Positions 1 through 64,000 of a stretch of 64,000 nucleotides of DNA are shown here, one piece after another (position 1 is the stretch's first letter; every line of letters begins with the position of its first letter). Under the pieces are notes generated by a model. The model worked only from the letters and a program-made list of their open reading frames with translations, was not told the origin of the DNA and did no database searches. Made by a program: the position numbers and the translations under genes. Source of the DNA: Nitrospirota bacterium (GTDB lineage Bacteria; Nitrospirota; Nitrospiria; JACQBW01); assembly GCA_016178585.1 (NCBI GenBank), contig JACOTA010000013.1, positions 3,183-67,182 on the forward strand. Reading direction: 5' to 3'.

Positions 1-1915
1 AAACCAGACTTGAAAGTAAAAAAACGACCAGCGCCATCTGGGCCATATTCTTAAACTTACCGGTTGTTAATTCCTCGTTGATGGCAATCGTCTGGGGAAG
101 GCTCCCTCCGATGCTAACGGTTATACCCGGAGGAAAATTCTCCGCGATAACGGTTTTGGATTTTTTATAAATGGTTTCGGCATTGACAGTGCTGTCATCT
201 TTTAGATAGACCCAAACCACCGTTTGCCGATAATCGTTATCGACAAAGTTATCAAAATCCTGGGGATCTCCCGAAATGGAATAGAGCAAGAGGTATTGGG
301 CGATTAATTCCCGGGTTTCTGGAAGCTTGTTATAAGCCGGATCATCTCCATGCATCGCCTGGTTCATTCGTTTCATCATATCCGCCAGGGACTGGGTTTT
401 ACCGACATAGGGCTGACCGTCCAAAAACTTCTGAAGGGCGGCCATCCCCTGAAGAACACGCGGATCTTTAATGCTATCCTGTTCCCGTCCCTCGATTAAG
501 AAAAAGATAGAATCCGTTCCGCCAAACCTTTTATTGAGAATCACATCGTCTTTTCGGACTTCGCTATTAACGCTATTATATCGTTTAATACTGCTGTCGG
601 CATGAAGCCGTGTAATTCCCATAAACGCAAAGCCAATAAACAGAACCGCGGCCCCTAGAATCCACGCGGATTTTCCGCCAACCAGGTTCTTCGATAATGT
701 TAAAAGCATCCGATCGAGAAAATCGGCCTTCTGCTCGCGTTCAACCTCCCGGCGTTTCGGCGCGGGCAGGAGCGAACGGAGAACCGGAATAAAGGTCATT
801 TCTAAAATCAACGCCCCCAGGACGCCCGAACCCGCAAAAACGCCAAAATGCCGGACCACCGAAATCCCCGCCGTCGTTAACGAATAAAAGGTCACAACGG
901 CGATCAAACCGGCGGTCAGCATGACGGGTCCCACCTTGACCAGCGATTCAATGACAGCCTTTTTGCTGGCGTCCCGCGGAGACATCGTCTCTCTCTCCTG
1001 AAGCTTGTGATATTCTTCATAGTAACGCTTTAAAATCTGAATAGCATGGCCGGCCGCAACCGCCATAATTAAAATGGGCGTCGTGGTATTCATCCCATCC
1101 ATGTGGACGCCCAGCACTCCCATGAAGCCCAAGCCCCAGATCACGCTCAAAATGGCGGTTAGAATGGGCAAAAACATTCCTTGAAAACTTTTGAAGGACC
1201 AATATTGAATCCCCATAATAATTAAAAGGGCGATTCCAAAGTAAATCGGCATTTTAAACATGTGGTATTCAAACCAGGCCAGGCCGACCGGAAGGCCTCC
1301 CATAGAGATATTCACCTGGTCGTCCCGTTCCCTATCCACCACCTTTCTGATCGATTCATAAAGCGCGGCATAACTGGGGTTTTCCTTATTGACTCTGAAA
1401 TCGGCGATGATTGCGGCTGCTTTTCCATCAGGAGAGACCAATGAATTAATATAGATTGGGTTGGAAGCCACCGCCGCTTTGAGACGTTCAATTTCGGCCG
1501 GAGTCTGGGGAATCGTCTCCATCATCTGCCGGACCTCCATTCCCTCCGGAGTTCCCTTAATTTCTTTCACCTTGCGGGCGGCAAAACTGATGATGTTATG
1601 CCGAACCGCCTCCGGAATTTCTTCAATCCCTTGCTGGATGCGCTGAATTTTCGCCAGGACAGCCGGCTGATAAACATCCCCATTTTTCGGAATGATTCCA
1701 ATCACCGTAAAGTTTCTCCCGCCAAAAACATTTTCAAGCTGTTTGGTCGCCTTGACATAGGGATGGGCCTGCGGAGCCCAGATATCCGGATCCATATCGA
1801 TTTTCAAGCTGGTAAGCCTTGATCCCAGAAACAGGGTTACGGCTGTAATCATTAAAATTGTAAACAGGCGATGACGAATGATGAATTCTGTATAGCGGCG
1901 AAATATTTGGGTCAT
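1..1915 (-). CDS. RND/MMPL-family exporter, N-terminal part (gene runs off the window start)
   Basis: Minus-strand reading frame from ATG at 1915 (RC ATGACCCAAATATTTCGCCGC..., AGGAG about 9 nt upstream), open to the window edge by hand translation (MTQIFRRYTEFIIRHRLFTILMITAVTLF...). Hydrophobic N-terminal TM followed by a large loop region typical of RND/MMPL. Sits directly downstream of a TetR gene, a classic regulator-pump pair. Not in the ORF track because the stop lies outside the window. Confidence 0.5.
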   Translation of the reverse strand, partial: MTQIFRRYTEFIIRHRLFTILMITAVTLFLGSRLTSLKIDMDPDIWAPQAHPYVKATKQLENVFGGRNFTVIGIIPKNGDVYQPAVLAKIQRIQQGIEEIPEAVRHNIISFAARKVKEIKGTPEGMEVRQMMETIPQTPAEIERLKAAVASNPIYINSLVSPDGKAAAIIADFRVNKENPSYAALYESIRKVVDRERDDQVNISMGGLPVGLAWFEYHMFKMPIYFGIALLIIMGIQYWSFKSFQGMFLPILTAILSVIWGLGFMGVLGVHMDGMNTTTPILIMAVAAGHAIQILKRYYEEYHKLQERETMSPRDASKKAVIESLVKVGPVMLTAGLIAVVTFYSLTTAGISVVRHFGVFAGSGVLGALILEMTFIPVLRSLLPAPKRREVEREQKADFLDRMLLTLSKNLVGGKSAWILGAAVLFIGFAFMGITRLHADSSIKRYNSVNSEVRKDDVILNKRFGGTDSIFFLIEGREQDSIKDPRVLQGMAALQKFLDGQPYVGKTQSLADMMKRMNQAMHGDDPAYNKLPETRELIAQYLLLYSISGDPQDFDNFVDNDYRQTVVWVYLKDDSTVNAETIYKKSKTVIAENFPPGITVSIGGSLPQTIAINEELTTGKFKNMAQMALVVFLLSSLV

Positions 1916-2006
1916 CACGATCTCTCTCCTTTAGCTATTTTCACCCATCTAATATTGTTATCAGTTTATTGTCACTGATAAAAAAAATCTGTTCTTATCT
2001 GCGCTT

Positions 2007-2645
2007 CTATTTAAGAAAGGATCCGTCAGGATATTTTTTTTCAAATAAACATTTTAGGTAAAGTTTATACTGCAGAATGTTTCTTTCAAAAATTCCGTTA
2101 TCCTTTTTGGCCTTCGCAAGGATGAAAGAGCCCTCTACCAGGGAAATCAAGTGCTCCGCAAGACTCAGAGTGTCGAATGGCGCCTTATGAGCATGAAGGT
2201 CCTTTGCTTGATCCAAATCCCGCTTAAATCTGTTAGCCCATTGATCAAATCGCGCGGCGCATAAAGACCGGATTTCAGCATGGGTCTCGGCAAGTTCCTG
2301 TGTAAAATTTCCGAGAATGCAACTTTTCGGGGCTTCCGGATGTTTTGACAATTGAATTAAAAAATCAAGATATCCGTAAACACGCTGAAGCGGATCGAAT
2401 TCCTGATTGAAAGGTGCCATTTCTATCATTTCGGACATCTTGTTGGAATAAAATTCTAAAACCGCTTTTCCAAGCTCTTCCTTGCTCTCAAAATAATGAA
2501 AAAAGCTTCCCTTGGTAAACCCGGAGGCATCACAAATTTCGTCGACGGTTGTAGCCGGAAATCCCTGCTTCAGCATCAATTGTTTTGCGGCTTCAAGGAT
2601 TTTTTCTTTAGTGGCAGAAATTTCTTTAATGACCTTCATATTCAC
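2007..2645 (-). CDS. TetR/AcrR-family transcriptional regulator
   Basis: 212 aa. N-terminal HTH signature TVDEICDASGFTKGSFFHYFESKEEL. Located upstream of the RND gene. Confidence 0.8.
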   Translation of the reverse strand: MNMKVIKEISATKEKILEAAKQLMLKQGFPATTVDEICDASGFTKGSFFHYFESKEELGKAVLEFYSNKMSEMIEMAPFNQEFDPLQRVYGYLDFLIQLSKHPEAPKSCILGNFTQELAETHAEIRSLCAARFDQWANRFKRDLDQAKDLHAHKAPFDTLSLAEHLISLVEGSFILAKAKKDNGIFERNILQYKLYLKCLFEKKYPDGSFLK

Positions 2646-2728
2646 AAACCTACTAGTTGGTATATTTTTGTTTCATCATATTTTTATCATACCTTCGGAT
2701 TCATTGTCAACTTTTTAAATTTAAGCAC

Positions 2729-3334
2729 CTATTTTGATTGAGAGGTCATTTGTTTTTCAGTCCCTGCCAACAGTCTTTTGATATTTTCGACGTGTTTCAG
2801 GTAGATGATTAAAACGACCAGGACCGCAAAGAAAAGATAATCTTTTTCCCCCAAAACCAGGAAGGTCAAGGGAAGGAGCCCAAATGAAACAAGCCCCCCG
2901 AGTGAGGAATACTTCCAGGTAAAATAGACCCCGTTCCAAATGATGAAGGTAATAATGGCTACCGCGGGGGAAATTCCTAAAAGAACACCGAAGCTGGTGG
3001 CAACCCCTTTTCCCCCTTTAAACCTCAGATAAATTGAAAAAATATGTCCCAGGATAGCAGCAAGGGCTACCGTCGAAATCCAGAAAACGGTGGGCGTCAT
3101 CTGCTTTGCGATTAGGACAGGAAGTGTTCCCTTCAGTGTGTCAAGGGTCAGGGTCATAAACGCTGTTTTTTTATTGGTGGTGCGCATGACGTTGGTGAAG
3201 CCAATTCCACCGCTTCCTCCTTTCCGGGGATCCATCCCGGCAAATATTTTCGATAAGATCAGGCCAAATGGAATACCGCCTAAAAGGCAGGAGATTGTCA
3301 CGATCATTATTCCGGATACAATTGAAGAATCCAA
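2729..3334 (-). CDS. plsY: Glycerol-3-phosphate acyltransferase PlsY
   Basis: 201 aa polytopic membrane protein with the PlsY signature FKGGKGVAT. TTG start (RC of caa at 3332-3334). Confidence 0.85.
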   Translation of the reverse strand: MDSSIVSGIMIVTISCLLGGIPFGLILSKIFAGMDPRKGGSGGIGFTNVMRTTNKKTAFMTLTLDTLKGTLPVLIAKQMTPTVFWISTVALAAILGHIFSIYLRFKGGKGVATSFGVLLGISPAVAIITFIIWNGVYFTWKYSSLGGLVSFGLLPLTFLVLGEKDYLFFAVLVVLIIYLKHVENIKRLLAGTEKQMTSQSK

Positions 3335-3350
3335 ATTTCTAATCCTTATT

Positions 3351-3439
3351 TATATTCAGGGGCCGGTGCGCCCCGCCTTCGGCGGATGCTCCGATGCCCC
3401 CCGAACCCCGCGTTCCGCACCGGCTTAGCCGGTTGCTTC
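3351..3439 (-). repeat. F1 structured intercistronic element, copy 1 (pgsA|plsY)
   Basis: Conserved ends TATTCAGGGGCC ... CCCCGAACCCCGCGTTCCGCACCGGCTTAGCCGGTTGCTTC. Confidence 0.8.
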
Positions 3440-3445
3440 CCTTAC

Positions 3446-3979
3446 CTATTTATAGGCCTGTCTGGCGTAATTGACAAAATACTGAATGCCGGAAATGACT
3501 GCAAGGAAAAGCGAGACCCACATAAAAAAAGTCCCCAGGAGTTGAAAATTTAAAGGGAAAGTTAAATTCCAGAGGAGGAGCGAAATCGCGGTAATTTGAG
3601 CCCCCATTTTATACTTTCCGAGAACATCAGCGGGAATGATAATATCTTCCATCGCGGCAAGGGCTCTAAGCCCGGTCACCGCCATTTCCCTGCCGATTAA
3701 GATGACCACAATCCACGCTTCAACGCGATGAAAATTGACCAGCAGGATTAACGCGGAAATGACCAGAAGTTTGTCTGCGATCGGGTCCATGAGTTTTCCC
3801 CATTTGGTCACTTCTCCTCTTTTCCTGGCAAGATATCCGTCAAGAAAATCTGTCAGGGATGCCAGCAAAAACGTTACGGTTGCAAAAAAAGACCGGATGG
3901 GAGTCGGGTCCAAATAAATAAATATAAAAACGGGAATCATGGCTATTCGGAGAAGCGTCAGAAAATTAGGAAGATTCAT
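3446..3979 (-). CDS. pgsA: CDP-diacylglycerol--glycerol-3-phosphate 3-phosphatidyltransferase
   Basis: CDP-alcohol phosphatidyltransferase motif DFLDGYLAR...GKLMDPIADKLL. The ORF track extends to 4090, but the typical start is MNLPNFLTLLRIA at 3979, which overlaps the upstream gene's stop by 14 nt. Confidence 0.85.
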   Translation of the reverse strand: MNLPNFLTLLRIAMIPVFIFIYLDPTPIRSFFATVTFLLASLTDFLDGYLARKRGEVTKWGKLMDPIADKLLVISALILLVNFHRVEAWIVVILIGREMAVTGLRALAAMEDIIIPADVLGKYKMGAQITAISLLLWNLTFPLNFQLLGTFFMWVSLFLAVISGIQYFVNYARQAYK

Positions 3980-4883
3980 GACTCGCGGATCCGTACCGGG
4001 TTTGCCAACGGTTATGCATCCAGACCCACTGATCAGGATGCCGTTTGATGGTTTCTTCGATAGCCTTCGTAAAATAGGCGGTATTTGCATAAATATTTTC
4101 TTCCAATGTCCCCTGCTGAATCAAAGGAACAGGCCCGGTCAATGAAACCACATGACGATCGCCGGGTTCACGATGGATAAAACCAAGAATCACCGAAGCC
4201 CCGCTTTTCAGGGCTAAAGACGCGGCGCCAGAAGGGGTAAAAGCTTTTCGGTTAAAAAAATCTACAAAAACTCCTTCCGCTTCGATATCCTGGTCGATTA
4301 ACAAACCCAAAATCTGATTGTTTTTAAGCGCCGACAAGATTTTTCTCGCCCCTTTTTCTCCCCCTCGCGTAATCGTTTGCACCCCGTGAAGCGAGCGAAA
4401 TTGATTCATGATTCGATCAAGCCGGGAATCATAAAGGGGCGCCGCAATCACATTCGTCGGATACCCTTTAATCGAAAGGGCAATCCCCATCAGCTCCCAA
4501 TTTCCGGTGTGCCCTGTAACAAAGACAACTCCTTTTCCCTTCGCGAAGGCTTCCCTTAAGCAGGCCTCCCCTTCGAAGGTTACCATTCGATCGATATTCC
4601 GGGAATTGATTTGACTGAACTTTAAAACCTCTATCAGACTCTTTCCGAGATTTTCAAAACTCTTTTTGAGGATTTCATTTTTCTGGCTGTCATTATACCC
4701 GTCACCAAACGCGAGATTAAAATTATTCCAGGCCCTGTCTCGCTCTTTTTTTAATCGCTGGTAAGCAACCCTCCCTAAAAAACCGCCCGTTGCCAAAGCG
4801 ATTTTCCAGGGTATCAGGAGAATGAGAACAGAAACGACTTTCAGCCCTGCAATAATCAGCCATCTGACCACTTTTTGTTTCAT
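3966..4883 (-). CDS. LpxL/HtrB-family lipid A (Kdo2-lipid IVA) acyltransferase
   Basis: 305 aa with an N-terminal TM. HX4D/E acyltransferase motif VTGHTGNWELMG. Lies within the KDO/LPS gene string. Confidence 0.7.
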   Translation of the reverse strand: MKQKVVRWLIIAGLKVVSVLILLIPWKIALATGGFLGRVAYQRLKKERDRAWNNFNLAFGDGYNDSQKNEILKKSFENLGKSLIEVLKFSQINSRNIDRMVTFEGEACLREAFAKGKGVVFVTGHTGNWELMGIALSIKGYPTNVIAAPLYDSRLDRIMNQFRSLHGVQTITRGGEKGARKILSALKNNQILGLLIDQDIEAEGVFVDFFNRKAFTPSGAASLALKSGASVILGFIHREPGDRHVVSLTGPVPLIQQGTLEENIYANTAYFTKAIEETIKRHPDQWVWMHNRWQTRYGSASHESS

Positions 4884-4903
4884 ATATCAATCAGTCTACA
4901 ACA

Positions 4904-5029
4904 GTCCTGACGTTGAGAAGTGGTCAGTTGCCAGGCCGCAGAATCGAGGCAACGCAGGCGTACGTTAAATGTACGTTGAGGAAGCCGAGATTCGAGAACG
5001 CAGCAAATGGCCACTTATCGACGATCAGG
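4904..5029 (+). ncRNA. F3 structured element, copy a (candidate small RNA; overlaps the kdsC stop)
   Basis: About 125 nt imperfect palindrome. Closing stem CCUGACG...CGAUCAGG and internal hairpin CGUAC-7nt-GUACG. Shares about 75% identity with 32759-32886. Confidence 0.45.
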
Positions 5030-5557
5030 CGAGAGAAAGCCAACCGGCTTGAGGCCTTTCTCACCCATCCTCGCCGATAAAATAAAATCAATCGCTTCGC
5101 GAACGCCTCCCAGACCTCCTGCTTTTTTGGTCACCCAGTCGCACTGATCTTTTACTTCATCAATTCCATTGGAAACGGAAAGAGAAAGGCCGACCCGTTT
5201 TATTACCGGCAAATCAATCAGATCGTCGCCAATATAGGCCATTTCATGATCTTTCAAGTGGTGCTTTTTTAAAATTTCTTCGTATTGTTTAATCTTATTT
5301 TCAACGCCCAGATAACATTCCTCGATCCCCAACTCTCTGGCTCTGATTTCAACCGCTTTTGACTTTCTCCCCGAGAGGATTCCGACTTTAATTCCCTGCT
5401 CCAAAAGAAGCCGGATGCCATGGCCGTCATGGATATGAAATACTTTAATCTCTTTTCCCTGATCGTCGTAATAAAGACGGCCGTCGGTCAAGACTCCGTC
5501 GACATCCATGAGGAAAAACTTGATTTGTCCGGCTTTTTCAATCAGTTCCCGTTTCAT
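5015..5557 (-). CDS. kdsC: KDO 8-phosphate phosphatase (HAD family)
   Basis: 180 aa. Motifs FLMDVDGVLTDG and GDDLIDLP. Adjacent to kdsD and kdsA. Confidence 0.85.
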   Translation of the reverse strand: MKRELIEKAGQIKFFLMDVDGVLTDGRLYYDDQGKEIKVFHIHDGHGIRLLLEQGIKVGILSGRKSKAVEIRARELGIEECYLGVENKIKQYEEILKKHHLKDHEMAYIGDDLIDLPVIKRVGLSLSVSNGIDEVKDQCDWVTKKAGGLGGVREAIDFILSARMGEKGLKPVGFLSPDRR

Positions 5558-5568
5558 CGTTTTTCAGC

Positions 5569-6531
5569 TCAGACAACTCCCATTTTCAGAAGGTCGTGTA
5601 AATGAACAACCCCTACCAGCTTTTCATTCTCATCCATGACGGGTAAAACCGTAATGGAATAGGTTTCCATCACCTGAACCGCTTTGGCCGCCAGCTCCTT
5701 TTCCCCGATAAATTTGGGGTTTTTAGTCATGACTTCTTTGGCCCTTTTTTCAAATATTTTTTCTTCCTTTTCCAACAGCCGCCTTAAATCACCATCGGTA
5801 ATGACGCCGGTCAATTTCCCCTGCCGGCCTGTTACCGTTGTCATTCCCATTTTTTTCCGGGTCATTTCAAACAAGGCTTCTTTTAAGGAACTCTCTTCAC
5901 TTACAATCGGAATTTGGGCCGTCTGGTGCATGATATCTTTTACCCGGAGGAGGAGTCTTCTTCCCAAACTTCCGCCGGGGTGGAAAAAGGCAAAGTCTTC
6001 TTCTTTGATTCCTCTTAATTCAAACAGGGCGACGGCCAGCGCGTCTCCCATTGCCAGCGCCGCAGTGGTACTGGCGGTCGGAACAATCCCCATGGCCCCC
6101 GCCTCTTCTTGAACGCTGACGTCTAAAGCGACGTCGCTTTCCCTGGCAAGAGTCGATTTAATATTTCCGGTCATGGAGAGCAAAAATAAACCGAGTCGTT
6201 TGATCGATGGGAGAATTTTAAGGAGCTCTTCGGTTTCCCCGCTGTTTGAAATCGCCAGGATAACATCTCCTTTTGAAATCATCCCGATATCGCCATGAAG
6301 CCCCTCCGCAGGATGAAGAAAAAAAGAAGGCGCGCCGGTACTGGCCAGTGTGGCTGAAATTTTTTTTCCAATAATTCCGGATTTTCCCATTCCGGTCACA
6401 ACGACCCTTCCCTGACATTGGTTCAGCGCCTCAACCGCCTCAACAAAATTCTGATTAACGGAACTTAAAAGACGGGTCAGAGCGTTCGCTTCAGTTTGAA
6501 GGACTTTTTTTCCGGTTTGAATAATGTCCAT
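5569..6531 (-). CDS. kdsD: Arabinose-5-phosphate isomerase (SIS + tandem CBS)
   Basis: 320 aa. SIS motif GRVVVTGMGKSG with a C-terminal CBS pair. Confidence 0.85.
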   Translation of the reverse strand: MDIIQTGKKVLQTEANALTRLLSSVNQNFVEAVEALNQCQGRVVVTGMGKSGIIGKKISATLASTGAPSFFLHPAEGLHGDIGMISKGDVILAISNSGETEELLKILPSIKRLGLFLLSMTGNIKSTLARESDVALDVSVQEEAGAMGIVPTASTTAALAMGDALAVALFELRGIKEEDFAFFHPGGSLGRRLLLRVKDIMHQTAQIPIVSEESSLKEALFEMTRKKMGMTTVTGRQGKLTGVITDGDLRRLLEKEEKIFEKRAKEVMTKNPKFIGEKELAAKAVQVMETYSITVLPVMDENEKLVGVVHLHDLLKMGVV

Positions 6532-6585
6532 AAACCCTTTGTAAAATGGAGTCCGTGGGTTGGCCGAGACCCAGGAATCAACCTG

Positions 6586-9767
<3,182 letters not shown>

Positions 9768-9771
<4 letters not shown>

Positions 9772-10778
9772 AAAGAATGGTTAAGATCATCCAATAAGGT
9801 TTGCTGAGTCACAGTTGCCGTTCCGACAATCCCGACGACAATTCCGGCGGCATGATTTGCCAAAACCGCGGAATCTTTTAAATTGGCTCCCGCCGAAAGA
9901 GCCAGGGATAATACGCTTACAACCGTATCCCCGGCGCCTGTAACATCGAAAACTTTCTTGGCGACAGTCGGAATATGCGTGACCTCCCCGGAGTTTTCAA
10001 AGAGGCTCATCCCATGTTCTCCCCGCGTAATGAGTACCGACTCGCAATCGAGCTTCTTTAAAATGGTCTGACCGGCTTTCATTAACGACGCTTCATCCTC
10101 TATTTCAATCCCGGAACCCAGGGAAGCTTCGAGATGGTTGGGGGTGAGGAGCGTGACACCCCTATAGATTGAAAAATGACTGATTTTCGGGTCGACAATA
10201 ATTTTGATTTTAAGTTCTTTTGAAAAATTAATTGCCCCCCTGATTAAACTTTCAGTGACAACCCCTTTTTCGTAATCGGAGATGACAATCGACTGATATT
10301 GATCAAGATTTTTTTCCAGCCAGGAGAGGAGTTTTTTCTGGCTTTCGGCGGAAATATCTCCCCGTTTTTCGTGATCAAATCTAACCACCTGCTGACTATG
10401 GGCGATGACCCTCGTTTTCCGGGTCGTTGGGCGTCCGGGTTCCTGAATAATGCCCTGTCCGCTGACCTTCATCTCCCTTAAACGGCGGGTAATCCATTCG
10501 CCGGAAGCGTCCTGTCCAATAACCCCTCCGAGATCCGTTTTACCGCCAAGAGAAAAAATATTATGGCAAACGTTGGCCGCCCCGCCCAATAACATGGTTT
10601 CAGAGGTTACATTCACCACGGGAACGGGCGCTTCTGGCGAGATCCGTTTCACGGTTCCCCAGATATAATGGTCCAGCATTAAATCGCCAATCACAAGAAT
10701 CCGCGACTCTGAAAATTTTTTAACGTAAGACCTTAACGGATGTTCAGCGCGTTTTCTTTGTTCATTCCCAGGTTTCAT
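9768..10778 (-). CDS. hldE: D-glycero-beta-D-manno-heptose-7-phosphate kinase (RfaE domain I only, PfkB family)
   Basis: 336 aa. Motif ILVIGDLMLDHYIWG plus the PfkB motif DVTGAGDT. No adenylyltransferase domain is fused. Confidence 0.75.
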
Positions 10779-10799
10779 AAATTGACGCTCCTTTCGGAC

Positions 10800-11408
10800 T
10801 TATTGAATGAACTTTCCGATTCGATTCCAGCGCACCCACTCATCCTTCCCATCCCATGACCAATAAATGATAAACGCTTTTCCTTTTAACTTATTTTCGC
10901 TGACAAATCCCCAAAAACGACTGTCAAGACTTTGATCGCGATTATCTCCCATCATAAAATATTTACCTTCCGGAACGGTGATGGGACCGAAATTGTCCCG
11001 GTCCTGAAGAATGGCTGTATCGGAGTGGATGATGTAAGGTTCTTTCATGGCCTCCCCGTTGACAAACAACTGTTTGTTTTTAATTTCAATCGTGTCCCCG
11101 GGTTCTCCTATTAACCTTTTCACAAAATCTGTTTTTTCATCTCTCGGATATTTAAAGACCACCACATCGCCATGTTTCGGCTGCCAAGTGTGAATTAAAA
11201 TTGTATCTGAAAAAGGGATTTTAACGCCATAAATAAATTTCAGAACAAAAATATGATCCCCAACCTTCAAGGTTGGAATCATCGATCCTGAAGGTATTTT
11301 GAAAGCCTGAATGACAAAGGTCATCACGATCAGAGCCAAAATCAAGGCGGTTAAAATCGCTTCTACATATTCCCTGATCATTGAAGGTTCATTTTTTCTT
11401 TTGGTCAT
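10800..11408 (-). CDS. lepB: Signal peptidase I
   Basis: 202 aa. Motifs SGSMIPTL and GDNRDQSLDSRFWG. Confidence 0.9.
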   Translation of the reverse strand: MTKRKNEPSMIREYVEAILTALILALIVMTFVIQAFKIPSGSMIPTLKVGDHIFVLKFIYGVKIPFSDTILIHTWQPKHGDVVVFKYPRDEKTDFVKRLIGEPGDTIEIKNKQLFVNGEAMKEPYIIHSDTAILQDRDNFGPITVPEGKYFMMGDNRDQSLDSRFWGFVSENKLKGKAFIIYWSWDGKDEWVRWNRIGKFIQ

Positions 11409-11429
11409 TTCATTCCTTAAGCCTTATTT

Positions 11430-11516
11430 TATTCAGGGGCCCGTGCGGTTTCACTCCGTGAAATCCTCCGATGCCCCCGAACCCCGCGTTCCGCACCGAC
11501 TAAGCCGGTTGCTTCA
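11430..11516 (-). repeat. F1 element, copy 2 (lepA|lepB)
   Basis: Same conserved ends. Confidence 0.8.
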
Positions 11517-11529
11517 CTTCATTTCTTAC

Positions 11530-13335
11530 TTAATCTTTTATTTTAAGTACTGCCAGAAAAGCCTCCTGAGGGATTTCAACCCTGCCGATCTGTTTCATTC
11601 TTTTCTTGCCTTCTTTTTGCTTTTCCCACAATTTTCGTTTTCTTGAAATATCTCCGCCATAACATTTTGCAGTCACGTTTTTTTTCATGGCGGCAATTGT
11701 TTCACGGGCAAGAATCTTGCCGCCGATGGTCGCCTGAACAGCGATCTCAAACATTTGGCGGGGAATCAGTTCTTTCATTTTTTCGGCAATCTGGCGGCCG
11801 CGTTGAGCCGCTTTTGTTCTGTGGGTGATAAAGGAAAGGGCGTCTACGGTTTCGCCGTTCAACAAAATATCGATTTTAACCAGATCCGATTCCTTATAAC
11901 CGATCAATTCATAATCAAAGGATGCATATCCTTTGGTCAGCGATTTTAATTTATCATGAAAATCCAGAATCACTTCGTTTAGAGGCATTTCGTAGGACAT
12001 CAAAATGCGTTTTCGGTCCAGATATTTGTAGTCTTTTTGAATGCCTCTTTTTTCCTGGCAGAGGTTTATTAACGAACCCATGTATTCTTCCGGGGTAATG
12101 ATCGAGGCAAGAATGTTAGGCTCTTCATACGTTTTGACTTTTTGCGGATCAGGGAGTTTGGCCGGATTATCGATGAGAAGAAGGTCTCCCTTTATTGTTG
12201 TAATCCGGTAAACAACGGTCGGAGCCGTACTGATTAAACTTAAGTTATATTCCCGTTCCAGACGCTCCTGGATAATTTCCATATGAAGGAGCCCCAAAAA
12301 ACCGCACCGAAAGCCAAAACCAAGAGCAAGAGAGGTCTCAGGTTCATAACGAAAGGAAGAATCATTTAAGCTGAGTTTTTCTAACGCGTCCCTTAAATCT
12401 TCATATTCGGCCGTATCCTGACAATAAAGTCCGCAAAAAACCATCGGTTTAACATCCCGATAACCCGGAATCTGGACTTCTGCCGGCCGGCTTGCGGAGG
12501 TGACTGTATCTCCGACCTTGGTATCTCCGACTTTTTTTATCGCCGCCGTAAAACACCCGACCTCTCCGACGCTCAGTTCGGAAACCGGGGTCCGGGCGGG
12601 CGTGAAAATACCCAGCGAGATCACTTCAAACTCCTTCCGGTGGGACATAAAAAGAATTCGGTCTCCAACTTTCAGGGTGCCTTCGACAATCTTGACCAAA
12701 ACCACGGCCCCTTCGTAATTGTCAAACCATGAATCGAATACAAGGGCTTTTAAAGGGCCCTCCGGATCACCTGAAGGGGGAGGAACCCTGTGAACGACGG
12801 CTTCAAGAATCTCTTTTATTCCAATCCCCTCTTTGGCGCTTGCCAGGACCGCCTCGTTCGCTTCAAGGCTTAAAATATCCTCAATTTGCTCTTTTGCTTT
12901 TACAATATCCGCGCTCGGCAGGTCGATTTTATTGATCACCGGAATAATCTTGAGCCTGTTGTCCATCGCCAGATTGGCATTCGCGATCGTTTGGGCTTCA
13001 ACGCCCTGCGTGGCGTCGACGACAAGAAGAGCGCCTTCACAGGCCGCAAGGCTTCTGGAAACTTCATAGGTAAAATCTACATGGCCGGGGGTGTCGATTA
13101 AATTCAGAATATATTTTTCGTTGGAATCTGATTGGTAAACCAGCCTGACCGCATGAGCTTTAATCGTTATACCCCGTTCCCGCTCAAGATCCATGTCATC
13201 AAGAAACTGCTCCCGTTGCTCTCTTTTGGTCAAAGCACCGGTATATTCCAGAAGACGATCTGCCAGGGTTGACTTGCCATGGTCAATATGGGCGATAATG
13301 GAAAAATTTCGGATGTGGTTTTGGATTTCATTCAT
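11530..13335 (-). CDS. lepA: Elongation factor 4 (LepA)
   Basis: [17 protein letters not shown] GTPase domain plus the LepA C-terminal domain. Start placed at the second Met (MNEIQNH...) because a consensus promoter -10 sits 2 nt from the first ATG at 13344. Confidence 0.9.
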
Positions 13336-13346
13336 AAAACGCATGA

Positions 13347-13375
13347 ATTATATTCGTAATTGCAAGGCTTGTCAA
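13347..13375 (-). promoter_or_regulatory. Consensus sigma70 promoter (TTGACA-17-TATAAT) abutting the lepA start
   Basis: Minus strand: TTGACA at 13375-13370, 17 nt spacer, TATAAT at 13352-13347. This implies a transcription start only a few nt before ATG 13335. Confidence 0.5.
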
Positions 13376-13492
13376 AATGATTATTGCTGGAGGGGTATTC
13401 CAGGCCGATGGCCATGGGGAAGCACCTTACTACTTGCCTGACCGGAAAATCGTCAAACTCTTCAGCCAAGCATTCAGATGCGAATGATAGAT

Positions 13493-13780
13493 TCAGGTTT
13501 CGGTATAAAAATTCTCGGTTTGCTTTTCAGCGGAAGGATTGCTGATTTTTTGCACATAGTGCCTGGCCCAGCTCAAAAAAATAGAAGCGCTGTCTTTCAT
13601 AGACTCAGACCCCTCAATCATCGGCCCTAGCTGTTCATCGCTGAATCCTTTTACGCGGAGCTCGTCGACTTTATGGTCATAAACTGATGTGAAATCCTGC
13701 AACGCTTTCAGCACGTTGGTTAATGACTTTTCGATTTCAGGATCCATTTCAATCATATATTTTACTCCGCATGTGGCCAT
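13493..13780 (-). CDS. Hypothetical protein (95 aa) downstream of OFOR-1 delta
   Basis: ORF with acidic, non-repetitive composition. No motif recognised. Confidence 0.4.
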   Translation of the reverse strand: MATCGVKYMIEMDPEIEKSLTNVLKALQDFTSVYDHKVDELRVKGFSDEQLGPMIEGSESMKDSASIFLSWARHYVQKISNPSAEKQTENFYTET

Positions 13781-13806
13781 TCCCTTAAGGAATCCCTTTT
13801 ATAAGG

Positions 13807-14019
13807 TTATCGCATGACCATGGTAATCGCCATGTGTTTTGCATTATCACAAACGACCACGCAGAGCTCACACCCTTTGCATCGATTTTCGACAACATAG
13901 GCTTTCTTTTTGTTAGGGTCGAGTTTAATCGTATCGGCTTCCGGGCAATAAAGAATACAGAGCCGGCACCCCTTGTTGGCAATACATTTATCGTCATCAA
14001 CCTGTGCAACAGCGTACAT
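13807..14019 (-). CDS. 2-oxoacid:ferredoxin oxidoreductase delta subunit (2x[4Fe-4S] ferredoxin), operon 1
   Basis: 70 aa carrying two CxxCxxCxxxCP-type clusters. Confidence 0.8.
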   Translation of the reverse strand: MYAVAQVDDDKCIANKGCRLCILYCPEADTIKLDPNKKKAYVVENRCKGCELCVVVCDNAKHMAITMVMR

Positions 14020-14046
14020 TCAGAAATTCTCCTTTTTCTTCGAAAA

Positions 14047-14727
14047 TTAAACCAACATGGCTGATTGAGACTCCGCCCAGGCGGAACTTATTTCATACCC
14101 TTTCACAATTGTTTCGAGGTTTTTCTGGAGAAGCTGTTCTTTTTTAGCGAATTTTTTCTTAATGGCTTCGTCCAACGTCGCAGTTCCGCCCGAAGCGACG
14201 TATTTTTTTCCAAACCGGTCGGCAAGCGCCTTTTCCATCGATTCCATCTTGACGATTTTTGTGGCTCCCACCAGGGCGCCTAACATGGCCATATTGGTGG
14301 CCAGTTCGGTTCCTGCGATATCCACGGCGATCTGCGTCGCGTCTATGTATAAAAGCTTTGCTTCCAACTCTCCAAGCCGGGCGGTATCTTCCTCACTGAG
14401 CAAAGGGTGATCGGTATTAATAATGACCAGCCCGCCCCGTTTCAGGCCAGAATAAAACGGCATGGTGTAACATTTTCCCTGAGTGTAGACCTGAGGGTGG
14501 TATATCATAATAATGTCGGGATAGACAATTTCGCCTCTGTCATAAATTTTTTGGTCAGCAATTCTGACATAGCTTTCCGCCGGGGCCATCCGTTTTTCAG
14601 CTCCAAAAAAGGGATTTGAAATCGCATTCCTTCCCTCTTTGTAAACGGCTGTGGCTAAAACATGCGCGGAAGTGACCGCCCCCTGTCCTCCTAACCCTGA
14701 AATTCGAACATTGATTCTTTTTCTCAT
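14047..14727 (-). CDS. 2-oxoacid:ferredoxin oxidoreductase gamma subunit, operon 1
   Basis: 226 aa. Paralogous to 33473-34174 (shared motifs GGQG, TELATNMAMLGA). Confidence 0.8.
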   Translation of the reverse strand: MRKRINVRISGLGGQGAVTSAHVLATAVYKEGRNAISNPFFGAEKRMAPAESYVRIADQKIYDRGEIVYPDIIMIYHPQVYTQGKCYTMPFYSGLKRGGLVIINTDHPLLSEEDTARLGELEAKLLYIDATQIAVDIAGTELATNMAMLGALVGATKIVKMESMEKALADRFGKKYVASGGTATLDEAIKKKFAKKEQLLQKNLETIVKGYEISSAWAESQSAMLV

Positions 14728-14729
14728 CT

Positions 14730-15644
14730 TTATTTCACTCCTGCCGGTACGGCCGTTCCAATTTTTGCGGCGGCAGCCGCTAATTTTTTCTTGGCATCCA
14801 GTTCGGCCAAAAACGCTTTGGCTTCGTCAGTAATAAATTCTCTAAATGCGAAACGGTCAGCGGGCCCTTCAGAATCTCTCATCTCCTGAAGACCTTCCAT
14901 GCTCTGCTTTCCGATTTCAAGAATGCAGGGGGTGTAAATCTGCACGTAAGTCGGACCGATGGTTCTCGCGATTAAAATCGCGTTTTTTAGAACCCTTTCG
15001 ACCAGATTCGGCTTGCTGACGGTTAAAATGGCGACATAGGCACAGCCCGATTCCCGCGCAATTTCCGGCATACGGACTTTGTTGAATTTTTTCCCCTGAG
15101 GCGCCATTTTCATGACAAACCCTTTCTGGGTCAACCCGCTTTCCTGCCCGCCGGTATTTGCATAAAGTTCATTGTCAAAACAGATGGTTGTGAATTTCTC
15201 CTGGCGGAACCACGATTGAAGGGTCATGTCCAAACCGATATCGACCGTCGCACCATCGCCCGCGAGAACAACCACATCTTTTTCTTTTTCAGGAAATCTG
15301 ACTTTAAGCGCCCTTTTTAAACCTGAGGCAACCGCGTTTTGATTTCCGAAGAGAGAATGAATATTATGAACCGCGACATGGGGAAATACGAGACTGGTAC
15401 ACCCTGTCGACCCGACCATTACGGTATCTTCAGGATTCGGGAGCGAGGCCAAAACATACCGAAAGGCAATTGACTCCGGGCAGCCCGCACAGAGGGAATG
15501 TTCCTCAATCAGTTCTTTTGCACTGCCGATATCTTTCCATCCGCGGTTTTCTTTTCCATAGGTTGCGTCGGCAACAAGCTCTCTATATTCAACCGGCATA
15601 ATATCTTCTAAATCTTTCGAAATCTTGATTTTATCTTTACCCAT
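14730..15644 (-). CDS. 2-oxoacid:ferredoxin oxidoreductase beta subunit (TPP-binding), operon 1
   Basis: Motif GDGATVDIG. Start reassigned to the internal MGKDKIKISKDL (15644) so that it no longer overlaps alpha by 56 nt. N-terminus parallels that of beta-2. Confidence 0.8.
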   Translation of the reverse strand: MGKDKIKISKDLEDIMPVEYRELVADATYGKENRGWKDIGSAKELIEEHSLCAGCPESIAFRYVLASLPNPEDTVMVGSTGCTSLVFPHVAVHNIHSLFGNQNAVASGLKRALKVRFPEKEKDVVVLAGDGATVDIGLDMTLQSWFRQEKFTTICFDNELYANTGGQESGLTQKGFVMKMAPQGKKFNKVRMPEIARESGCAYVAILTVSKPNLVERVLKNAILIARTIGPTYVQIYTPCILEIGKQSMEGLQEMRDSEGPADRFAFREFITDEAKAFLAELDAKKKLAAAAAKIGTAVPAGVK

Positions 15645-16842
15645 GGACAAGCTCCTTTTTCCTAAGATGGATTTGCTTTTTAATCTCTTCAACGATCACT
15701 TCAGGGGGCAGGGTCATTCCACCGGCAACGTGAGGGCCGGCAATCACGCGATCGTTCCGGTCAATCACCGATTTAATTTCTCTCGCCATCCAGCCGGCCA
15801 CGTTAAACTCGGGCACAAAAATGAGTTTGGCATTCTTTGTCGCCCGACGGATTTCCTCGGTGGGGAACGGACGAATGGTTTTAATTTTAACCAGTCCGAC
15901 TTTAATTCCCTCTTCGTTCAATAAACGAATCGCTTCCCGTCCTTGAGCAACCGCCGTTCCTGAAGAAACAATCAGAATGTCGGCATCGGTGTTTTCTTCT
16001 TCAATCAAGCTTCCTCCCAGGTAACGGAGCGAATATTTTCTCGACCGTTCAATGGCAGCCTTAATTTCCTGCTGCCAGCTTGCGTGGGTCGCGTAGCTGA
16101 TATAATTGCTCTTCATCACGAAGGGGTCTCTCATCATCCGGACAGGCGGAGTCTCCATATCCATACAGGGAACGGGAGAACGATAAGGGTCATAATGGGG
16201 AATACAGATGTCGGCGCCGGTTAAGGAAACCATCTCTTTGGTATGGCTGACAAAGAAACCATCGATACAAACCGCAATGGGAAGATGAACATCCGGCTGT
16301 TCAGCCACAATAAATCCTTTCAGGAGCATATCAAACAATTCCTGGGCGGTCTCAGCGTGCCAGATGAGCATTCCGGTGTCTAATAAAAATGCCATCTCCA
16401 GAGTATCCGGCTGAATATTCAAAGGTGAGTTGACACCGCGAACCATCACGTTAATCATAATGGGAAGCCTTGACCCTGCCCACATCGGAAAGTTTTCAAA
16501 CGCTCTTAACGTGCCGGGGCCTGACGTCGTGGTAAAAACCCTTGCGCCTCCAAAAGCGGCGCCGGCGCATTCACCCATCACGGCAAATTCGTTTTCACCT
16601 CTGAAATAATCCCCGACATACCCTTCTGTCCATAACTCCCCGATTAAAGCTGAAGCTTCACTCTGAGGGGTAATAGGATAAGCCACGGAGATGTCAACAC
16701 TGGCTCTCCTGATCGCCTCTTTTACCACTTCGCTCCCCGTTAAGAAAAATTCCTGCCTGGGAGCTTCGAAAAACATATATTCTGGTTGAACAAACTTTTG
16801 TCCCTTCTTATTTAACGTTCCAATCAGATTATTCCCACCCAT
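15637..16842 (-). CDS. 2-oxoacid:ferredoxin oxidoreductase alpha subunit, operon 1
   Basis: 401 aa. Pyruvate-flavodoxin/ferredoxin oxidoreductase domains. Paralogous to 35144-36400. Confidence 0.8.
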   Translation of the reverse strand: MGGNNLIGTLNKKGQKFVQPEYMFFEAPRQEFFLTGSEVVKEAIRRASVDISVAYPITPQSEASALIGELWTEGYVGDYFRGENEFAVMGECAGAAFGGARVFTTTSGPGTLRAFENFPMWAGSRLPIMINVMVRGVNSPLNIQPDTLEMAFLLDTGMLIWHAETAQELFDMLLKGFIVAEQPDVHLPIAVCIDGFFVSHTKEMVSLTGADICIPHYDPYRSPVPCMDMETPPVRMMRDPFVMKSNYISYATHASWQQEIKAAIERSRKYSLRYLGGSLIEEENTDADILIVSSGTAVAQGREAIRLLNEEGIKVGLVKIKTIRPFPTEEIRRATKNAKLIFVPEFNVAGWMAREIKSVIDRNDRVIAGPHVAGGMTLPPEVIVEEIKKQIHLRKKELVHG

Positions 16843-17052
16843 TTTACTTTTCCTCCCTCATTAGCGGAATTTTTATGTAAAACTAAAATTAACAGATCTA
16901 TTTGAATCTACTGGTGTTTTTCGTATTTTTTTCTTAAAAAACATTAAAATTAAAACGGATAAAACCTTCCTTTTTCATTATTTTTTATAAAAGCCTTTTT
17001 CAAAAGTATAAAACCCCGGGGCATGATAAGTCAAGATAATAATTTTTAATCC

Positions 17053-17089
17053 TACTCATTATTGAGGAAGAATTCATCAATAATGAGTA
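17053..17089. promoter_or_regulatory. Perfect 13-bp inverted repeat (TACTCATTATTGA-11-TCAATAATGAGTA), candidate operator
   Basis: Seen directly in the AT-rich divergent intergenic region between OFOR-1 alpha and htrA. Confidence 0.4.
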
Positions 17090-17237
17090 TTTACTCAAAA
17101 CCCGTTTTAACGGCAAGGTAATCTTAAAAGATAAAACGGATTGGAGTCAACTGGAATCAGCGGGGCCCTTTCATTTTTCTTTAAAAGCCCCTGTTAATAT
17201 GCTATAAATTTAAAATCACATTAATGGAGGTTTTTAA

Positions 17238-18647
17238 ATGACTTTAAATAATACAAGGATTTCGGTAAAAAAATGGAAGTCCAGTTTGGTCTTATTTTCC
17301 GCTCTATTTTGTTTGATTTCCGGCTTTCCTCTTTTAGCAAAGACCGCCGGTCTGGAGGATGCCATTAAATTTCTGGACCAAACCCAAAATGTTTTTATTG
17401 ATATCGCGGCAAAAGCTAAACCGGCGGTGGTGAATATTTCTCCGGCTCAGGCGCTCTCCCATGCCGGAAGACAGGATGAGGCGCCGGCGGAAAGGAGAAG
17501 ACCGGAAGTCCCCCAGGGATCGGGTTCCGGAGTCATTATTGATAAAAAAGGACTCATTATCACCAACCAGCATGTCGTGGGAGACGCGAAAGAGGTTGAA
17601 GTCCGTCTGTCGGATAAACGAAAATTTACCGGAAAGGTTATTGGAAGAGACAGCGATACCGATGTGGCTGTGGTGAAAATTGAGGCGTCTGATTTACCGA
17701 CCCTTGCCGTCGGCGATTCGTCGAAAGTTAAAGTCGGGCAATGGGCAATTGCGGTGGGAAATCCTTTCGGGCTTGAAGGAACCGTGACGCTGGGGGTTAT
17801 CAGCGCCACAGGCCGGGAGAGCGTTAATTTGTCCCGCTATGAGGATTTTATTCAAACCGACGCCTCGATCAACCCGGGCAACAGCGGGGGACCTCTTTTA
17901 AACTTAAAGGGTGAAATCATCGGCATCAACACGGCGATCATTAATTTTGCTCAGGGAATAGGATTTGCCATACCCTCGAACATGGTTCAGGAAATTGTCA
18001 CCCAACTGGTTTCGACAGGGAAAGTGACCCGCGGATGGCTCGGAATCGGCATTCAGGAAGTCAGCACGGATTTAGCCGAAAAGTTCCACATTAAGGAAGG
18101 GGAAGGCATCCTGGTCAGCGAAGTTTTTGAAGGAGACCCCGCCGCCCGCGCAGGAATTCAGCCCGGTGATATTATTACAAAAATAAACGGTCATGACATC
18201 ACCTCCACCAGCACCCTCTCCCGGCTCATTGCAAGCCTGCCACCGGGTAAAAAAACAGATATGGTCATTTTGCGCGATGGAAAACCTAAAACGATCTCGA
18301 TCACGCTGGGTGAAAGAAAAGACGAACAGAAGGTTGCCAGCGCTCAAAAAGAAACCGGCAATCTTCTCGGAATTACCGTGACTGAAATCAATCCTGATCT
18401 GAAGGAGAAATATAAATTAAAAATTGAAAAAGGAGTTTTAATTTCAAAACTCGATTCTGAAGGGCGTTATGATACAGATGCGTTGAAAGAAGGCGACGTC
18501 ATTAAGAAAATGAGGGATGATAAAATAGAAACCATCAACGACTTTAACGAGGCGGTTAAAAAGATCAAGGAAAACGAATCCGTCCTGATCTATGTTAATA
18601 GAGAAAACCGGTCGTTCTTCATCGTCTTAAAACCGAAGGAAAAGTGA
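17238..18647 (+). CDS. HtrA/DegP-family periplasmic serine protease with two PDZ domains
   Basis: 469 aa with a signal peptide. Active-site motifs TNQHVV, DVAVVKI and GNSGGPL. GGAGG RBS. Confidence 0.85.
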   Translation: MTLNNTRISVKKWKSSLVLFSALFCLISGFPLLAKTAGLEDAIKFLDQTQNVFIDIAAKAKPAVVNISPAQALSHAGRQDEAPAERRRPEVPQGSGSGVIIDKKGLIITNQHVVGDAKEVEVRLSDKRKFTGKVIGRDSDTDVAVVKIEASDLPTLAVGDSSKVKVGQWAIAVGNPFGLEGTVTLGVISATGRESVNLSRYEDFIQTDASINPGNSGGPLLNLKGEIIGINTAIINFAQGIGFAIPSNMVQEIVTQLVSTGKVTRGWLGIGIQEVSTDLAEKFHIKEGEGILVSEVFEGDPAARAGIQPGDIITKINGHDITSTSTLSRLIASLPPGKKTDMVILRDGKPKTISITLGERKDEQKVASAQKETGNLLGITVTEINPDLKEKYKLKIEKGVLISKLDSEGRYDTDALKEGDVIKKMRDDKIETINDFNEAVKKIKENESVLIYVNRENRSFFIVLKPKEK

Positions 18648-18702
18648 AAAAATAACAAAAACACCTGAATATTTTCGATAACCCGTTCGAAGGAGTCTAA
18701 TT

Positions 18703-19896
18703 ATTAATCAGCAACGGAATATCCTCATCTCTGTTTCCGGACAAGACAAACCCGGCATCACCGCCGGGTTAACCGGTCTCATTTCAACCCTGGGCGCCAA
18801 CCTGATCGATATCGAACAGGTCGTCACCCGTTCCCTTCTTTCCCTTTCCATGATCGTCAGCCTTGATTCAGAAAAAAATCACCAGGACCTGATCAAAGAG
18901 CTCCTCTTCAAAGCTCATGAACTCGGCGTTCACCTGACTTTCCATGTGCTGGAGGAAACGGAACTCAAGAAACATGCAGATAAACAGAACTTCGTCATCA
19001 CCTGTCTGGGTGAAGAGGTCAACGCTAAAGTCATCGCTAAATTAAGCGGACTTCTCTTTGAAGAAGGAATCAATATAGAAAAGATCGGAAAACTGACTCA
19101 GGATAAACTCAATTGCATAGAAATGACGATCAACACTGAGAAAAACATCAACCCCAGGGAAATGACGAAAAAGCTTCTCCATTTAAATGCCGAATTTGGC
19201 GTCGATATCGCCGTTCAAAAAGAGTCGTTGTTCCGCCGGGCAAAACGGTTAATCGTCATGGATATGGATTCCACGCTTGTTCAAATGGAAGGAATCGACG
19301 AATTGGCCAAAGAGGCCGGTGTTGGACCAAAGGTTTCGCAAATTACCGAAAGAGCCATGAACGGTGAGTTAAATTTTCAAGAGGCGTTAAGGGAACGGGT
19401 ACGTTTATTAAAAGGCCTCCCCGAGGAAACTCTTCAAAAGGTATACGCCAGAATACCCTTTACCAAAGGGGCCAAAGAGCTGGTCCGGATTTTAAAAAAA
19501 ATGGGGTATAAAACCGCGGTTTTAAGCGGAGGATTCAATTATTTTACCGATCGTCTGAAAAAAGAGCTGGGATTGGATTACGCCTACTCCAACCAGCTGG
19601 AAATCATCAATGGAAAACTGACCGGGGAAGTTTTAGGCGAAATTGTCGACGGGTTAAAAAAATCGGACCTGATGGAGGAGATCGCGGCTAAAGAGGGAAT
19701 TTCGCTCGACCAGGTTATTGCGATCGGTGATGGGGCGAATGATTTAATGATGATTGGCAAAGCCGGTTTGGGAATTGCGTTTAACGCAAAACCAAAAGTC
19801 AGGGAAGCCGCGCAATACAGTATTACCCAGAAAAATCTTGACGCCATCCTCTATTTACTGGGAATCAGTGATAAGGACGTCGCCCAGTTAAGCTGA
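18703..19896 (+). CDS. serB: Phosphoserine phosphatase with N-terminal ACT domain
   Basis: HAD motifs DMDSTL and GDGANDL. The reading frame is open from 18682 and encodes an ACT-like ILISVSGQDKPGITAGLTG upstream of the first ATG (18850), so a non-ATG start (ATT/ATC near 18700-18721, AGGAG at 18691) is likely. Confidence 0.75.
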   Translation: MNQQRNILISVSGQDKPGITAGLTGLISTLGANLIDIEQVVTRSLLSLSMIVSLDSEKNHQDLIKELLFKAHELGVHLTFHVLEETELKKHADKQNFVITCLGEEVNAKVIAKLSGLLFEEGINIEKIGKLTQDKLNCIEMTINTEKNINPREMTKKLLHLNAEFGVDIAVQKESLFRRAKRLIVMDMDSTLVQMEGIDELAKEAGVGPKVSQITERAMNGELNFQEALRERVRLLKGLPEETLQKVYARIPFTKGAKELVRILKKMGYKTAVLSGGFNYFTDRLKKELGLDYAYSNQLEIINGKLTGEVLGEIVDGLKKSDLMEEIAAKEGISLDQVIAIGDGANDLMMIGKAGLGIAFNAKPKVREAAQYSITQKNLDAILYLLGISDKDVAQLS

Positions 19897-19940
19897 GCTG
19901 TTTCATTGTTACATTGTTTAAGGGTTGAATTGAGAAAAAT

Positions 19941-20150
19941 TTAAATAATGATTTTAACCGGTTTTGTGGTCTTCTCCGTCCGTTCCCCTATCGAGGTTCC
20001 ACAATAAACACACCGATACTCAAAAAGCTGCCCATCGGGAAGAACCAACAATAACCTTTCTCTAATCTGAACAGCCCTCGCGCATTTGGGACAATACAAA
20101 AGCGAGGCTTGAAGCTGGTCAAAACTTTTGGCCGGCGGGGTTTTTTTCAT
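19941..20150 (-). CDS. Zinc-ribbon small protein
   Basis: 69 aa. CPKC...CVYC pairs. Confidence 0.5.
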   Translation of the reverse strand: MKKTPPAKSFDQLQASLLYCPKCARAVQIRERLLLVLPDGQLFEYRCVYCGTSIGERTEKTTKPVKIII

Positions 20151-20527
20151 CTTTTTCTTTCAACTAATTCAATTTCATAACGGTCGGGCGCGTCTATAAA
20201 AGCAAAACAACCGCCGCCTGAAGATTCTGTCGGCCCGTCGGTCAGAGAAATTCCTTTTTCAGCCAGGTATGCGGCGAACTTCTTCAAGTCCTTAACTTCG
20301 AAAGCCAGATGGACCAGGTCTTCCTGGACCTCGACTTTTCCGCTTTTGGGATAGTGACACAGTTCAATCTCCGCTTCACTTCCCGGAACCTTAAGAAAAA
20401 CCAATTCAGAACCCCGCGGAGACTTATGGCGGCTGACTAACGTTAAGCCGAGGATATCGCAAAAAAAATGAACATGCTCGTCCATATTATTAACCCTTAA
20501 CCGTGTATGCAATAATTTTGTAATCAA
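20147..20527 (-). CDS. VOC (glyoxalase/bleomycin-resistance) family protein
   Basis: 126 aa. Fold-type pattern only. Confidence 0.5.
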   Translation of the reverse strand: MITKLLHTRLRVNNMDEHVHFFCDILGLTLVSRHKSPRGSELVFLKVPGSEAEIELCHYPKSGKVEVQEDLVHLAFEVKDLKKFAAYLAEKGISLTDGPTESSGGGCFAFIDAPDRYEIELVERKR

Positions 20528-20534
20528 TCTATTT

Positions 20535-20642
20535 TATTCAGGGGCCTGTGCCACAAAGCTTGCTCGCGAGCGTTCCCGCAGCGAAGCTATGTTTTCATGC
20601 CCCCGAACCCCGCGTTCCGCAACGGCAAAGCCGGTTGCTTCA
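20535..20642 (-). repeat. F1 element, copy 3 (HDAC-like|VOC)
   Basis: Same conserved ends with a longer variable hairpin. Confidence 0.8.
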
Positions 20643-20648
20643 GCACTC

Positions 20649-21614
20649 TTACTCCATTAATACGGAAATATGTTTTTCAACCGACTCAGCCAATGCCTCA
20701 AGATGATATCCCCCTTCAAGAACCGAAACCAGCCTCCCGTCGCAGAATTGTTCAGCCATCTGCCTGACGATAGAGGTTAATCTGCCAAACCCATCGGTTG
20801 AAACCGCCATTCCCGCAAGGGGATCATCCTTGTGAGCATCAAACCCTGCGGAAATAAAAATAAACTGAGGTTTAAAAATTTCAAGCCGGGGAAAAAGGAT
20901 ATTTTCAAACGGGTCAAAATATTCCCGATCTCCCGAACCCTGATCAAGGGGACAGTTCAGGGTATACCCTTCCCCGGGGCCTTTACCGGTTTCTCCCGAA
21001 CGGCCTGTTCCGGGATAAAACGGGAATTGATGGACACTAAAATAGAAAACAGCGGGGTCTTCATAAAAAATCTCCTGAGTTCCGTTCCCGTGGTGGACAT
21101 CCCAGTCAATAATCGCAACCCGTTCCAGCTTATATTTTTGTTGTACATAACGGGCGCCAACAGCTACATTGTTGATCAGGCAAAACCCCATGGCCTGGTT
21201 AATTTTTGCATGATGCCCTGGAGGCCGAACGGCACAAAAGGCATTTTTAATTTTTCCCGTCATCATCTCATCAATAGCCTGGCAAACCCCTCCGGCCGCA
21301 AGAAGCGCTGTCTTAAAAGAAACAGAAGAAACCGGCGTATCAGGATCGAGATAAGAAAGGCCGTCCTGGGATGCAAAAGATGCCAGCCGCTCAATATACT
21401 CTCGTTGGTGAACCTTTAAAACAAACTCACGGTCAGCAAAACGAGGCTTAATCTGAAATAATTGATCGATCAGACCTTTTTGGTGAATTCTCCTGTCGAT
21501 AAAATCCAGGCGGGAAGGTGTTTCAGGATGGCCGGTTCCCGTGAGATGTTCCCGGTAACGGACGTCTGTTAAAAATCCGGTTTTAGGTTTGTTTTCCATA
21601 AAGATTACCGGCAA
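20649..21614 (-). CDS. Histone deacetylase-family (AcuC/Hda-like) protein
   Basis: Motifs DWDVHHGNGTQEIF and GFCLINNVAV. Confidence 0.8.
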   Translation of the reverse strand: MPVIFMENKPKTGFLTDVRYREHLTGTGHPETPSRLDFIDRRIHQKGLIDQLFQIKPRFADREFVLKVHQREYIERLASFASQDGLSYLDPDTPVSSVSFKTALLAAGGVCQAIDEMMTGKIKNAFCAVRPPGHHAKINQAMGFCLINNVAVGARYVQQKYKLERVAIIDWDVHHGNGTQEIFYEDPAVFYFSVHQFPFYPGTGRSGETGKGPGEGYTLNCPLDQGSGDREYFDPFENILFPRLEIFKPQFIFISAGFDAHKDDPLAGMAVSTDGFGRLTSIVRQMAEQFCDGRLVSVLEGGYHLEALAESVEKHISVLME

Positions 21615-21657
21615 TCCTTAAATTTCAGGTGGTCTCCCTAAACCTGAACGATTATCA

Positions 21658-22404
21658 TTACAGCAGCGAGATCAGCTCATAATACTGCTTTTGGGGCCTC
21701 TGGCTTAATTTTTCAGCCAATCGTCTTGCCTCTTCAAATAAACCAGCGCGCTCATAACAGGCCATCGCCTCTTTGTACTTTTCAGTCATCTCAAAAAGGC
21801 GTCCCGCCTGTCCGAATTGATTTCCTCTTTGATATATCTCAATCGATCGGTTAATCATTCCCAATTTTTCCGCCAACTGGCAGGCTTCGTCAATCATCCC
21901 TTCTTTTTCAAGGTCATCAATTTGACGTTTAAACAATTGAGCCGATTTTTCTTTTTGCCCGGCCTCTTCGGCTAACCGGGCGGCGTCGTCATACCACCCC
22001 GCTTTTTCATAAAGTTCGATCGCCCGGTTGACCTGGGTCATCCCCTCGGCGATTTCTGCCGATTTTTGAAGTTTCCCGGCCTTTTCATAATGTAAAATCG
22101 CTTCTTCATTTAATCCAAGGTAATAAGCGATTCTCCCCGCCTCCTCGGCTCTGTCTTCTTTTACCAGTTGTTCATAAAACCGACGGTACAGGGCAATAGA
22201 CCGCTGGGGGTCGCCTAACTGTTTCGCAAGTTTTCCCGCCTCTTCAAGTTTCCCATCCTGCTCATAGGACAAAATAAGTAACGGTCCTGCCTTTGGAATT
22301 GAAGCCTTCAGCGCTTTTTTTAAAAACTCGATCTTCCCTTCTTTGGTTGCCAGGGCGTTTAAAATTTCCTGAAACTGCTGTTCAATCTGGTCTTTGACCG
22401 TCAT
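21658..22404 (-). CDS. TPR/HEAT-like helical repeat protein
   Basis: 248 aa with a recurring ~30 aa module A.KLG....A.ELYEKAG. Confidence 0.5.
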   Translation of the reverse strand: MTVKDQIEQQFQEILNALATKEGKIEFLKKALKASIPKAGPLLILSYEQDGKLEEAGKLAKQLGDPQRSIALYRRFYEQLVKEDRAEEAGRIAYYLGLNEEAILHYEKAGKLQKSAEIAEGMTQVNRAIELYEKAGWYDDAARLAEEAGQKEKSAQLFKRQIDDLEKEGMIDEACQLAEKLGMINRSIEIYQRGNQFGQAGRLFEMTEKYKEAMACYERAGLFEEARRLAEKLSQRPQKQYYELISLL

Positions 22405-22495
22405 TTATTCTTTCCAAAACGAATCATTTTTCAATAAACGCATCCATCCGATCATACTGGATTCTGTGACACCCGGTCAATCACCTTTTATCCAC

Positions 22496-22632
22496 CCAAG
22501 ACCAGCGATAGACTTCGCACCCACTTATTAATCATGTCATTGCGAGCACCGAAGGGTGCGTGGCAATCTTATCGTAAAGTCTTGAGATTGCTTCACTTTG
22601 TTCGCAATGACAGCTTTCTAACTCTGTTCTTG
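22496..22632 (-). repeat. 137-bp element, copy A (inverted relative to B and C)
   Basis: Exact reverse complement of 24706-24842. Overlaps the ABC-F stop and last 4 codons. Confidence 0.9.
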
Positions 22633-24528
22633 TTCTTCTATGACTTGAAAAAATTTTTCTTTCTCCCGATAAAGTTCGGGATCGGCCAGCATCGCGGTTA
22701 ATTCCTCAATCCGTTTGTTCTTCTGGTCCAAAACCTTTTCCAGCTCTGCCATCTGGTTTTTTTTGGAATGGTTTTTTTGAAACCGATTATTTCTTAATTC
22801 GGCTTCCAGCCGTTTCTCTTCTTTGGTTTTTCGGGAAGACCGGTTCGCGTTGTCGCCGGTTTTAAGCATCGCCCCCGGTTCTCTTATTCCGGGCGAAGCC
22901 TCGCCCACGCCATTTTGACCGGCGGCCTGAAGTTCTTTTTTGTGGAGGTAATAATCATAATCTCCAACAAAGACCTCCACCTTTCCATTAGAAACTTCTA
23001 TGATTTTGTTCGCGACGGCCCGGATCAGGTGCCGATCATGGGTAATAAGGCAATAAGTTCCTGAATATTCTTTTAAGGATTCTTCAAGGACATTCATCGA
23101 TTGAATGTCAAGATGATTGGTTGGCTCATCCAAAAGCAAAAAGTTAGCAGGTTTCACCAGCATTTTGGCTAAAGCCAAACGGCTTTTTTCACCACCGCTT
23201 AAAACGGAAACTTTTTTGAAAACATCATCGCCAGTAAATAAAAACGATCCTAAAATCCCCCGCAAAAATGACACCGGTTCCATCGGGGCCACCGTGAGTA
23301 TTTCTTCCAAAATTTGGTTTTTTGGGTTTAAAAGTTCCAGCTGATGCTGGGCATAATAAGCGGTCTGGACATGGTGGCCTAACACCCGCTCTCCTTTTTG
23401 AAACGGCGTCGCCCCGGCCAAAAGCTTTAAAAGCGTCGATTTTCCCGCGCCGTTTGGACCCACAAATGCCACTTTGTCTCCTCGTTGAAGCGTTAAATTA
23501 AGACAGGGATAAATAACATTTTGGTCATACCGCTTTTCAATGTCTTTTAATTCAATGACCACTTCTCCCGACCGAATCGGTTGAGGAAATTTAAATCTCA
23601 CCTTCTTTCGTTCAGAGGCAAGCTCGATCTTGTCCATTTTTTCAAGCATTTTAACCCGGCTTTGAACCTGGCTTGCCTTACTTGCCTTTGCGCGAAACCG
23701 CTCTATAAATTTTTCAGTATCCTCTATCTTTTTTTGCTGGTTTTGATAGGCCGAAAGAAGGATCTCCTTGGCCAGCGCCTTTGCCTTTTCATACTGGTCG
23801 TAATTTCCGGTATATTCGGTGAGTTTTTTTTGATCGGCCTCAACGACTTTTGTCACAAGATTGTTCATGAAATTCCGGTCATGGGAGATTAACACGATCG
23901 AACCCTCATATTTCCTTAGGAAACCTTCAAGCCAGAGGACCGATTCCAGATCCAAATGGTTGGTCGGTTCGTCCAAAAGAAGCAGATCAGGGCCCGAAAG
24001 CAAAAGTTTAGCCAGGGCCAGCCGCATCAGCCACCCTCCGCTGAATTCCTCGGTCTTTCGATTTAAATCTCGTTCTTTAAAACTTAAACCAAATAAAATC
24101 TTCTTCGCTTCCGTCTCTAAATTGTAGCCCCCCATATTTTCAAACCTGGTTTGAAGCTCGCCATAATATTGAATTAATTTTTCAAGCTCGTCAGGGTTCG
24201 TTGTTTCTGAAATTTCTGTTTCTAAAACTTTAAGGTGGTGCTCCAAATTTTGTGCATCGCTCGAAACCGTTAACAACTCTTCCAGGACGGTTTTTCCCTT
24301 GAAATAAGTGATGTCCTGGGGAAGATATCCAATGACCGCTTTTTTGTTTCTAACGATGGTCCCGGAGTCAGGCGGTATCATCTCGGCAATCATCAGCATT
24401 AAGGTAGACTTGCCTGCTCCGTTAGGACCAATTAAAGCAATTTTATCCTGCGGCCCTATCCGGAAAGAAATATCGGCAAAAAGGGTTCTACTACCAAAAC
24501 TTTTACAAATATTATTAAGTGAAATCAA
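22618..24528 (-). CDS. ABC-F family ATPase (Uup-like, two NBDs plus C-terminal coiled coil)
   Basis: Two Walker A motifs GPNGAGKST and two ABC signatures ([24 protein letters not shown]). Charged coiled-coil tail. The last four codons and the stop lie inside a 137-bp repeat. Confidence 0.85.
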
Positions 24529-24705
24529 TTACGTACTCCATTTTTTTCCGCTGTTTATCAGATATCCCGTCCTTTTAAAAATCACCTTTTCTGCGAAAAG
24601 GCAGGCAAATTATCTTTTTCGTTAACAGGGTCCTTCTTAAACATCATGATTTTAATAAATGGTATTCTTTTTTGTTAAGCGACGGTTTATGACATGTATC
24701 AAGCC

Positions 24706-24842
24706 CAAGAACAGAGTTAGAAAGCTGTCATTGCGAACAAAGTGAAGCAATCTCAAGACTTTACGATAAGATTGCCACGCACCCTTCGGTGCTCGCAATG
24801 ACATGATTAATAAGTGGGTGCGAAGTCTATCGCTGGTCTTGG
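24706..24842 (+). repeat. 137-bp element, copy B
   Basis: Identical to RC of copy A. Nested hairpins (GTCATTGCGA...TCGCAATGAC; GCAATCT...AGATTGC; cUUCGg). Confidence 0.9.
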
Positions 24843-24876
24843 CAACAACCAACCCACAGAAAGAAATTAGGATTCC

Positions 24877-25221
24877 TTGATGGAAAGCAAACCGATTTCA
24901 ACAGAGACAGACCTGCGCTGGGGAACCCGAATCCCCTTCAACCAGGAAGTGCTCGTCAACTATAAAACGTTTGGATTGATAAAGGATATCAGCATTTCCG
25001 GATGTTTTATCGAAATCAAAAAAATTTTTGGTTTGGGCCAGGATGTCGTTCTTCGTTTTAATCTTATTTCCTCGCGGAAAACTTTCATACAAACCAAAGC
25101 CAGGGTGGTCAGTATCCGACCGGGTCAGGGAATTGGTGTTAAATTTTCTTTCGATGGCGAGGAATTTCCCAAAATCATTCAACAATTTATCGACCAAATT
25201 CTTAACGACAAAAAAACATAA
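24877..25221 (+). CDS. PilZ-domain protein (c-di-GMP receptor)
   Basis: RxxxR motif (RWGTR) and DxSxxG motif (DISISG). Confidence 0.7.
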   Translation: MMESKPISTETDLRWGTRIPFNQEVLVNYKTFGLIKDISISGCFIEIKKIFGLGQDVVLRFNLISSRKTFIQTKARVVSIRPGQGIGVKFSFDGEEFPKIIQQFIDQILNDKKT

Positions 25222-25273
25222 CCCCCTTTAATCAACTCTTTTCATCCAACCGCAAATATGCTATTTTCTGGTT

Positions 25274-26341
25274 ATGGCTGGAAATAGTTTTGGAACACAC
25301 TTTAAGATAACCACCTTCGGGGAGAGTCATGGCGCAGGTTTGGGCGTGATCCTGGACGGATGTCCCGCGGGAATCGGCGTCGATCCTGCTGATATTCAAA
25401 AGGAATTAGATCGCCGCAAACCTGGCCAAAGCCTCATGACGACACAAAGACAGGAATCGGATAAGGTCCAAATCCTCAGCGGGGTTTTTGAGGGGAAAAC
25501 AACCGGCACCCCGATTGCCATGGTCATTTACAATGAAGACCAGAAATCCAAAGATTACACCGCCATAAAGGACCTTTTTCGTCCGGGACATGCGGATTTC
25601 ACCTACCAGAAAAAATATGGAATAAGAGATTACCGGGGTGGCGGTCGGTCTTCGGCGAGAGAAACCGTTGCCAGGGTTGCCTCAGGCGCAATCGCAAAAA
25701 TAATGCTTGCCTCCGCCGGAATTAAAATTATCGGTTACCTCAAGCAGTTAGGGCCGGTAAAAATCAATAAAATTGAATACGATCAAATTAACCGGAACCC
25801 ATTTTTTTGTCCGGATGCTGAAACAGCCAAAGAAATGGCCCGCTATCTCGAAAAGATCAAAGCCGAAAAAGACTCGATTGGAGCGTTAGTTGAGGTCATC
25901 GCAACGGGAGTCTCCCCTGGGTTGGGAGAACCGGTTTTTGATAAGCTCGACGCTGATCTGGCCAAAGCCATGATGTCGATTAACGCGGTTAAAGGAGTTG
26001 AAATTGGGGATGGATTCCGAGTGGTCGAGCTTAAAGGGAGTGAAAATTGCGACCCGATCACGCCCAAGGGATTTAAAACCAATCATGCCGGCGGGATCCT
26101 CGGAGGAATTTCCAATGGCGATACGGTGATTGTCCGCCTGGCGTTAAAACCCACCTCTTCGATCGCCCGGGAGCAGGATACCATTGACCTGAATAACAGC
26201 CCTGCTAAAATCTCCACCAGGGGCCGCCATGACCCGTGCGTGGGAATCCGGGCGGTACCCATTGCCGAGGCCATGATGGCCTTAACGCTTGCCGACCATT
26301 GGTTAAGAGCCAAGCTCTCCCGAATCGATCAACTCCTTTAA
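25274..26341 (+). CDS. aroC: Chorismate synthase
   Basis: Motifs FGESHG and GRSSARET. Confidence 0.9.
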
Positions 26342-26367
26342 AGGAATTCTTCATTCCCAGGTAATCC

Positions 26368-27492
26368 TTAAATACTATCAATTTTTTGGCCGTAACGTTT
26401 TATCTGCCATTGGCGCAAAAGACCCGACTCGGATAGTCGTTCAGGACTATGGATATCCCGGGAGGTAATTGATCTCAAAACATCCGTCGAAATAATCATG
26501 GCCGGCTCCACACCCTCTTCGACCGCCTGCGCATCCCGCCATTTCTTTAACTCGGTAAATCGCTTTTCCTGGGCAGGGGTCGGAGGCGCTCCTCCTTTTT
26601 TAACTTTTAAAGGAAGGGGTTCATGGCTTTTTTCTCCGAGCGAAAGGGTTTTGAGCCAAAAAACGGGGTTTCGAAAAACGGAAGCGGTTTGTCTGGGAAA
26701 AAGAACCTTAAGCTCTTCAAGGGAATGCGGAGGTTGTTTGGCTAAAAGAAATAAATCCTCATTCGAAATAACCTTAAAGGGGGGACGGTCTAAATCTTTA
26801 GCCTGTTGTTCCCGTGCGATAACCAGTTCCCTTAAAATTTTTTGAGAACCCTCGGGTAAATTTTTTGCTCCCTTAATTTTAAAATATTTTTCAGACGAAA
26901 ATTCCTTCTCTTCCCAAACCCTCTCCTGTAACAGAAAACATTCCTCCTGGATTTGGTCTTGCCTCCCCTTTTTTTCCACTTCCGCAACAAGCCGTTCGTA
27001 TAACCCCGCAAGAAACGAAGTATCTTTATAGGCGTATTCGAGCTGGTCCGTTGAAATGGGGCGTTTTGACCAGTTGGCTTTCTGATGGGTTTTCACAAGT
27101 GCGATATTAAAATAAAGGGAGACCAGGTTTTGAAGAGAAAAGGCCTTAATTCCAACCGCACGGGCCGCCAGGACCGTGTCAAAAATCGTTAATATCGTGA
27201 AACCAAAGTCGCGTTTAAGCGAAATCAAATCATACTCGGCCCCATGAAAAATTTTGACGATCTTTTCGTTCTTGAACAACGACGAAAGCGGTTCTATCGT
27301 ATCGAGGAGAAGCGGATCAAAGATAAAATTTTCTTCTCCGCCGGAGATTTGAACAAGGCAAACTTTGTCCTGATAATGATAAAGAGAATCTCCTTCGATA
27401 TCGACCCCGATCACAGGGTGGGAAGAAAGACGCAAAATCGCTTCATCCCGCTCTTCGGGAAGCGTAATATAACGGTAAGGCAAGGCTGTCAT
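26368..27492 (-). CDS. rnd: Ribonuclease D (DEDDy 3'-5' exonuclease + HRDC)
   Basis: 374 aa with a 3'-5' exonuclease domain and a C-terminal HRDC-like region. Confidence 0.75.
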   Translation of the reverse strand: MTALPYRYITLPEERDEAILRLSSHPVIGVDIEGDSLYHYQDKVCLVQISGGEENFIFDPLLLDTIEPLSSLFKNEKIVKIFHGAEYDLISLKRDFGFTILTIFDTVLAARAVGIKAFSLQNLVSLYFNIALVKTHQKANWSKRPISTDQLEYAYKDTSFLAGLYERLVAEVEKKGRQDQIQEECFLLQERVWEEKEFSSEKYFKIKGAKNLPEGSQKILRELVIAREQQAKDLDRPPFKVISNEDLFLLAKQPPHSLEELKVLFPRQTASVFRNPVFWLKTLSLGEKSHEPLPLKVKKGGAPPTPAQEKRFTELKKWRDAQAVEEGVEPAMIISTDVLRSITSRDIHSPERLSESGLLRQWQIKRYGQKIDSI

Positions 27493-27564
27493 TTTTTCAT
27501 TTTATCACGAAATATCAATCACATGTGCAAAAAATAAGATTGTCTATTTTTTTAAAATGAGGGG

Positions 27565-27594
27565 TTTACCTCAACACTTTTTCCATGCTATTAT
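27565..27594 (+). promoter_or_regulatory. Putative sigma70 promoter (TTTACC-18-TATTAT) for the 27670 gene
   Basis: Hexamer match and spacing only. Confidence 0.3.
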
Positions 27595-27669
27595 CCTCTT
27601 AAGATTATTTTAAATCCGCCGATTAAATTTTAAAGGTTTAATTTTCATTTAATTCAGTAAGGAGAAAAA

Positions 27670-28269
27670 ATGCCGACACAAGCACAATACAAGGTTGTCC
27701 ATGGTCCGGAGGGGATTCTTCCTCCCGCCGCCGCGTACATGGGAGTTCTTCTCCCTGAAGAAGGAGAAGGATTGCTCGAAGGAGCGATTGTTAGCGAAGA
27801 TAAGGCAATGGAAGCCGCCGCTATCGCCATGTTAACCCGGAAAAATCCAACGCTTTTTCCCGGTCCGCTGGTTGTCTGGGGATGGACTTCTCATACCAAT
27901 GAAAAAGCAAAGGTGGTTTTAGAAATCGCTCATGAAATTCCAGGGGTCCGGATTATCCCGATGCCCGATTATCGCCCCATTTATCCAAAGATCGATCCTG
28001 AAGCGGTGATTAATCCCTGCCATCCGAACCTGACCATCTGGCATAATAAGATTCAAGCCTGTGTTTTCATCGGCGTTCATTGCCATTATGCCAATGTGAC
28101 CCTTAAGATCATTCGCGGCGGAACCAATTGTTACACCATCGCTCTCTGTGCGGAAGCAGGGCATGAAGACGCGATGTCCTCCGTCCCCAATTGCGATATA
28201 GACAAATTAGTTAAATTCCGTGATACCTTAAGGCGGGTTAAAAAGAATGGTGTAAAACCTTTTATATGA
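27670..28269 (+). CDS. Hypothetical protein, possibly CdhB (CODH/ACS epsilon)-like Rossmann fold
   Basis: 199 aa with a good RBS (AAGGAGAAAAAATG). Weak recollected resemblance to CdhB-type proteins (AIAMLTRKNPTLFPGPLVV, ACVFIGVHCHYANVTL). No partner cdh genes are present. Confidence 0.3.
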   Translation: MPTQAQYKVVHGPEGILPPAAAYMGVLLPEEGEGLLEGAIVSEDKAMEAAAIAMLTRKNPTLFPGPLVVWGWTSHTNEKAKVVLEIAHEIPGVRIIPMPDYRPIYPKIDPEAVINPCHPNLTIWHNKIQACVFIGVHCHYANVTLKIIRGGTNCYTIALCAEAGHEDAMSSVPNCDIDKLVKFRDTLRRVKKNGVKPFI

Positions 28270-28428
28270 AGGAAAAGGGATTATCCCCTCCTCTGCCTAT
28301 CAAAAAGCGCGATTGACGGGTGAAGATTATAACCCTGCAGTTGAAGACCATGCGCCTGGGTTCGCCCATGATCTTGAAAAAGGGTTGGACGAAAACGAAG
28401 AATAAATATAAATAAGAAGATAAAAAAA

Positions 28429-28457
28429 GGGGAGGCCAAAAGCCTCCCTTTTTTATT
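28429..28457 (+). terminator. Rho-independent terminator (GGGAGGC-CAAAA-GCCTCCC + T6)
   Basis: 7-bp GC stem followed by TTTTTTATT. Confidence 0.55.
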
Positions 28458-28806
28458 GTGCGCCCGGCAGGGCGCACAATTTAAAAACTTGAAATCACAG
28501 ATTGTGACTTCAAGTTGGGGTGGACTGCGCCGGGCCGCCCCCTACGCCTTCACTGAGCAAGGCGTGGCTATGCTTTCAAGTGTATTGCACAGCGAGCGCG
28601 CGATTCAGGTGAATATCGCCATCATGCGGACTTTTGTCCGCCTTAAAGAAATGATAACCACCCACAAAGACCTGGCCCGCAAGCTCGATGCGCTTGAGAA
28701 GAAATATGACCAACAGTTTGCGGTAGTTTTCGAGGCTATCCGGCAATTAATGACACCTTCAAAGAGCAAATTAACTCCTATCGGGTTTCGGACGAAGAAA
28801 AAATGA
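28456..28806 (+). pseudogene. ORF6N-domain protein, 5'-truncated remnant
   Basis: [53 protein letters not shown] matches the C-terminal half of ORF6N mobile-element proteins. The N-terminal half is absent, and the reading frame begins inside a palindrome. Confidence 0.55.
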
Positions 28807-28876
28807 AACTCTTTTTCTCGCTGAATGTCAGGGAAGGAAAATCGGTTTATTTCGGTTTAAATCCGAGAGAAAAAAC

Positions 28877-29146
28877 ATGAAAATCAATAAGCGCATTGTA
28901 TCCTTTTTGCTTTTTATCGCTATTCTTTGTTCGGTTCCGGCTTGGGCTGGACAGGGATGGTATCTGATGTACCCACCTTTAAAATCACAAGACCCTGATA
29001 GCTATTTATTTTATCAATTTGATTCTGAAGCCCCTCTAACAAAGTGGGAACATGTTGAGTCATTTGAGCGTGTTGAAGATTGTAAGCGTTATAAAGGTTC
29101 CGATATGGATATGGTAAACCATGAAATTGATTGCTTCATGGCATAG
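28877..29146 (+). CDS. Small secreted protein (signal peptide, two Cys)
   Basis: 89 aa. N-terminus KRIVSFLLFIAILCSVPAWA. Confidence 0.45.
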   Translation: MKINKRIVSFLLFIAILCSVPAWAGQGWYLMYPPLKSQDPDSYLFYQFDSEAPLTKWEHVESFERVEDCKRYKGSDMDMVNHEIDCFMA

Positions 29147-29592
29147 GAAACGCAGGGCAAGGATGGTATTTGATGGAGCCACCGATAGGGTCTGGCACAA
29201 CTCCGGAGGGAGGTACTATTTACTTCAGATTGAATAGTTGGATGACTTCCCCCTGGGTGTTCCCCGGAGTAAAACCCTCAATGCGGAGGGATGCTCAGAA
29301 TTTCTACAATCGGGTTTTCATTCCGGCTCTGGAGGGGGACGAAGCCAAGAAGGAGGCCAAAATTGAGGGAGTCGTGTGGCACTCACTCAGGCATACATTC
29401 GCTAGCCGGTTAGTCATGGCAGGGGTGGATTTAAGGACGGTCCAGGAGTTAATGGGACACAAGACGATAGAAATGACCCTGAGATATTCCCATTTAAGTC
29501 AAAGCCATCTAAACGAGGCAGTTTTAAGACTGGACCAAAAGAAGGTTCAGGAGCCGAAACCGGAGCAAACTCCAGTTCCAACCGCCACCTAA
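29131..29592 (+). pseudogene. Tyrosine recombinase (phage integrase) C-terminal fragment, chimeric
   Basis: The reading frame holds only the catalytic tail (HSLRHTFASRL...LMGHKTIEMTLRYSHL; R, H-x-x-R and Y present). N-terminal and core-binding domains are missing. The 5' portion repeats the AGQGWYLM segment of the upstream small gene. Confidence 0.65.
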
Positions 29593-29651
29593 ACCGCCAC
29601 CTGGTAAAAGAGGGAGATATTAAAAACACTCTAACCTATTGAAAAATAAAG

Positions 29652-29725
29652 TGCGCCTGGAGGGAATTGAACCCCCGACCTACAGATTCGGAATCTGCCA
29701 CTCTATCCAACTGAGCTACAGGCGC
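29652..29725 (-). tRNA. tRNA-Arg (anticodon CCG)
   Basis: Manual cloverleaf: 7-bp acceptor GCGCCTG/CAGGCGC, D arm, anticodon stem GCAGA/TCTGT with loop TTCCGAA, T loop TTCAATT, discriminator A. No encoded CCA. Confidence 0.85.
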
Positions 29726-29843
29726 ATTCAAGAAAAGTCATTTTAACAAAACTAATCCAGAAACTCTAATACCTTCAAAAACAATAAATCAAAACCTTAT
29801 CGACATTGCGGAACCATGTCGAGAGCAAGCTTGGTGACTCGCA

Positions 29844-29862
29844 CCAACTGAGCTACAGGCGC
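29844..29862 (-). other. tRNA-Arg 5' fragment (positions 1-19) within a diverged tandem copy of the tRNA upstream region
   Basis: CCAACTGAGCTACAGGCGC is identical to 29707-29725. About 78 bp of upstream flank is also duplicated at roughly 80% identity. Confidence 0.7.
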
Positions 29863-29958
29863 ATTATAGAAAAGTCTATTTTAACAGAACGAATCGAAAA
29901 ACTCTAATGCCCTTAAAAACAATAAATAAAAACCTTTTTAAAAAGTATTATAAAGGAT

Positions 29959-31167
29959 TTATTTGGGTTGGACAACCGCTTTGCTTCTCTGGCTTTTGAT
30001 TAAAAAGACGATGGCCATGATAAAGGCCAGACCCATAGTCAGCCCCGCGAAAATATAGGGGGTGTCGATTCCGTATCGGTCATAAACAAATCCGCCAGAC
30101 ATTGGACCCAATATTCGGGCCAGACTTCCCATCGCTTGCGAAACGCCCATTGTCGCTCCCACAAAATGAGGATCCGTATGTTGTGAAATCAAGCTCGTAA
30201 TTGAAGGATTGTTGATTCCCAGACCAAATGAAAGAACAACCAGTACAACAAGAAGATAATAAAGGTTGGGCGCGAAAGGGATCAAGATAAGCCCTAAAAT
30301 CATCATAAAAGTTCCGGCGACCACCAACCTTTTCTCGCCAAATTTTTTAACCAGATGACCGATTAGCCCCCCTTGCATAATCGCCATTAAAATTCCAATG
30401 AAGCCAAAAACATATCCCGTTTCGACCGAGCTGAAATGATATTTTTGTTCCGCGAAAAGGGCAAAAGTAGCTTCCAGGGTCGAAAAGGAAAAGGTGATGA
30501 TAAACATTAAGAAAACAAGAATGCCTAAAAGAGGAAATGAAAAAGTCTTTTTAATACTCTCGAGACTAAGACTCCTTTTCTCTCCAATCATTTCGGGTTT
30601 AAGGGTTTCCGGCAGGCTAAAAAGAGCAAAAAAGAAGTTGATGCCGCAAATAGCCGATGCTAAAAACGCCGGAATTCGGTAACCAAAGTGACTGAAATAC
30701 CCTCCAAACAGCGGTCCTAGAACAAATCCCAGACCAAATGCCGCTCCGATAAGACCCATCCCTTTCGCCCGGTTTGCCGCCGTCGTCGAATCGGAAATAT
30801 AAGCCTGGCTGGTCGATATATTGGCCGCAAAAATTCCCGCAAAAAACCTCGATATAAATAAAACCGCGAGAGAATCGGCAAGACCAAAAATAAGATAGGA
30901 AATGGAGGATCCAACCAGGCTCATTAGAATAATCGGTCTTCTCCCTTTCAGATCTGAAATGCGCCCCCAGATGGGCGAAAAAATTAACTGCATGAAAGAA
31001 TAGGAAGACATTAAAAGGCCTACCGTTAGCCCGGTCGCGCCATATTTTTCGGCATAAAAGGGTAATACGGGGATGACAATCCCGAATCCGAGGAGATCAA
31101 TAAAAACAGTAACGAAAATAATAACGAGTGGAGATTTTTTCAAGCGCCCGATTCCTTCCCTAACCAT
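29959..31167 (-). CDS. MFS transporter
   Basis: 402 aa with 12 predicted TM segments and an MFS loop motif (GRISDLKGRRP). Confidence 0.8.
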   Translation of the reverse strand: MVREGIGRLKKSPLVIIFVTVFIDLLGFGIVIPVLPFYAEKYGATGLTVGLLMSSYSFMQLIFSPIWGRISDLKGRRPIILMSLVGSSISYLIFGLADSLAVLFISRFFAGIFAANISTSQAYISDSTTAANRAKGMGLIGAAFGLGFVLGPLFGGYFSHFGYRIPAFLASAICGINFFFALFSLPETLKPEMIGEKRSLSLESIKKTFSFPLLGILVFLMFIITFSFSTLEATFALFAEQKYHFSSVETGYVFGFIGILMAIMQGGLIGHLVKKFGEKRLVVAGTFMMILGLILIPFAPNLYYLLVVLVVLSFGLGINNPSITSLISQHTDPHFVGATMGVSQAMGSLARILGPMSGGFVYDRYGIDTPYIFAGLTMGLAFIMAIVFLIKSQRSKAVVQPK

Positions 31168-31286
31168 TTTTTTATTGAGGTGAGCGATACATCCACAAAC
31201 GGTTAAATATAAGGTAATTCATGGGTAGAGTAAAGAAAATTGTGGAAACACCTTGATCTGATTTTGCGCCTGCCTTATGATGTAAG

Positions 31287-31396
31287 TGAAGCATCTGGCT
31301 CTGCCAGTGACGGACTTGGGAATGGTCGTAGTGAGACCGAGCGTAACGCGGGGTTCGGGGGCATTGAGAGTGAAGTGCTCGAAGGCCTCCTGAATA
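31287..31396 (+). repeat. F1 element, copy 4 (inverted on the chromosome; precedes the + strand radical SAM gene)
   Basis: Reverse complement of the consensus. Contains one 32-bp CGGTCT..GTC sub-module. Confidence 0.8.
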
Positions 31397-31402
31397 TAAT
31401 AA

Positions 31403-32275
31403 GTGAAGCAAAATCCTAACCTTTCTAAAGCCTTTTCCGACCATCGTCGCAGTTACGATCGTAACCGGCATGTTTATCCGGTTATTTCAAGGCGGTCAAA
31501 AGGGCTGTCGATAGGGATTAATCTTAACCCCGACAAGGTCTGTAACTTCGATTGTGTTTACTGCCAGGTTGACCGACGGGCTCCAGGTCATCCACCCCTG
31601 GTCGAAATTCCTCTCATCCTCCATGAGCTTAAGGAAATCCTTGAATCGGTCATGTCGGGTCAATTTTACCTGGACCCCCGGTTTAAGGATATTCCGCGTG
31701 ATCAGCTTATTTTAAGGGATATTGCTTTTTCCGGAGACGGAGAACCTTCCACCTTTCCGCTATTTTTAGAGTTAACCCAGGGAGTGATTTCGCTGAAAAA
31801 TGAATTAGGTCTTTTCGAACTCAAGGTCGTCGTGATTACCAATGCTTCAGGTCTGGGCCGTCTGGAGGTTCAAAAAGCCCTTGACTTATTGGATAATCAT
31901 CACGGGGAAATTTGGGCCAAACTTGACGCAGGGACGGAGGCTTACTTTCATAAAATTTGCCGGACACCGTTAGGTTTTCAAAAAATCTTGAATAATATTC
32001 AGTTTGCCGCCCAAAAAAGACCTATTGTGATTCAATCCTGTTTTATGAAAATCGATGGGAAAGGACCATCAGAAGATGAATTAGAGGCTTACGCAGAACA
32101 ATTCCGGCGAATTTTGGAGAACCATGGCAAGTTAAAGCTGATCCAGATCTACACCGTTGCGCGAGTTCCTGCCGAACCCTATGTCACCCCCCTGGAGGAC
32201 CATGAGCTTGATGAAATTGTCGAACGAATAAGATTAAAAATAAATGTGCCGTTGGAAGCTTTTTACCACGCTTAA
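31403..32275 (+). CDS. Radical SAM protein
   Basis: CNFDCVYC (CxxxCxxC) near the N-terminus. GTG start immediately after a repeat element; the exact start is uncertain. Confidence 0.6.
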   Translation: MKQNPNLSKAFSDHRRSYDRNRHVYPVISRRSKGLSIGINLNPDKVCNFDCVYCQVDRRAPGHPPLVEIPLILHELKEILESVMSGQFYLDPRFKDIPRDQLILRDIAFSGDGEPSTFPLFLELTQGVISLKNELGLFELKVVVITNASGLGRLEVQKALDLLDNHHGEIWAKLDAGTEAYFHKICRTPLGFQKILNNIQFAAQKRPIVIQSCFMKIDGKGPSEDELEAYAEQFRRILENHGKLKLIQIYTVARVPAEPYVTPLEDHELDEIVERIRLKINVPLEAFYHA

Positions 32276-32320
32276 TAACTGGAAAACCCCGTCCATGGTT
32301 TAGAAATTGAGGAGTATTCA

Positions 32321-32755
32321 ATGAGCGCCTTTGACAAAGAAAACCAACACAAATTTATCAGAATTGCAAAACAGTTAAAGAACGGTATTCCTCCGGACGA
32401 AGGCGAAGAAGGGATGATTGCCGATATCCTCTCTCAACATCCGGAATTTGAACAAGTTTGGGAACTTGGAGAAATGTCCGCGACACCGCAGGAGATCAAT
32501 GGCCAAATCGTTAATCCTTTTGTTCATACCGCCCTCCACCTGGCCATGGAAAAGCAAATTGAAAAGAATGACCCCATGGAGGTCGTCGAAGCCATTAATA
32601 ACCTGTTAAAAGGGGGAAAGGAAAGGCATGAAATCATTCATCAGATCGGAGGGGTTTACGCAAACATTTATTTTGCGACCTTTAGAAGGGGTCAGATGTT
32701 TGAAGAGATCAGTTATATCGAAATCGTCAGAGAAATGACCCGCGGCGAACAATAG
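32321..32755 (+). CDS. Hypothetical protein (144 aa)
   Basis: ORF with RBS GAGG. No motif recognised with confidence. Confidence 0.4.
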   Translation: MSAFDKENQHKFIRIAKQLKNGIPPDEGEEGMIADILSQHPEFEQVWELGEMSATPQEINGQIVNPFVHTALHLAMEKQIEKNDPMEVVEAINNLLKGGKERHEIIHQIGGVYANIYFATFRRGQMFEEISYIEIVREMTRGEQ

Positions 32756-32758
32756 AAC

Positions 32759-32886
32759 GTCCTGAACGTGGAGATGAGGTCAGTTGCAAGGCCGCAGCTT
32801 TGAGGGCGACGCAGGCGTACTTTGTCGGTACGTCGAGGAGACCGAAAGGCGAGAACGCAGCAAATGGCCTCGTATCAGCGTTCAGG
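32759..32886 (+). ncRNA. F3 structured element, copy b (fills a convergent intergenic gap)
   Basis: Same architecture, with compensatory changes in the closing stem. Confidence 0.45.
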
Positions 32887-32888
32887 GG

Positions 32889-33083
32889 TTATTCAGATTG
32901 ACCGGGCCGTAGGGGCTCATGGCACCGGTCACAAAACTCATATTTTGCCGGGTTTTCATAGTGACATTCCGGGCAAAATAAATGTTTTTCCCATTGATAA
33001 GATGGAAACTCGGCCAAACACTTTTCACAAAAACTCGATTGATTCAGATTCGGAGTGTCGCATTTTGGACAATGAAGAATCAT
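32889..33083 (-). CDS. Double zinc-ribbon protein
   Basis: 64 aa with four CxxC pairs (CPKC, CEKC, CPEC, CDRC). Confidence 0.55.
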   Translation of the reverse strand: MILHCPKCDTPNLNQSSFCEKCLAEFPSYQWEKHLFCPECHYENPAKYEFCDRCHEPLRPGQSE

Positions 33084-33157
33084 ACCGGTTAAAACCCTGT
33101 TTAAATAAAAAATCCCGCATCTCGCGGGATTTTTTTAAAATCTCGGTTTATTTTTTA

Positions 33158-33421
33158 TTACCGCGGGATGAATCCCTCTTTTGACATTTCAAAAGGACTG
33201 GCAACCTGGTCCACGGGAACCATTTTGATGGCATGGTGTTTGGCCAGAGTATCACAAATTCCTACGCAAATTTCACACCCCTTGCAACGGTCAACTGCGA
33301 CATAGGCCGTTTTACGGGCGCTATCATATAAAATTGTATTGGCTTCCGGACAATATTGCGTGCAAAGGCGGCAACTTGTTTCTGAACAAATGGATACATT
33401 GATATCAGCTACAACGTACAT
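33158..33421 (-). CDS. 2-oxoacid:ferredoxin oxidoreductase delta subunit (ferredoxin), operon 2
   Basis: 87 aa with two 4Fe-4S motifs. Paralogous to 13807-14019. Confidence 0.8.
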   Translation of the reverse strand: MYVVADINVSICSETSCRLCTQYCPEANTILYDSARKTAYVAVDRCKGCEICVGICDTLAKHHAIKMVPVDQVASPFEMSKEGFIPR

Positions 33422-33472
33422 GAAACTCCTTTAACAATAATTCATTCAAGTTGATAATTTAATTTCGATAGC

Positions 33473-34174
33473 CTAGGCGGTAACCTTTTGTTTCGCGGGT
33501 TTAGCCACCTGCCACCCCTGCTCAATCGCATAATGATGAGCAAAGGTAATCGCATCCATATTTTTTTGAATCAGCAGGGCTTTTTTGGCGAACTTTTTTT
33601 CAATCACGTTATCTAACGATGCGGTCCCGCCGGAAACCACAAATCCTTTACCCAAAAACCTGTCCTTGACAGATTGCTCAAGGGACACAAGATCAGGCAT
33701 TCCCATAATTCCTGCCATGGCGCCGCACATCGCCATGTTGGTCGCTAATTCTGTTCCCGCGACTTCACTGGCAATCTTGGTGGCCGGCAGATAATATACC
33801 TTGGCCTCTTTTTCCTTTAATTCTCTTTCTTCATCCTCAATAAGCGGAAGAGGCGTATCGTTGTTAATGAGAACGATTCCGCCCTGTTTAAGGCCTGAAT
33901 AAAAAGGCATCGTGTAAGACTTTCCATGGGTGATCACCTGAGAGTGGAAGATCATTAAAGCGTTCGGAAAAATGATTTCTCCAATTTCATAAATACGATC
34001 CTCGGAAATCCGCACATAACTTTCAACCGGAGCCATCCGTTTTTCAGACCCGAAAAACGGAACAAGCGTGCTTTCTCCGCCACTGACAATGACCGCATTG
34101 CTGAGAATGTGAGAAGCGGTCACCACACCCTGCCCGCCAATTCCAGCCATACGAATATTATATCGTTTCCTCAT
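33473..34174 (-). CDS. 2-oxoacid:ferredoxin oxidoreductase gamma subunit, operon 2
   Basis: 233 aa. Confidence 0.8.
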   Translation of the reverse strand: MRKRYNIRMAGIGGQGVVTASHILSNAVIVSGGESTLVPFFGSEKRMAPVESYVRISEDRIYEIGEIIFPNALMIFHSQVITHGKSYTMPFYSGLKQGGIVLINNDTPLPLIEDEERELKEKEAKVYYLPATKIASEVAGTELATNMAMCGAMAGIMGMPDLVSLEQSVKDRFLGKGFVVSGGTASLDNVIEKKFAKKALLIQKNMDAITFAHHYAIEQGWQVAKPAKQKVTA

Positions 34175-34209
34175 TAATTTATTCCTTCTATCTTATGGTT
34201 AAACCGAAT

Positions 34210-35082
34210 TCAGGAAGCGGCCGCCGTTTTTTTATTTTCCTTTTCGACGCGCGCTAAATATTCTTTCGCCTCATCGGAAATAATTTCCATAAATCCATAA
34301 CGATCTTTTTCAACTGCTCGCGCATCGTCCATGACCTTGGGTGTCGGAATCGCATATTCAATGTTGCAGGAGGTGTAAGCCTGAACATAGGTCGGCCCGA
34401 TCTCCCTGGCAATTAAAACAGCCTTCCGAATCACGCTGGCGATGCGGGTTGGGTTGGTTGGAGCCAGCCGCACGATGTAAGGAAGTCCGGCGGTTTTGGC
34501 AAGGCCAATAACATCCATTTTTTCAAACTTTTTACCAAAGGGAGCCATCTTAAGGACCATCCCTTTGGTGGTCATGCCGCTTTCCTGGCCGCCGGTGTTT
34601 CCATAAACCTCGTTATCCAACATGATCGTTGTAAATTTTTCTTTTCTAAACCAGGAATGCATCAGGGCGCTAAAGCCGATGTCGACCAGGCCGCCGTCGC
34701 CCGCCATGACAACGACATCTTTTGGCTGATTTTCATGGCGAATCGACAGACCCCTTTTTAAACCGGAGGCCACCGCATTGGTGTCGCCATAGTTTCCGTA
34801 AACGAAAGGAATATTAGCCTGAGAAAGAGCCAAACGTCCGCAGCCGGCAGTCCCGATGATAATCGTATGTTCCGGATTGGGGAGCCCCACCATGGTCAAC
34901 CGGATAAAGAGGGTCATGGCACATCCCGCGCACATCGGATGTTCCTCTAAAAGCTCTTTAAAGCTTCCCATTTCGGAAACTTTTACCTGACGGCCATAAG
35001 GGCCTCTTTCAACCAGGTCCACATATTCTTTTGGCATATAATGGGAAAAACCATCTGCTATTTTAACGGTATCTAATGACAT
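34210..35082 (-). CDS. 2-oxoacid:ferredoxin oxidoreductase beta subunit, operon 2
   Basis: 290 aa. Motif GDGGLVDIG. Confidence 0.8.
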   Translation of the reverse strand: MSLDTVKIADGFSHYMPKEYVDLVERGPYGRQVKVSEMGSFKELLEEHPMCAGCAMTLFIRLTMVGLPNPEHTIIIGTAGCGRLALSQANIPFVYGNYGDTNAVASGLKRGLSIRHENQPKDVVVMAGDGGLVDIGFSALMHSWFRKEKFTTIMLDNEVYGNTGGQESGMTTKGMVLKMAPFGKKFEKMDVIGLAKTAGLPYIVRLAPTNPTRIASVIRKAVLIAREIGPTYVQAYTSCNIEYAIPTPKVMDDARAVEKDRYGFMEIISDEAKEYLARVEKENKKTAAAS

Positions 35083-35143
35083 CTGTTCCCTTTCCTGTTT
35101 TTTCTTCTAAAGAAGAATTTAGTTTGGATTAACGATCTTGAAC

Positions 35144-36400
35144 CTAAAAGCGTTTACCGCCGGCCTGAGGGAAAATATAATCCAAAATCATCTCTGTGGG
35201 CATCGACATTCCACCAAAAACACGGGGACCATCGGCAATTTCCGCGTGAGTATGCCCGTATAAGGTATTTCGCACTTCTTTGGTATGCCATCCGACATAA
35301 TTAAACTCCGGAACAATAATTCTTTTGGCATGCTTGCAAGCTTCAATTAATTCAAGTCTCGGATATGGCCGGATCGATTTTATTTTCACAAGACCGATCT
35401 TCACGCCATGATCTTCTTCAGCCTGCCGAACGGCCTCCCTGGACTGGGAAACGGCGCTTCCGGAAGCGACAATCATAATATCGGAGCCGGGATTAACGAC
35501 TTCAACTGCGCTTCCCATATATTGGTTAATATACCGGCGGGACCTTTCATGAGCGGCAAAAACTTCCTGCTGCCAGGAAGCGTGCATATGGTAACTGATA
35601 AAATTTGATTTTTGAATCGGCGCATCTCTGGAGATACGGGCCGGAGGATTTTCGTTGTCCATACAAGGTGTCGCGGCACGATAAGGATCTCTCGGAGGAA
35701 GCTTGATATCTTTAGGAGGTAATTCAACATATCCGCGGGCATGGGTCACAAAGAATCCATCGACCGCGACGACAACAGGAATATTGACATCGACTTTTTC
35801 TGTAATCATAAACGCTTTCATGGTATAGTCGAAAAAGTCTTGCTGATTTTCGGCGTGGAAAAGAAGAACTCCGGTATTTAAAAGATAGGACAGTTCAACG
35901 TTGTCCGGCTGAATGGCAAGCGGCGCATTCACCACGCGACACATCACGAGAAGAACCAGAGGCATGCGTCCTCCGGGCCATGAGGCGATCACTTCAAGGC
36001 CCCTTAAAAGGCCAGGTCCGGCTGTCGCCGTCAGCGCACGCACACCGGAACGGGATGCCCCGGAAATCGCCGACATGACACCGTATTCTTCTTCACCTCT
36101 ATAATAATCCTTTAAATAACCTTCCGCATAAAGATATCCCACCTGTTGCATCGTTTCGCTCTGAGGCGTAATCGGGTAAGAAATGGCAATATCCACATTA
36201 GAACGGCGAATCGCCTCTTTGGCTGCCTCGCTGCCGGTGATAAAAACCCTTTCCCGGGGAGCTTCAAAGAACATATGTTCAGGGGTAACAACCCGTTGTA
36301 ACGAAGCCTCGCTTACTTTTTCTTTTTTTGGCGCCTCCGCTACGGATATGACGTCCCCTTGCGGGTTTGTTTTTACTTCTGTTTCTACTCCTTCAGACAC
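35144..36400 (-). CDS. 2-oxoacid:ferredoxin oxidoreductase alpha subunit, operon 2
   Basis: 418 aa. Confidence 0.8.
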   Translation of the reverse strand: MSEGVETEVKTNPQGDVISVAEAPKKEKVSEASLQRVVTPEHMFFEAPRERVFITGSEAAKEAIRRSNVDIAISYPITPQSETMQQVGYLYAEGYLKDYYRGEEEYGVMSAISGASRSGVRALTATAGPGLLRGLEVIASWPGGRMPLVLLVMCRVVNAPLAIQPDNVELSYLLNTGVLLFHAENQQDFFDYTMKAFMITEKVDVNIPVVVAVDGFFVTHARGYVELPPKDIKLPPRDPYRAATPCMDNENPPARISRDAPIQKSNFISYHMHASWQQEVFAAHERSRRYINQYMGSAVEVVNPGSDIMIVASGSAVSQSREAVRQAEEDHGVKIGLVKIKSIRPYPRLELIEACKHAKRIIVPEFNYVGWHTKEVRNTLYGHTHAEIADGPRVFGGMSMPTEMILDYIFPQAGGKRF

Positions 36401-36484
36401 AGATTCCTCCTTGTGGATTTATTCACGATATGGATATGGAAATTCAGCCCAGAATATTCATAAAAACTAAGTCTTTTTAAAAAT

Positions 36485-36506
36485 TACACCAGTTCTTGAT
36501 CTGGTG
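36485..36506 (-). terminator. Rho-independent terminator on minus strand (ACACCAG-loop-CTGGTGT + AAUUUUUAAAAAG)
   Basis: 7-bp stem with a U-rich tail in minus sense. Follows the stop of the 99-aa gene. Confidence 0.5.
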
Positions 36507-36583
36507 TCAAGATAATTTTGGGAAAAACGGTTGATAACCAGAAGGATAAAATGAAGCGGATCAATCCAATTTTTTTATTTAAA

Positions 36584-36883
36584 TCAAGGGGTTTCGGCAA
36601 AGTGGGTCCTCCTGCCGGTTTGCCCGTCCCCATAGACCATAAAGACTCTTTTCCCCTGACGTACATGGTAGGTCGCCCAAGCCGGAGATTTCCCCTCATA
36701 CTCCGCCAGAGGGTCTTCGCCGTGGGCTTTAAAAAAGTCGGGATAGCTTAAACCCGCCTCCATAACATCTGCCAGAAGACAGTCGGTTGTAAACCCTTTA
36801 CCTTTTAAAACAACGTGTGTTAATATCTGTTGAATTTCTTCCGGATTGTTTACTTCAATTGCGTTAATTTCCTCTTTCAACAA
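36584..36883 (-). CDS. Hypothetical protein (99 aa)
   Basis: AGGAG RBS and protein-like composition (KRVFMVYGDGQTGRRTHF). Has its own terminator. Confidence 0.5.
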   Translation of the reverse strand: MLKEEINAIEVNNPEEIQQILTHVVLKGKGFTTDCLLADVMEAGLSYPDFFKAHGEDPLAEYEGKSPAWATYHVRQGKRVFMVYGDGQTGRRTHFAETP

Positions 36884-36924
36884 CGAACTCCTAAATAAAA
36901 AGATTTTTTAAAACGCGATACGCT

Positions 36925-37713
36925 TTAATAACTTTCTTCTTTGGAAGGGAACTTCCCGCCCTCGACGTCCCCTTTATATCGGCGAATCGCGTCTTCTGCC
37001 AGCTTTTTAAAGTCCGCATATTTCCGAACAAATTTAGGAACAAACTGATCAAACAACCCCAAAAGATCATAAAGAACAAGGACCTGTCCCCCGCAGTCGG
37101 GACCTGCCCCTATTCCAACTGTCGGAATCGACAAACTCTTCGTAACTTTTTTGGCTAATTCGGCCGGAATCCCTTCCAACAAGAGGGCAAAAGCGCCCGC
37201 TTCTTCGATTAAACGGGCATCGGATAAAATCTTATCGGCCTCTTTTTTGCCTTTTCCCTGAACCTTATATCCCCCGAATTTGTGGATCGACTGAGGGGTT
37301 AAGCCCAAATGCCCCATAACCGGTATTTCGGCATCCACAATCGCCCTGATCCGGTCGATCATGGGCGAGCCCCCTTCCAACTTAACCCCCATTGCGCCGC
37401 CCTCTTTTAAAAACCGCCCCGCATTATGAACGGCCTCTTCGTTCGAGACTTGGTAGGAAAGAAACGGCATATCGGCTAACAAAACACCGTTTTTGACCCC
37501 TCGCGAAACAATTCGGGTATGATAAACCATTTCGTCCATGGTCACCGGAAGGGTATTGGGATTTCCCTGGACAACAACGCTCAAAGAGTCTCCCACCAGA
37601 ACCACGTCGATTCCCGCTTCATCTACGATAGATCCGAAAAGAAAATCATATGCAGTCAGCATGGTGATTTTCTTACCCTCGTTTTTCTTTTTTTGAAGAT
37701 CTGGAATCGTCAT
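36925..37713 (-). CDS. panB: 3-methyl-2-oxobutanoate hydroxymethyltransferase
   Basis: 262 aa. N-terminus KITMLTAYD and motif GAMGVKLEGG. Confidence 0.85.
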   Translation of the reverse strand: MTIPDLQKKKNEGKKITMLTAYDFLFGSIVDEAGIDVVLVGDSLSVVVQGNPNTLPVTMDEMVYHTRIVSRGVKNGVLLADMPFLSYQVSNEEAVHNAGRFLKEGGAMGVKLEGGSPMIDRIRAIVDAEIPVMGHLGLTPQSIHKFGGYKVQGKGKKEADKILSDARLIEEAGAFALLLEGIPAELAKKVTKSLSIPTVGIGAGPDCGGQVLVLYDLLGLFDQFVPKFVRKYADFKKLAEDAIRRYKGDVEGGKFPSKEESY

Positions 37714-38576
37714 GACATGATTTCTCTTTTTAGGGCATTTTGAGCGGAGACCAGAGTATTGGACAAAAGCATGGCAATCGTCATAGGACCCACGCCCCCG
37801 GGAACCGGGGTAATGAAACCCGCTTTTTTAGAAACCTTTTCAAAATCAACATCCCCTACCAACTTCCCGTCGGGAAGACGGTTGATTCCGACATCAATCA
37901 CCGCCGCCCCGGCTTTAATCATCTCTTCGGTCACCATAAGCGCTTTTCCAACGGCCGCAACAACGATATCTGCCTTTTTAATTATTTCAGCTAAATCTTT
38001 TGTCTTGGAGTGGCAAATAGAGACTGTGGCATCTTTCTGCAACAACATTAACGCGACCGGCTTGCCCACCAGGTGGCTCCTTCCCAAAACCACCGCATTT
38101 GCCCCTTTTATTTCGATTTTCATGTATTCCAAAAGCTTCATGACGCCTAAAGGGGTGCATGGAACAAAACCCGCTTCCCCCATCATCAATTTACCGGCAT
38201 TTAACGGATGAAGCCCGTCTACATCTTTTTCCGGAGAAATGGCGTTAATTATTTTCTTTTCGTCTAAATGTTTCGGGAGAGGAAGTTGAACGAGAATTCC
38301 ATGAATTTTGGAATCCCGGTTCAAAAAGTCAACCAGCTTTAACACCTCTTCCAGAGAGGCGTTTTTATCCAGTTCGTGAAGCTCCGAATGCATACCGGCC
38401 TCCCGGGCCGATTTCCTTTTGTTCCGGACGTAGACCTGAGACGCTGGATGATCTCCGACTAAAACCGCAGCCAGGCCGGGAACAATCCCTTTCGCGACAA
38501 CCTCTTTGACCTCAATTGCGATCTGGTTCCTGATTTCTAAAGCAATTTTTTTCCCATCGATGAGCCTGGCAGTCAT
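37710..38576 (-). CDS. folD: Bifunctional 5,10-methylene-THF dehydrogenase/cyclohydrolase
   Basis: 288 aa. Motifs PGGVGPMT and VQLPLP. Confidence 0.9.
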   Translation of the reverse strand: MTARLIDGKKIALEIRNQIAIEVKEVVAKGIVPGLAAVLVGDHPASQVYVRNKRKSAREAGMHSELHELDKNASLEEVLKLVDFLNRDSKIHGILVQLPLPKHLDEKKIINAISPEKDVDGLHPLNAGKLMMGEAGFVPCTPLGVMKLLEYMKIEIKGANAVVLGRSHLVGKPVALMLLQKDATVSICHSKTKDLAEIIKKADIVVAAVGKALMVTEEMIKAGAAVIDVGINRLPDGKLVGDVDFEKVSKKAGFITPVPGGVGPMTIAMLLSNTLVSAQNALKREIMS

Positions 38577-39166
38577 ATCTTCGAACGGATCTCCTTTTGA
38601 GTGATTTCAATCGTCCTGTATTCCGTAAGGATTTTATTCATTTTAATGTCATGTTCCTCTGAAGGAATGGATTTCACAATCTGAAATTCAAAGGCCAGCC
38701 CGATGAGGAGCGCGGTTCGATTCTGGCTGAATAGTTTATCGTAAAACCCTTTACCAAAGCCAATCCTGTTCCCTGACGGATCAAATGCCACCCCTGGAAT
38801 GACCGCCAACTGAACAGACCGGCGATCTACCGGCCTGATAAACGGGCCATAGGGCTCTTTAATCCCATACTTATTTTCCCTTAACTCTGTTCTCAGGTCT
38901 TTGAGTTCGGAGAGTTCGATTTGATCGGTTTTATCGTTTAACCAGGGCACGACGACCTGTTTTCCTGCTTCAAGCGACTTCCGAATCACCTCATCGGTCT
39001 CAACTTCGTTTTTAAAGCCCATATAAAAATGAACGGTTTTTGCCCGCCGGTACTCCTCACGATTCAATAGCCTTGCCTGAATGGCGCGAGACTTCAGTTT
39101 CCATTCTTCCGGAGAAAGAGCCGCCCTCCTGGCAAGGAGTTCTTTTCGTATTCCGTCTTTGTCCAC
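38573..39166 (-). CDS. 5-formyltetrahydrofolate cyclo-ligase
   Basis: 197 aa. Motif GFGKGFYD. Follows folD. Confidence 0.75.
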   Translation of the reverse strand: MDKDGIRKELLARRAALSPEEWKLKSRAIQARLLNREEYRRAKTVHFYMGFKNEVETDEVIRKSLEAGKQVVVPWLNDKTDQIELSELKDLRTELRENKYGIKEPYGPFIRPVDRRSVQLAVIPGVAFDPSGNRIGFGKGFYDKLFSQNRTALLIGLAFEFQIVKSIPSEEHDIKMNKILTEYRTIEITQKEIRSKI

Positions 39167-39491
39167 GAATAACTTTCCTGTTTAACGCAAAAAACTAGAT
39201 TAACAGTCCGGCGCCATTCGTGTCAATCACGTTCCCGGGCCTTTAAATGGGCAAGGTCTTGTTTTCAGAAAAATTTTGTTTTTTAGATTTTTAAGGCGAA
39301 GTTAAATTTGGGGAAACAGGGGCGTTCAGGCGCACAAAAGTCTGGAAACCTTTTTAATGATAAGATGATTTCCGAAACTTTTGTTCGCCTCAGAAACCTT
39401 TTTGCGAAGCCCGTTATATTTTTGAATGGGAAAAATCAACTGGTCTTTGAATGAATCCATCCAAACAAATAATAAAATCTTAAAAAATAAA

Positions 39492-39779
39492 TTACTTTTT
39501 TCCTAAAACAGCGTCTTTGCAGGCTTTAGCCACTCGAAACTTTAAAACCCTCTTTGCCGCAATCTTAATGGCTTCACCTGTTTGGGGGTTTCTTCCCATC
39601 CTGGCCTTGCGATTAACAACCACCAGTTTTCCCAGACCCGGAACGGTGAAAGAATTTTTTGCTTCTTTATATGCCAACGAAATAACTTCGTCTAATATTT
39701 CGGCCACTCTCTTTTTGCTTAAAACTAATTTTTTGGAAAGATGTTCCAATATTTTAGATTTTGTCATGGACTTAGCCAT
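39492..39779 (-). CDS. HU/IHF-family DNA-binding protein
   Basis: Motif GRNPQTGEAIKIAAKRVLKFR. The likely start is the internal MAKSMTK (39779); the ORF track extends to 39848. Confidence 0.75.
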   Translation of the reverse strand: MAKSMTKSKILEHLSKKLVLSKKRVAEILDEVISLAYKEAKNSFTVPGLGKLVVVNRKARMGRNPQTGEAIKIAAKRVLKFRVAKACKDAVLGKK

Positions 39780-39903
39780 AATTCCTCCCCGGTTTGAGTT
39801 TAAAGCCGGCCAAAGCCTGAACGATAGCTTTTCGGCCAGTGTTTCCATACTAAAATAAGCATTTTTTTAAAAAAAGCAAGATAAAAATTAAAAAAACGCA
39901 AAT

Positions 39904-41130
39904 TTATTGGTCTTGCAAAATCAAAAATCCTTTTTTTCCGATTTTAATTCGGAATGTTTGATTCGTTTTCTTAAGTTCAAATTTAAAAAACGGATCCGAA
40001 ATCCGGCATGAATTGATTTCAACGCCTCCCTGTTCAATCAACCGTTTACTCTCGCTGTTACTCTTAACAAATCCATATTTAACCAAAAGCGCCACAATTC
40101 CAACGGTTGCCGAACCGGGAGGATCCAGCAATTCCGACAACGGGATCGGCCTCAGATCGTCGGGGAATTCTCTGCGGCTGAACTTTTGGGTAAACTCCGT
40201 TTCGGCGGTTAAGCTTTCCGCCACGCTATGGAAACGGGCAACAATCTCCCGCGCTAATTTTCTTTTTGCCTCCATTGGGTGGAATCGGCTGACCTCTACG
40301 ATGGGCAGGTCCGTCAAAAGCTCATAATATTTCAACATGACAGCATCATTTATCGACATGATCTTTCCGAACATTTCAGATGGGGGATCCAACAGTCCAA
40401 TACTGTTTCCATACGATTTGCTCATTTTTCGGACCCCGTCTGTTCCCTCCAGTAACGGAAGAGTCAGGACGACCTGGGGATTCTGACCATAAGCGCGCTG
40501 TAAATCCCTCCCCACCAGAAGATTGAATTTCTGATCCGTTCCACCAAGCTCGACATCTGACTTCAGAGCAACAGAGTCATACCCCTGAATGAGAGGATAA
40601 AGAAATTCATGAATGGAAATAGGTTGATTAGAAGCATATCTTTTTTGAAAATCGTCCCGTTCCAGGATACGGGCAACACTATAATGGGCGCTTAAATGAA
40701 TTAAGTCTTCCGCGGACATTTTACTTAACCAGCGGCTATTAAAGTCAATCACTGTTTTTTGAGGGTCAAGGATTTTAAAAACCTGTTCCTTATAAGTTTC
40801 CGCGTTTTCTAAAACCTCTGTTTTAGTCAGCGCTTTTCGGGTGTCAGACCTGCCGCTTGGATCACCAATCATACCGGTAAAATCTCCAATTAAAAAAATG
40901 ACCTCATGTCCTAAATCCTGAAAGGCTTTTAGTTTCGACAATAAAACGGTATGTCCGAGGTGCAGGTCTTTTGCCGTCGGATCAAAGCCGGCCTTTATCC
41001 GGAGGGGTTTTTTTTCTTTAATCGAGTATTCAATTTTATGAATCAACTCGTCTTTCTGGATAATTTCCACACATCCTCTGGAAAGAATATCGAGTTGCCT
41101 TTTTACGACTTCTGAAAACATGTCAGCCAA
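39904..41130 (-). CDS. tyrS: Tyrosyl-tRNA synthetase
   Basis: HIGH-like HLGH and KMSKS motifs, with a C-terminal S4-like domain. Confidence 0.9.
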
Positions 41131-41141
41131 TTTTATCTTTT

Positions 41142-41513
41142 TTATTCAACTGTAATATAGGGTTTTATTTTATTGAAATTTTTTGAACCCACCCCTTTAA
41201 TTTCCATCACGGATTCAATGGTGGGGAAAGGGCCGTTCAAGTCCTGATATTCCTTAATCCGCTTCGCAAGTTTTTCTCCTATCCCGGGGAGTGTCATCAG
41301 GTTATCCAGAGAGGCCTGGTTCAGGTTTACCTTTTTCTCATCGGCTCCCTCTCCTGATAGAGCGGATGCGTCCTGAGAAGGCTGAGGCGGAACGATTTCT
41401 TGCTGCGAGACCCACCCCCTTAAACCAAAGGCCGTTCCCAGGGCGAGAAAAAAAAGAAGGAATTTAAATACTCTAATCCTCTTCCTGCTGTTCCTCTCGA
41501 ATAAATTCTTCAT
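41142..41513 (-). CDS. ComEA-like helix-hairpin-helix DNA-binding protein
   Basis: Signal/TM N-terminus. HhH motif [15 protein letters not shown]. Confidence 0.7.
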
Positions 41514-41868
41514 ATTCCTTATAATCCATTAAGTTATCCAATTCAGATGGATCAGACATTTCGATCACCGCAATCCAGCCCAATCCGTAGGGGTCTTCAT
41601 TAATCAGTTCAGGCCTTTCTTTTAATTCCTGATTAACCTCAATTATTTTTCCGCTGATAGGCGCAAGAACAGGAGAGGTCGTTTTTGTCGATTCAATTTC
41701 CATAATTTCTTCTTCAGCGCTTAATTCGATGTTGGTTTCGGGGGTTTCGATAAATACAATATCTCCGAGCGATTCCTGGGCAAAATCGGTGATGCCGATC
41801 GTCGCGCGCTTTCCCTCTTTTTTGACCCACTCATGATCTGTCGAAAATTTTAAATCTTCAGGCCGCAT
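41473..41868 (-). CDS. gcvH: Glycine cleavage system H protein
   Basis: 131 aa lipoyl domain (ESTKTTSPV). GGAGG RBS. Confidence 0.8.
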   Translation of the reverse strand: MRPEDLKFSTDHEWVKKEGKRATIGITDFAQESLGDIVFIETPETNIELSAEEEIMEIESTKTTSPVLAPISGKIIEVNQELKERPELINEDPYGLGWIAVIEMSDPSELDNLMDYKEYEEFIREEQQEED

Positions 41869-41883
41869 TAAATCCTCCTATTT

Positions 41884-41962
41884 TATATTCAGGGGTCTTC
41901 GAGAAAAACACTCTCAATGCCCCCGAACCCCGCGTTACGCACTGGCAAAGCCAGTTGCTTCA
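41884..41962 (-). repeat. F1 element, copy 5 (FAD-oxidoreductase|gcvH)
   Basis: Same conserved ends. Confidence 0.8.
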
Positions 41963-41982
41963 CTTATTAGAATTGAATATGT

Positions 41983-43416
41983 TTAAGGGTTTATTCCTCT
42001 TTTTTTAACGATATGAGCAACATCGTACCCTCTCTTAATCAAAAAGGGATTGATCAAAACATCCGAAACCGGATGAGGGAGAAAATAAAAAGATTTATCC
42101 ATTGAAAGAACAGGATAATTGCCCTTTTGCAAAAAGGCCGCCTTCCGAAGCTTTTCTTTTGAAAGATAAGGGAAATTCCATTCTTTTTGTTCTTCCACAA
42201 AGCTTTTAATCCATTCAATTTTTCCTTCAACAAATGGCATCACCCAGATCAGGCGTTGTTCTATTTCTTTTTTTAACTCCTCCTCTGAAACCTGATTTTT
42301 GCTGGCGGGCAAAAAATATTGCGCCAAAACCGCTCTTTTGGAGGTAAAGCGTTTTTCCTCCATTGAGCCCGCTGTTTCCCCGGTTGCCAGGGAAAACATC
42401 AGAAAATTCCCGGAATGATAAGGAAAACGATCATTAAACTTCAAGATCAAACAATCTCCCATCATGGCAGGGATGACTTCTTCCGGTATTTCAAAATAAC
42501 CATTAAAAATCCGGACAGCCTTTTCTTTCGCGAGGCCTCCCTTCTCCGGATTTAAAATCAACACATCGCAACCCAGGGATTCTTTTCCTTTAAATTCAAC
42601 TCCTAAAATCCTGTTTTTTTGAAAAGAAAGGGAAGAGGGAGGCGTAGACCAGATTTCTCCTTTATTTTTCTTGATCACTTTTAAAAAAATTTCTCTTAAT
42701 CCGGAAATCCCTCCAGAGACCATCAAAGGTTCGTTTTTTAAAACAAGCAACATTTTAAAAAAATCTAATGTCGAAATATCCCGGAGGGTATGATGAAAAT
42801 AAAAAAGCGAGAGCGCATTAAGGAAGTCAATGGGATCCTCCTCCATTCCCAGCGCTTTACAAAACTCCAGGGCTTTTTGGGTTTGTAATTTAAAGACCTT
42901 CGCCTGATAAACAAACCCCCTGGTCAATTGTTTTAAGACAGCTCCCTTCCGAATAAACGCCCATGGAGAGGTTGAATAAAGGAAGGGATACAGAATCGCC
43001 TCCCATTCATCCGATTTTTGAAACAAAACCCTAAGGGTTTGGACCTTTCCGCCAAATCCGGTTTTTAAGTCGTCCAGGGTATTTTCACGATCATGGTAAA
43101 GCGTAAATCGATAAAAAGACAACAGAATCTGCAAAAAGGATGACTTTTTTTTGAAAACCTCCTGGGTTCGCCTTAACAGCGGAATAGAAATTCCGATTTC
43201 GTTAAAGATTCGGTCCACGGGTCCCTCTCTCTCAAACCCTAACCCGATGGTCTGGGGAAAAAATGGGACCTCAACAGAAGCGGCCGGGTTTTCTTCAGGA
43301 AGAATGACAACTTTTTTTCCTGATTTTGATAGAAGGGCGCCCGCCACTAAACCGGATAATCCGCTGCCAATAATGACCGCATCGCTTCTTACCGCATATT
43401 TAAAGGGTTTGGTCAT
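41983..43416 (-). CDS. FAD/NAD(P)-binding oxidoreductase (phytoene-desaturase-like)
   Basis: N-terminal motif [17 protein letters not shown]. Confidence 0.6.
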
Positions 43417-43825
43417 TTAATCCCAAAGCATCAAAAAAATAAGGAATCTCAAATTGAGCGGATTCCTTTGAGTCAGAGCCGTGGACCACGTTTTCTTCAA
43501 TTCCCCCGCCAAACTCTCTTCGAATCGTTCCCTTTTCAGCCGCTTTCGGATCTGTTGCTCCCATAATCTCCCTGACTTTCTTGATGGCGTTTTCCCCTTT
43601 TAAGATCATTGCCACAATAGGGCCTGAACTCATAAATGACGTCAGATCATTAAAAAAAGGGCGGCTTTTGTGAACCACATAAAAACCTTCCGCTTGTTTT
43701 TTGGTCAAGTGCAGCATTTTTAAACCAATGACCTGTAATCCGTTTTGTTCAAATTTTCTGAGGACTTCCCCGATGACTTTTTTTCTAACGCCATCCGGTT
43801 TGATCAAAGAGAGTGTTATTTCCAT
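43400..43825 (-). CDS. ndk: Nucleoside diphosphate kinase
   Basis: Motifs LSLIKPDGV and NVVHGSD. Confidence 0.9.
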
Positions 43826-43864
43826 TAAACCATCCTTCCTTTTAAAAAAGCCGTTTTATAAAAA

Positions 43865-44242
43865 TTAATCCTCGAAATAAGTGGCGGAGACCCCTTCCAC
43901 CTCCGACACGACGATACGTGACACTTCGAGGTCTTCCGTGTCAAGACGTTTGCTCAGCGTATCATAAATCCATCTTGATAAATTTTCACTGGTTGGATTA
44001 ATTTCAGTAAAAGGAAATACTTCGTTTATGCAGGATCGATCAAGAGGTTCAATCAGGCCGCGAAGTTCTTTTTTTAATTCGCCAAACTCAATGGAAATTC
44101 CATTGGGGGTTAAATCCTTACTTAAAATGTATAATTGAATTTTCCAATTATGTCCATGAATCTTTTCCTTCGCGCCTTTTATATTTCTAAGCCTGTGAGC
44201 GGCAGAAAAGGACTCCTCGATCATTAATTCAAACATAGCCAA
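43865..44242 (-). CDS. queD: 6-carboxy-5,6,7,8-tetrahydropterin synthase
   Basis: 125 aa PTPS fold. Motifs AAHRL and HGHNW. Confidence 0.8.
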   Translation of the reverse strand: MAMFELMIEESFSAAHRLRNIKGAKEKIHGHNWKIQLYILSKDLTPNGISIEFGELKKELRGLIEPLDRSCINEVFPFTEINPTSENLSRWIYDTLSKRLDTEDLEVSRIVVSEVEGVSATYFED

Positions 44243-44353
44243 TACCTCATAAAAAATAAAACTTCAAAATAACCGAAAAAGGTCTCCGAGTCAAATTTAA
44301 TTGACAAAAATTTTTCTTTCATATAATTTACAATTTGTAGAAGAGAGGAATCG

Positions 44354-45901
44354 GTGAAACAGAACAGGGCGGAAGCATGTAAACTCCTTTTTTTTGCGTT
44401 TTTCTTTTTCATTTCTATTTTTCCTTCTACAGGGTTAAGTAAAAATAAAACCAGCTTCCTTATCGCCGCAGACACTCAATCCTCTTCTGTCCTGCTTTTA
44501 AAAGCGAAATCATGTAAAAACAAACTCCTTCACTCGCAAAAAAAAAGAATCCGGTCAAAATGGCTCTTGTGCGTCCTGGTTTATCAACAGGCATTAAAAC
44601 AAAAACCCTCCGAAGAAGTTCAACTCGAGGCCTATACAGACTTGACTGATCTTTACCACCAGTTAGGGCGGTATTCAGGAAAAAAGTCTGATAAAGGAAA
44701 GGAAAAATATTGGGAAGAAATGAAATTAAAATTGGCCTCCCGATCCAATCAGACCGGCTCTCCATTAATGACCCCGGAAAAGGCGGAGCAAATACCCGCT
44801 TCAGGAGAGATTTTTAATCTAAGAACCTGGAATCATCGGGAGTATCTCAGGATCGTTCTTGACCTTAAAGGTCCCGTCAAATACGAAATCCACGAATTTA
44901 AAGAATCTGGCGCTGTGCAAATTGATTTTCCCAAAACAACGCTTCAATCCGGGCTCAATCTTAAAGTGTTCCCGCTGGATAAAACCCAAATGCAAGCCCA
45001 ACTTTCCCAATTACCCGACCGTGCTCTATTGAGTCTCACCCATGTGTCATATAAAAGTTTAAGCGTAACGGAGCTTTTAAATCCCGGTCGATTGGTGATC
45101 GATTTTCATAAAACGGATGAGACTGTTTCAGCAAAACAGGAAGAGGATGCCTTGTCCATTCCACCGCCAAAGAAAACGCTGGAAGACCTTTCGTTTCCAA
45201 AGCCTGGAATCCATAAAATCATTATCGATCCCGGTCATGGCGGAAAAGATCCTGGCGCGATTGGACTTTCGGGATATCCTGAAAAGGAGGCTGTATTGGA
45301 CATAGGGCTCCGATTAAAAGAGCTTGTCATGAGTCAGCTCAAAGTGAATGTCATCATGACACGGTCTAAAGATGTATTTATTTCCCTGGAAGAAAGGGCT
45401 GAAATGGCTAATGAAGCCAATGTCGATCTGTTTATTTCAATCCATGCCAATTCCAGCCCGCACAGGACTACCCACGGTATCGAGATTTACCTGTTGGGTC
45501 AATCCTCCGATAAAAGAGCATTAAGGACAGCCGCCAGGGAAAACAATTCGACGGAAAAAGAAGCCGTCGATCTGGAGAAAAATCTTTTCTCGATTAAGAA
45601 AGATCTTACTCAGGAATACAAAAAAGAAGAATCCCTGGAACTTGCCCATATCACACGATCTTCTTTTTTGAATATTTTACGTCCTCTCTACCCGGTCGTG
45701 GACCTCGGTATAAAAACAGCCCCCTTCTATGTGTTGATGCATACCTCCATGCCGAGTATCCTGGCAGAGGTCTCCTTCATCAGTAATCCGGTTGAAGAGC
45801 AGCGTTTAAAAAATCCCGGTTATCGGCAAAAAATGGCTGAATCGCTTTTGGAAGCCATTCAAAATTACGTTTCTTTTAATTCCCCGCTGGCATCTTTTTA
45901 A
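44354..45901 (+). CDS. N-acetylmuramoyl-L-alanine amidase (AmiC-like, AMIN + Amidase_3)
   Basis: Motif IIIDPGHGGKDPGA plus a signal peptide. Confidence 0.8.
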   Translation: MKQNRAEACKLLFFAFFFFISIFPSTGLSKNKTSFLIAADTQSSSVLLLKAKSCKNKLLHSQKKRIRSKWLLCVLVYQQALKQKPSEEVQLEAYTDLTDLYHQLGRYSGKKSDKGKEKYWEEMKLKLASRSNQTGSPLMTPEKAEQIPASGEIFNLRTWNHREYLRIVLDLKGPVKYEIHEFKESGAVQIDFPKTTLQSGLNLKVFPLDKTQMQAQLSQLPDRALLSLTHVSYKSLSVTELLNPGRLVIDFHKTDETVSAKQEEDALSIPPPKKTLEDLSFPKPGIHKIIIDPGHGGKDPGAIGLSGYPEKEAVLDIGLRLKELVMSQLKVNVIMTRSKDVFISLEERAEMANEANVDLFISIHANSSPHRTTHGIEIYLLGQSSDKRALRTAARENNSTEKEAVDLEKNLFSIKKDLTQEYKKEESLELAHITRSSFLNILRPLYPVVDLGIKTAPFYVLMHTSMPSILAEVSFISNPVEEQRLKNPGYRQKMAESLLEAIQNYVSFNSPLASF

Positions 45902-45915
45902 GTGATCCATCCGTT

Positions 45916-46695
45916 ATGACCAGGAATGTCAGATTAACGATTTCCTATAATGGGACCCCTTTTCATGGGTGGCAGGTACAGCCTGATGTAAACACTATTC
46001 AAGGGACTTTAATTAAAGTTATTGAAAAAATTACGTCGGGGAAAAATGTCAATTTAATCGGCGCCGGGCGGACAGATGCCGGAGTCCATGCTTTAGGACA
46101 GGTGGCTAATTTTAAGACCGAAAAAACTTTGACGGAAAAAAAGTGGAAGGCCGCGCTAAATGGTCTGCTTCCGCCTGAAATTGTCGTATGGAAAGTCGAA
46201 TTTGTGCCGGACGGTTTCCATTCCCGCTACACGGCCATTGATAAAACCTACGCCTATCATATCGGTTTTCAAAAATCACCGTTTTTATTCGATAGAGAAT
46301 GGACTTTTAGCCGTCCACTTAAACTTCCGGCCATGAAAAAAGCGCTCTCTTTTTTAGCCGGAAAACATGATTTTACCTCTTTTGCTTCTTCATTATCGGA
46401 ATCGGAGACCAAAATCTGCCATTTAAAAAAATACGAGATTGTTCAAAACCGTCATTCGCTGATCTTCAGGTTGACCGCGAACCGTTTTTTAACGCATATG
46501 GTACGAAATATCGTCGGAACGCTCGTGGAGGTTGGTTTAGGTAAAATAAAACCCGCTGAAATTAAACAAATTCTAGAACTGAAAGACCGGAAAAAAGCGG
46601 GACCGACAGCGCCCCCTCATGGGCTTTATCTGGTCGAAGTCAAGTACCGGAAAAGGCTATCAGAGGGGCTCGCGTCGCCCCCTCCACTGGCATAG
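45916..46695 (+). CDS. truA: tRNA pseudouridine(38-40) synthase
   Basis: Motif GAGRTDAGVHALGQV. Confidence 0.9.
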   Translation: MTRNVRLTISYNGTPFHGWQVQPDVNTIQGTLIKVIEKITSGKNVNLIGAGRTDAGVHALGQVANFKTEKTLTEKKWKAALNGLLPPEIVVWKVEFVPDGFHSRYTAIDKTYAYHIGFQKSPFLFDREWTFSRPLKLPAMKKALSFLAGKHDFTSFASSLSESETKICHLKKYEIVQNRHSLIFRLTANRFLTHMVRNIVGTLVEVGLGKIKPAEIKQILELKDRKKAGPTAPPHGLYLVEVKYRKRLSEGLASPPPLA

Positions 46696-46755
46696 CCAGC
46701 TGGAGCCTCCCCGTCTCGCTCGCTTCCGCTCGCTAGGTTAAGCCTCTGAGTGGAT

Positions 46756-47421
46756 TTAAGAGGAATGGTGTTTTTTGGGGTTTTTTGCTTCATGATCTTG
46801 AATCAAGGAACGGAGTTCTGCCAATTCGAGCTCAAGCTGATCCAAACGGTCTGAAATCGGATCGGGTAAATCCCCATGGTTCATATTAAGAAGAGAGGGC
46901 TTCGTTTCACGAATCTTTAATATTCTTCCCGGAACGCCGACAACAGTCGAATAAGGGGGAACCGATTTTAAGACCACCGAATTGGCCCCTATTTTCACCC
47001 CTTCACCAATGGTGATCCCGCCAAGGATTTTTGCTCCGACACCAACCATGACGTTATCTCCGAGAGTGGGATGGCGCTTGCCCCGTTCTTTTCCAGTTCC
47101 TCCCAATGTCACCCCCTGAAAAAGGGTCACATTCTCTCCGATTTCGGTTGTTTCACCCACAACAACCCCCATGCCGTGATCAATGAAGAAACCTGCTCCA
47201 ATCCTTGCTCCCGGATGAATTTCAATTCCGGTTAAAAACCTGGCAAACTGGGATAACACTCTGGGTAAAAGCGGAATTTTAAAAGTCCATAACACGTGAG
47301 CAAAACGATAGAGTAAAACGGCATGAAATCCGGAATAGGTCAGAAACACCTCAAATCTGTTAACAGCCGCGGGATCTCTTTCAAAAATGGCTTTAAAGTC
47401 TTTTTTGATCTTGTTCCACAT
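46756..47421 (-). CDS. cysE: Serine O-acetyltransferase
   Basis: Hexapeptide repeats. N-terminal SAT motif. Confidence 0.8.
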   Translation of the reverse strand: MWNKIKKDFKAIFERDPAAVNRFEVFLTYSGFHAVLLYRFAHVLWTFKIPLLPRVLSQFARFLTGIEIHPGARIGAGFFIDHGMGVVVGETTEIGENVTLFQGVTLGGTGKERGKRHPTLGDNVMVGVGAKILGGITIGEGVKIGANSVVLKSVPPYSTVVGVPGRILKIRETKPSLLNMNHGDLPDPISDRLDQLELELAELRSLIQDHEAKNPKKHHSS

Positions 47422-47924
47422 TACTGAGTTAATTCCTCCAGGCGGGAAAGGATGCAGGCCGCGTGTGCCGCGATTCCCTCTCCCCTCCCGATGGCATCTA
47501 ATTTTTCCGCGGTCTTTGCCTTTATATTGACTTTTTTTTCTTCGATATGAAGCGTTTTGGCAAGCGTAAATTTCATTTGGGGCATAAAAGGAGCCAACTT
47601 CGGTTCCTGCGCGATAACAATGGTATCCAGATTTTCAATGCCCATTTCATTTTTCACCAAAAGCTCTTGTATTTCTTCAAGAATGATCAGACTCGACATT
47701 CCTTTATATTTCGGATTCGTATCAGGATAATAATGCCCGATATCGCCCAGACCGAGCCCCCCCAGCAGAGCATCGGCTACCGCATGGATTAAGACATCTC
47801 CATCGGAATGACCCAGGAGTCCTTTTTCGAATGGAATCGATATTCCGCCTATGACCAATGGCCTTCCCGGAACAAGCCGGTGTATGTCGTACCCAATTCC
47901 GATTTTCATTATTCTCCCGGCCAA
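47421..47924 (-). CDS. ispF: 2-C-methyl-D-erythritol 2,4-cyclodiphosphate synthase
   Basis: Motifs GYDIHRL and HSDGDV. Confidence 0.9.
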   Translation of the reverse strand: MAGRIMKIGIGYDIHRLVPGRPLVIGGISIPFEKGLLGHSDGDVLIHAVADALLGGLGLGDIGHYYPDTNPKYKGMSSLIILEEIQELLVKNEMGIENLDTIVIAQEPKLAPFMPQMKFTLAKTLHIEEKKVNIKAKTAEKLDAIGRGEGIAAHAACILSRLEELTQ

Positions 47925-47985
47925 TAATCAGGGGCCATGGGCTGCGTTCTTGCCTCTGCGGCTTGCGACCCGCTGACCCCCCTCC

Positions 47986-48684
47986 TCATTGGCCTCGCCT
48001 TTTTTGATATTGAAGGATCATTTCGCCAAGAATCAAATCGTCCGGAACGGTAATTTTGATATTAAAAACCGACCCTGGAAAAATTTTAACGGGGTGACCC
48101 AGTTGTTCAACAAGACCCGCATCGTCTGTCGCAGAAATCTGCCGGCTGGAAGCTTTTTCATAAGCCTCCCTTAAAAGGCTGAAACGAAAGGTTTGGGGTG
48201 TTTGAGCCTGCCATACCCCCTTCCGATCGATGGTATTTTGAATGAAACCCTGTTCGGTTTTTTTTAAAGTATCCCCAAGGGGAATACCGGCAATCGCTCC
48301 GCCGGTTTCTTTGGCCGCTTCAACAGAATTTTCAATGATCTGACACGTTACAAAAGGCCGGCAGCCGTCATGAATGACCACGAAATCGGCTGCCGGATCA
48401 ACGGCTTTCAACCCATTGAAAACAGATTCTATACGTTCTTTTCCCCCGTTGACAAACGTTAAAATCTTTTTAAAAGGAGAAGAAAGAATGATTTCCTCCT
48501 CCGCAAGTTTTCGGTCTGCTTTGGAAAGGACGACGACAATTTCATCAATGACGGGACACAGATTAAAAACAGCCAAAGTGTGATAAAGAACCGGCTTTCC
48601 TCCAAGGGAAAGGAATTGTTTCGGCAGGCCGGCATTCATCCTCGTTCCAAGACCTGCGGCCGGGATAATCGCCGCCACTCTCAA
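47986..48684 (-). CDS. ispD: 2-C-methyl-D-erythritol 4-phosphate cytidylyltransferase
   Basis: Motif AAIIPAAGLGTRM. Confidence 0.9.
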   Translation of the reverse strand: MRVAAIIPAAGLGTRMNAGLPKQFLSLGGKPVLYHTLAVFNLCPVIDEIVVVLSKADRKLAEEEIILSSPFKKILTFVNGGKERIESVFNGLKAVDPAADFVVIHDGCRPFVTCQIIENSVEAAKETGGAIAGIPLGDTLKKTEQGFIQNTIDRKGVWQAQTPQTFRFSLLREAYEKASSRQISATDDAGLVEQLGHPVKIFPGSVFNIKITVPDDLILGEMILQYQKRRGQ

Positions 48685-48691
48685 TTGAAAA

Positions 48692-49747
48692 TCACCTGGC
48701 TACCCGAAGCTCTTCTCTTTCCTGATCTTCTTTCAGCCGGGTAAAGATCATTCTGCCTGCGGTGGTTTGCAGAACGCTGGTAACAACCACTTCGACATTT
48801 TTTCCGATCCATCGTCTCGCGTCATCGACAACAATCATGGTTCCATCGTCAAGATAGGCAATTCCCTGACCCGATTCCTTACCCTCTTTAAGTATAAAAA
48901 CTTTCATCACTTCTCCCGGAAGGACGACCGGTTTTAACGCATTGCTCAGTTCATTGATGTTTAATACTTTTACCCCCTGAAATTCCGCAACTTTATTCAG
49001 GTTCAAATCATTGGTAATGACTTTGTAATTCATCCTTTTTGCAAGGGCGACGATTTTATCATCTACCTCTTTAATGGAAGGAAAATCATCTTCCACAATT
49101 CGGATATCTAAACCGGCCATTTTTTGAATACGGTTTAAAACATCCAACCCCCGCCGTCCTCTCGCCCGTTTCATGGAATCTGACGAATCCGCAATATGTT
49201 GAAGCTCATTTAAAATAAAATGGGGAATAATGAAAGCCCCTTCTAAAAAACCGGTTTCGCATAAATCGGCGATCCGGCCGTCGATAATGACGCTGGTATC
49301 CAGTATTTTACTGCTTAAGGGCTCTTTCTCGTTTTTAGAAAGAAAGTTAAGCGGCAACCACTCATTCCCTGTTTTAATCCCCAGAATCAGGCCTAAATAC
49401 CCGCCCGACATCAATAAACCCCAATGCCAAAGGACCAGAAAAGCTAAATCTTTTACAAAAAATGATTCCGAAATATGATAAATGAAATTGGAAGCGGCCA
49501 ACCCGAGCAGGAGACCCAATAAACTAACCAGCGAAACTTTTGCGGAAGTTTTTTGAAACGAATACTCAATCCCGAACAAAATCGATGCTAAAATTCCGCC
49601 TGCAATAATTCCCCACCATTCTTCAAAGAAACCAACTCCAAAACTCCCTTTTAAATAATTAAATAGATAAAACCCTCCAATTGCCGACAAAATGAAATAT
49701 AAAAGACGTATAATTTTCATCCTGCACCTCCCCCTCAAAGCTAGCAC
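48692..49747 (-). CDS. YacL-like membrane protein with PIN and TRAM domains
   Basis: N-terminal TM segments followed by PIN ([10 protein letters not shown]) and a C-terminal TRAM. The yacL-ispD-ispF order is conserved. The true start may be the internal MKIIRLL. Confidence 0.7.
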
Positions 49748-49808
49748 CCGTCATTCAGGCCCTCAATTCATAAAAATGACCTTCATTAAAATAATAATCC
49801 TTTACTTC

Positions 49809-49837
49809 ACTATAACAATATTTTATTCAGACGTCAA
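49809..49837 (-). promoter_or_regulatory. sigma70 promoter (TTGACG-17-TATAGT) for the yacL-ispDF-cysE operon
   Basis: Minus strand: -35 at 49837-49832, -10 at 49814-49809. Confidence 0.45.
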
Positions 49838-49865
49838 ACAACGCAATTAAATCAATGACTTGTCG

Positions 49866-51371
49866 TTAAGGGATAAAAGTGACGAATAAAGTCCGCCCCT
49901 GTCTGTTGATCAGGAATAAAACCTGTGTCCCTTTGTTAATCTGGCTCATAATGCGATTGTAATCTTCCGTGTTTTTAACAACGATCCGGTTGATTTCCAA
50001 AAGAATATCCCCTCTCAAAATCCCTGCCTCTTCAGCAGGACTACCGGCTTCAACATTGGTAACAGCGATATGATTCCCCTTAAACGGAACCCCTAATCGC
50101 CGGGCCGTTTCAGGAGTCAGGTTCGTCACCTCCAGGCCGCTGATATCCCGGCTTTCTTCGCTGTTTTTACCCCCTTCCTCTCCGCTTGTTTTCACTAAAT
50201 CCTTAGGCTGTTCCCCAATATTAACTTCGATTGAAATCTCTTTTTTATCACGGATGATTGCCATTTTCACCCGGGTTCCTACCCTCGTCTGAGCAACCGA
50301 ATTCCTTAAGTGTCCGGGATTGTCAACCGGATTACCTTGATACTGAACGATGACATCACCCCTTTTTATTCCGGCTTTTTCGGCCGGGCTCTTTTCCATG
50401 ACGTCGCTCACCAGCGCTCCGGCGTTTTCCTTAATACCAAATTGTTTGGCCAGGTTGGGATTAATTTCCTGAATCGAAACCCCGAGCCAACCTCGAACCA
50501 CTTTGCCCTCTTTTTTGATACTTTCCAAAACAGCCCTGGCCATGTCGGTTGGAATAGCAAAACCAATTCCCATGTAGCCGCCGCTTTTGGAAAAAATTGC
50601 CGTGTTGATCCCGATCAGTTCCCCTCGAGTATTAACCAGAGCTCCGCCTGAATTACCCGGATTGATGGCCGCATCCGTTTGAATAAAGTCTTCGTAATCC
50701 GATATTCCGACATTCGCCCGTCCGATGGCGCTGATGATCCCCATCGTCACGGTTTGATTGAGGCCAAACGGATTTCCGATCGCCAGCACATATTCTCCAA
50801 CCTCCATTTTACTCGAATCCCCCATGGGAATCGTAGGAAGGTCCCTGGCCTCTATTTTGACGACGGCGATATCTGTTTTTGGGTCGGTCCCCAGTACCTT
50901 TCCTTTGAACTCTCTCTTATCGGATAGCAACACTTTAATCTCATCCGCGTTGGCAATCACATGATTATTCGTGATAATAATTCCATTGGATTCGACAATC
51001 ACCCCGGACCCAAGGCTTTGTTCCTTGCGCTCTCTCGGCTGCTCAAATTGACGCCCTAACTCGTCACCAAAAAAACGCCTGAAGAAAGGATCCTCAAAAA
51101 AAGGATTCGGTCCCATTTCATTCTTCACAAGACGGGTTGTCGAAATATTAACCACAGCGGGAGTCGCCGCTTTTGAAATTTCAACAAAAGTCTCGTCGGG
51201 TTTATGTAACCCCGGAAGCAGGGGCACTGCGGATTTTTTCTCATTGTTAACCGCCTTTCCGGAAGGGGTCAGGTTTAAATTCGAAGAAATTGTGATTCCT
51301 AAAATCACACCCAAAACAATCAAAAAAATCGAGATGGAAACCCATTTACGAACCGTTTTATAGTCTTGCAT
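49866..51371 (-). CDS. DegP/DegQ-family periplasmic serine protease (2 PDZ)
   Basis: 501 aa. Motif GNSGGAL plus a signal anchor. Confidence 0.85.
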   Translation of the reverse strand: MQDYKTVRKWVSISIFLIVLGVILGITISSNLNLTPSGKAVNNEKKSAVPLLPGLHKPDETFVEISKAATPAVVNISTTRLVKNEMGPNPFFEDPFFRRFFGDELGRQFEQPRERKEQSLGSGVIVESNGIIITNNHVIANADEIKVLLSDKREFKGKVLGTDPKTDIAVVKIEARDLPTIPMGDSSKMEVGEYVLAIGNPFGLNQTVTMGIISAIGRANVGISDYEDFIQTDAAINPGNSGGALVNTRGELIGINTAIFSKSGGYMGIGFAIPTDMARAVLESIKKEGKVVRGWLGVSIQEINPNLAKQFGIKENAGALVSDVMEKSPAEKAGIKRGDVIVQYQGNPVDNPGHLRNSVAQTRVGTRVKMAIIRDKKEISIEVNIGEQPKDLVKTSGEEGGKNSEESRDISGLEVTNLTPETARRLGVPFKGNHIAVTNVEAGSPAEEAGILRGDILLEINRIVVKNTEDYNRIMSQINKGTQVLFLINRQGRTLFVTFIP

Positions 51372-51578
51372 TCACTACTCCTTATATCAAATTTAAGACA
51401 TTGATTTATAAGCCATTAAAAAATTTAAATTTTTAAAACAAATGAGTGAGATTATTATATCGGATGTTCGGGTCTTAGTAAAGCATCCCCTCTTTTTTCT
51501 ATTCCTTGCTTCTGCCAGACAGTTTTATTTATGATAAGCTCATCTTTTAATTCATGATTAAACAAAAAGCAGGAAAAA

Positions 51579-52940
51579 ATGCTCTCCAAAAACGAGAAAC
51601 AGAGACTCATCGAGGGTGATCACAAATATCTGTGGCATCCCTTTACTCAGATGCGGGATTGGTTAAACGAACTCCCTGTGATCATAGAAAGAGGGGAAGG
51701 AATCTTTCTCTGGGATACCGATGGGAATCGATATTTTGACGGATACTCTTCAGTCTGGGTTAACCTCCACGGTCATCGAAGAGAAGAAATCAATCAGGCC
51801 ATTGAATCCCAACTCAATAAAGTCGCTCATTCCACTTTTTTGGGTTTAAGCAATATCCCTGCCGTTCAGCTCGCCGAGAAATTGATTCGTCTTGCGCCAA
51901 TCGGCCTTTCGCGGGTCTTTTATTCGGATAATGGATCGACCGCCGTGGAAATTGCCCTAAAAATCGCCTTTCAATACTGGCACCAAAAAGGCGCAATTTT
52001 TCAGAAAAAAACGAAATTTATTGCCCTCTATAATGGTTATCATGGAGATACCATTGGAACGATGAGCGTCGGAGGAATTCCTCTGTTTCAGAATCTGTTT
52101 AAGTCTTTGTACTTTTCCAGTTACAAAGTCGAGTCCCCTTATTGCTACCGTTGTCCTTTAAATTTAAAGTTTCCCGACTGTCAGATCGCCTGCCTGGATC
52201 CCATGGAAGAGGTTCTCAAAAGCCGCCATGAGGAAATAGCGGCCATTGTCATAGAACCGGGGCTTCAAGCCGCCGGTGGAATGATCGTTCTTCCGCCCGG
52301 CTATTTAACCCGGGTCAGTGAATTGTCGAAAAAATATGGCTGCCTATTGATCGCGGACGAGGTTGCCACCGGGTTTGGAAGAACCGGAAAAATGTTTGCC
52401 TGCAATCACGAAAATGTATCGCCTGATTTAATGGCTGTTGCAAAGGGTTTAACGGGAGGATATCTTCCTCTGGCCGCTACACTGGCCACGGAAGAAATCT
52501 TTGAAGCGTTTTTAGGATCGTATGAAGACTTTAAAACTTTTTTCCACGGGCATAGTTATACGGGAAATCAGCTAGGGTGCGCCGCCGGAATCGCCAATTT
52601 GGAGATTTTTGAGAAGGAAAACACCTTGCAGATTCTGCAAGGAAAAATTCACCAATTCAAAAAAATGCTGGAGCCTCTTTACAACCTGAAGGGGGTCGGA
52701 GATATCCGGCAAATCGGCTTGATTGGAATTATCGAACTGGTTAAAAACAAAAAAACGAAAGAACCTTTCATGTTAAAAGAAAAAAAAGGTATGAAGGTCT
52801 GTCAGGAGGCCCGAAAAAGAGGCCTTTTAATTCGGCCTCTGGGGAACATTCTTGTTTTAATGCCCCCCTTATCCGCTTCTCCCGGCCAGTTGCATGAAAT
52901 AATCAGCATTTTGGGGGAATCTATAAGAACAGCCATTTAA
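51579..52940 (+). CDS. bioA: Adenosylmethionine-8-amino-7-oxononanoate aminotransferase
   Basis: Class III aminotransferase. N-terminus HKYLWHPFTQM, PLP-Lys region. Confidence 0.8.
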   Translation: MLSKNEKQRLIEGDHKYLWHPFTQMRDWLNELPVIIERGEGIFLWDTDGNRYFDGYSSVWVNLHGHRREEINQAIESQLNKVAHSTFLGLSNIPAVQLAEKLIRLAPIGLSRVFYSDNGSTAVEIALKIAFQYWHQKGAIFQKKTKFIALYNGYHGDTIGTMSVGGIPLFQNLFKSLYFSSYKVESPYCYRCPLNLKFPDCQIACLDPMEEVLKSRHEEIAAIVIEPGLQAAGGMIVLPPGYLTRVSELSKKYGCLLIADEVATGFGRTGKMFACNHENVSPDLMAVAKGLTGGYLPLAATLATEEIFEAFLGSYEDFKTFFHGHSYTGNQLGCAAGIANLEIFEKENTLQILQGKIHQFKKMLEPLYNLKGVGDIRQIGLIGIIELVKNKKTKEPFMLKEKKGMKVCQEARKRGLLIRPLGNILVLMPPLSASPGQLHEIISILGESIRTAI

Positions 52941-52968
52941 TGATTTAATAAAAACCCCTGTTAAAAAG

Positions 52969-53535
52969 TTATTTCTTTTTAATATCCTGAGAATGATAAT
53001 GCCTGAGATAACTCCGGGTAAGGTTTTTGGGGTCAACGTTTAAATATTTGGCGTATTCTGAAAGATAACTTTTTAAATAGACCTCAGCGGGAAAATTTTT
53101 AAATTGGTTTTCCTCAATTGCCACCAAATAATTCACTCCGATCCGGGTGTGTGACACCAGGTTCTGCAAGCTAATTCCCTTTTGCTCACGGAGATTTTTT
53201 AAAAAAGAACCTGTTATTGAATCGGGAAACGAAATCGGCGTTTTGAGTTCAGACTCTTTCTGAACCGGAGCCCATGGATCAGGAGAATCTGATCCTCTCG
53301 CAAGAAAGATATCATAACTTTTCCTCCGGTCAAAATCAGACAAAATGTGGTAAGCTTCCTCGATTTTCAGCCAGATGGCGGCTCTTTCTTCCTCGGAGAA
53401 AAGCGAGAGCGTTGCGAGGTTCTTTTCTCCAAAAGTCTTTTTTGCTAAAAAATAAGCGGTTTTAATCTGCTTTAAAGTCGCATCCTGCGGGACTTCGAGC
53501 AGCTCGTAATAATTAGAATCCTGGTATCTGTTCAT
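52969..53535 (-). CDS. J-domain-like protein lacking HPD, with C-terminal XRE-type HTH
   Basis: YYELLEV...AYHILSD..RRKSYD J-fold without an HPD tripeptide. C-terminal HTH GISLQNLVSHTRIGVNYLVAIE. Confidence 0.5.
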   Translation of the reverse strand: MNRYQDSNYYELLEVPQDATLKQIKTAYFLAKKTFGEKNLATLSLFSEEERAAIWLKIEEAYHILSDFDRRKSYDIFLARGSDSPDPWAPVQKESELKTPISFPDSITGSFLKNLREQKGISLQNLVSHTRIGVNYLVAIEENQFKNFPAEVYLKSYLSEYAKYLNVDPKNLTRSYLRHYHSQDIKKK

Positions 53536-53541
53536 CCATTC

Positions 53542-53616
53542 TATTCAGGGGCCTTCGCAAACGACGCTCAATGCCCCCGAACCCCGCGTTCCGCACTGGC
53601 AAAGCCAGTTGCTTCA
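53542..53616 (-). repeat. F1 element, copy 6a
   Basis: First unit of a tandem pair. Confidence 0.8.
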
Positions 53617-53623
53617 TCCATTC

Positions 53624-53794
53624 TATTCAGGGGCCTTCGCAAACGACACTCAATGCCCCCGAACCCCGCGTTCCACTCGGTCTAACTACGACCATTCCAA
53701 AGTCCGTCTCGGTCTAACTACGACCATTCCAAAGTCCGTCTCGGTCTAACGACGACCATTCCAAAGTCCGTCACTGGCAAAGCCAGTTGCTTCA
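53624..53794 (-). repeat. F1 element, copy 6b with three tandem 32-bp sub-modules (53678-53773)
   Basis: Second tandem unit. CGGTCTAACTACGACCATTCCAAAGTCCGTCT repeated three times. Confidence 0.8.
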
Positions 53795-54754
53795 CTGGAC
53801 TAAAAAGTCAAAACTTAGCTGTTCTTTTTTTAATAAGTTATGCGATATTCGATTAATCCCCTGCGCCGAAGTGGAATAGGGATATTCGAGCATCAGCGGA
53901 CGGCTCATTTTCGTTGCCCTCCATACCGAATCATCATATTCGACATAGCCTACATATTCTATCTGAATTCCAAAATATTTGGAACAGGAACTACGCATCG
54001 AAAAACCGAGCGCGATATCATCTTTTGACCGTACCTGGTTAACGATGATTTTAGGTTTGAAATTATAAATCTGTTCCTTTAATGTCCTTCCGACTTCAAA
54101 ATCGATTTTTTCCACCTGTTCGATTAAATCAAAAGGAGTTCGAATTCCCAGGTCATTTTTCTGGTCCATCGCCTGCGTAATAACGGCTTTAATCGCGGGA
54201 TCTTTGACAACTTTTTTAAACCGCCTGTAAAAAGAACTTTTGATAAACCGATAAACGTTTTCGATGGACGTCGGCTCCGGGAGGACCGTCAAAATTCCGA
54301 CATCCGAAATCAGAAAAAAATCCAAAATATTAAAAGAAGTTCCCGCCCCCAAATCAAGAATGATGTACTCAAAATCGAGTTCCTGAATCTGCCGGATAAG
54401 CTTCATTTTTTCGCGATATTTTGGATTCGCGATTTCCAAAAAATCCTGGGCCCCGCTGATTAGCGATAAATTGGGTATTTGCGTTTCGAGCAAAACTTCA
54501 TGGATGGACTTTACTTTTCCCCGTATAAAATCCGAAAGGGTGGCCCCTTTCACGGAAATTCCCAAACAGGTATGAAGATTGGCGCAGCCTAAATCCGCGT
54601 CAATTAAAATGACTTTTTTCCCTAATCGGGTGAGAGAAATCGCAAGGTTTCCGGATAAGAAGGTCTTTCCGGTTCCTCCCTTTCCTCCGCCAACGGCCCA
54701 GATTTCCCGGTTTTGCGCTTTTAATTTACCTTTAAGGATATCGACTGAAGACAT
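53792..54754 (-). CDS. MinD/ParA-family P-loop ATPase
   Basis: Deviant Walker A GGGKGGTGKT. 320 aa. Confidence 0.7.
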   Translation of the reverse strand: MSSVDILKGKLKAQNREIWAVGGGKGGTGKTFLSGNLAISLTRLGKKVILIDADLGCANLHTCLGISVKGATLSDFIRGKVKSIHEVLLETQIPNLSLISGAQDFLEIANPKYREKMKLIRQIQELDFEYIILDLGAGTSFNILDFFLISDVGILTVLPEPTSIENVYRFIKSSFYRRFKKVVKDPAIKAVITQAMDQKNDLGIRTPFDLIEQVEKIDFEVGRTLKEQIYNFKPKIIVNQVRSKDDIALGFSMRSSCSKYFGIQIEYVGYVEYDDSVWRATKMSRPLMLEYPYSTSAQGINRISHNLLKKEQLSFDFLVQ

Positions 54755-54813
54755 TTGACATATTTGTATAATAACCTCATTATTTTTTCAAGCACTTTAA
54801 AAAATGTTGTATA

Positions 54814-55713
54814 ATGCGGCAGATGCGACTGAATTCGTTAAAAACCCTCTTGATTGTTAACCCCAATTCAGGTCCCCTTCATAAAAGAAGAGCTATCCCC
54901 CGGGTCATTTCTTACCTTCAAGATTACCTTCCTGAACTCGAAATTGTATTTACTCAAAAAAGCGGAGACGCCGCTGCTCTGGTCAAAAACAGCCTCCTTA
55001 AAAAAGTTGAGCTGGTCTTTTGTGCCGGCGGAGACGGAACCATTAATGAGGTGGCCAACCAACTCTACGGTACGGCCGTCTTGCTGGGTATTATTCCGGT
55101 TGGGACTGGAAACGGGTTGGCGAGGGAGATAGGGCTTTCCCTTGATCCGATAAAGGCCGTCGATCAGGTTCTTAACGGCAAGGTCATTCCGGTCTATCCT
55201 GGAACGATTAATGACCATAGATTTTTTCTGGTTTCCGGCGCAGGTTTTGACGCGTTCGTCTCTTATCAAACAGACTTCCACCACCCCCGGCTTAAAAAGA
55301 TAACCGGTTTTCTTTCCTATATCATGGTAGGAATTGCCGTTGGGTGGAAATACCCTTTTTCTCCCATAACCGCCAGAATTGACGGAAAACCCTGCCGGTG
55401 TTACGGATTACTCGTGATGAAGGCAAAAGCTAAAATTGGACCTTTCACCCTGGCCGGCACTCTTTCGTTGCAGGAAAGTCAAATGGGGGTTTTTGTTTTT
55501 ACCAAAAAAGGAATTTGGAGCATCGCCAGGTTTTTCTTTGCGTTTTTATTCCGTTGTCACATGACACTTTCGGAAACCCCGTTTATCTTTTTCAGTCAAT
55601 TAGAAGCCGAGTCCGAAACGCCGGTCCCCGTGGAATTTGACGGCGAACAGGCAAAACCGCTTCCAACCACCTGGGAGCAATCAAAAAAACATGTCCTTTT
55701 GATTTACCCTTAA
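54814..55713 (+). CDS. Diacylglycerol-kinase-catalytic-domain lipid kinase (YegS/BmrU-like)
   Basis: Motifs LIVNPNSG and GGDGT. Confidence 0.7.
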   Translation: MRQMRLNSLKTLLIVNPNSGPLHKRRAIPRVISYLQDYLPELEIVFTQKSGDAAALVKNSLLKKVELVFCAGGDGTINEVANQLYGTAVLLGIIPVGTGNGLAREIGLSLDPIKAVDQVLNGKVIPVYPGTINDHRFFLVSGAGFDAFVSYQTDFHHPRLKKITGFLSYIMVGIAVGWKYPFSPITARIDGKPCRCYGLLVMKAKAKIGPFTLAGTLSLQESQMGVFVFTKKGIWSIARFFFAFLFRCHMTLSETPFIFFSQLEAESETPVPVEFDGEQAKPLPTTWEQSKKHVLLIYP

Positions 55714-56184
55714 ATGAAAGAGACCTTTATGTCCCGGTTTTTTTATCTCCTCCTTTTTTATCTGTTTATTGCCCTGGGCCGGCCTGTCGATGCCTCGCAA
55801 ACGGCCAACATTGATCAAAAAAAAATCAGCATTATCCTCCCGGGGGGTGAAAAAATCGAAGCCGTCGTCGCGGACACGACCACGGCACGATCCACCGGGT
55901 TGATGGGGCGTTCCCGCCTCGGCCTGAATGAAGGAATGCTTTTTTTATTTAAAACCACAGAACCTCATTTGATGTGGATGAAGAACATGTTAATCCCGAT
56001 CGATATTATCTGGTTGAATGAAAAAAAGGAAATAATCGAAATCGTTCAATCGGCCCCGCCCTGTTCGAACGATCCGTGCGAGGTCTTCGGACCGGAACTT
56101 CCTTCACGTTATGTCTTAGAAATAAAAGACGGATCGTCTAATTTACTGCATCTCCAGAAAGGCCTAACGCTCAAATTCCCTTGA
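55714..56184 (+). CDS. DUF192 family protein
   Basis: Signal peptide. Motifs LMGR...GMLF and IPIDIIWL. Confidence 0.6.
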   Translation: MKETFMSRFFYLLLFYLFIALGRPVDASQTANIDQKKISIILPGGEKIEAVVADTTTARSTGLMGRSRLGLNEGMLFLFKTTEPHLMWMKNMLIPIDIIWLNEKKEIIEIVQSAPPCSNDPCEVFGPELPSRYVLEIKDGSSNLLHLQKGLTLKFP

Positions 56185-56313
56185 TTGTCTGAATTTTGTT
56201 GTGCTAGGATATGCCATTACCATTACCTCTTAATATGATAGACCTATATCAATTTTCAGCAACAACACCTGTTTACAAAGTAAATCATCGACAGGATTCA
56301 TAAGGAATAATTT

Positions 56314-56757
56314 ATGTCTTTTTTTAAACGCCGTCTAAAGTTTCGCCCAACCCTTTCCACGCCTTCCTGGTGGAAAATGGTCCTCAATAAAATAAGACGG
56401 ACCTACCTCTGTTACTTTAACCCTGACTATGTCAAAGAAGCTGAAGCCACTCGAGTCGGAGAGTGCGTCGGTTGCGGAAAGTGTTGCACCCTGGTTTTTA
56501 AATGTGTCTTTCTGGAAGGATCGGAAGAACAGTCTCGCTGTAAAATTTATGATATCGGCAGACCTAAACCCTGCGGGGCATTTCCCATCGATCCAAAAGA
56601 TTTAGCGGATGTCAATTTCCTGTGCGGTTACTCCTTTGTCAGTTCTAGGGAAACCAAACCTACTATAACGGGTGTCCCTCCTTTTGAAATTAACCCTTCC
56701 CTCGAACCTGCTTTTTCTTTAATCCGAAAGATTGAGGTGAACCTGATTAATGAGTAA
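56314..56757 (+). CDS. YkgJ-family (CxxCxxCC) putative Fe-S/zinc protein
   Basis: Motifs CVGCGKCC and CKIY...PCGAFP. Confidence 0.6.
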   Translation: MSFFKRRLKFRPTLSTPSWWKMVLNKIRRTYLCYFNPDYVKEAEATRVGECVGCGKCCTLVFKCVFLEGSEEQSRCKIYDIGRPKPCGAFPIDPKDLADVNFLCGYSFVSSRETKPTITGVPPFEINPSLEPAFSLIRKIEVNLINE

Positions 56758-58162
56758 TGCTATGGAATTACATCAATCTATTGACCATTTATATCGCCAC
56801 TTTTCGGATATTTTAAAAGTTGATCAGGAGGGTTTGACGCTATTAGACAAATCAAGGTTTATTGAAGAAGCCCTTGATTCGCTTGTTTACCAGGCTGTTT
56901 TCAATCCTGATAAAAAAGTAAAGGGGACCGCGCGCTGGCTCCTCAAAAAAGCGGCGTGCGAATTAAAAGCAATCCCTTCCTCTATTCAAAACCTTTATGA
57001 AGCGATGGGAAATCAAAAAGAAGGCGGGTACACCGTCCCCGCGATTAATATTCGAGGCCTGACTTACGAGGTTGCGCGGGCTATTGTTCGGGCCGCCAAA
57101 AAGAACCACTCTGGAACTTTTATCTTCGAAATCGCAAAATCTGAAATCGGATACACCAAACAGAGCCCGAGCGAATTTGCCGTTGTCATTTTAGCCGCCG
57201 TTATGAGAGAACGATACGAAGGCCCGGTTTTTATTCAGGGCGATCACTTTCAAGCCAATGCCAAAAAATATCTTGAAGATCCAAAAGAAGAGGTAGCCGG
57301 GCTTAAAACCTTGATTAAAGAGGCGATCGAAGCCGGTTTTTATAACATCGACATCGACTCCTCAACCCTGGTCGATTTAAACAAACCCGCGATAAAGGAA
57401 CAACAAAGAGTCAATTTTGAACTGGCCGCGGAGTTAAGCAATTATATTCGTTCCCTCGAACCGAAAGGCGTAACCATTTCAATCGGGGGAGAAATCGGCG
57501 AAGTCGGAGGAAAAAACAGCACCGTTGAGGAATTAGAAGTTTATATGGATAATTACCTTGACGTTCTGATAAATCGGTATCATCGAAAAACAGGAATCAG
57601 TAAAATCAGCATACAGACAGGCACATCCCATGGGGGAATTCCCCTGGCAGATGGAACAATCGCGAAAGTTAAACTCGATTTCGAAACGTTGAAAAGTCTG
57701 TCAAAAATCGCCAGGGAAAAATATCATATTTCCGGAGCGGTTCAGCACGGCGCCTCTACGTTGCCCGATGAGGCCTTTGATCGTTTTCCGGATACCGGAA
57801 CATCTGAAATTCATCTCGCCACGGGGTTTCAAAACCTGATGTACGACCACCCAAAATTCCCTCCCGCCTTAAAAGAAGAGATTTATCAATACCTTCGGAC
57901 CAATTTAAGCGAGGAGAAAAAACCGAACGAAACGGATGAACAATTTATTTATAAAACCCGGAAAAAGGGATTTGGCTTCTTTAAAAAACAGATCGCAAAC
58001 CTTCCAGAAGAAGCCAAAGAAAAGATCGGAAAAGCTTTAGAAGATAAATTCGACTTTCTTTTTAAAAAATTAAAATCTATCGATACCTACGACCAGGTCA
58101 AAAAAATCATCCCTTTAGTGACGGTACCTCCCTCTTTGGAATCCGAGATTCAGCGAAGTTAG
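56750..58162 (+). CDS. Class II fructose-bisphosphate aldolase family protein (long form)
   Basis: Motifs PAINIRG, IQGDHF and TGTSHGG. 470 aa. Confidence 0.6.
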   Translation: MSNAMELHQSIDHLYRHFSDILKVDQEGLTLLDKSRFIEEALDSLVYQAVFNPDKKVKGTARWLLKKAACELKAIPSSIQNLYEAMGNQKEGGYTVPAINIRGLTYEVARAIVRAAKKNHSGTFIFEIAKSEIGYTKQSPSEFAVVILAAVMRERYEGPVFIQGDHFQANAKKYLEDPKEEVAGLKTLIKEAIEAGFYNIDIDSSTLVDLNKPAIKEQQRVNFELAAELSNYIRSLEPKGVTISIGGEIGEVGGKNSTVEELEVYMDNYLDVLINRYHRKTGISKISIQTGTSHGGIPLADGTIAKVKLDFETLKSLSKIAREKYHISGAVQHGASTLPDEAFDRFPDTGTSEIHLATGFQNLMYDHPKFPPALKEEIYQYLRTNLSEEKKPNETDEQFIYKTRKKGFGFFKKQIANLPEEAKEKIGKALEDKFDFLFKKLKSIDTYDQVKKIIPLVTVPPSLESEIQRS

Positions 58163-59172
58163 GTTTGGTATTTTTTGATAAAGGCTTCGTACCTTAGAAC
58201 TTCTTCACGGTTTCCGATAATTAAAGGAACCCTCTGGTGAAGGGTTTCCGGTTGAATATCCAAAATTCTTTCTGTACCGGTGGACGCATAACCCCCGGCC
58301 TGTTCCGCGATAAACGCAAGGGGGGCCGCTTCAAAAAGGAGCCTCAACTTCCCGGTGCTTCTTTTCGGGTCTTTATGATCCACGGGATAAAGAAAAATTC
58401 CACCCTTGATCAAATTCCGATGAAAATCAGCCACCAATGCCCCGACATAACGCGCGTTGTAAGGTCTTTGTGTTGCCGGGTCGACCGACTTGACATAGCT
58501 GACATATTCCTGGGTCGCCCGGTCCCAATAATGATGATTTGATTCGTTAATACTGTAAATCGTACAGCGTTCAGGACACTTCATATCTTCATGCGAAAGA
58601 AGAAATTCCCCTAAGGCCTGGTCTAAGGTAAACCCATGCACACCCTGTCCGGTGGAATAAACCAACATCGTGGAGGATCCATAAACGAGATAACCTGCGC
58701 CCACCTGGAGAGAGCCTTTCTGCAGGCTGTCTTCTTCGGTCCCCGTTTTACCAACAGAAACTTTCCGATGAATGGAGAAAATCGTGCCGATCGGCAAATT
58801 GGCATCAATATTGGAAGAACCGTCCAGCGGATCAAGATTAACGGCATACTTACCCGACATTTGATCAGATTCCATGCAAATACATTTTTCGTCTTCCTCA
58901 GACCCAAACGTGCAGACTCTTCCGTTTTTTTCAAATAATTTGAAAAAAACAGAATTGGCAAAAATGTCGAGCTTTTGCACTTCCTCGGCCTGAATATTCA
59001 TTTTTCCGGTTGATCCCATAATATCGACCAGACCCGCCCTGTTGACCTCCCTGGACAGAATCTTTCCCGCCAGGGCGATATCATAAAGCAAATCTGAAAG
59101 ATCGCCTGTCGATTCCGGAAATTTCCTTTGCTGCTGAATGATATGCTGTTCAATCGTTACCATAGACCACAC
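58159..59172 (-). CDS. fbp: Fructose-1,6-bisphosphatase class 1
   Basis: Motif DPLDGSSNIDANLPIGTIFSI. Confidence 0.85.
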   Translation of the reverse strand: MWSMVTIEQHIIQQQRKFPESTGDLSDLLYDIALAGKILSREVNRAGLVDIMGSTGKMNIQAEEVQKLDIFANSVFFKLFEKNGRVCTFGSEEDEKCICMESDQMSGKYAVNLDPLDGSSNIDANLPIGTIFSIHRKVSVGKTGTEEDSLQKGSLQVGAGYLVYGSSTMLVYSTGQGVHGFTLDQALGEFLLSHEDMKCPERCTIYSINESNHHYWDRATQEYVSYVKSVDPATQRPYNARYVGALVADFHRNLIKGGIFLYPVDHKDPKRSTGKLRLLFEAAPLAFIAEQAGGYASTGTERILDIQPETLHQRVPLIIGNREEVLRYEAFIKKYQT

Positions 59173-59181
59173 TCTCCATTT

Positions 59182-59916
59182 TCAGGATGAAATAAGGTGA
59201 CACGCCTTTGCAACTCCGTCACGGTATGCCAACCAGAGGTCCAGGGTATTCTGAATCAGGCTTTTGATCTTTTTCTGTTTGAGAGACGTATCGACATAAT
59301 CGAGAACCATTTTCCAGGCGGCTTTCCGATGGCCCCGTTCAACAAGATTGTGAGCTCTAACCAAATCCATATCTTTTGGATTCACACCATGAGTTTTAAC
59401 CAAAGGGTGTATTAAAATCGTGTTTTCAATATCCTGGTGCGAGGTCTGACCTGAAGATTGAATTTCCTGCCGATCCTTTACACTTCCCTCTACAAAAATG
59501 GCAATGACTGCAGCCGCTTCATACCATACGCCATCGGAGGTGACCTCGTCCAGCCAATTCCGGTATTTTATACTCTCCGGAAGCATTTCGACATTTTGAA
59601 ATTCCAAAGGATCAAAACCTAAACCCGTCATCATTTGGAGAAACAAAACAGGATGCGGACCCGTTTTAGAAAGCCCTCCTGTTTCTTCTTCGTAAATGTT
59701 TTCCGCGAGGTCATGACGAACGTCTGTGGGGGGACCTTTACTGTAAATCCGGCTCAAAAAAATGGGAAAATCCCGCACGTAAACACGATATTCCTGTTTA
59801 AAATGAGTTTTCAACTGATCTTTTGAAATCTTTTCCTGGGAAAAGAACTTCCATGCCCAATGGTCTTTTTGATCCATTAGAGACAGAAGCTCTTCTTTAA
59901 ATTGAGAGTCAGCCAT
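59182..59916 (-). CDS. TenA/PqqC/CADD-like heme-oxygenase-fold protein
   Basis: 244 aa helical protein with a conserved E/H pattern. Family assignment is tentative. Confidence 0.4.
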   Translation of the reverse strand: MADSQFKEELLSLMDQKDHWAWKFFSQEKISKDQLKTHFKQEYRVYVRDFPIFLSRIYSKGPPTDVRHDLAENIYEEETGGLSKTGPHPVLFLQMMTGLGFDPLEFQNVEMLPESIKYRNWLDEVTSDGVWYEAAAVIAIFVEGSVKDRQEIQSSGQTSHQDIENTILIHPLVKTHGVNPKDMDLVRAHNLVERGHRKAAWKMVLDYVDTSLKQKKIKSLIQNTLDLWLAYRDGVAKACHLISS

Positions 59917-59924
59917 CCAGAAGG

Positions 59925-60209
59925 TTAAGCCGGGGAAGAATCTGACGACGGTTTGGGCACTTCTTTTTTGGCCGAATCGGGCGAAATTTTCAAAGGAGGA
60001 GAGGAGGATACCGCCGGTTGAGCGGCCGGAGCTGCCGCAACCGCTTTGGGCTGTTCAGGGGCCTTTGCTGTTGCAGATGGATCGACAATCTCTTCTTTAT
60101 AAACTTCGATAATGCTGTCTAATTTAATATTTTTGGCTTCAAGCGCTTTTTTGATATCAAGCAGTTTTGCATCGGTAACTTTTACAACAAAATTTATTTT
60201 TTTCGCCAT
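59925..60209 (-). CDS. Hypothetical protein (94 aa, low-complexity Pro/Ala/Ser tail)
   Basis: ORF with an AGGA RBS. Confidence 0.4.
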   Translation of the reverse strand: MAKKINFVVKVTDAKLLDIKKALEAKNIKLDSIIEVYKEEIVDPSATAKAPEQPKAVAAAPAAQPAVSSSPPLKISPDSAKKEVPKPSSDSSPA

Positions 60210-60231
60210 TCCTAAAATTCCTTTTCGATTA

Positions 60232-60359
60232 TATTCAGGGGCCCGTGCGGAGAAATGATTAAAACCATATGTCCGCTACGGGATCGCTCCCAAAGCAGGC
60301 TCGGAGGCTCCAAATGCCCCCGAACCCCGCGTTACGGACTGGCAAAGCCAAGTGCTTCA
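60232..60359 (-). repeat. F1 element, copy 7 (upstream of the 94-aa gene)
   Basis: Same conserved ends. TATAAT lies 3 nt upstream in transcript sense. Confidence 0.8.
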
Positions 60360-60624
60360 CTTTATTATACCCCTTTTGCTTTCAAGTCTAGCATGGAAAC
60401 TTATCAAAAAAAGCCTCTTTAAGTCAAGTTAAATCAATGACTTATTGTAATCCTTCAGTGAAACGGGGCGATACACACGAAAGGGCCTGGTGTGACCTGA
60501 ACGGAGACTTCGGCGAAGTTTGTTGATCCCTCCATAATGTAAAGTCCAGAAATGAGGATAACTTCGTCGGCGTCGGAGAGACGGTCATTCCAGGTCCTTG
60601 AAAACCCTTGACTGAATGGTTCCC

Positions 60625-60760
60625 AAGAACAGAGTTAGAAAGCTGTCATTGCGAACAAAGTGAAGCAATCTCAAGACTTTACGATAAGATTGCCACGCAC
60701 CCTTCGGTGCTCGCAATGACATGATTAATAAGTGGGTGCGAAGTCTATCGCTGGTCTAGG
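60625..60760 (+). repeat. 137-bp element, copy C
   Basis: One mismatch to copy B. Confidence 0.9.
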
Positions 60761-60769
60761 GTTGGCATA

Positions 60770-61129
60770 TTGTTATATTATCCAATAGTTTCATTCTCCC
60801 CGGTGATTCAAATCGTGATGATTTTGAGTCTATTTAGCCTGGGAGTCTGGTGTTCTTTTTCGGTTGAAAAAGCCCTTGGGCAGAAAGACCCTGGAATTAT
60901 TGTGGTGGATGAAATCGTCGGAGTCTGGATATCCCTTTACCTCATCCCATTTCATTGGAATCTTCTGTTGGCCGCTTTTATTTTGTTTCGGTTTCTGGAT
61001 ATTAAAAAGCCATTTCTAATTGCTCAGGTTCAATCGCTAAAAGGAGGCTGGGGGGTCATGCTGGATGACTGCTTGGCAGGACTTATTACAAACCTGTTGT
61101 TGCGCCTTATTCTTTATTTCTGGCCGTAA
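60770..61129 (+). CDS. pgpA: Phosphatidylglycerophosphatase A, N-terminally truncated
   Basis: Conserved PgpA core (PGIIVVDEIVGVW...FLDIKKP...GVMLDDCLAG), but the N-terminal segment is missing. A 137-bp repeat lies immediately upstream. Confidence 0.6.
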   Translation: MLYYPIVSFSPVIQIVMILSLFSLGVWCSFSVEKALGQKDPGIIVVDEIVGVWISLYLIPFHWNLLLAAFILFRFLDIKKPFLIAQVQSLKGGWGVMLDDCLAGLITNLLLRLILYFWP

Positions 61130-61167
61130 TCGATCCGAATTAATCCTGACGGTCTCGTAAAAAGTCT

Positions 61168-61200
61168 GAGACGGATTGTGGAATGGTCGTAGTTAGACCG
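61168..61200 (-). repeat. Solo 32-bp sub-module (CGGTCTAACTACGACCATTCCACAATCCGTCT)
   Basis: Occurs outside any F1 element, downstream of pgpA. Confidence 0.6.
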
Positions 61201-61311
61201 AAAAAGTGGTTTTTTTGTCATTCCCGTGCAAACGGGAATCCAGTTTTTTCAAGTCGTTATGTTCTCCCTAGATTCCCGCTTTCGCGGGAATGACGAATTT
61301 TTACAAGACCA

Positions 61312-61890
61312 TCAATCCTTGAAGTCAACAAACCGGACATGATCATTCCACATCGATAAAAATTTTTCTCTGGCCTTCCGGGTATTAGAAGAATCAATAA
61401 TCACGTCCAAGCGTTCATCATTCAGCGTGTTGGCGCTCCAGGTTTGATTAAATGAACCGGAAGTGTTGATTTGATCGTCAATAATCACCTGTTTAATATG
61501 CATTAACCCTTCATGCCGGTTTACCTTAATCGGAATCCCGGCCTGACGCAGGGAATGAATCGCCTTACGGGTATGCTCATTTTCCAATTCCCCATGATCG
61601 GTAATAATCCGGACGTCAATCCCTTTTTTCCTGGCTCTTATCAGCATTCTGGTAATGGGTTTAGAGGTCATGTTAAAACAGGCGATGTAAATTGACTTTT
61701 CAGCGTTTTGGTATAAAGAGATCATGTGAGACTGGAGATGGTCTTCAGGCCCGTAGTAGGTTTGAATGTCGCCGGCAAAGGCCGGTTGAATGGAGAGAAA
61801 AATAAAGGCGCTGGCCAGAAGGCCGGTCAAAATCAGTGGAAGGAAAAAAGTCCAATGACAGCGGTTTGGGGCGGACGTTTTCAGGTTCAT
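61312..61890 (-). CDS. PLD-family HKD protein (Nuc-like), secreted/anchored
   Basis: Single HxK(x)4D motif (MHIKQVIIDD) and an N-terminal signal/TM. Confidence 0.65.
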   Translation of the reverse strand: MNLKTSAPNRCHWTFFLPLILTGLLASAFIFLSIQPAFAGDIQTYYGPEDHLQSHMISLYQNAEKSIYIACFNMTSKPITRMLIRARKKGIDVRIITDHGELENEHTRKAIHSLRQAGIPIKVNRHEGLMHIKQVIIDDQINTSGSFNQTWSANTLNDERLDVIIDSSNTRKAREKFLSMWNDHVRFVDFKD

Positions 61891-63191
61891 CAGGAAGACA
61901 AAATATCCAGACCCAAATCTGTTTTACTTAAAGGACCGAGTGAGGTTAACGAATAAAAAGCGGGATCAAAGACCTGCCGGGCGATTTGATGGACTGAAGT
62001 TTTTGAAACAGCCTCAATATCCTGAATGACTTCTTCCAGAGTAAAAAAACGTCCGAAATAAATTTCATCTTTCGCTAATTGGGCCATCCGGCTGCTGGTA
62101 CTTTCCATCCCCAGCATCATGCTTCCTTTTAAATGGTCTTTTGCCTTTTTAAGTTCCGAGGAACTAATGCCTTCATTCCTCAGTTTCCTGAGTTCCTTAA
62201 GAATGATCTGGACAACCTGACGGACTGTTTTAACGCTGGTTCCCGCGTAAATCGTAAATAAACCGGTATCTTGAAAGAAGGAAAGATATGAATAAATGGA
62301 GTAAACCAGCCCTCGTTCCTCTCTGACTTCCTGAAAAAGGCGGGAGCTGACGCTCCCTCCCAACACGGTATTTAATACATAAAGGGCGTGCCGGGTTTTA
62401 TCAGTATGAGAAACCCCCGGCAGCCCCAGACAAAAATGAATCTGTTCAAGATTTTTCTTCTTGCTGAATACGCCGGTTTCCATCCGGGGAGGAATCCTCC
62501 TGGGAACAAAGGGTGTCTGGTTTTTATACTTTCCGAAGGTTTTGTTAAGAAGCCTGAAAAGTACGGTCGGGTTAAAATTCCCCGCCGCGGAAATGACAAT
62601 TTGTGAGGGATGATAATATTTCTCAAGAAAATAAAGAATATCTTCCCTCTTAAGTGAAGAAACCGTGTCGAGGGTTCCAAGAATGGTGCGTCCAAGAGGA
62701 TTTTTTTTCCAGACCTGTTCCAGATAAAAATCATTTAAAAGTTCTTCCGGATCATCCTCAACCATCTTGATCTCTTCGAGGATAACCTTTTTTTCTTTTT
62801 TGATTTCGTCTGGATCAAAAATCGAATGGTGAAAAACATCTGAGAGGATTTGAATCGCCTTGGGCAGGTGTTCATCCAGGACTTTAGTATAAAACGTCGT
62901 GGTTTCCCTCGAGGTGAAAGCGTTCATCTCCCCGCCCAGAGAATCCATGTCCTGGGCAAGTTCTTTGGCCGATTTCTTCCGGGTCCCTTTAAAAAACATA
63001 TGTTCCAGAAAATGGGAAAGCCCGTGCTCCTTCCCTTCTTCATCTCTGGAACCGACATTAACCCAGATTCCGATGGAAACAGATTTTACCGACGGAATCC
63101 TTTCGGTGACAAGCCGGATCCCATTATCTAAAACCATTTTTTTAAACATTGGGATTTGGGCGGCGGAAAAAGGCTTCCGGTAGAGGGTCAA
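61890..63191 (-). CDS. M16-family zinc peptidase
   Basis: Inverted zinc motif [11 protein letters not shown]. 433 aa. Confidence 0.8.
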
Positions 63192-64000
63192 CCGGCCTCT
63201 TGACCTTCTTTATTTGCCATCGCCTCCTTACGGCTGAGTCTGATTTTTCCCTGCTTGTCGATCTCAAGAACTTTAACGAGAAACTCGTCTCCCTCCTTGA
63301 CTTCATCCGTAACATTTTTTACCCTATGATGGGCTAACTGGGATATATGAACAAGCCCGTCGACGTTGGGCAGAATCGTAACAAACGCTCCAAAGTCCAT
63401 GATTTTACTAACCTTTCCGAGATAGAGCTTTCCGATTTCAACATCTTCGGTGATTTTATTGATGATCTCCACCGCAGCTTTTGCGGAAGCGTCATCGTTG
63501 GAAGCAATTGAAATGGTTCCATCGTCCGCGATATCGATTTTAACCCCGGTTCTTTCAATGATACTTCGAATCATTTTACCGCCAGGCCCTATGACTTCTC
63601 GAACCTTTTCGGGCTTCACTTTCATGATCAAAATTTTGGGAGCATAAATTGAAAACTCTTTTCTGGGTTCGGAAAGAGCAGCGTCCATTTTTTCCAGAAT
63701 ATGCAATCTTCCAGCCTTTGCTTGATCCAGGGCCCGGGCCATCACGGTACTGTCAAGTCCTCCAATTTTGATATCCATTTGGATGGCAGTAATTCCATTC
63801 CGGGTTCCGGCCACTTTAAAATCCATATCTCCGAGATGATCTTCCTGGCCCAGGATATCCGACAAAATCACAGTCTCTTGTCCTTCTTTAATTAACCCCA
63901 TGGCAATTCCGGCAACCGGCGCTTTAATAGGAACGCCTCCATCCATTAACGCCAATATGCCGCCGCAAACTGTCGCCATTGAGGAGGATCCGTTCGACTC
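63188..64000 (-). CDS. pnp: Polyribonucleotide nucleotidyltransferase, C-terminal part (runs off window)
   Basis: KH and S1 domains at the C-terminus (...[18 protein letters not shown]). RNase PH-like domain upstream. Confidence 0.85.

Follow-up and report, generated by a model that had tools for sequence, protein, structure and literature searches.

A previously undescribed, structured mobile repeat in the gene-start spacers of uncultured Nitrospirota

The window, by which we mean the whole 64,000-nucleotide stretch of Nitrospirota DNA analysed here, contains a gene for a CDP-alcohol phosphatidyltransferase (pgsA-like) whose stop codon lies at position 3446, followed on the minus strand by plsY, which starts at 3334. 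The spacer between them is filled by an element at 3350..3439 (-) that matches our covariance model with 62.4 bits (E=1e-12). The 89 bases flagged here in a preliminary description are one copy, copy 1 (wA), of a previously undescribed small mobile repeat, restricted to its lineage, of an uncultured Nitrospirota bacterium related to Ca. Manganitrophaceae. Read in the sense of plsY, with every feature on the minus strand, copy 1 opens with a hairpin, P1 (3417..3436), of the form GCA-A-CCGGC / UAA / GCCGG-UGC, 8 bp with one bulged A, seen in MFE folds, in the RNAalifold consensus and in pair counts. A linker, GGAACGCGGG (3407..3416), comes next; it is unpaired in the consensus fold and contains the first of two G-runs, and its AACGC and GGGG are invariant or nearly so in alignments A1 and A2. 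The second G-run forms the 5' strand of a further helix, P2, as (G)UUCGGGGGGC (3396..3406; MFE folds, RNAalifold). P2 encloses a variable hairpin, P3 (3364..3395), which in copy 1 is of the long type AUCGGAG...CGCACCG (MFE folds, alignment), and closes with its 3' strand GCCCCUGAAU (3354..3363), which contains a consensus G·U pair (MFE folds, pair counts, RNAalifold). The A-rich tail ATAAATAAGGATTAGAAAT (3335..3353), placed by empty-site and flank comparison, carries the plsY ribosome-binding site. Within this tail TATAAATAAGG repeats the TATAAATAGG found directly 5' of the element, and the empty site at the pgsA-plsY position in the relative L129 reads CCTATAAATAGGAAATG.

The gene-sense order of the family is GAAGCA, P1, an optional module of 32 nt in one to three copies, the single-stranded linker, P2 enclosing the variable stem P3, and the A-rich tail. 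P1 takes the form GCA-bulge-CYGGC / GCCRG-UGC and P2 the form UUCGGGGGC / GCCCCUGAA. Copies are non-coding and multicopy and measure 77-173 nt, with a core of about 77 nt that grows to 110-170 nt through bigger P3 domains or nested modules. A 20-nt block, AACGCGGGGTTCGGGGGCAT, is invariant among the window copies, save for one extra G in copy 1, which might point to a genuine function through binding of a specific protein.

In all, the window holds eight full copies and one compact derivative, and about 15 further copies lie in related contigs. Chance would give 0.75 occurrences of the string GGGGTTCGGGGG in the window; there are eight, a count reached in none of 100 shuffles. Covariance-model scores at the eight window sites run from 57 to 104 bits, with matches also in L071, L125-L129, L135 and L142. 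One genome carries 9-10 copies in about 72 kb, including a new copy within the 8 kb added to the window. Copy 2 (wB; 11427..11515, minus strand, 71 bits) sits in the lepA-lepB spacer, and copy 3 (wC; 20532..20641, minus strand), identified by covariance model and gene annotation, in the spacer between a deacetylase and a glyoxalase gene. Copy 4 (wD; 31288..31399), placed by covariance model and sequence, is the only one on the plus strand and has a 32-nt module nested in it; its start lies 7 nt past the -10 box of TTGATC-N17-TATGAT and its end 3 nt ahead of the GTG start of a radical-SAM gene. Copy 5 (wE; 41883..41961, minus strand, 94.3 bits), of the short type, lies upstream of gcvH. Copy 6 (wF; 53539..53615, minus strand, 102.3 bits), also short, ends 3 nt ahead of the ATG of a gene for a DnaJ-HTH protein and stands in tandem with copy 7 (wG; 53621..53793, minus strand; covariance model, sequence), in which the nested 32-nt module is repeated three times in tandem. 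Upstream of copy 7 is a ParA-like gene whose TGA stop falls within the element's AGTGAAGCA; an upstream stop codon inside the element occurs in two copies, wG and wI. Copy 8 (wH; 60229..60358, minus strand; covariance model, sequence) has a long P3, TATAAT-N5 before it and a 94-aa ORF after it. The compact derivative (46660..46706, minus strand; 18.1 bits, E=0.034) consists of P1 and a mini P2 without the linker and is located where two convergent genes meet. Tandem arrays, at 53539-53793 and also in L071 and L127, are all head-to-tail.

The preliminary description listed a series of P1 hairpin variants, and every one is there in the window copies: ACCGGC-TAA-GCCGGT in the copy at 3439, ACCGGC-TTA-GTCGGT with its G·U pair at 11515, ACCGGC-TTT-GCCGTT with a C·U mismatch at 20641, ACTGGC-TTT-GCCAGT at 41961, 53615 and 53793, and ACTTGGC...GCCAGT with a 1-nt bulge at 60358. 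The MFE folds of 18 copies agree on P1, P2 and P3, and RNAalifold recovers these helices independently. The proposal that a G-tract can pair with the distal GGCCCC was borne out, in that the second G-run plus UUC pairs with GCCCCUGAA in every MFE fold. When all copies are aligned by MAFFT or by covariance model (A1, A3), P1 is misplaced where nested modules occur, and our pair counts rest instead on alignment A4, which is hand-made, restricted to helices and stripped of bulges, and so leans toward structure. In A4, 93.2% of helix cells are paired on the sense strand over 21 copies, and pairing falls to 22-43% in partner-slide controls. Both-side changes occur at seven pairs against 2.3±1.2 in shuffles, and the covariation score is 0.153 against 0.090; neither value was reached in 500 shuffles. 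One P1 pair, e, is U-A in 15 copies, C-G in three and A-U in two, and is never mismatched.

These numbers support hairpins that are kept by base-pair-preserving changes, as had been claimed for P1. Copies 1-3 share their P1 and a long P3 type and form one subfamily, so their U-A to C-G change is one evolutionary event and not three, and to that extent the earlier claim has to be cut back. Independent compensatory events are few, roughly five in P1 and P2 together and several more in P3. RNAalifold on the natural sequences supports covariation at 3 of 19 pairs, fewer than A4 does; individual copies have modest z-scores, between -1.9 and -3.8, and folding is seen on the antisense strand as well. 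The covariation mostly separates subfamilies of a mobile element.

Which strand folds? It had been argued that the G·U pair in P1 shows that only the gene-sense strand does. That argument fails on P1 itself, where five G·U cells stand against five A·C cells in the 21 copies. The asymmetry comes from P2 and P3, with 63 G·U against 4 A·C, giving 68 against 9 over all helices, and paired cells amount to 93.2% in sense against 79.4% in antisense. The sense MFE is more stable than the antisense MFE in 18 of 18 copies, and the element is oriented in sense to the adjacent gene at all of some 19 loci, the plus-strand copy preceding a plus-strand gene. P2/P3 G·U pairs, sense MFE and sense orientation together support the gene-sense strand as the one that folds. 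DNA-parameter folds give the same helices and the same sense-strand advantage, and the data fit sense-strand RNA and sense-strand single-stranded DNA alike. The claim that only gene-sense RNA would fit stands for the strand, through P2 and P3, but not for P1.

The preliminary description also placed function at the level of RNA rather than of a DNA-binding site. A symmetric double-stranded operator is indeed unlikely, since folding and orientation favour the gene-sense strand; as to the RNA half of the claim, the same evidence fits RNA and single-stranded sense DNA alike. As a double-stranded signal the element would be a portable promoter or operator cassette, a protein-binding palindrome with a TATAAT-like tail serving the downstream gene. 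In its favour, P1 forms a perfect palindrome of 6 bp around a 3-bp spacer, the core block does not vary, and TATAAT-like hexamers occur 4-6 nt ahead of GAAGCA and again in the 3' tail (TGAATATAAT). We nevertheless regard this as extremely unlikely. Symmetric pairing-preserving changes (U-A, C-G, A-U) are not expected of a protein half-site, and the excess of G·U over A·C in P2/P3 is a single-strand signature. The tail as a promoter was rejected: no -35 box lies at workable spacing before its hexamer, the TG stands 2 nt away from it instead of 1 nt, and in L071 the hexamer directly adjoins mature tRNA-Trp at its 5' end and cannot be the promoter of that tRNA. Upstream of copy 1, TATAAATAG is native coding sequence, present too at the empty site in L129.

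The genes downstream have little in common. They are functionally unrelated, comprising plsY, lepB, and genes for a glyoxalase, a radical-SAM enzyme, GcvH and the DnaJ-HTH protein, together with rpmG, secE, nusG, tRNA-Trp and tRNA-Tyr. This bears on the idea of a dedicated cis-regulatory RNA leader, in which two G-runs would contend for one C-run beside the ribosome-binding site and thereby regulate the gene that follows, at the level of translation or transcription. The leader idea has in its favour a sense-strand structure with covariation, an invariant G-rich block, a location directly upstream of ribosome-binding sites and two CGGGG motifs that could both, in principle, pair with CCCCUG. 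The switch itself was rejected on energetics, the competing G-run pairing being less stable by 9.4-15.4 kcal/mol. Nor is the suggested action on the adjacent ribosome-binding site supported: the region downstream of P2 is mostly unpaired (probability 0.5-0.8), and the site is open in the MFE ensemble. Unrelated downstream genes and tRNAs, orthologous spacers of close relatives without the element, orthologous copies that have lost G-runs or their whole 3' half, and tolerance of nested modules and tandem copies all count against a dedicated leader or riboswitch, which was rejected on the genes, the empty spacers and the degenerating copies; we hold it to be quite improbable.

The element moves. 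Empty and filled sites could be paired at five loci. The lepA-lepB spacer measures 121 nt in the window's genome against 52 nt in a relative at 96% LepA identity and 30 nt at 85-87%; in L130 it is 9 nt long, in Manganitrophus 2 nt. Relatives as near as the one at 96% thus have the orthologous site empty. Comparison of this site with L132, L133, L134 and L129 shows copy 2 flanked by direct repeats of 16-17 nt, TAAAATAAAAGATTAAG and TAAAATAAGGCTTAAG. The pgsA-plsY gap in relatives is 3-12 nt. In L138 the gcvH and radical-SAM sites are both empty, the former being a 23-nt gap and the latter reading TATCAT-N6-GTG, so that the counterpart of the copy-4 promoter abuts the GTG start codon. Between tRNA-Thr and tRNA-Tyr the spacer is filled in L126, with TTGGA..GGGGAGA duplicated, and empty in L127. 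A covariance-model search of the 20-kb syntenic stretches found no copy in L130, L131 or L138 and one divergent copy in L129. Copies that stay in place decay: in the secE-nusG spacer L071 has a full copy, the window's genome a degenerate one (24.8 bits) and L142 no more than P1, and orthologous copies lose G-runs or their entire 3' half.

The targets are short spacers directly before genes and tRNAs, always entered in sense. Flanking direct repeats run from 10-11 nt at plsY and 13-14 nt at tRNA-Tyr to 16-17 nt at lepB and 16-18 nt at the radical-SAM gene, and these repeats (~10-18 nt) restore what lies downstream, be it a ribosome-binding site, a start codon or the 5' end of a tRNA. Their length varies, and many copies share only the motif TATAAnAAGT in their flanks; flanks of the same locus are nonetheless more alike than flanks of different loci (permutation p=0.007). 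(A/T)AAGT usually stands directly before GAAGCA, and the empty sites share no fixed tetranucleotide. There are no terminal inverted repeats, the 5' end GAAGCAAC and the 3' end CCCCTGAA not being complementary; an inverted-repeat scan found only a 7-nt match in one copy's flank and none in another. Such variable direct repeats fit no standard transposase.

Could the hairpins serve mobility as single-stranded DNA? A strand-specific enzyme, IS200/IS605- or RAYT-transposase-like or acting as in integron attC recombination, would read the folded sense DNA on the lagging-strand template, and folding of the RNA would be incidental. Several observations sit well with this. Covariation mostly between subfamilies is what one expects if only master copies are selected, and orthologous copies decay. 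DNA-parameter folds return the same helices with the sense-strand advantage, and G·T is the best-tolerated DNA mismatch. Negative GC skew suggests that 8 of 9 copies of the window's genome lie on the lagging-strand template, and head-to-tail arrays exist. Yet the copy at 31288, on the plus strand, takes its orientation from its gene rather than from the replication strand, and antisense copies at plus-strand genes are absent, although such genes make up about 30% of those here. Flanking direct repeats of 10-18 nt misfit IS200/IS605, which makes no target duplication, and we see neither a GTAG/CGTC tag nor inverted REP doublets, nor a transposase among the annotated genes flanking copies. We consider this explanation unlikely, less so than the leader or the operator.

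Searches for a known identity returned little. Among the curated Rfam 15 models only a tRNA reaches its gathering score in the searched DNA, and in permissive mode (E up to 10) no family falls on the copies except a chance 2dG-I match in copy 8 (E=9). By eye we rejected signatures of hammerhead, twister, HDV-like, tRNA-like, T-arm, kink-turn, sigma-54 promoter and integron attC. We found no account of the element in the literature, whether searched by topic or by sequence string. A scan of a genome collection with the 16-mer ACGCGGGGTTCGGGGG gave nearly all chance matches in high-GC genomes, L071 alone being relevant; a metagenome scan with a 20-mer found five loci only, and a viral-contig scan none.

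Among known repeats, the element shares with MITEs its small size, lack of coding capacity, multiple copies and insertion polymorphism, and lacks their terminal inverted repeats. BOX elements of Streptococcus pneumoniae (boxA-boxB(n)-boxC) are short non-coding intergenic repeats near genes, modular with variable internal copies and predicted to form stable structures in their transcripts. Our element is likewise short, dispersed, intergenic and modular with an internal module in variable number; it has no evident sequence similarity to BOX and differs in being strictly sense, in abutting gene starts and tRNA 5' ends, in its P1-linker-P2/P3 plan and in its variable direct repeats. MIRUs are direct repeats, sometimes tandem, that occupy operon spacers in one orientation, overlap the flanking stop and start codons and carry short through-reading ORFs for translational coupling. 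The sense orientation in operon spacers, the tandem arrays and the upstream stop inside two copies recall them. The Nitrospirota element is, however, defined by its hairpins, and TAA, TGA and CAT-TGA stops in all three frames within its first 50 nt leave no through-reading ORF. REPs are 20-40 nt long, carry a GTAG or CGTC tag, form inverted doublets and usually lie 3' of genes in an orientation that is not strictly sense. REP/REPIN elements are described as high-copy extragenic palindromes with hairpins kept by compensatory change and with one-strand action (PMC3337134, PMC3733652). In contrast, the present element is at least 77 nt long, has no GTAG/CGTC tag, and forms head-to-tail arrays without inverted doublets. 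It has hairpins like an IS200/IS605-derived palindrome element and differs from one in its flanking duplications and lack of a fixed target tetranucleotide.

ERIC/IRU and Correia/NEMIS repeats are co-transcribed with flanking genes, and their RNA stem-loops affect mRNA fate, via RNase E for ERIC in Yersinia, where the effect depends on orientation, and via RNase III for Correia (PMC2229807). Both have terminal inverted repeats and TA target duplications (PMC2229807, Table 1), whereas consistent terminal inverted repeats are missing from our element, whose direct repeats are long and of variable length. The CIR repeats of Caulobacter and Brucella are intergenic, are listed without terminal inverted repeats and have an RNA model of two long arms joined by a motif-bearing linker (PMC2229807). 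The conserved motif is GANTC in a loop in CIR and AACGCGGGGUUCGGGGGCAU in our element, the host phylum differs, and gene-start association is not described for CIR.

We think it probable that these copies form a new family of intergenic repeats, MITE/BOX-like, structured and co-transcribed, either selfish or serving as a generic structured spacer, and not an RNA switch specific to a gene or a ligand. The element would be co-transcribed because it lies within operons or starts at a predicted transcription start. On its sense strand two stable arms are predicted to form, with the ribosome-binding site left accessible. Selection may keep the hairpins of propagating copies foldable on that strand, compensatory changes being mostly differences between subfamilies. 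The most likely role in RNA would be generic, as a tolerated or mildly useful structured spacer; candidates are a 5'-terminal protective stem-loop, a site of transcript punctuation or processing, and an insulator.

A bolder proposal is a mobile 'gene-start cassette' that would insert exactly at transcription and translation start regions, the start signal being rebuilt by long variable target duplications, with SINE-like copying perhaps behind it. Insertion would fall between a -10 box and a leaderless start codon, between a ribosome-binding site and a start codon, or in the first 7 nt of a tRNA. An RNA or circular intermediate would make this a bacterial SINE-like element or one of site-directed retro-/recombination, and a 5' end at the predicted transcription start, an A-rich 3' tail, variable direct repeats and truncated derivatives would fit such copying. 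Co-option as a genome-wide module for RNA punctuation or stabilization would be possible. We give the cassette proposal very little weight.

The element matters first for annotation: it fills many operon spacers in a poorly studied uncultured lineage near the manganese-oxidising Manganitrophaceae, breaks metagenome assemblies and could pass for a riboswitch-like leader. It is also a clean case of a structured, strictly sense intergenic repeat with sharp empty/filled pairs, among them a leaderless gene start and a tRNA 5' end, and could be used to study tolerance inside essential operons and spread without terminal inverted repeats. Should the G-rich single-stranded block bind a host factor or direct RNA processing, the family would amount to a genome-wide layer of post-transcriptional control.

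The element is a modular, mobile, sense-oriented repeat whose hairpins keep their ability to fold on the sense strand; it inserts beside gene and tRNA starts, duplicating the start region, and decays over time. Copy 1 (3350-3439, minus strand) occupies the spacer between the CDP-alcohol phosphatidyltransferase gene (stop 3446) and plsY (start 3334), its gene-sense sequence running GAAGCAACCGGCTAAGCCGGTGCGGAACGCGGGGTTCGGGGGGCATCGG...CACCGGCCCCTGAATATAA. The window has eight occurrences of the 12-mer GGGGTTCGGGGG where chance predicts 0.75, and none of 100 shuffles reaches that count. All eight window copies share one layout: (T)AAGT-GAAGCA, a first hairpin (P1) and GYGNRAACGC, followed by GGGGTTCGGGGGCAT, a variable hairpin and GGCCCCTGAATAWAA, then the ribosome-binding site and start codon. 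Seven are on the minus strand, each before minus-strand genes, and one (31288-31399) is on the plus strand before a plus-strand gene. Their 3' neighbors are plsY, lepB, glyoxalase, a radical-SAM enzyme, gcvH, a DnaJ-HTH protein and a 94-aa ORF. At 46660-46706 there is a compact derivative.

The same architecture appeared in MFE folds of 18 copies. P1 is GCA-bulge-CYGGC/loop/GCCRG-UGC, of 8 bp; a conserved, single-stranded linker of 10 nt, GGAACGCGGG, follows, and then P2, in which (G)UUCGGGGGC pairs with GCCCCUGAA(U). P2 encloses the variable stem, P3, which is of either a short or a long type. The short one combines U·G, U-A, tandem G·A and A·G with a 3-bp apical stem and a loop that varies; copies 1-3, copy 8 (60229-60358) and the copies of the related contigs L128 and L142 have the long one. 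Given natural short-type sequences, RNAalifold independently predicted P1, P2 and the apical part of P3. The G-rich block, invariant and single-stranded, is our best lead as a candidate contact for a specific partner.

The preliminary description had read the P1 variants as base-pair-preserving changes, and every one was there exactly as described: CCGGC/GCCGG in copies 1-3 and CUGGC/GCCAG in the remaining copies; copy 2 has a G·U, copy 3 a C·U, and in the copy at 60358 a U is bulged. We compared 21 copies in a hand-made, helix-only alignment, with bulges and loops removed, nested modules excised and absent segments set to N; in this alignment, which leans towards structure, 93.2% of cells are paired (89.1 ± 0.6% shuffled), seven pairs are altered on both sides (2.3 ± 1.2 shuffled) and the covariation score is 0.153 (0.090 shuffled), none of 500 shuffles reaching any of these values. 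With partners slid by 1-3 columns, only 22-43% of cells paired. P1 pair e is U-A in 15 copies, C-G in three and A-U in two, with no mismatches; pair c is A-U in 16 and G-C in one, and pair b C-G in 15 and G-C in one. In P2, pair l is C-G in 17 and U-A in one (a second U-A, in L142, is outside the alignment), and pair m is G·U in 16 and G-C in four. Pair v of P3 is C-G in six, U·G in four, A-U in three and U-A in one. The pairing and covariation statistics point to hairpins kept by selection. The copies fall into subfamilies, however: copies 1-3; copy 4 (31288-31399) with L125 and the genome's ninth copy; and copy 8 with L128. Most of the covariation therefore goes back to a small number of events in master copies, and the U-A to C-G change shared by copies 1-3, a single subfamily, counts as one event.

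Which strand folds had been argued from the G·U of copy 2, said to fit the gene-sense RNA only. P1 does not bear this out, having five G·U and five A·C cells. P2 (39 against 3) and P3 (24 against 1) do show a strand asymmetry, with G·U at four consensus pairs; the share of paired cells is 93.2% for the sense strand and 79.4% for the antisense, and the MFE is lower for the sense strand in 18 of 18 copies. Folds with DNA parameters give the same asymmetry, so thermodynamics fits sense RNA and sense single-stranded DNA alike. Every locus, the plus-strand copy included, is sense to its adjoining gene, and no copy in the window is antisense to a plus-strand gene. These orientations modestly favor a link with transcription over one with replication.

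In relatives the orthologous spacers lack the element, which has thus been inserted recently and is no conserved leader. The lepA-lepB spacer is 121 nt in the window, 52 nt in L132 and L133 (LepA 96% identical), 30 nt in L129 and L134 (85-87%) and shorter still in L130 (9 nt) and Manganitrophus (2 nt). At 2643-2694 of L132 and L133, where the window has the element, this spacer holds a 20-nt hairpin, CAGGCTTTTTGAACAGCCTG, then AAATAAATA; the hairpin, which has the direct repeats of the window's lepB copy on both sides, is the product of an internal deletion or, alternatively, a minimal relative of the element. The pgsA-plsY gap is 3-12 nt in relatives, and the spacer upstream of gcvH is 23 nt in L138. 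There the radical-SAM gene (9960-10003) reads TTGATC-N17-TATCAT-N6-GTG without the element and is apparently leaderless; the window locus (31253-31405) has the same promoter, there TTGATC-N17-TATGAT, with 7 nt to the element's first G and 3 nt from the element's end to GTG. From a leaderless-looking arrangement, the element would give this gene a leader of ~115 nt. The native start, GTGAAGCAA, is similar to the element's own 5' end, GTGAAGCAAC. tRNA-Thr and tRNA-Tyr lie 5 nt apart in L127 and 158 nt apart in L126, where the duplication TTGGA..GGGGAGA takes in the tRNA's first 7 nt.

Direct repeats surround the lepB (16-17 nt), plsY (10-11 nt) and radical-SAM copies. A TATAAnAAGT-like motif is common to all flanks, own-locus flanks are more similar than between-locus flanks (p=0.007), and terminal inverted repeats are not consistently present. 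The element is absent from 20-kb syntenic stretches of L130, L131 and L138, and L129 has one divergent copy, in the kdsC/lipid A acyltransferase spacer. At that site the window (4884-5014) has 131 nt of unrelated sequence, whose GTTGCC...GGCAAC segments are complementary. Elsewhere, the TGA stops of the upstream ParA-like gene (53792-53794) and of rbfA (L135 4199-4201) fall inside the element's 5' motif AAGTGAAG, so that insertion has reshaped the 3' ends of both genes.

Collection scans and a covariance model (R1) located further copies. The window's genome has its ninth just past the window, in the rbfA/DHH-family gene spacer (L135 4203-4313). L071, a Nitrospiria MAG, has six, before rpmG, tRNA-Trp (two), secE (two) and nusG; L127 has two in tandem, L125, L126 (tRNA-Thr/tRNA-Tyr spacer) and L128 have one each, and L142 has one full copy. 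Several metagenome contigs begin within the element, as expected where assemblies break at a repeat. LepA, GcvH and other proteins of the Nitrospirota MAG GCA_016195515.1 are identical to those of the window, and LepA is 74-75% identical to that of Ca. Manganitrophus.

Copies at orthologous sites decay. Between secE and nusG, L071 has a full copy; its counterpart in the window's genome (L140, L141) is degenerate, scoring 24.8 bits and lacking the first G-run, and in L142 just the P1 module is left. The L071 copies before rpmG and secE have no counterpart in L142, and both L132 and L142 have mini-hairpin derivatives in which a P2-like stem and the tail are all that is kept. Such decay speaks against strong purifying selection acting on individual copies.

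Other repeats are nested in the element or lie near it. A separate 32-nt module, ACGGACTT(T/G)GGAATGGTCGTAGTTAGACCGAG, is nested after GCCAGTG in four copies, one to three times each (window 31311-31342 and, as three tandem copies, 53683-53778; L135 4226-4257; L125), and is solitary on the plus strand at ~61164-61200 (near 61180); it represents an optional domain or else a second small mobile unit. The window's gene-poor 60.4-61.3 kb stretch has other families (~61216-61293, ~60644-60722): one of ATTCCC-N8-GGGAAT palindromes (GTCATTCCCGCGAAAGCGGGAATC), similar to Neisseria dRS3, and one of GTCATTGCGAG...GCAATGAC, found too in L142 (1830-1910). L071 copies c0 and c4 (~205-270, ~875-940) carry, between the P2 5' strand and P3, the same ~65-nt insert with inverted repeats GAATGTTTCC and GGAACATT at its ends, which looks like a classical MITE nested in the element. 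A segment AGCTTCGCTGCGG...GC(T/A)CGC recurs in P3 of copy 3 (20560-20600), 5' of the L126 copy (~690-740) and in L142 (~1880-1900), which suggests yet another small shared module.

What might the element do? The proposal that two G-runs compete for one C-run as a switch fails on energy: with the second run blocked and the first forced onto the C-run, the alternative is 9.4-15.4 kcal/mol worse. The stretch 3' of P2, with the ribosome-binding site, has a mean unpaired probability of 0.5-0.8, and the folds give no sign of sequestration of that site. The element would be co-transcribed with its neighbor gene, and in promoter-proximal copies P1 would stand 3 nt from the RNA 5' end. A stem so placed is a geometry that protects mRNAs from 5'-end-dependent decay. 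Within operons, the P2 and P3 helix could serve as a processing site or an insulator, as ERIC and Correia elements are reported to do (PMC2229807). The sense-only orientation may reflect which insertions are tolerated; it places stop codons at the 5' end, leaves the A-rich 3' tail and its ribosome-binding site open, and brings in no terminator-like U-tract.

The element works like the structured intergenic repeats of the BOX, ERIC, Correia, CIR, MIRU and bcr1 types but is a member of none, set apart by having no terminal inverted repeats, REP tag, through-reading ORF or Rfam match. Comparison with Rfam gave no matching family at gathering scores or at E≤10, apart from a chance 2dG-I match to copy 8 at E=9, and literature searches found no description of it. 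It is a new family among structured intergenic repeats, and what makes it interesting is mainly that it keeps so strictly to gene starts and that its direct repeats are long and variable.

Follow-up and report, generated by a model that had tools for sequence, protein, structure and literature searches.

The ERIC (or IRU) elements of enterobacteria are imperfect palindromes of about 127 nt, and Neisseria has elements of its own, known as Correia or NEMIS. IS200/IS605 elements undergo strand-specific, single-strand transposition by Y1 HUH transposases, and they have two short subterminal hairpins and a fixed target of 4–5 nt. Single-strand transposition of the HUH/Y1 type leaves no target duplication. 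REP sequences are units of 20–40 bp whose palindrome has a GTAG or CGTC tag, left unpaired, at one of its ends, and most of them are reported to lie downstream of coding regions, where the neighbouring genes are unidirectional or convergent (PMC3733652). REPINs are REP doublets mobilised by RAYTs (PMC3116915, PMC3337134), and compensatory changes are reported to be common in their single-stranded DNA hairpins (PMC3116915). The element described here adds a new family to the known "bacterial interspersed palindromic repeats"; its nearest counterparts in size and behaviour are ERIC, Correia-type elements, and REPINs.

The stretch of DNA that was analysed, the window, is 64,000 nt long. Positions 1–15557 are 99.94% identical to contig JACPZL010000111.1 of the metagenome-assembled genome GCA_016195515.1, and the homologues of the proteins flanking the element are named Nitrospiria or Nitrospirota by their sources. 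The window contains two full copies of the hairpin element, both on the + strand, as follows. Copy A extends from 4904 to 5029 and scores 127 bits (E = 9e-31) with R1, a covariance model built from four copies; copy B extends from 32759 to 32886 and scores 131 bits (E = 8e-32). The nhmmer E values for the two window copies are 1e-40 and 3e-42. The copies have a 19-mer and a 20-mer in common, which none of 100 shuffles reaches, and they are 79% identical over 82 nt ungapped and about 80% identical across the whole length. A sequence-only reading of this DNA had proposed the two-copy family, which these searches bear out, with an identity of about 75%; the similarity holds, and the measured figure is higher.

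The same reading had described a long hairpin, and RNA folding of both copies agrees. Each forms a single long imperfect hairpin tipped by CGTAC-7nt-GTACG. For the + strand as RNA, the minimum free energies of copies A and B are −56.5 and −57.1 kcal/mol (z = −7.5 and −4.9), against −44.7 and −39.1 kcal/mol for the − strand. The termini CCTGA(A)CG...CG(T)TCAGG are common to both window copies. The gene positions given in that reading are also correct. Copy A is antisense to the kdsD-kdsC-acyltransferase-pgsA operon and contains the last four codons and the stop (5015–5017) of kdsC, a − strand gene. Copy B fills the gap between a DUF1841 gene (32321–32755, +) and a convergent gene for a 64-residue zinc-ribbon (DZR) protein (32889–33083, −), starting 3 nt past the DUF1841 stop (32755) and ending 2 nt short of the stop of the 64-residue gene (32889). 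A probable short family member lies on the − strand at 47918–47996, in the ispD/ispF junction and sense to the operon. R1, which was built without that sequence, gives it 20.1 bits (E = 0.013–0.017), and nhmmer gives E = 0.012. The outer stem and both large-loop motifs are retained, with AGG in place of the inner 56 nt. Since the fold of 47918–47996 is no better than that of shuffles (z = −0.5), its family membership is tentative.

Scans of genome and metagenome collections without the window's genome for the 18-mer AGAACGCAGCAAATGGCC returned 10 and 19 loci, which are unrelated chance matches except for contigs of the source organism; further copies were taken from loci fetched through homologues of the flanking proteins. 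In the GCA_016194305.1 lineage, R1 identifies four members over about 41 kb, all at sites other than those occupied in the window. Three belong to locus L034. The copy at 12297–12420 (L034a, +) lies between plsY and a sigma-70 gene, in the sense orientation, and the copy at 17270–17392 (−) lies between an LppC-like gene and accC, in the antisense orientation. The copy at 9198–9384 (L034c, −; 34.6 bits), between kdsD and kdsC, is about 65 nt longer than the other copies, with the extra sequence seemingly inserted on the right side of the tip; a nested element or a variant subfamily could explain it. Next to this copy, the annotated kdsC start looks too short, and a TTG at about 9399 restores the conserved N-terminus. 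The fourth member, at 14466–14591 of locus L035 (+), between a gene for a 94-residue protein and panB, is antisense and diverged (19.9 bits). Four other relatives, covered over about 75 kb in total, yielded no members, and the broader model R2 did not change this.

The copies collected number 6–7. All seven lie in junctions of unidirectional or convergent genes, 2–22 nt from start or stop codons, three of them sense and four antisense to the flanking transcription, and no shared flank sequence is seen among the 6–7 copies. Searches of described sequences were negative. With Rfam 15, the whole window at gathering scores gives one tRNA only, and segment 4860–5070 at E values up to 10 gives chance-level matches. 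A blastn comparison with plasmids, phages, and 5,426 complete E. coli genomes gives no match. A two-part core pattern has one chance match in viral sequences, in coding-like DNA with no hairpin.

The unit is 122–128 nt long and folds into one imperfect hairpin of about 55 bp, with three stems and two internal loops; in copy A, about 20 extra nt adjoin the ~125-nt unit on one side. The outer stem has about 20 pairs, and across the four full copies its sequence is variable while its pairing is kept. The middle stem has about 8 pairs and is broken by a GA facing GA mismatch. The large internal loop has AAGGCCGCAG on the left and CGAGAACGCAGC on the right in the four full copies, and the second loop has GACG(C/G)AG on the left and (U/C)GA(G/A/C)GA(A/G) on the right. 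The tip, GGCGUAC-loop-GUACGU(U/C), is conserved. The conserved motifs of copy A, all read on the + strand, are arranged as follows. The unpaired motif of the left side of the large loop, CAGGCCGCAG at 4932–4941, contains the first CGCAG; its AGGCCGCAG is invariant in the four aligned full copies, and L034c also has AAGGCCGCAG. The segment 4951–4977 contains the second CGCAG, followed by the apical hairpin GGCGTAC-loop-GTACGTT, with two conserved G.U pairs at its base (model pairs 54-75 and 55-74, G.U in 7 of 8 cells). The unpaired motif of the right side of the large loop, CGAGAACGCAGC at 4993–5004, contains the third CGCAG, which is direct, not inverted, relative to the first.

The highest conservation is in unpaired internal-loop bases, including the three direct CGCAG motifs, an unusual arrangement for a palindromic repeat; the variability of the outer stem is likewise unusual. 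Between genomes, the termini are the least conserved part of the element and the interior loops the most, the loop motifs being kept between genomes whose proteins are about 69% identical. Since the CGCAG motifs are direct repeats rather than reverse complements, the element is not made of two inverted copies of one short repeat.

Variation among the copies preserves pairing. The compensatory changes first noticed between the two window copies, an A-U to U.G change and a U-A/A-U swap, are present in the closing stem, and the additional copies extend the pattern. In a MAFFT alignment of four copies (A3), standard pairs make up 94% of the cells of the 35 pairs, and 15 of the 35 have changes on both sides, a result matched by none of 500 shuffles; slid controls are 29–40% paired. 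It should be kept in mind that covariation is also common in the single-stranded DNA hairpins of REPINs (PMC3116915), and covariation is therefore no specific argument for RNA over DNA.

The variation is, in addition, biased by strand. The observation that the U.G pairs of the closing stem are valid on the + strand only turns out to be general: on the + (model) strand of the four copies, G.U cells outnumber A.C cells by 22 to 2, or by 13 to 2 when counted by column, the G.U tally including the conserved GG/UU step at the tip base. With RNA parameters, the model strand folds better in all four copies; with DNA parameters, it is clearly better only in the two window copies, a result that leans slightly towards a constraint at the RNA level. 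Copies with the model strand in the local mRNA and copies with the opposite strand in it show the same G.U bias. The bias is thus independent of local transcription, that is, inherited by each copy and not an adaptation to the transcription of its site. The constraint is then most likely on the form that is propagated. The GC skew is negative throughout and tracks gene orientation, and with 2–3 copies it is uninformative on strand preference.

The junction of kdsC and the acyltransferase gene, site A, can be compared in filled and empty states. Seven relatives have an ATGA overlap of the kdsC stop with the acyltransferase start, where the window has a block of 150 nt. They are two strains with a 98% identical acyltransferase (L041 and L042) and relatives at 82% (L032), 72% (L045), and 69% (L046–L049). 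The block (4884–5033, +), absent from the near-identical strains L041 and L042 (98%) and from L032, consists of a 20-nt A/T-rich segment (4884–4903), the hairpin, and CGAG. On the + strand, the empty site reads GTTTCAT, then CGTCGA, then AGAAAGCC; in the filled window, GTTTCAT is followed by the 150 nt of 4884–5033 and then by AGAAAGCC. That is, 6 nt of the empty site (CGTCGA, + strand) are replaced by the block. The 22-nt sequence 4884–4905 is single in the window. No clean target duplication is seen at this one informative site, where the comparators are 98% identical and not isogenic, so that a duplication of 1–2 nt could escape. A target duplication or microhomology was considered for the empty-site hexamer TCGACG, which resembles both hairpin arms (TCGTCG and TCAACG), and no consistent model emerged. 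Judged from these alignments, copy A is a recent insertion.

The block changes the end of KdsC from GFLRR in the empty state to GFLSPDRR in the window, each followed by the stop. The acyltransferase start codon follows the end of the hairpin by 22 nt and has no obvious Shine-Dalgarno sequence; homologues of this acyltransferase are named Kdo2-lipid IV(A) lauroyltransferase-like by JGI. Two further observations concern this junction. In L033 (9916–10000) and L034 (9929–10000), the kdsC-acyltransferase spacer has neither the ATGA overlap nor the element. It is a G+C-rich spacer of 72–85 nt, GAGGG...GAAGGCCCC AAATA, which indicates that the same junction was hit by something else in other lineages. 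Separately, acyltransferase codons 3–6 (AAAAGTGGTCAG, − strand; window 4864–4875) could pair over 10–11 bp with an arm of the element (4916–4927), and in the operon mRNA this pairing would be an alternative to the element's hairpin, near the start codon. The codon 3–6 match is already present in the empty-site strains. Similarity between element and flank was also considered as a sign of guided targeting; a single match of 10 nt turned up, at copy A, with a p value of ~0.017 that is uncorrected for the 24 tests, and it is probably due to chance.

Site B, the position of copy B, is found in several states. In L035 (GCA_016194305.1), where the DUF1841 protein is 68% identical, the site is empty, with a gap of 8 nt between the convergent genes. 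In L044 (83%), the last ~32 nt of the element are left, with the same right junction, GGG followed by TTATTCA. In L040 (97%), the element is at site B (2463–2513) and the contig breaks off within it, a common fate of assemblies at repeats. The L040 element has a 25-nt A/T-rich leader, and its left arm is nearer to copy A than to copy B, which suggests a replacement, a conversion between copies, or a second insertion at site B. On the evidence of these alignments, copy B is older than copy A and is decaying by deletion.

The element inserts into gene junctions, including a 4-nt ATGA overlap. It is probably a mobile palindromic repeat, non-autonomous and lineage-specific, that belongs to uncultured Nitrospiria and behaves like ERIC, Correia, REPIN, and MITE elements. 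The features that argue for mobility are the polymorphism between 98% strains, the decayed remnant, the non-orthologous copies, the patchy distribution, the presence of both orientations, the tight fit to gene junctions, and the assembly break.

The sequence-only reading had interpreted the repeat as a gene for a small RNA made from the plus strand and, at copy A, antisense to the kdsC/acyltransferase junction. Its structure, covariation, and strand bias stand; the RNA gene and its antisense role are not supported. If the family consisted of genes for trans-acting small RNAs read from the + (model) strand, this would account for a stable hairpin with covariation, for the wobble bias of the model strand, clearer with RNA than with DNA energy parameters, and for unpaired loop motifs conserved between genomes of ~69% protein identity; the conserved unpaired loops also fit a protein-binding RNA. 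Nevertheless, strains with a 98% identical acyltransferase lack the element at the junction over which copy A would act, the copy at site B is truncated in the 83% relative, and in another genome the copies occupy unrelated junctions in both orientations. Simple scans of both window copies find no sigma-70-like promoter, no intrinsic terminator, and no T-run after the stem, with the proviso that Nitrospirota promoters may differ. The upstream flanks share nothing and leave 2–22 nt to the neighbouring coding sequences, there is no match to an Rfam family, and the copies are multiple at unrelated loci, all of which makes a small-RNA gene quite improbable. The same hairpin could instead be selected by the host as a cis-acting mRNA structure, that is, as an intercistronic stabiliser, a processing site, or a terminator, as proposed for REP and ERIC. 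Every copy is in a transcribed operon junction or between convergent genes, a location resembling the placement reported for REPs (PMC3733652), and both strands of the window copies fold strongly (−39 to −57 kcal/mol). Yet the better-folding strand is not the mRNA strand in four of seven copies, no T-run follows the stem, and the orthologous junctions work without the element in close strains and relatives. At site A, moreover, the element destroys the ancestral ATGA coupling rather than adding a control point to an existing spacer. We rank this cis-acting role last, as a very doubtful one.

A mobile origin leaves the means of mobility to be considered. For a classical MITE, moved by a DDE transposase through terminal inverted repeats with target duplication, the element has a suitable size, no coding capacity, and insertion polymorphism, and its termini are common to the two window copies. 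However, these termini differ in the other genome, and the interior loops are the part most conserved between genomes; no clean target duplication is found at site A against the 98%, non-isogenic strains; no longer parent element with these ends occurs in the 225 kb searched; and strand-biased wobble pairs have no role in double-strand recognition. We regard a classical MITE as decidedly unlikely. The conserved interior admits another reading, an undescribed strand-specific hairpin mobile element of which the loops, with their three direct CGCAG motifs, and not the termini, are recognised by an enzyme or an RNA-binding protein, with a folded single-stranded DNA or an RNA intermediate; or else a structured RNA that is mobile and has its own function. 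We hold this reading to be unlikely. Integron attC sites, a bridge-RNA-like system, a retron, and 6S RNA were also considered and dropped, there being no adjacent recombinase or reverse transcriptase, with core housekeeping genes as flanks and constant loops set against differing insertion sites.

As a mobile palindromic repeat, the element can be compared point by point with the described families. It is like ERIC/IRU and Correia/NEMIS in its length of ~125 nt, in being an imperfect palindrome over its whole length, and in its transcribed intergenic sites, in either orientation; like ERIC and Correia elements, which are regarded as non-autonomous, it is present or absent between related genomes. 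Unlike ERIC, to which it has no sequence similarity (blastn, 5,426 complete E. coli genomes), and unlike Correia elements, it shows no TA or other target duplication, and its conservation is highest in unpaired direct repeats, not at the ends. With REPINs (PMC3116915, PMC3337134) it shares a long hairpin in which compensatory changes are frequent, intergenic copies that are dispersed and vary in number within the lineage, a plausible duplication-free single-strand route, and a RAYT-class gene in the genome. In contrast with REPINs, AAGGCCGCAG and CGAGAACGCAGC share CGCAG directly, not as reverse complements, the variable part is the outer stem, there is no GTAG/CGTC tag, and the RAYT-class gene is not flanked by the element. 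The element resembles REPs in its position between unidirectional or convergent genes (7 of 7 copies) and differs from them in the size of the unit, 122–128 nt, and in having no tag common to either end of the aligned copies. A likeness to IS200/IS605 and their miniatures is proposed in the strand-specific folded DNA substrate, the lack of classical terminal inverted repeats, and the lack of target duplication; the differences are a single 125-nt hairpin and the absence of a common flanking sequence in the 6–7 copies.

Since the loops are conserved, the termini vary, the wobble pairs favour one strand, and no clean target duplication is seen, we infer that the folded single model strand is the form needed for propagation. 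A mobilising enzyme would be supplied in trans and would recognise the conserved loops, and single-strand transposition of the HUH/Y1 type would provide a known precedent. For the host, the element would be mainly a passenger, with read-through mRNAs acquiring a strong hairpin in either orientation. At site A, the translational coupling of kdsC and the acyltransferase gene would be broken.

A gene of the REP-associated tyrosine transposase class lies at 18244–19038 of L011, about 2.7 kb beyond window position 1 in the same organism, and scores 84.1 bits with NCBIfam NF047646 (cut-off 80). It belongs to a very large family of ~283-residue proteins that are about 70% identical to each other. Most homologues are on contigs of ~1–1.4 kb, which suggests a multi-copy insertion sequence. 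RAYT genes between long inverted repeats are a known arrangement (PMC3733652), and a 78% homologue (L050 2368–3301) is bounded by 28-nt inverted repeats, AAAGGGTCAGGTCTACTTATTTGACATT, that are unrelated to the element; the motif is also found 5′ of the L011 gene. No model match was found beside the 78% homologue or beside the L011 gene, the 3′ flank of which is cut by the contig end. With its own 28-nt repeats and no adjoining element, this gene is for now rejected as the mobiliser. No Y1 paralogue was found in the window or in the relatives' loci.

The window has other repeats. A separate and more abundant family, ...TTATATTCAGGGGCC..., with ATGCCCCCGAACCCCGCGTT and a CACTGGCAAAGCCAGTTG hairpin about 50 nt later, has 8–9 window copies, at 3326–3443, 11412–11519, 20591–20645, 31345–31364 (−), 41868–41965, 53515–53701, and 60214–60362. 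In relatives, it occurs at ~12230–12285 of L034, 7659–7678 of L035, and 5263–5282 of L046. The copy directly upstream of L034a indicates that different repeat families pile up in the same spacers. A 32-nt unit, CTCGGTCTAACTACGACCATTCCAAAGTCCGT, is found three times in tandem at 53676–53771 and as inverted singles at 31309–31340 and 61170–61201. Its complement has GTAG beside a small GGTC...GACC palindrome, and the unit and the ATGCCCCCGAACCCCGCG repeat are fused. In appearance this unit is a GTAG-type REP, which as a partner for the RAYT-class gene would be more canonical than the ~125-nt element. A 139-nt direct repeat, 99% identical, is at 24704–24842 and 60622–60760, 36 kb apart. About 137 nt from a tRNA-Arg(CCG) gene (29651–29725, −), there is a direct repeat of the tRNA 5′ part and its upstream sequence (29700–29798 versus 29837–29936, 84–86% identical). 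No second tRNA is predicted at 29651–29936, and the repeat at 29837–29936 may be a tRNA integration scar or a decayed tRNA duplicate.

Among uncultured Nitrospiria of groundwater, the element constitutes a repeat family not described before. Metagenome assemblies break at it, and its variation among strains that are 98% identical makes it a possible strain marker. At site A, it offers a natural experiment in which coupled lipopolysaccharide/lipid genes have been split and a hairpin of about −45 kcal/mol placed before the downstream gene. The family would matter more if its strand-biased folding and conserved loops do mark a new mechanism of mobilisation or a functional RNA.

Follow-up and report, generated by a model that had tools for sequence, protein, structure and literature searches.

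The 137-bp repeats that flank the ABC-F gene in the analysed window, a 64-kb stretch of Nitrospirota DNA, are best explained as copies of a 139-140-bp MITE, mobilised in trans by an IS1380-type transposase and inserted independently of one another, with the ABC-F gene not being their cargo. We assign this reading a probability of roughly 0.88. It draws on features that can be observed directly, namely the anatomy of the element, its target-site duplications, the empty and filled alleles of its insertion sites, the match of its ends to those of insertion sequences (ISs), and the type of ABC-F protein encoded between the two copies.

Direct string comparison showed positions 22496-22632 to be the exact reverse complement of 24706-24842 over 137 of 137 positions; the exact match extends no further in either direction. 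The third copy, at 60624-60760 in register, has a single mismatch in 137. The earlier note had described these repeats in the same terms, and two further details of its description also hold: the right-hand repeat lies 178 bp upstream of the ABC-F start (24706 minus 24528), and the codons for QEQS, together with the TAG stop (CAA GAA CAG AGT TAG), fall within the repeat. When the window copies were compared with intact ones, the full element proved to be 139-140 nt long, running from CCCAAG to CTTGGG. Copy A (22495..22632, minus strand), whose outer end at 22495-22511 reads CCCAAGACCAGCGATAG, has lost the terminal CC of its inner end; in sister contigs this end is intact, with GGATA followed by CCCAAGAACAG. 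Copy B (24704..24842, plus strand) is situated in the divergent PilZ / ABC-F intergenic region and lacks its last G, so that slight erosion has affected one tip of each copy beside the ABC-F gene. Copy C (60622..60761, plus strand), which carries the one mismatch to copy B, has two complete ends. Three copies thus reside in the 64-kb window, while contigs of the sister MAG break within the element.

The terminal inverted repeats (TIRs) of the MITE are about 17 bp long, with the consensus CCCAAGAACAGAGATAG. In the window, the pair CCCAAGAACAGAGTTAG / CCCAAGACCAGCGATAG matches at 14 of 17 positions, and many relatives carry perfect 17-bp TIRs. Between them, the core comprises two inverted hairpin modules, GTCATTGCGA...GCAATC and GATTGC..TCGCAATGAC, which are nearly invariant among copies that otherwise differ by 20-25%. 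Conservation of the GTCATTGCGA modules is on a par with that of the TIRs, a pattern for which mere decay of an IS interior fails to account. The element forms a hairpin (DNA z = -4.7). No plausible gene lies within it, the ORFs crossing it being spurious and only 45-66 aa in length. Diverged copies of 136-142 bp, with variants of up to about 400 bp, share 75-84% identity and are found in either orientation and in diverse contexts. Their hosts include MAGs of several Nitrospiria, Manganitrophaceae and Methylomirabilota, in addition to JGI metagenomes, and one representative MAG has matches on at least nine contigs. The same hairpin doublet, without the CCCAAG ends, is found at L011:1437-1560. 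A sister motif, a GTCATTCCCG..GGGAATC doublet, stands alone at window positions 61217-61294, with no counterpart in the sister MAG. In the searchable literature we found nothing relevant on the motif string or on MITEs in Nitrospira, and no description of this MITE family.

Target-site duplications accompany these insertions. In a set of about 50 paired copies of MITE size plus 13 full-length ISs, exact duplications were of 5 bp in 13 cases and of 6 bp in nine; none of 4, 7 or more bp was seen. At site A, the duplicated sequence is TATCCA on the plus strand (22489..22494), corresponding to TGGATA in the sense of the gene. Its second occurrence is deleted in the window and present in sister contigs: L001-L004 document the left flank, and both the window and L193-L195 the right one. 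In the same samples, TGGATA occurs as a duplicate, compared with a single TGAATA at the empty site of L005. At site B, the window retains the left duplication, TCAAG (24699..24703), with the right one deleted. The empty alleles in L002 and L005 read GTATCAAGGGTTCAAC, with one TCAAG, whereas the filled allele reads GTATCAAG, MITE, TCAAGGGTTCAAC (L003 plus L192, from the same run); in the intact filled allele of L192, CTTGGG is followed by TCAAG and GGTTCAAC. At site C, TGGTT is found on the left (60617..60621), the right duplication again being deleted in the window, and in the sister contig L058 the site reads AATGGTT, then the element from CCCAAG to CTAGGG, then TGGTTACG. The boundaries between empty and filled alleles coincide exactly with the TIR tips. 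Target-site duplications, which the earlier note had named as a check, therefore exist for both copies next to the gene, TGGATA for the 3' copy and TCAAG for the 5' copy. The contigs of one sequencing-run set include an empty site, a filled site and alleles with deletions side by side, so that movement of the MITE is recent, in agreement with what the earlier note had argued from the near-identity of the copies.

The ends of the MITE lead to its autonomous relatives. Full-length ISs of 1642-1701 bp, which come from unbinned metagenome contigs (L166, L149, L086, L129, L133), have ends, CCCAAGAACAGCGATAGAAGTTGTCA and CCCAAGACCAGCGATAGAACTTC, that match the two MITE ends well past the 17-mer used in the search, over 23-27 nt in the five ISs. 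Comparison of more ISs revealed that both MITE ends resemble the transposase-distal IS end, and the assignment of the two ends to the left and right IS ends, respectively, was rejected. A further candidate for a full-length IS, L042, with forward and reverse TIR-like matches 2 kb apart, was dropped as well, its left match being a chance match inside trpG/trpE genes. The transposase encoded by the ISs has 438 aa and scores 304.6 bits against the NCBIfam IS1380 model NF033539 (cut-off 180) and 133.7 bits against Pfam DDE_Tnp_1_4; only one related transposase carries a taxon name, that of an NC10 MAG. To named plasmid-borne members of the IS1380 family, the matching transposase is at most 29% identical. 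Like IS1380-family elements such as ISEcp1/ISEc9, the MITE opens with CC and closes with G, and related IS copies make duplications of the same sizes, 5 and 6 bp. For this family, direct repeats of 4-5 bp have been reported, and the terminal G of the inverted repeat has been suggested to be crucial for transposition (PMC12116815). The nine exact 6-bp duplications, about 40% of the exact ones at hand, exceed the quoted range, and, in a second difference from the family, the MITE has no transposase. The earlier note had regarded any mobility as MITE-like and supplied in trans, and both parts of this proposal are supported: tblastn of the 64-kb window with the family transposase returned nothing below E = 1.8, and the MITE ends match ISs that do encode an IS1380-family enzyme. 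Neither the window nor the fetched contigs of the species contained such a transposase, and trans-mobilisation in this genome is presumed.

The ABC-F gene itself (22618..24528, minus strand, TTG start) encodes a YheS-like protein of 636 aa. Its 3' end reads ATA GAA GAA CAA GAA CAG AGT TAG, that is, IEEQEQS and stop, in place of a native C-terminus that in a relative ends in NEPVLNKR; the last three codons were replaced by the insertion. In the window allele, a further 31 codons are gone relative to the 667-aa allele of the sister MAG. The missing residues belong to the C-terminal coiled-coil domain; Pfam ABC_tran_CTD is recognised in P0002 (589-651) but no longer in the protein of the window. 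Among solved structures, that of E. coli YheS is the nearest (385 bits, with a match spanning residues 12-655), followed by YbiT (324) and Uup (296), while structures of resistance ABC-F proteins score lower (PoxtA 250, VmlR/ExpZ 230, LsaA 207 and MsrE 165 bits). Two ABC domains, the ABC_tran_Xtn linker and the C-terminal coiled-coil domain are common to YheS and this protein; the window allele differs in being 31 aa short in the tail and in ending in the MITE-encoded QEQS. All ARE-specific NCBIfam cut-offs were failed (Sal 336/725, Vga 327/725, OptrA 320/1450, Msr 273/680, Lsa 231/750), and the Uup equivalog NF050005 was matched with 396.8 against a cut-off of 900. The score for the YheS equivalog, 445 bits, is likewise below its cut-off of 917, so that the protein is YheS-like and not a demonstrated YheS orthologue. 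Orthologues of 650-670 aa with 56-60% identity are distributed across Nitrospirota and NC10, and no compositional anomaly was detected at the gene. Judged by its sequence, the ABC-F protein is thus a housekeeping protein, conserved and YheS-like, rather than a resistance factor. With this assignment, the possible ribosome-protection role considered in the earlier note and its description of the protein as Uup-like both fall, and the link that it drew between Uup and transposon excision has no basis here, since the protein is closest to YheS and fails the ARE cut-offs.

The arrangement nevertheless invites the idea, put forward in the earlier note, of a composite-like unit of 2.35 kb in which the ABC-F gene would travel together with the inverted copies on either side and might spread ribosome protection. 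Two identical inverted copies do bracket one gene together with its promoter-like site, as in composite transposons, and their outward-facing ends bear TIRs, so a transposase could in principle act on the whole, though the outer end of copy B is without its terminal G. However, each copy has its own target-site duplication, and the Logan contig L002, from the same sequencing-run set, contains the 3' copy next to an empty 5' (upstream) site. In addition, relatives with 96% and 81% identical ABC-F proteins display the same order of PilZ, ABC-F, 248-aa and deacetylase genes with neither repeat copy, L005 and L188 preserve the ABC-F gene order MITE-free, and the ABC-F protein was found at this locus only. 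The comparison of syntenic loci proposed in the earlier note accordingly identifies the gene as a resident rather than an insert, and comes close to the housekeeping status that the note itself had listed as a refutation. The separate duplications, the one-copy allele of L002, the repeat-free relatives and the housekeeping nature of the protein together refute the composite unit, which we regard as extremely improbable. A second idea, our first guess from the GTCATTGCGA hairpins, was that of a REP/REPIN element, whose paired hairpin modules would be mobile via a RAYT (IS200/IS605-like tyrosine/HUH) transposase, the outer repeats being incidental. Like REPINs, the MITE does contain two inverted hairpin modules that together make up a long hairpin, and the solitary doublet in L011 and the solitary sister motif in the window would suit such an origin. 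In contrast to REPINs, the element has 17-bp TIRs that match IS1380-family IS ends, makes 5-6-bp duplications and is bounded by TIR tips in clean empty/filled comparisons. To our knowledge, REP/RAYT elements make no such duplications, and on the duplications and the TIR-bounded alleles we dropped this explanation as very improbable.

Hardly more convincing is the view that the core is an exapted RNA or regulatory element, a terminator, mRNA stabiliser or sRNA, whose positions at gene ends have been selected. The near-invariance of the core modules against a 20-25% different remainder would fit such a role, as would the observation that RNA from either strand of the MITE outperforms shuffled controls in folding (z = -3.2 and -3.8). 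Yet no Rfam match was obtained for the MITE at the gathering threshold or at E = 1 (the same holds for the second repeat family), a scan found no terminator-like site in any MITE copy, and the mixed orientations and contexts noted above do not point to a selected position. Across 19 diverged copies, the covariation term is approximately zero (-0.06 kcal/mol), with compensatory change in 2 of 36 pairs; as almost all pairs are invariant, this result neither favours nor disfavours a selected fold. The presence/absence polymorphism of the copies points to recent arrival, not to a fixed function, and we consider exaptation very improbable. Independent insertion of an IS1380-type MITE therefore remains our preferred reading; within it, the GTCATTGCGA hairpin doublet may represent an independent selfish module inside an IS1380 shell.

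Relative to a sister MAG of 99.8-100% identity, flanking DNA is missing from one MITE end at each of the three window copies: 93 nt at copy A, 69 nt on the PilZ side of copy B and 150 nt at copy C (junctions GAAGAACAAGAACAG, CTGGTCTTGGCAACAACC and CTGGTCTAGGGTTGGCAT), with each deletion starting at, or no more than 2 nt from, the end of the element. The 93-nt deletion, which truncates the ABC-F tail, is in frame and has a junction homology of 2 nt (CA) by exact breakpoint scan. At copy B, the lost flank contained a PilZ promoter-like site (TTGACA-16-TATACT in relatives) upstream of the PilZ-domain gene (24880..25221, plus strand). On the ABC-F side of the same copy, every allele preserves an intact promoter-like site between copy B and the gene (24649..24678, minus strand, TTAACA-18-TAAAAT; a consensus match only), and a terminator-like hairpin with T-run in the ABC-F 5' leader (24583..24603, minus strand; also a consensus match only) is kept in the 96% relative. 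The deletion beside copy C removed the start and first 40 codons of pgpA, leaving a remnant (60770..61129, plus strand) with a 119-aa ORF compared to 159 aa in the sister MAG.

These window-specific deletions were seen in one assembly only, and one could ask whether they, and hence the 636-aa allele, are errors made at a repeat of about the size of the largest assembly k-mer, the MITE copies as such being real. The 636-aa protein is represented by one NCBI record and matches no contig in Logan, ENA or JGI; for the 667-aa allele, by contrast, there are four independent contigs. An exact look-up found no record of the truncated pgpA product. Moreover, every structural difference from the sister MAG falls at repeats, and three damaging deletions within one genome are suspicious. 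Against this, mis-joins at repeats would be expected to yield rearrangements rather than local deletions, and we know of no route by which a de Bruijn assembler would arrive at deletions of 22-150 nt whose junctions share 0-2 nt. In another MAG, assembled independently, there is a 22-nt deletion that starts after CTTGG at the same position as the 69-nt deletion of the window, yielding a nested allelic series at site B across assemblies: empty, intact insertion, 22-nt loss and 69-nt loss. The 93-nt deletion, moreover, preserves the reading frame. We consider assembly artefacts rather unlikely and, on the sequence comparisons available, take the deletions to be probably real, with the MITE as their putative cause. 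Only tentatively do we go further and suggest that the MITE might currently be active in a groundwater Nitrospirota population and that its ends repeatedly give rise to deletions extending from them into the adjoining DNA.

Short mobile elements of comparable design exist elsewhere. Correia elements of Neisseria, enterobacterial ERIC/IRU and the Rickettsia palindromic elements are non-coding, about 100-160 bp long, equipped with TIRs and hairpins, and present in many copies; they are moved in trans, reside mainly between genes, and sometimes supply terminal codons and stops at gene ends. The window MITE is likewise short, non-coding, TIR-bearing and hairpin-forming, but has a different parent, as judged from its IS1380-type ends, and different hosts, Nitrospirota and Methylomirabilota; it also makes 5-6-bp duplications, whereas Correia elements duplicate TA.

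In the scenario that we propose, an IS1380-family DDE transposase encoded elsewhere, presumably in this genome, would move the MITE in trans, each insertion producing a 5-6-bp target-site duplication. In this Nitrospirota lineage, the element inserted recently and independently at three sites of the window: four codons before the stop of the YheS-like ABC-F gene, giving the new ending TQEQS; in the divergent PilZ / ABC-F intergenic region; and upstream of pgpA. That the copies on either side of the ABC-F gene face in opposite directions is coincidental, and each of the three insertions would have been followed by a flank deletion starting no more than 2 nt from the end of the MITE.

Independent MITE insertions beside a housekeeping gene leave no room for a mobile ABC-F resistance cassette, tempting as that interpretation of the locus was. 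What the locus documents instead is an apparently undescribed family of IS1380-derived MITEs that has spread through Nitrospirota and Methylomirabilota. For the annotation of MAGs, it matters that such elements break assemblies and rewrite gene ends, as exemplified by the new ABC-F C-terminus and, in the window, also by the shorter ABC-F tail and the truncated pgpA; where near-identical MAGs differ in protein length, a MITE footprint can therefore be the reason. Provided that the end-anchored deletions are real, the locus would provide a small natural series on how such elements erode their surroundings, and would exemplify, in nature, the deletion of adjacent DNA by an IS1380-type MITE, mediated by a transposase or provoked by the hairpin, through which the tail of a translation factor, a promoter-like region and the start of pgpA would have been remodelled.

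Repeat finding and direct comparison of the strings agree that positions 22496-22632 and 24706-24842 are perfect reverse complements of each other (137/137). The third copy, at 60622-60761, has a single mismatch, which confirms the repeats as described in the earlier note. The ORF between the inverted copies (22618..24528, minus strand, 636 aa, TTG start) ends in ...IEEQEQS, and its last codons, CAA GAA CAG AGT TAG, fall within the repeat, so that QEQS and the stop are indeed supplied by it; the start codon lies 178 bp from the upstream copy, again as noted. The GC content of the repeat-ABC-F-repeat unit is the same as that of the remainder of the window.

The proposal that this unit is a composite ABC-F cassette was not borne out by alleles of the locus. 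The window protein (MBI1820459.1, from a Nitrospirota MAG) has a 667-aa counterpart, 100% identical, in the sister MAG GCA_016195515.1 and in three Logan contigs, which ends in ...NEPALDT followed by QEQS and the stop, the miniature inverted-repeat transposable element (MITE) sitting at the native 3' end. The 96% relative (GCA_043738365.1, contig L005) encodes a 664-aa ABC-F ending in ...NEPVLNKR, and both it and the 81% relative (GCA_016194305.1, contig L188) keep the gene order RNase D / chorismate synthase / PilZ / ABC-F / 248-aa protein / deacetylase, with the repeat absent from both sites. Target-site duplications, also raised in the earlier note, were found at each site: the 3' site is empty as TTTTGAATAAAAGGTGA and filled as TTTGGATA-MITE-TGGATAAAAGGTGA in the same samples, a 6-bp duplication, and the 5' site is empty as GTATCAAGGGTTCAAC in Logan contig L002 and filled as GTATCAAG-MITE-TCAAGGGTTCAAC in contigs L003 and L192 from another run, a clean 5-bp duplication. 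Given these separate duplications and the empty 5' site in L002, copies A (22495-22632) and B (24704-24842) arrived separately and the 5' site is still polymorphic. The apparent composite unit is a coincidence, and not an improbable one: given three copies in 64 kb, the chance of finding two within 2.3 kb is roughly 0.2.

The ABC-F gene is a resident housekeeping gene, with orthologues of 650-670 aa and 56-60% identity throughout Nitrospirota and Methylomirabilota. In NCBIfam, the protein scored above cut-off only for the broad ABC-F model; it stayed below cut-off for every resistance (ARE)-specific model and for the equivalogs of Uup, YheS and EttA. Among solved structures, its nearest match was E. 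coli YheS (385 bits, nearly full length), followed by YbiT (324), Uup (296) and EttA (275), whereas resistance ABC-Fs reached at most 250 bits. The protein is neither a resistance factor nor a Uup, and the association of Uup with transposon excision has no bearing here. The 5' leader (24583-24678, minus strand) holds a promoter-like site and then a terminator-like hairpin with a 9-bp stem and T-run, about 55 nt upstream of the start codon and kept with a different loop in the 96% relative. Attenuators are known for some ABC-F genes, and this hairpin may be one; both leader elements lie untouched between the copies.

Alignment of the three copies and relatives gave a true element length of 139-140 bp, CCCAAGAACAG...CTGGTCTTGGG, with terminal inverted repeats (TIRs) matched at 14/17 positions in the window and as perfect 17-mers (CCCAAGAACAGAGATAG) in many relatives. 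Since its two internal modules, GTCATTGCGA-loop-GCAATC and GATTGC-CACGCACCCTTCGG(G)TGC-TCGCAATGAC, are inverted, its DNA folds into one long hairpin (-28.6 kcal/mol, z = -4.7). No ORF in it is credible as a gene, and Rfam gave no match. Across 19 diverged copies, TIRs and hairpin modules are nearly invariant and the spacer and long arm variable; RNAalifold recovered a consensus hairpin in these copies and no covariation (term -0.06, compensatory pairs 2/36). The doublet core may be an independent repeat that the MITE has taken up, because doublets exist outside it, namely the same core without IS1380 ends at L011:1437-1560 and a related stand-alone one at 61217-61294 (GTCATTCCCG...GGGAATC / GATTCCCG...CGGGAATGAC). 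The intergenic stretch around the latter, between pgpA and a PLD-like gene (61148-61317), is completely unlike that of the sister MAG, which holds CCCCCGAACCCCGCG-family copies there; this suggests rapid turnover of these small repeats as well. Longer variants of 164-274 bp and more (L011:219-492, L020:3153-3384, L025 on both strands, L027:6610-6788, L033) have additional GTCATTGCGAGG... hairpin modules nested, or spacer blocks duplicated, within the same TIRs; hairpin modules therefore multiply inside the MITE. Copy C (60622-60761) differs internally from its sister-MAG counterpart on L058 at two places (GTCATTGTGA, CTTCGATGC) between flanks that are 99.9-100% identical, caused either by mutation or by gene conversion between copies.

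The repeat is an IS1380-derived MITE family of Nitrospirota and NC10. When species-representative genomes were scanned, the same architecture turned up at 75-84% identity, in multiple copies each, in several Nitrospiria, Manganitrophaceae and Methylomirabilota MAGs. JGI metagenomes, scanned for the TIR, added further MITE-sized pairs (136-400 bp) among the matches listed. Of the paired copies recovered, 13 had exact 5-bp and nine exact 6-bp flanking duplications, and none had a duplication of any other length from 4 bp upwards. The TIR scan also returned at least five elements of 1642-1701 bp with the same tips, CCCAAGAACAGCGATAGAAGTTGTCA resembling the left and CCCAAGACCAGCGATAGAACTTC the right MITE end (23-27 nt matched), each with one gene for an IS1380-family transposase of about 438 aa, clearly recognised as such (NCBIfam 304.6 bits, cut-off 180; Pfam DDE_Tnp_1_4), albeit at most 29% identical to named members on plasmids, such as those of ISEcp1 type. 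A related IS type (protein P0128) is flanked by duplications of 5 bp (TTGCC) and 6 bp (ATCTTA). For the IS1380 family, repeats of 4-5 bp have been reported, and the terminal G of the inverted repeat has been suggested to be crucial for transposition (PMC12116815). Full-length IS1380-type copies have a MITE-type end (...TCTTGGG) 4-6 bp away at L182:245-251, L183:149-155 and L185:565-570, suggesting that the IS inserts beside or within MITEs of its own family. As the earlier note had observed, the window contains no transposase, nor do the contigs examined of this species, and we therefore infer mobilisation in trans in this genome. A recent, MITE-like element moved in trans is what stands of the earlier interpretation; the composite cassette and the ARE or Uup gene do not.

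The window holds other repeats. A second intergenic family of about 95-110 nt (TATTCAGGGGCC...ATGCCCCCGAACCCCGCGTTCCGCACTGGCAAAGCCAGTTGCTTCAC), without an Rfam match, has 8-9 copies (3389-3443, 11465-11519, 20591-20645, 41911-41965 and 60308-60362; tandem at 53531-53797; inverted at 31285-31387), some with inserted 32-nt TCGGTCTAACTACGACCATTCC units; its tandem block at 53617-53766 is about 150 nt longer than in the sister MAG. Direct repeats resembling parts of a tRNA (29700-29744 / 29837-29881 and 29740-29798 / 29878-29936) adjoin tRNA-Arg(CCG) (29651-29725, minus strand), and the sister contig carries an annotated 139-aa phage-integrase fragment and an ORF6N gene at the corresponding place; the region 29173-29936 looks like the remnant of an element integrated at the tRNA gene. 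Three collinear direct-repeat pairs, 71-79% identical and about 19.5-28 kb apart (14410-14614 vs 33857-34061, 4948-5029 vs 32805-32886, 16043-16107 vs 35541-35605), probably mark two paralogous gene clusters; near 33-35 kb, the sister-contig annotation places pyruvate/2-oxoacid:ferredoxin oxidoreductase subunits.

At 99.84-100% identity, the window is collinear with the 39-kb sister contig JACPZL010000070.1, and the two differ structurally only at repeats, three of these differences adjoining the three MITE copies. At copy A, the window lacks 93 nt from the inner MITE tip, including its CC, into the ABC-F gene (2-nt junction homology), an in-frame loss of 31 aa that abolishes the Pfam ABC_tran_CTD match. 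At copy B, in the divergent PilZ / ABC-F intergenic region, 22 nt are missing in the sister MAG and 69 nt in the window relative to the intact allele, both from the identical first position just after CTTGG and with no junction homology. The flank lost there contains the only strong PilZ-facing promoter-like site (TTGACA-16-TATACT in L005), leaving the sister MAG without the -35 box and the window without both boxes. At copy C, 150 nt present in the sister MAG are missing from the exact MITE end, so that the duplication is gone and pgpA, 159 aa long in the sister MAG, has lost its first 40 codons. That the window's deletions are assembly artefacts seems rather unlikely, but we keep this explanation in view because the 636-aa ABC-F allele is recorded in a single assembly. 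Taken as genuine, the deletions are anchored at element ends, which suggests that they arise by aberrant transposition (adjacent deletion) or by hairpin-provoked breakage; this series of end-anchored deletions is the main remaining curiosity of the locus.

Follow-up and report, generated by a model that had tools for sequence, protein, structure and literature searches.

The 1,193 bp on the 3' side of the tRNA-Arg(CCG) gene (nt 28458-29650) in a 64,000-nt stretch of contig JACOTA010000013.1 from a Nitrospirota bacterium (GCA_016178585.1; this whole stretch is henceforth referred to as the window, and all coordinates are window-based) is a stump left by ordinary genome decay. It is very probably what remains of an element that integrated at the 3' end of the tRNA gene, with a partial copy of the tRNA on the upstream side being separate and older. 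The features that a first-pass annotation of this DNA had listed were all present at the locus, with slight corrections to their coordinates (Table 1). Its reading of them as a single scar stood for the element stump on the 3' side, but not for the duplication on the 5' side, which it had assigned to the same scar or to a recent one.

Table 1. Features at the tRNA-Arg(CCG) locus (nt of the window)
Feature	Position	Strand	Evidence
Intrinsic terminator of the chromosomal cdhB-like gene (GGGAGGCC-loop-GCCTCCC and T-run)	28430-28457	+	Terminator-like match
GC-rich palindrome (GTGCGCCCGGCAGGGCGCAC), candidate degenerate attR core	28456-28479		Repeat searches
ORF6N-domain gene, pseudogene fragment	28477-28806	+	PF10543; PHROG 4792; alignment with intact homologues
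Inverted repeat, 14 nt per arm, inside the ORF6N coding sequence (10-residue motif)	28486-28516		Repeat search, homologue comparison
Small secreted-protein gene, 89 aa	28877-29146	+	Signal-peptide-like N-terminus, judged by eye
Second copy or module fragment of the small-protein gene (AGQGWYLMEPPIGSG)	29152-29196	+	DNA repeat, tblastn matches
Tyrosine integrase (int), C-terminal third, own stop codon	29230-29592	+	Pfam, alignments, tblastn
Spacer separating the int stop codon from the 3' end of the tRNA, on the attL side of the former element	29593-29650 (58 nt)		Sequence
Intact tRNA-Arg(CCG), integration target	29651-29725	-	ARAGORN; Rfam RF00005 (29652-29725), 70 bits
U1, present tRNA upstream region, with extended -10-like TGtTAAAAT	29726-29798	-	87% copy of U2
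X, conserved 59-nt non-coding segment after the tRNA 5' copy	29785-29843	-	Comparison with relatives
A2, exact copy of tRNA nt 1-19	29844-29862	-	Repeat search, alignment
U2, upstream copy of the tRNA upstream region	29863-29936	-	Repeat search, alignment
Ancestral tRNA promoter-like site TTGTCC-17-TATAAT, overlapping the MFS gene end	29947-29975	-	Promoter scan

The open reading frame at 29131-29592 matched the tyrosine recombinase model PF00589 significantly, at 58.8 bits (E 7.5e-16; gathering score 27.1); the match covered only model positions 116-171 of 172. Integrase homology spanned 29230-29568, setting in at about residue 34 of the frame (nt 29218-29230), and 2,762 homologues were found, the best non-self one (P0002) being 70% identical. 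The tail aligned with chain residues 100-160 only of HP1 integrase (PDB 1AIH) and, like tyrosine recombinases, contains the segment with the His-x-x-Arg motif (here HSLR), the second histidine (of a GH pair) and the nucleophilic tyrosine (of an RY pair). Unlike them, it has neither the complete R-K-H-R-H/W-Y set and full catalytic domain nor the SAM-like N-terminal core-binding domain: by-eye comparison with longer homologues indicated that the first catalytic arginine (Arg-I) and the beta-hairpin lysine (Lys-beta) are both missing, the homology beginning past the Lys-beta hairpin that is present in P0002 and P0005. The first-pass annotation had thus been right that the HxxR and Y motifs are kept, but not that the first catalytic arginine is. 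N-terminal parts of four integrases (P0006, P0027, P0089 and P0093) had no match in any frame of the 64-kb window, and in L003, the locus that holds the closest homologue P0002, SAM-like matches upstream of the tail were weak and under the Pfam cut-off. With Arg-I and Lys-beta gone, along with the remainder of the catalytic domain and the SAM-like domain, the fragment is predicted to be unable to act as a recombinase, and in our judgement the stump could neither integrate nor excise. The int and tRNA genes are convergent. Many of the integrase homologues end in translated tRNA sequence (e.g. GFEPPT and GIEPSTYRL); such int genes run towards the 3' end of a tRNA and overlap it, oriented as in the window. 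Such an overlap was likewise noted by Islander for the Mx8 and SSV integrases (PMC4383910).

At the other end of the stump, chromosomal homology ends at 28457 and ORF6N homology begins at about 28477. In the related locus L105 the same terminator hairpin and TTTTTTATT follow cdhB, and homology with the window stops past TTTTTTATT. The terminator thus marks the left flank, as it is the last sequence with chromosomal homology, and the left edge proposed earlier is borne out from both directions. Starting with the first base after the chromosomal homology, nt 28458-28472 (GTGCGCCCGGCAGGG) are similar, in the orientation of a direct repeat, to the 3' end of the tRNA (GTGCGCCTGG-AGGG), with 13 identical positions, one mismatch and one gap. 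This repeat has a P of about 0.0006-0.005 only when the comparison is restricted to the independently defined junction; in a blind search of 27400-29600 (2.2 kb) for tRNA-like repeats the 15-mer was not above chance, and the 22-nt tRNA 3' end searched against the whole window gave no longer repeat. The palindrome at this edge had been described as a direct repeat of the tRNA 3' flank matching at 14 of 15 positions. The match and its junction position hold, but the palindrome coordinates were off by one base and what is matched is the tRNA's own 3' end. Neither the palindrome nor a 38-nt core has any other copy in the window, and they are therefore not dispersed repeats. The gap between the tRNA and cdhB in L105 holds two genes, beta-CASP and MscS; if the locus already had them at the time of integration, the cdhB terminator would not have adjoined the true attR, and the match of the 15-mer would be coincidental.

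Between these two ends lie an ORF6N fragment and a small secreted-protein gene. The frame at 28456-28806 matched only positions 49-86 of the 86 in PF10543 rather than the full domain, and positions 66-130 of the 268 in the PHROG 4792 anti-repressor profile. Compared with intact homologues of 183 and 189 aa, about 60% of the gene, the C-terminal part, is left and about 55-70 N-terminal codons are missing, so that the loss of an N-terminal half, claimed from the sequence at first reading, is confirmed by the PF10543 coverage and the intact homologues alike. ORF6N proteins are KilA-N-related and anti-repressor-like, and are carried by phages, plasmids and ICEs; those of Bacteroides, Sulfuricurvum and Legionella plasmids are 40-58% identical to the fragment over the C-terminal part. 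The small secreted protein belongs to an uncharacterised family (AGQGWYLMxPP ... CIASDDPRLK) with 87 members in the representative library, typically of 100-135 aa; the window copy lacks the conserved C-terminal motif. It had no match in Pfam, PHROG or NCBIfam. Since the family resembles ordinary small secreted proteins, the small-protein genes could be chromosomal and not cargo of the element. GC content in the ORF6N and int fragments is 0.50-0.51, slightly above the surroundings.

Comparison with related loci placed the stump at a site that is rearranged in every lineage. In tRNA orientation the gene order is MFS, tRNA, beta-CASP, MscS, cdhB, RNase D in L105 and L106 and MFS, tRNA, RNase D in L009 and L099, while L092 has cdhB followed by RNase D, and L101, L102 and L103 carry differing genes after the tRNA; the tRNA 3' side is a synteny break throughout. 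The tRNA-Arg(CCG) of L009 is identical in sequence to the window copy. None of the relatives has the int, ORF6N or small-protein genes at the locus, and in six of them (L009, L099, L101, L102, L103 and L105) the tRNA is present without this insert. The exact empty tRNA-cdhB junction was found in no relative, no intact copy of the element was found, and a metagenome scan with the MFS alignment yielded 80 loci, of which none exceeded 52% identity or had a neighbouring tRNA-Arg. Searching the window by tblastn with beta-CASP, MscS, MCP, FecR and the L101 ORFs gave nothing. We also considered whether the cdhB-like gene could be island cargo, as L009 lacks it, and rejected this because cdhB adjoins RNase D in L092 and L105; the gene is chromosomal, as had been implied earlier. 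In the window the cdhB-like gene is frameshifted.

tDNA integration sites have reportedly been classified by Williams in 2002. Like islands and prophages integrated at tRNA genes, the stump has its int gene adjoining the intact tRNA 3' end and reading towards it, at its far edge a candidate short repeat of that end (of the T-stem/acceptor junction type), no counterpart in relatives and a position on a tRNA 3' side that is a recombination hotspot. Unlike them, it is only 1.2 kb long, its integrase lacks two thirds of its length, and its putative repeat is degenerate and embedded in a palindrome. Islander accepts only islands of 2 kb or more that have an integrase gene (PMC4383910), and the stump fails both filters. 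On this basis we propose that a tyrosine integrase inserted a prophage or genomic island into tRNA-Arg(CCG) at its 3' end, so that int would have adjoined the regenerated tRNA and been transcribed towards it, as is usual for the integrase family, and the displaced tRNA 3' fragment would have come to lie at the far end, beside the chromosomal cdhB-like terminator. Later internal deletions would have taken out almost the whole element: one may have joined the far-end repeat to the middle of the ORF6N (anti-repressor-like) gene, another may have fused the last third of int with the small secreted-protein gene, and the intact tRNA presumably blocks deletions from reaching the adjacent int tail.

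The upstream side of the tRNA gene appears to have a different history. The duplicate is real: 29837-29936 and 29700-29798 are identical at 86 of 99 positions with one gap, more than the roughly 80% given before. It is not strictly tandem as had been stated, the two upstream copies being separated by 38 unrelated nt. Similarity of A2 to the tRNA is weaker beyond nt 19 and ends at about nt 25-26, in the D arm (29837). A simple tandem duplication was rejected because the 38 intervening nt have no counterpart after the second copy, and also because relatives have the fragment but not the second upstream copy; they carry a different, shorter U1, and the TGtTAAAAT box of U2 is kept in L009 and L099. 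The tRNA 5' copy and X are present in the island-free L009, L099 and L101 and, in degenerate form, in L102, and are absent from L103 and L105. Given their presence in relatives without the island, they predate it. Moreover, X is identical to its L009 counterpart at 55 of 59 positions, compared with 40% identity at four-fold degenerate sites (P about 1e-17), and to its L101 counterpart at 45 of 56 (P about 2e-8); the upstream element is conserved far above neutral DNA and is thus under constraint. A copy that island-free relatives share and that is conserved to this extent is not part of the same scar.

The surroundings of the fragment would fit a tRNA origin. In the outgroups the promoter-like site lies 10-26 nt upstream of the tRNA itself: in L103 and L105 its homologue TTGTCG-17-TATAAT immediately precedes the tRNA, and in L101 and L102 it precedes the tRNA-like fragment. 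As in tandem tRNA copies, tRNA pseudogenes and islands with a displaced 5' fragment, the exact 19-nt tRNA 5' end stands upstream in the same orientation, beside the ancestral promoter; a T-arm-like hairpin with GGTTC follows it in X, and in L101 a 7-nt stretch can, by eye, pair with the 5' end in the manner of an acceptor stem. Unlike tRNA pseudogenes, the element has no anticodon arm and is conserved like a functional element and, unlike in islands with a 5' fragment, no island lies between fragment and tRNA. The upstream element is therefore probably either a decayed tandem tRNA copy or an old scar of 5'-type integration, now constrained: in the ancestor of the clade the tRNA 5' end beside the original promoter would have been split from the working tRNA by about 90 nt by one of these two routes, the leader-like segment would since have been maintained by purifying selection, and in this genome the flanking upstream region of the segment may have been duplicated or converted again. 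Rfam searches of the element, including the tRNA model, had no match even at E<=10, and ARAGORN called one tRNA per locus and did not call the upstream fragment a tRNA. RNAalifold on four sequences only found no compensatory pairs and supported no particular structure, and the single-sequence fold had a z-score of -1.05. We tentatively raise the possibility, which we hold to be somewhat doubtful, that the fragment and the 59-nt segment form a functional tRNA-derived non-coding element, specific to one Nitrospiria clade and under strong purifying selection, rather than a scar; it might be a processed leader or sRNA from the ancestral tRNA promoter and could control tRNA maturation or expression. 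With about 93% conservation where neutral sites are saturated, the segment is a candidate for a new element, either cis-acting or a small RNA, and perhaps worth more than the stump.

That the 5' fragment and the 3' stump are instead the two ends of one integration history, with the upstream duplicate as a recent scar, is unlikely. Islands of this kind exist, as 159 of the 3,919 islands in Islander displace a 5' tDNA fragment upstream (PMC4383910), and in L101 the fragment occupies the place of the real tRNA of the outgroups, right after the ancestral promoter. However, the fragment and its 59 nt occur in relatives that lack the int, ORF6N and small-protein genes, which makes them older than the stump, and their conservation lies far beyond neutral; the distance from fragment to tRNA is only 60-110 nt, and the tRNA similarity ends at about position 25 in the D arm, which is not an Islander crossover subsite (PMC4383910). 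As a recent event, such a shared history is largely refuted.

Very unlikely is a second alternative, in which the ORF with the int tail, or the 103-aa protein that gene finders predict there, is a retained functional small protein such as a regulator derived from an integrase C-terminus. The 153-codon frame is indeed open, and gene calls on long contigs include several homologues of about 145-160 aa (P0019, P0024 and P0028). Against this, nt 29152-29183 within the frame are an 81% DNA copy of 28946-28977, which the first-pass annotation had missed; since these nucleotides copy the small-protein gene, the 'integrase' ORF is a chimera, whose N-terminal 33 residues are a piece of an unrelated secreted-protein gene joined in frame to the integrase tail. 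The tail has lost two catalytic residues and its entire DNA-binding N-terminal portion, and no relative has the ORF at the locus. The short homologues mostly read into a tRNA or have in-frame integrase sequence upstream, and look mis-called or decayed; in L003, for example, a gene of about 363 aa is interrupted by one in-frame stop.

Illegitimate recombination or an assembly chimera, without site-specific integration at the tRNA, would fit the lack of an unambiguous long direct repeat and of an intact integrase and the break-off of independent Logan contigs at 29736 and 29836, but is extremely improbable. Logan assemblies made independently from other samples match 26404-29736 and 29836-31331 at 100%, through the internal junctions and the int-tRNA adjacency, so that the junctions are no artefact of a single assembly. 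The arrangement across 29737-29835 recurs in L009 and L099, int has the orientation and the spacing from the tRNA 3' end that its family typically shows, and a repeat resembling the tRNA end lies exactly at the junction.

The decayed stump itself matters little, being one more case of island decay at tRNA genes in which a piece of int and an att-like repeat survive; in this Nitrospirota clade it shows the tRNA-Arg(CCG) 3' side to be a hotspot of rearrangement. Its main use is in annotation, where the int tail and the ORF6N fragment, and probably also the cdhB-like gene with its frameshift, ought to be labelled pseudogenes. A by-product of the analysis, which is perhaps worth more than the stump, is the hairpin in the ORF6N coding sequence, which lies less than 10 nt downstream of the truncation point. 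Annotated ORF6N genes likewise have this internal coding palindrome, unlike the window copy in retaining the first half of the domain; the hairpin is a nucleotide-level feature common to unrelated ORF6N genes and is conserved across unrelated phyla, well past what the protein motif would need.

We recovered the tRNA-Arg(CCG) locus of the window, which derives from a metagenome-assembled genome (Nitrospirota, class Nitrospiria), from seven other lineages, and compared gene orders in the orientation of the tRNA. On the 5' side, the order radical-SAM, MFS, tRNA is kept wherever this flank was recovered (the window and the relatives' loci L009, L101 and L102), with a TPR gene inserted in L105. Synteny in this clade generally breaks on the tRNA-Arg(CCG) 3' side: the genes there differ in every lineage examined while the radical-SAM and MFS block is constant, and no integrase, ORF6N or small-protein sequence was found in any recovered relative locus. 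Since the cdhB-like gene adjoins RNase D in L092 and L105, it is chromosomal; its terminator hairpin, followed by TTTTTTATT, is common to the window and L105, which diverge right afterwards, indicating that chromosomal homology ends at 28457. ORF6N homology starts at ~28477. The foreign stump spans 28458-29650 (1,193 nt), and the ~1.2 kb interval proposed in the first-pass annotation is essentially borne out, its edges now being set by L105 terminator homology and the tRNA. The regions 26404-29736 and 29836-31331 occur at 100% identity in Logan assemblies of other sequencing runs, so the internal junctions are no artefact of one assembly. Separately, the cdhB-like gene (PF02552; window 27670-28405, + strand) encodes 199 aa, whereas its L092 and L105 counterparts have 244 aa. 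The T-run near 28258-28262 (around 28255-28269) contains an additional T that shifts the frame, which reflects either pseudogenisation of recent date or an error in the homopolymer common to all assemblies; the last 45 codons (to TAA 28403-28405) can still be read in another frame.

Features of the tRNA-Arg(CCG) locus, ORF6N inverted repeats and gene orders in relatives (in tRNA orientation)
Feature or locus	Position	Strand	Description
tRNA-Arg(CCG)	29651-29725	-	single tRNA found by ARAGORN and Rfam
Integrase-tail ORF	29131-29592	+	PF00589 match, model positions 116-171 of 172 only
ORF6N-fragment ORF	28456-28806	+	ORF6N domain match, model positions 49-86 of 86 only
Small-protein gene	28877-29146		89 aa, signal-peptide-like N-terminus; between ORF6N and integrase ORFs
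Palindrome TTGTGCGCCCGGCAGGGCGCACAA	28456-28479		
Upstream repeat	29837-29936 vs 29700-29798		86/99 identical
ORF6N inverted repeat, window	28486-28516		
ORF6N inverted repeat, Bacteroides plasmid			perfect
ORF6N inverted repeat, Sulfuricurvum plasmid			
ORF6N inverted repeat, viral contigs			six further distinct sequences
Position of the ORF6N inverted repeat in L108	~604-630		
Position of the ORF6N inverted repeat in L109	~603-629		
Position of the ORF6N inverted repeat in L110, L111, L112, L128, L135	near 1510-1545		
L105/L106			MFS 63% to window; radical-SAM, TPR, MFS, tRNA-Arg(CCG), beta-CASP, MscS, cdhB-like (244 aa, opposite strand), RNase D
L103			MFS 67% to window; MFS, tRNA, carboxypeptidase-regulatory-like genes
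L101			MFS 78% to window; MFS, tRNA, small hypothetical ORFs
L102			MFS 75% to window; MFS, tRNA, FecR
L009/L099			MFS 76% / 73% to window; MFS, tRNA, ~50 nt, RNase D
L092			RNase D 83%, cdhB 96% to window; chemotaxis-receptor-like gene, cdhB-like, RNase D; without tRNA

The features first described within this locus hold up, with one-base offsets and three points to correct, one of which concerns the integrase. The tail has thousands of PF00589 homologues (top non-self identity 70%) and aligns with chain residues 100-160 of HP1 integrase (PDB 1AIH), the segment bearing HxxR, the second His and the Tyr nucleophile. The reported catalytic-tail homology therefore stands, but the first catalytic arginine is absent: compared with longer homologues, homology begins at 'LNSWMTSPWVFP' (~nt 29230), past the Arg-I box and Lys-beta hairpin, and tblastn searches of the 64 kb, in all frames, with four longer family members detected no integrase N-terminus. 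The ORF's first 33 codons encode no integrase sequence, and 29152-29183 is an 81% copy of 28946-28977, inside the small-protein gene (encoded peptides AGQGWYLMEPP and AGQGWYLMYPP, respectively). Since a small-protein copy heads it, the integrase-tail ORF is a chimera made by deletion. The closest integrase homologue, P0002 (L003 7356-8453, also L004-L006), is 70% identical to the tail and is the downstream part of a ~363-codon gene split by a single in-frame stop (7992-7994) seen in four independent assemblies, which could reflect a pseudogene or a recoding event. In many members of this integrase family the ORFs cross attL into the tRNA gene, as in the Mx8 and SSV integrases, and the C-terminal peptides of P0005, P0006, P0019, P0024, P0093 and P0102 are translated tRNA (GFEPPT, GIEPSTYRL, DSNLRP and others).

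The small protein belongs to an uncharacterised family of secreted proteins of ~100-135 aa, with a signal peptide and the pattern AGQGWYLMxPP ... SKW..FD.A.EC ... CIASDDPRLK, for which there is no model in Pfam, PHROG or NCBIfam. Some members carry two modules in tandem, and the window's copy ends within the C-terminal motif. Among P0242-P0255 the mature N-terminus (A)GQGWYL(M/L)xPP is invariant and the C-terminus is CIASDDPRLK. The ORF6N fragment is 40-58% identical to annotated plasmid ORF6N proteins and lacks ~55-70 of their N-terminal residues.

At the left junction, the 14/15 match of the palindrome is present, but its partner is the tRNA 3' end itself and not, as first described, the tRNA flank. 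In a blind local alignment of the tRNA region against 27400-29600 the match, scoring 18, has no significance, as shuffled sequences reach a best score of 19.9 on average. The 20 nt between both independently defined homology ends (28458-28477) start with GTGCGCCCGGCAGGG, and the tRNA 3' end on the same strand reads GTGCGCCTGG-AGGG; the copy begins at the first base past chromosomal homology and is oriented as a displaced 3' tDNA fragment should be. A 20-mer fixed at this place would reach that score with a probability of 0.0006 under window composition, 0.0017 when the junction is shuffled and 0.005 when palindromes are shuffled. The repeat is of a length that fits a T-stem/acceptor-junction crossover, which is among the subsites listed by Islander (PMC4383910). 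We regard the junction repeat, with moderate confidence, as a probable though unproven remnant of the attR core. The true attR would lie elsewhere if beta-CASP and MscS were present at integration, and L105 does carry two genes between tRNA and cdhB.

Directly observed at the locus are an intact tRNA on which a truncated int converges, cargo genes that are also truncated, junctions that are sharp, the lack of the insert in relatives and the tRNA-end repeat at the junction. We propose that an element bearing int, the small secreted-protein gene in one or two copies and an ORF6N regulator entered the tRNA-Arg(CCG) 3' end by tyrosine-recombinase crossover, which would have left a whole tRNA and a short displaced 3' fragment. 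The remainder would later have been lost through at least two or three deletions: one from the attR core to mid-ORF6N, another reaching from the second small-protein copy as far as int codon ~250 and possibly one more where small-protein copy 1 ends. The int tail may persist because deletions cannot reach into the tRNA. Judged from its sequence, the stump retains nothing able to recombine and probably belongs, in degraded form, to the well-known tDNA-integrated islands, which it resembles in adjacency, orientation and empty sites, although it lacks an intact integrase. Another example of a familiar kind, it would not surprise a specialist; the ORF6N hairpin and the conserved tRNA-derived upstream element are of modest interest.

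In ORF6N genes of unrelated phyla, the codons for NL(K/R)SQxVTS(S/R) form an inverted repeat with 12-14-nt arms and a 3-5-nt loop. Pairing is 11-13/14, compared to ~7 expected by random synonymous codons (P<0.01 in 9/9 sequences, which are not independent, under uniform codon usage), and complementarity is kept via synonymous and compensatory changes; the divergent motif SNWSQLVTSY uses other bases and forms a perfect 12-nt palindrome all the same. The pattern points to selection for a DNA or RNA hairpin within the gene. The window's ORF6N truncation point lies <10 nt upstream of it.

On the 5' side, two copies of the tRNA 5' end with its upstream region (U1 and U2) do exist, but they are separated by 38 unrelated nucleotides and are not strictly tandem, and their attribution to the stump's scar did not hold: the element is older, being highly conserved and present in the island-free L009 and L099. 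As in the window, a tRNA 5' copy of 19 nt, identical to tRNA nt 1-19, occurs in both, and the sequence that follows it is shared too. The following 59 nt (X) are 55/59 identical between the window and L009, compared to 40% identity at four-fold degenerate sites of three flanking genes (389 sites; P ~1e-17). L101 has a diverged version (45/56 positions, P ~2e-8) whose 5' end, GCCCGCATGTAGCCAAGTCGG, is only tRNA-like, and L102 keeps the flanking motifs around a ~95-nt insert. The element is absent from the outgroups L103 and L105, where a TTGTCG-17-TATAAT promoter at the MFS gene end is followed by the tRNA within 10-26 nt. The window's equivalent is TTGTCC-17-TATAAT (29975-29947), and in L101 the tRNA-like fragment lies within 8 nt of the promoter. 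Since the fragment takes the tRNA's place after the promoter, it is probably the original tRNA 5' end, separated from the working tRNA by ~90 nt and a new 5' end, a separation that would have arisen in the ancestor that the window shares with L009, L101 and L102. We favour a decayed tandem tRNA copy as its origin because L101 has a T-arm-like hairpin (GACAT-GGTTTAGCA-ATGTC) followed by TGTGGGT, which, read by eye, can base-pair with the 5' end over the full 7 nt. An ancient island whose displaced fragment was the 5' one, a rare type (159/3,919 in Islander; PMC4383910), deleted down to its ends, also fits. Whichever its origin, the segment is now under constraint; no Rfam family matches it, and its four sequences offer no covariation by which to test a structure. 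The 87% repeat between U1 and U2 is confined to the window lineage, and the U1 common to L009 and L101 is shorter and unlike it. Different sequencing runs gave two pairs of Logan contigs, 100% identical to the window, that stop exactly at 29736 and 29836, leaving uncovered the 99 nt between (U1 and most of X), which may reflect a second haplotype in the population. The region upstream of the tRNA, towards the MFS gene, also holds a ~150-nt MITE-like insert with terminal inverted repeats in L009 (2990-3150) and L099 (~480-640), to which window 61200-61294 is 72% identical, and a 45-nt stretch 5' of the MFS gene (31285-31329) recurs inverted 22 kb away (53752-53796, 93% identity).
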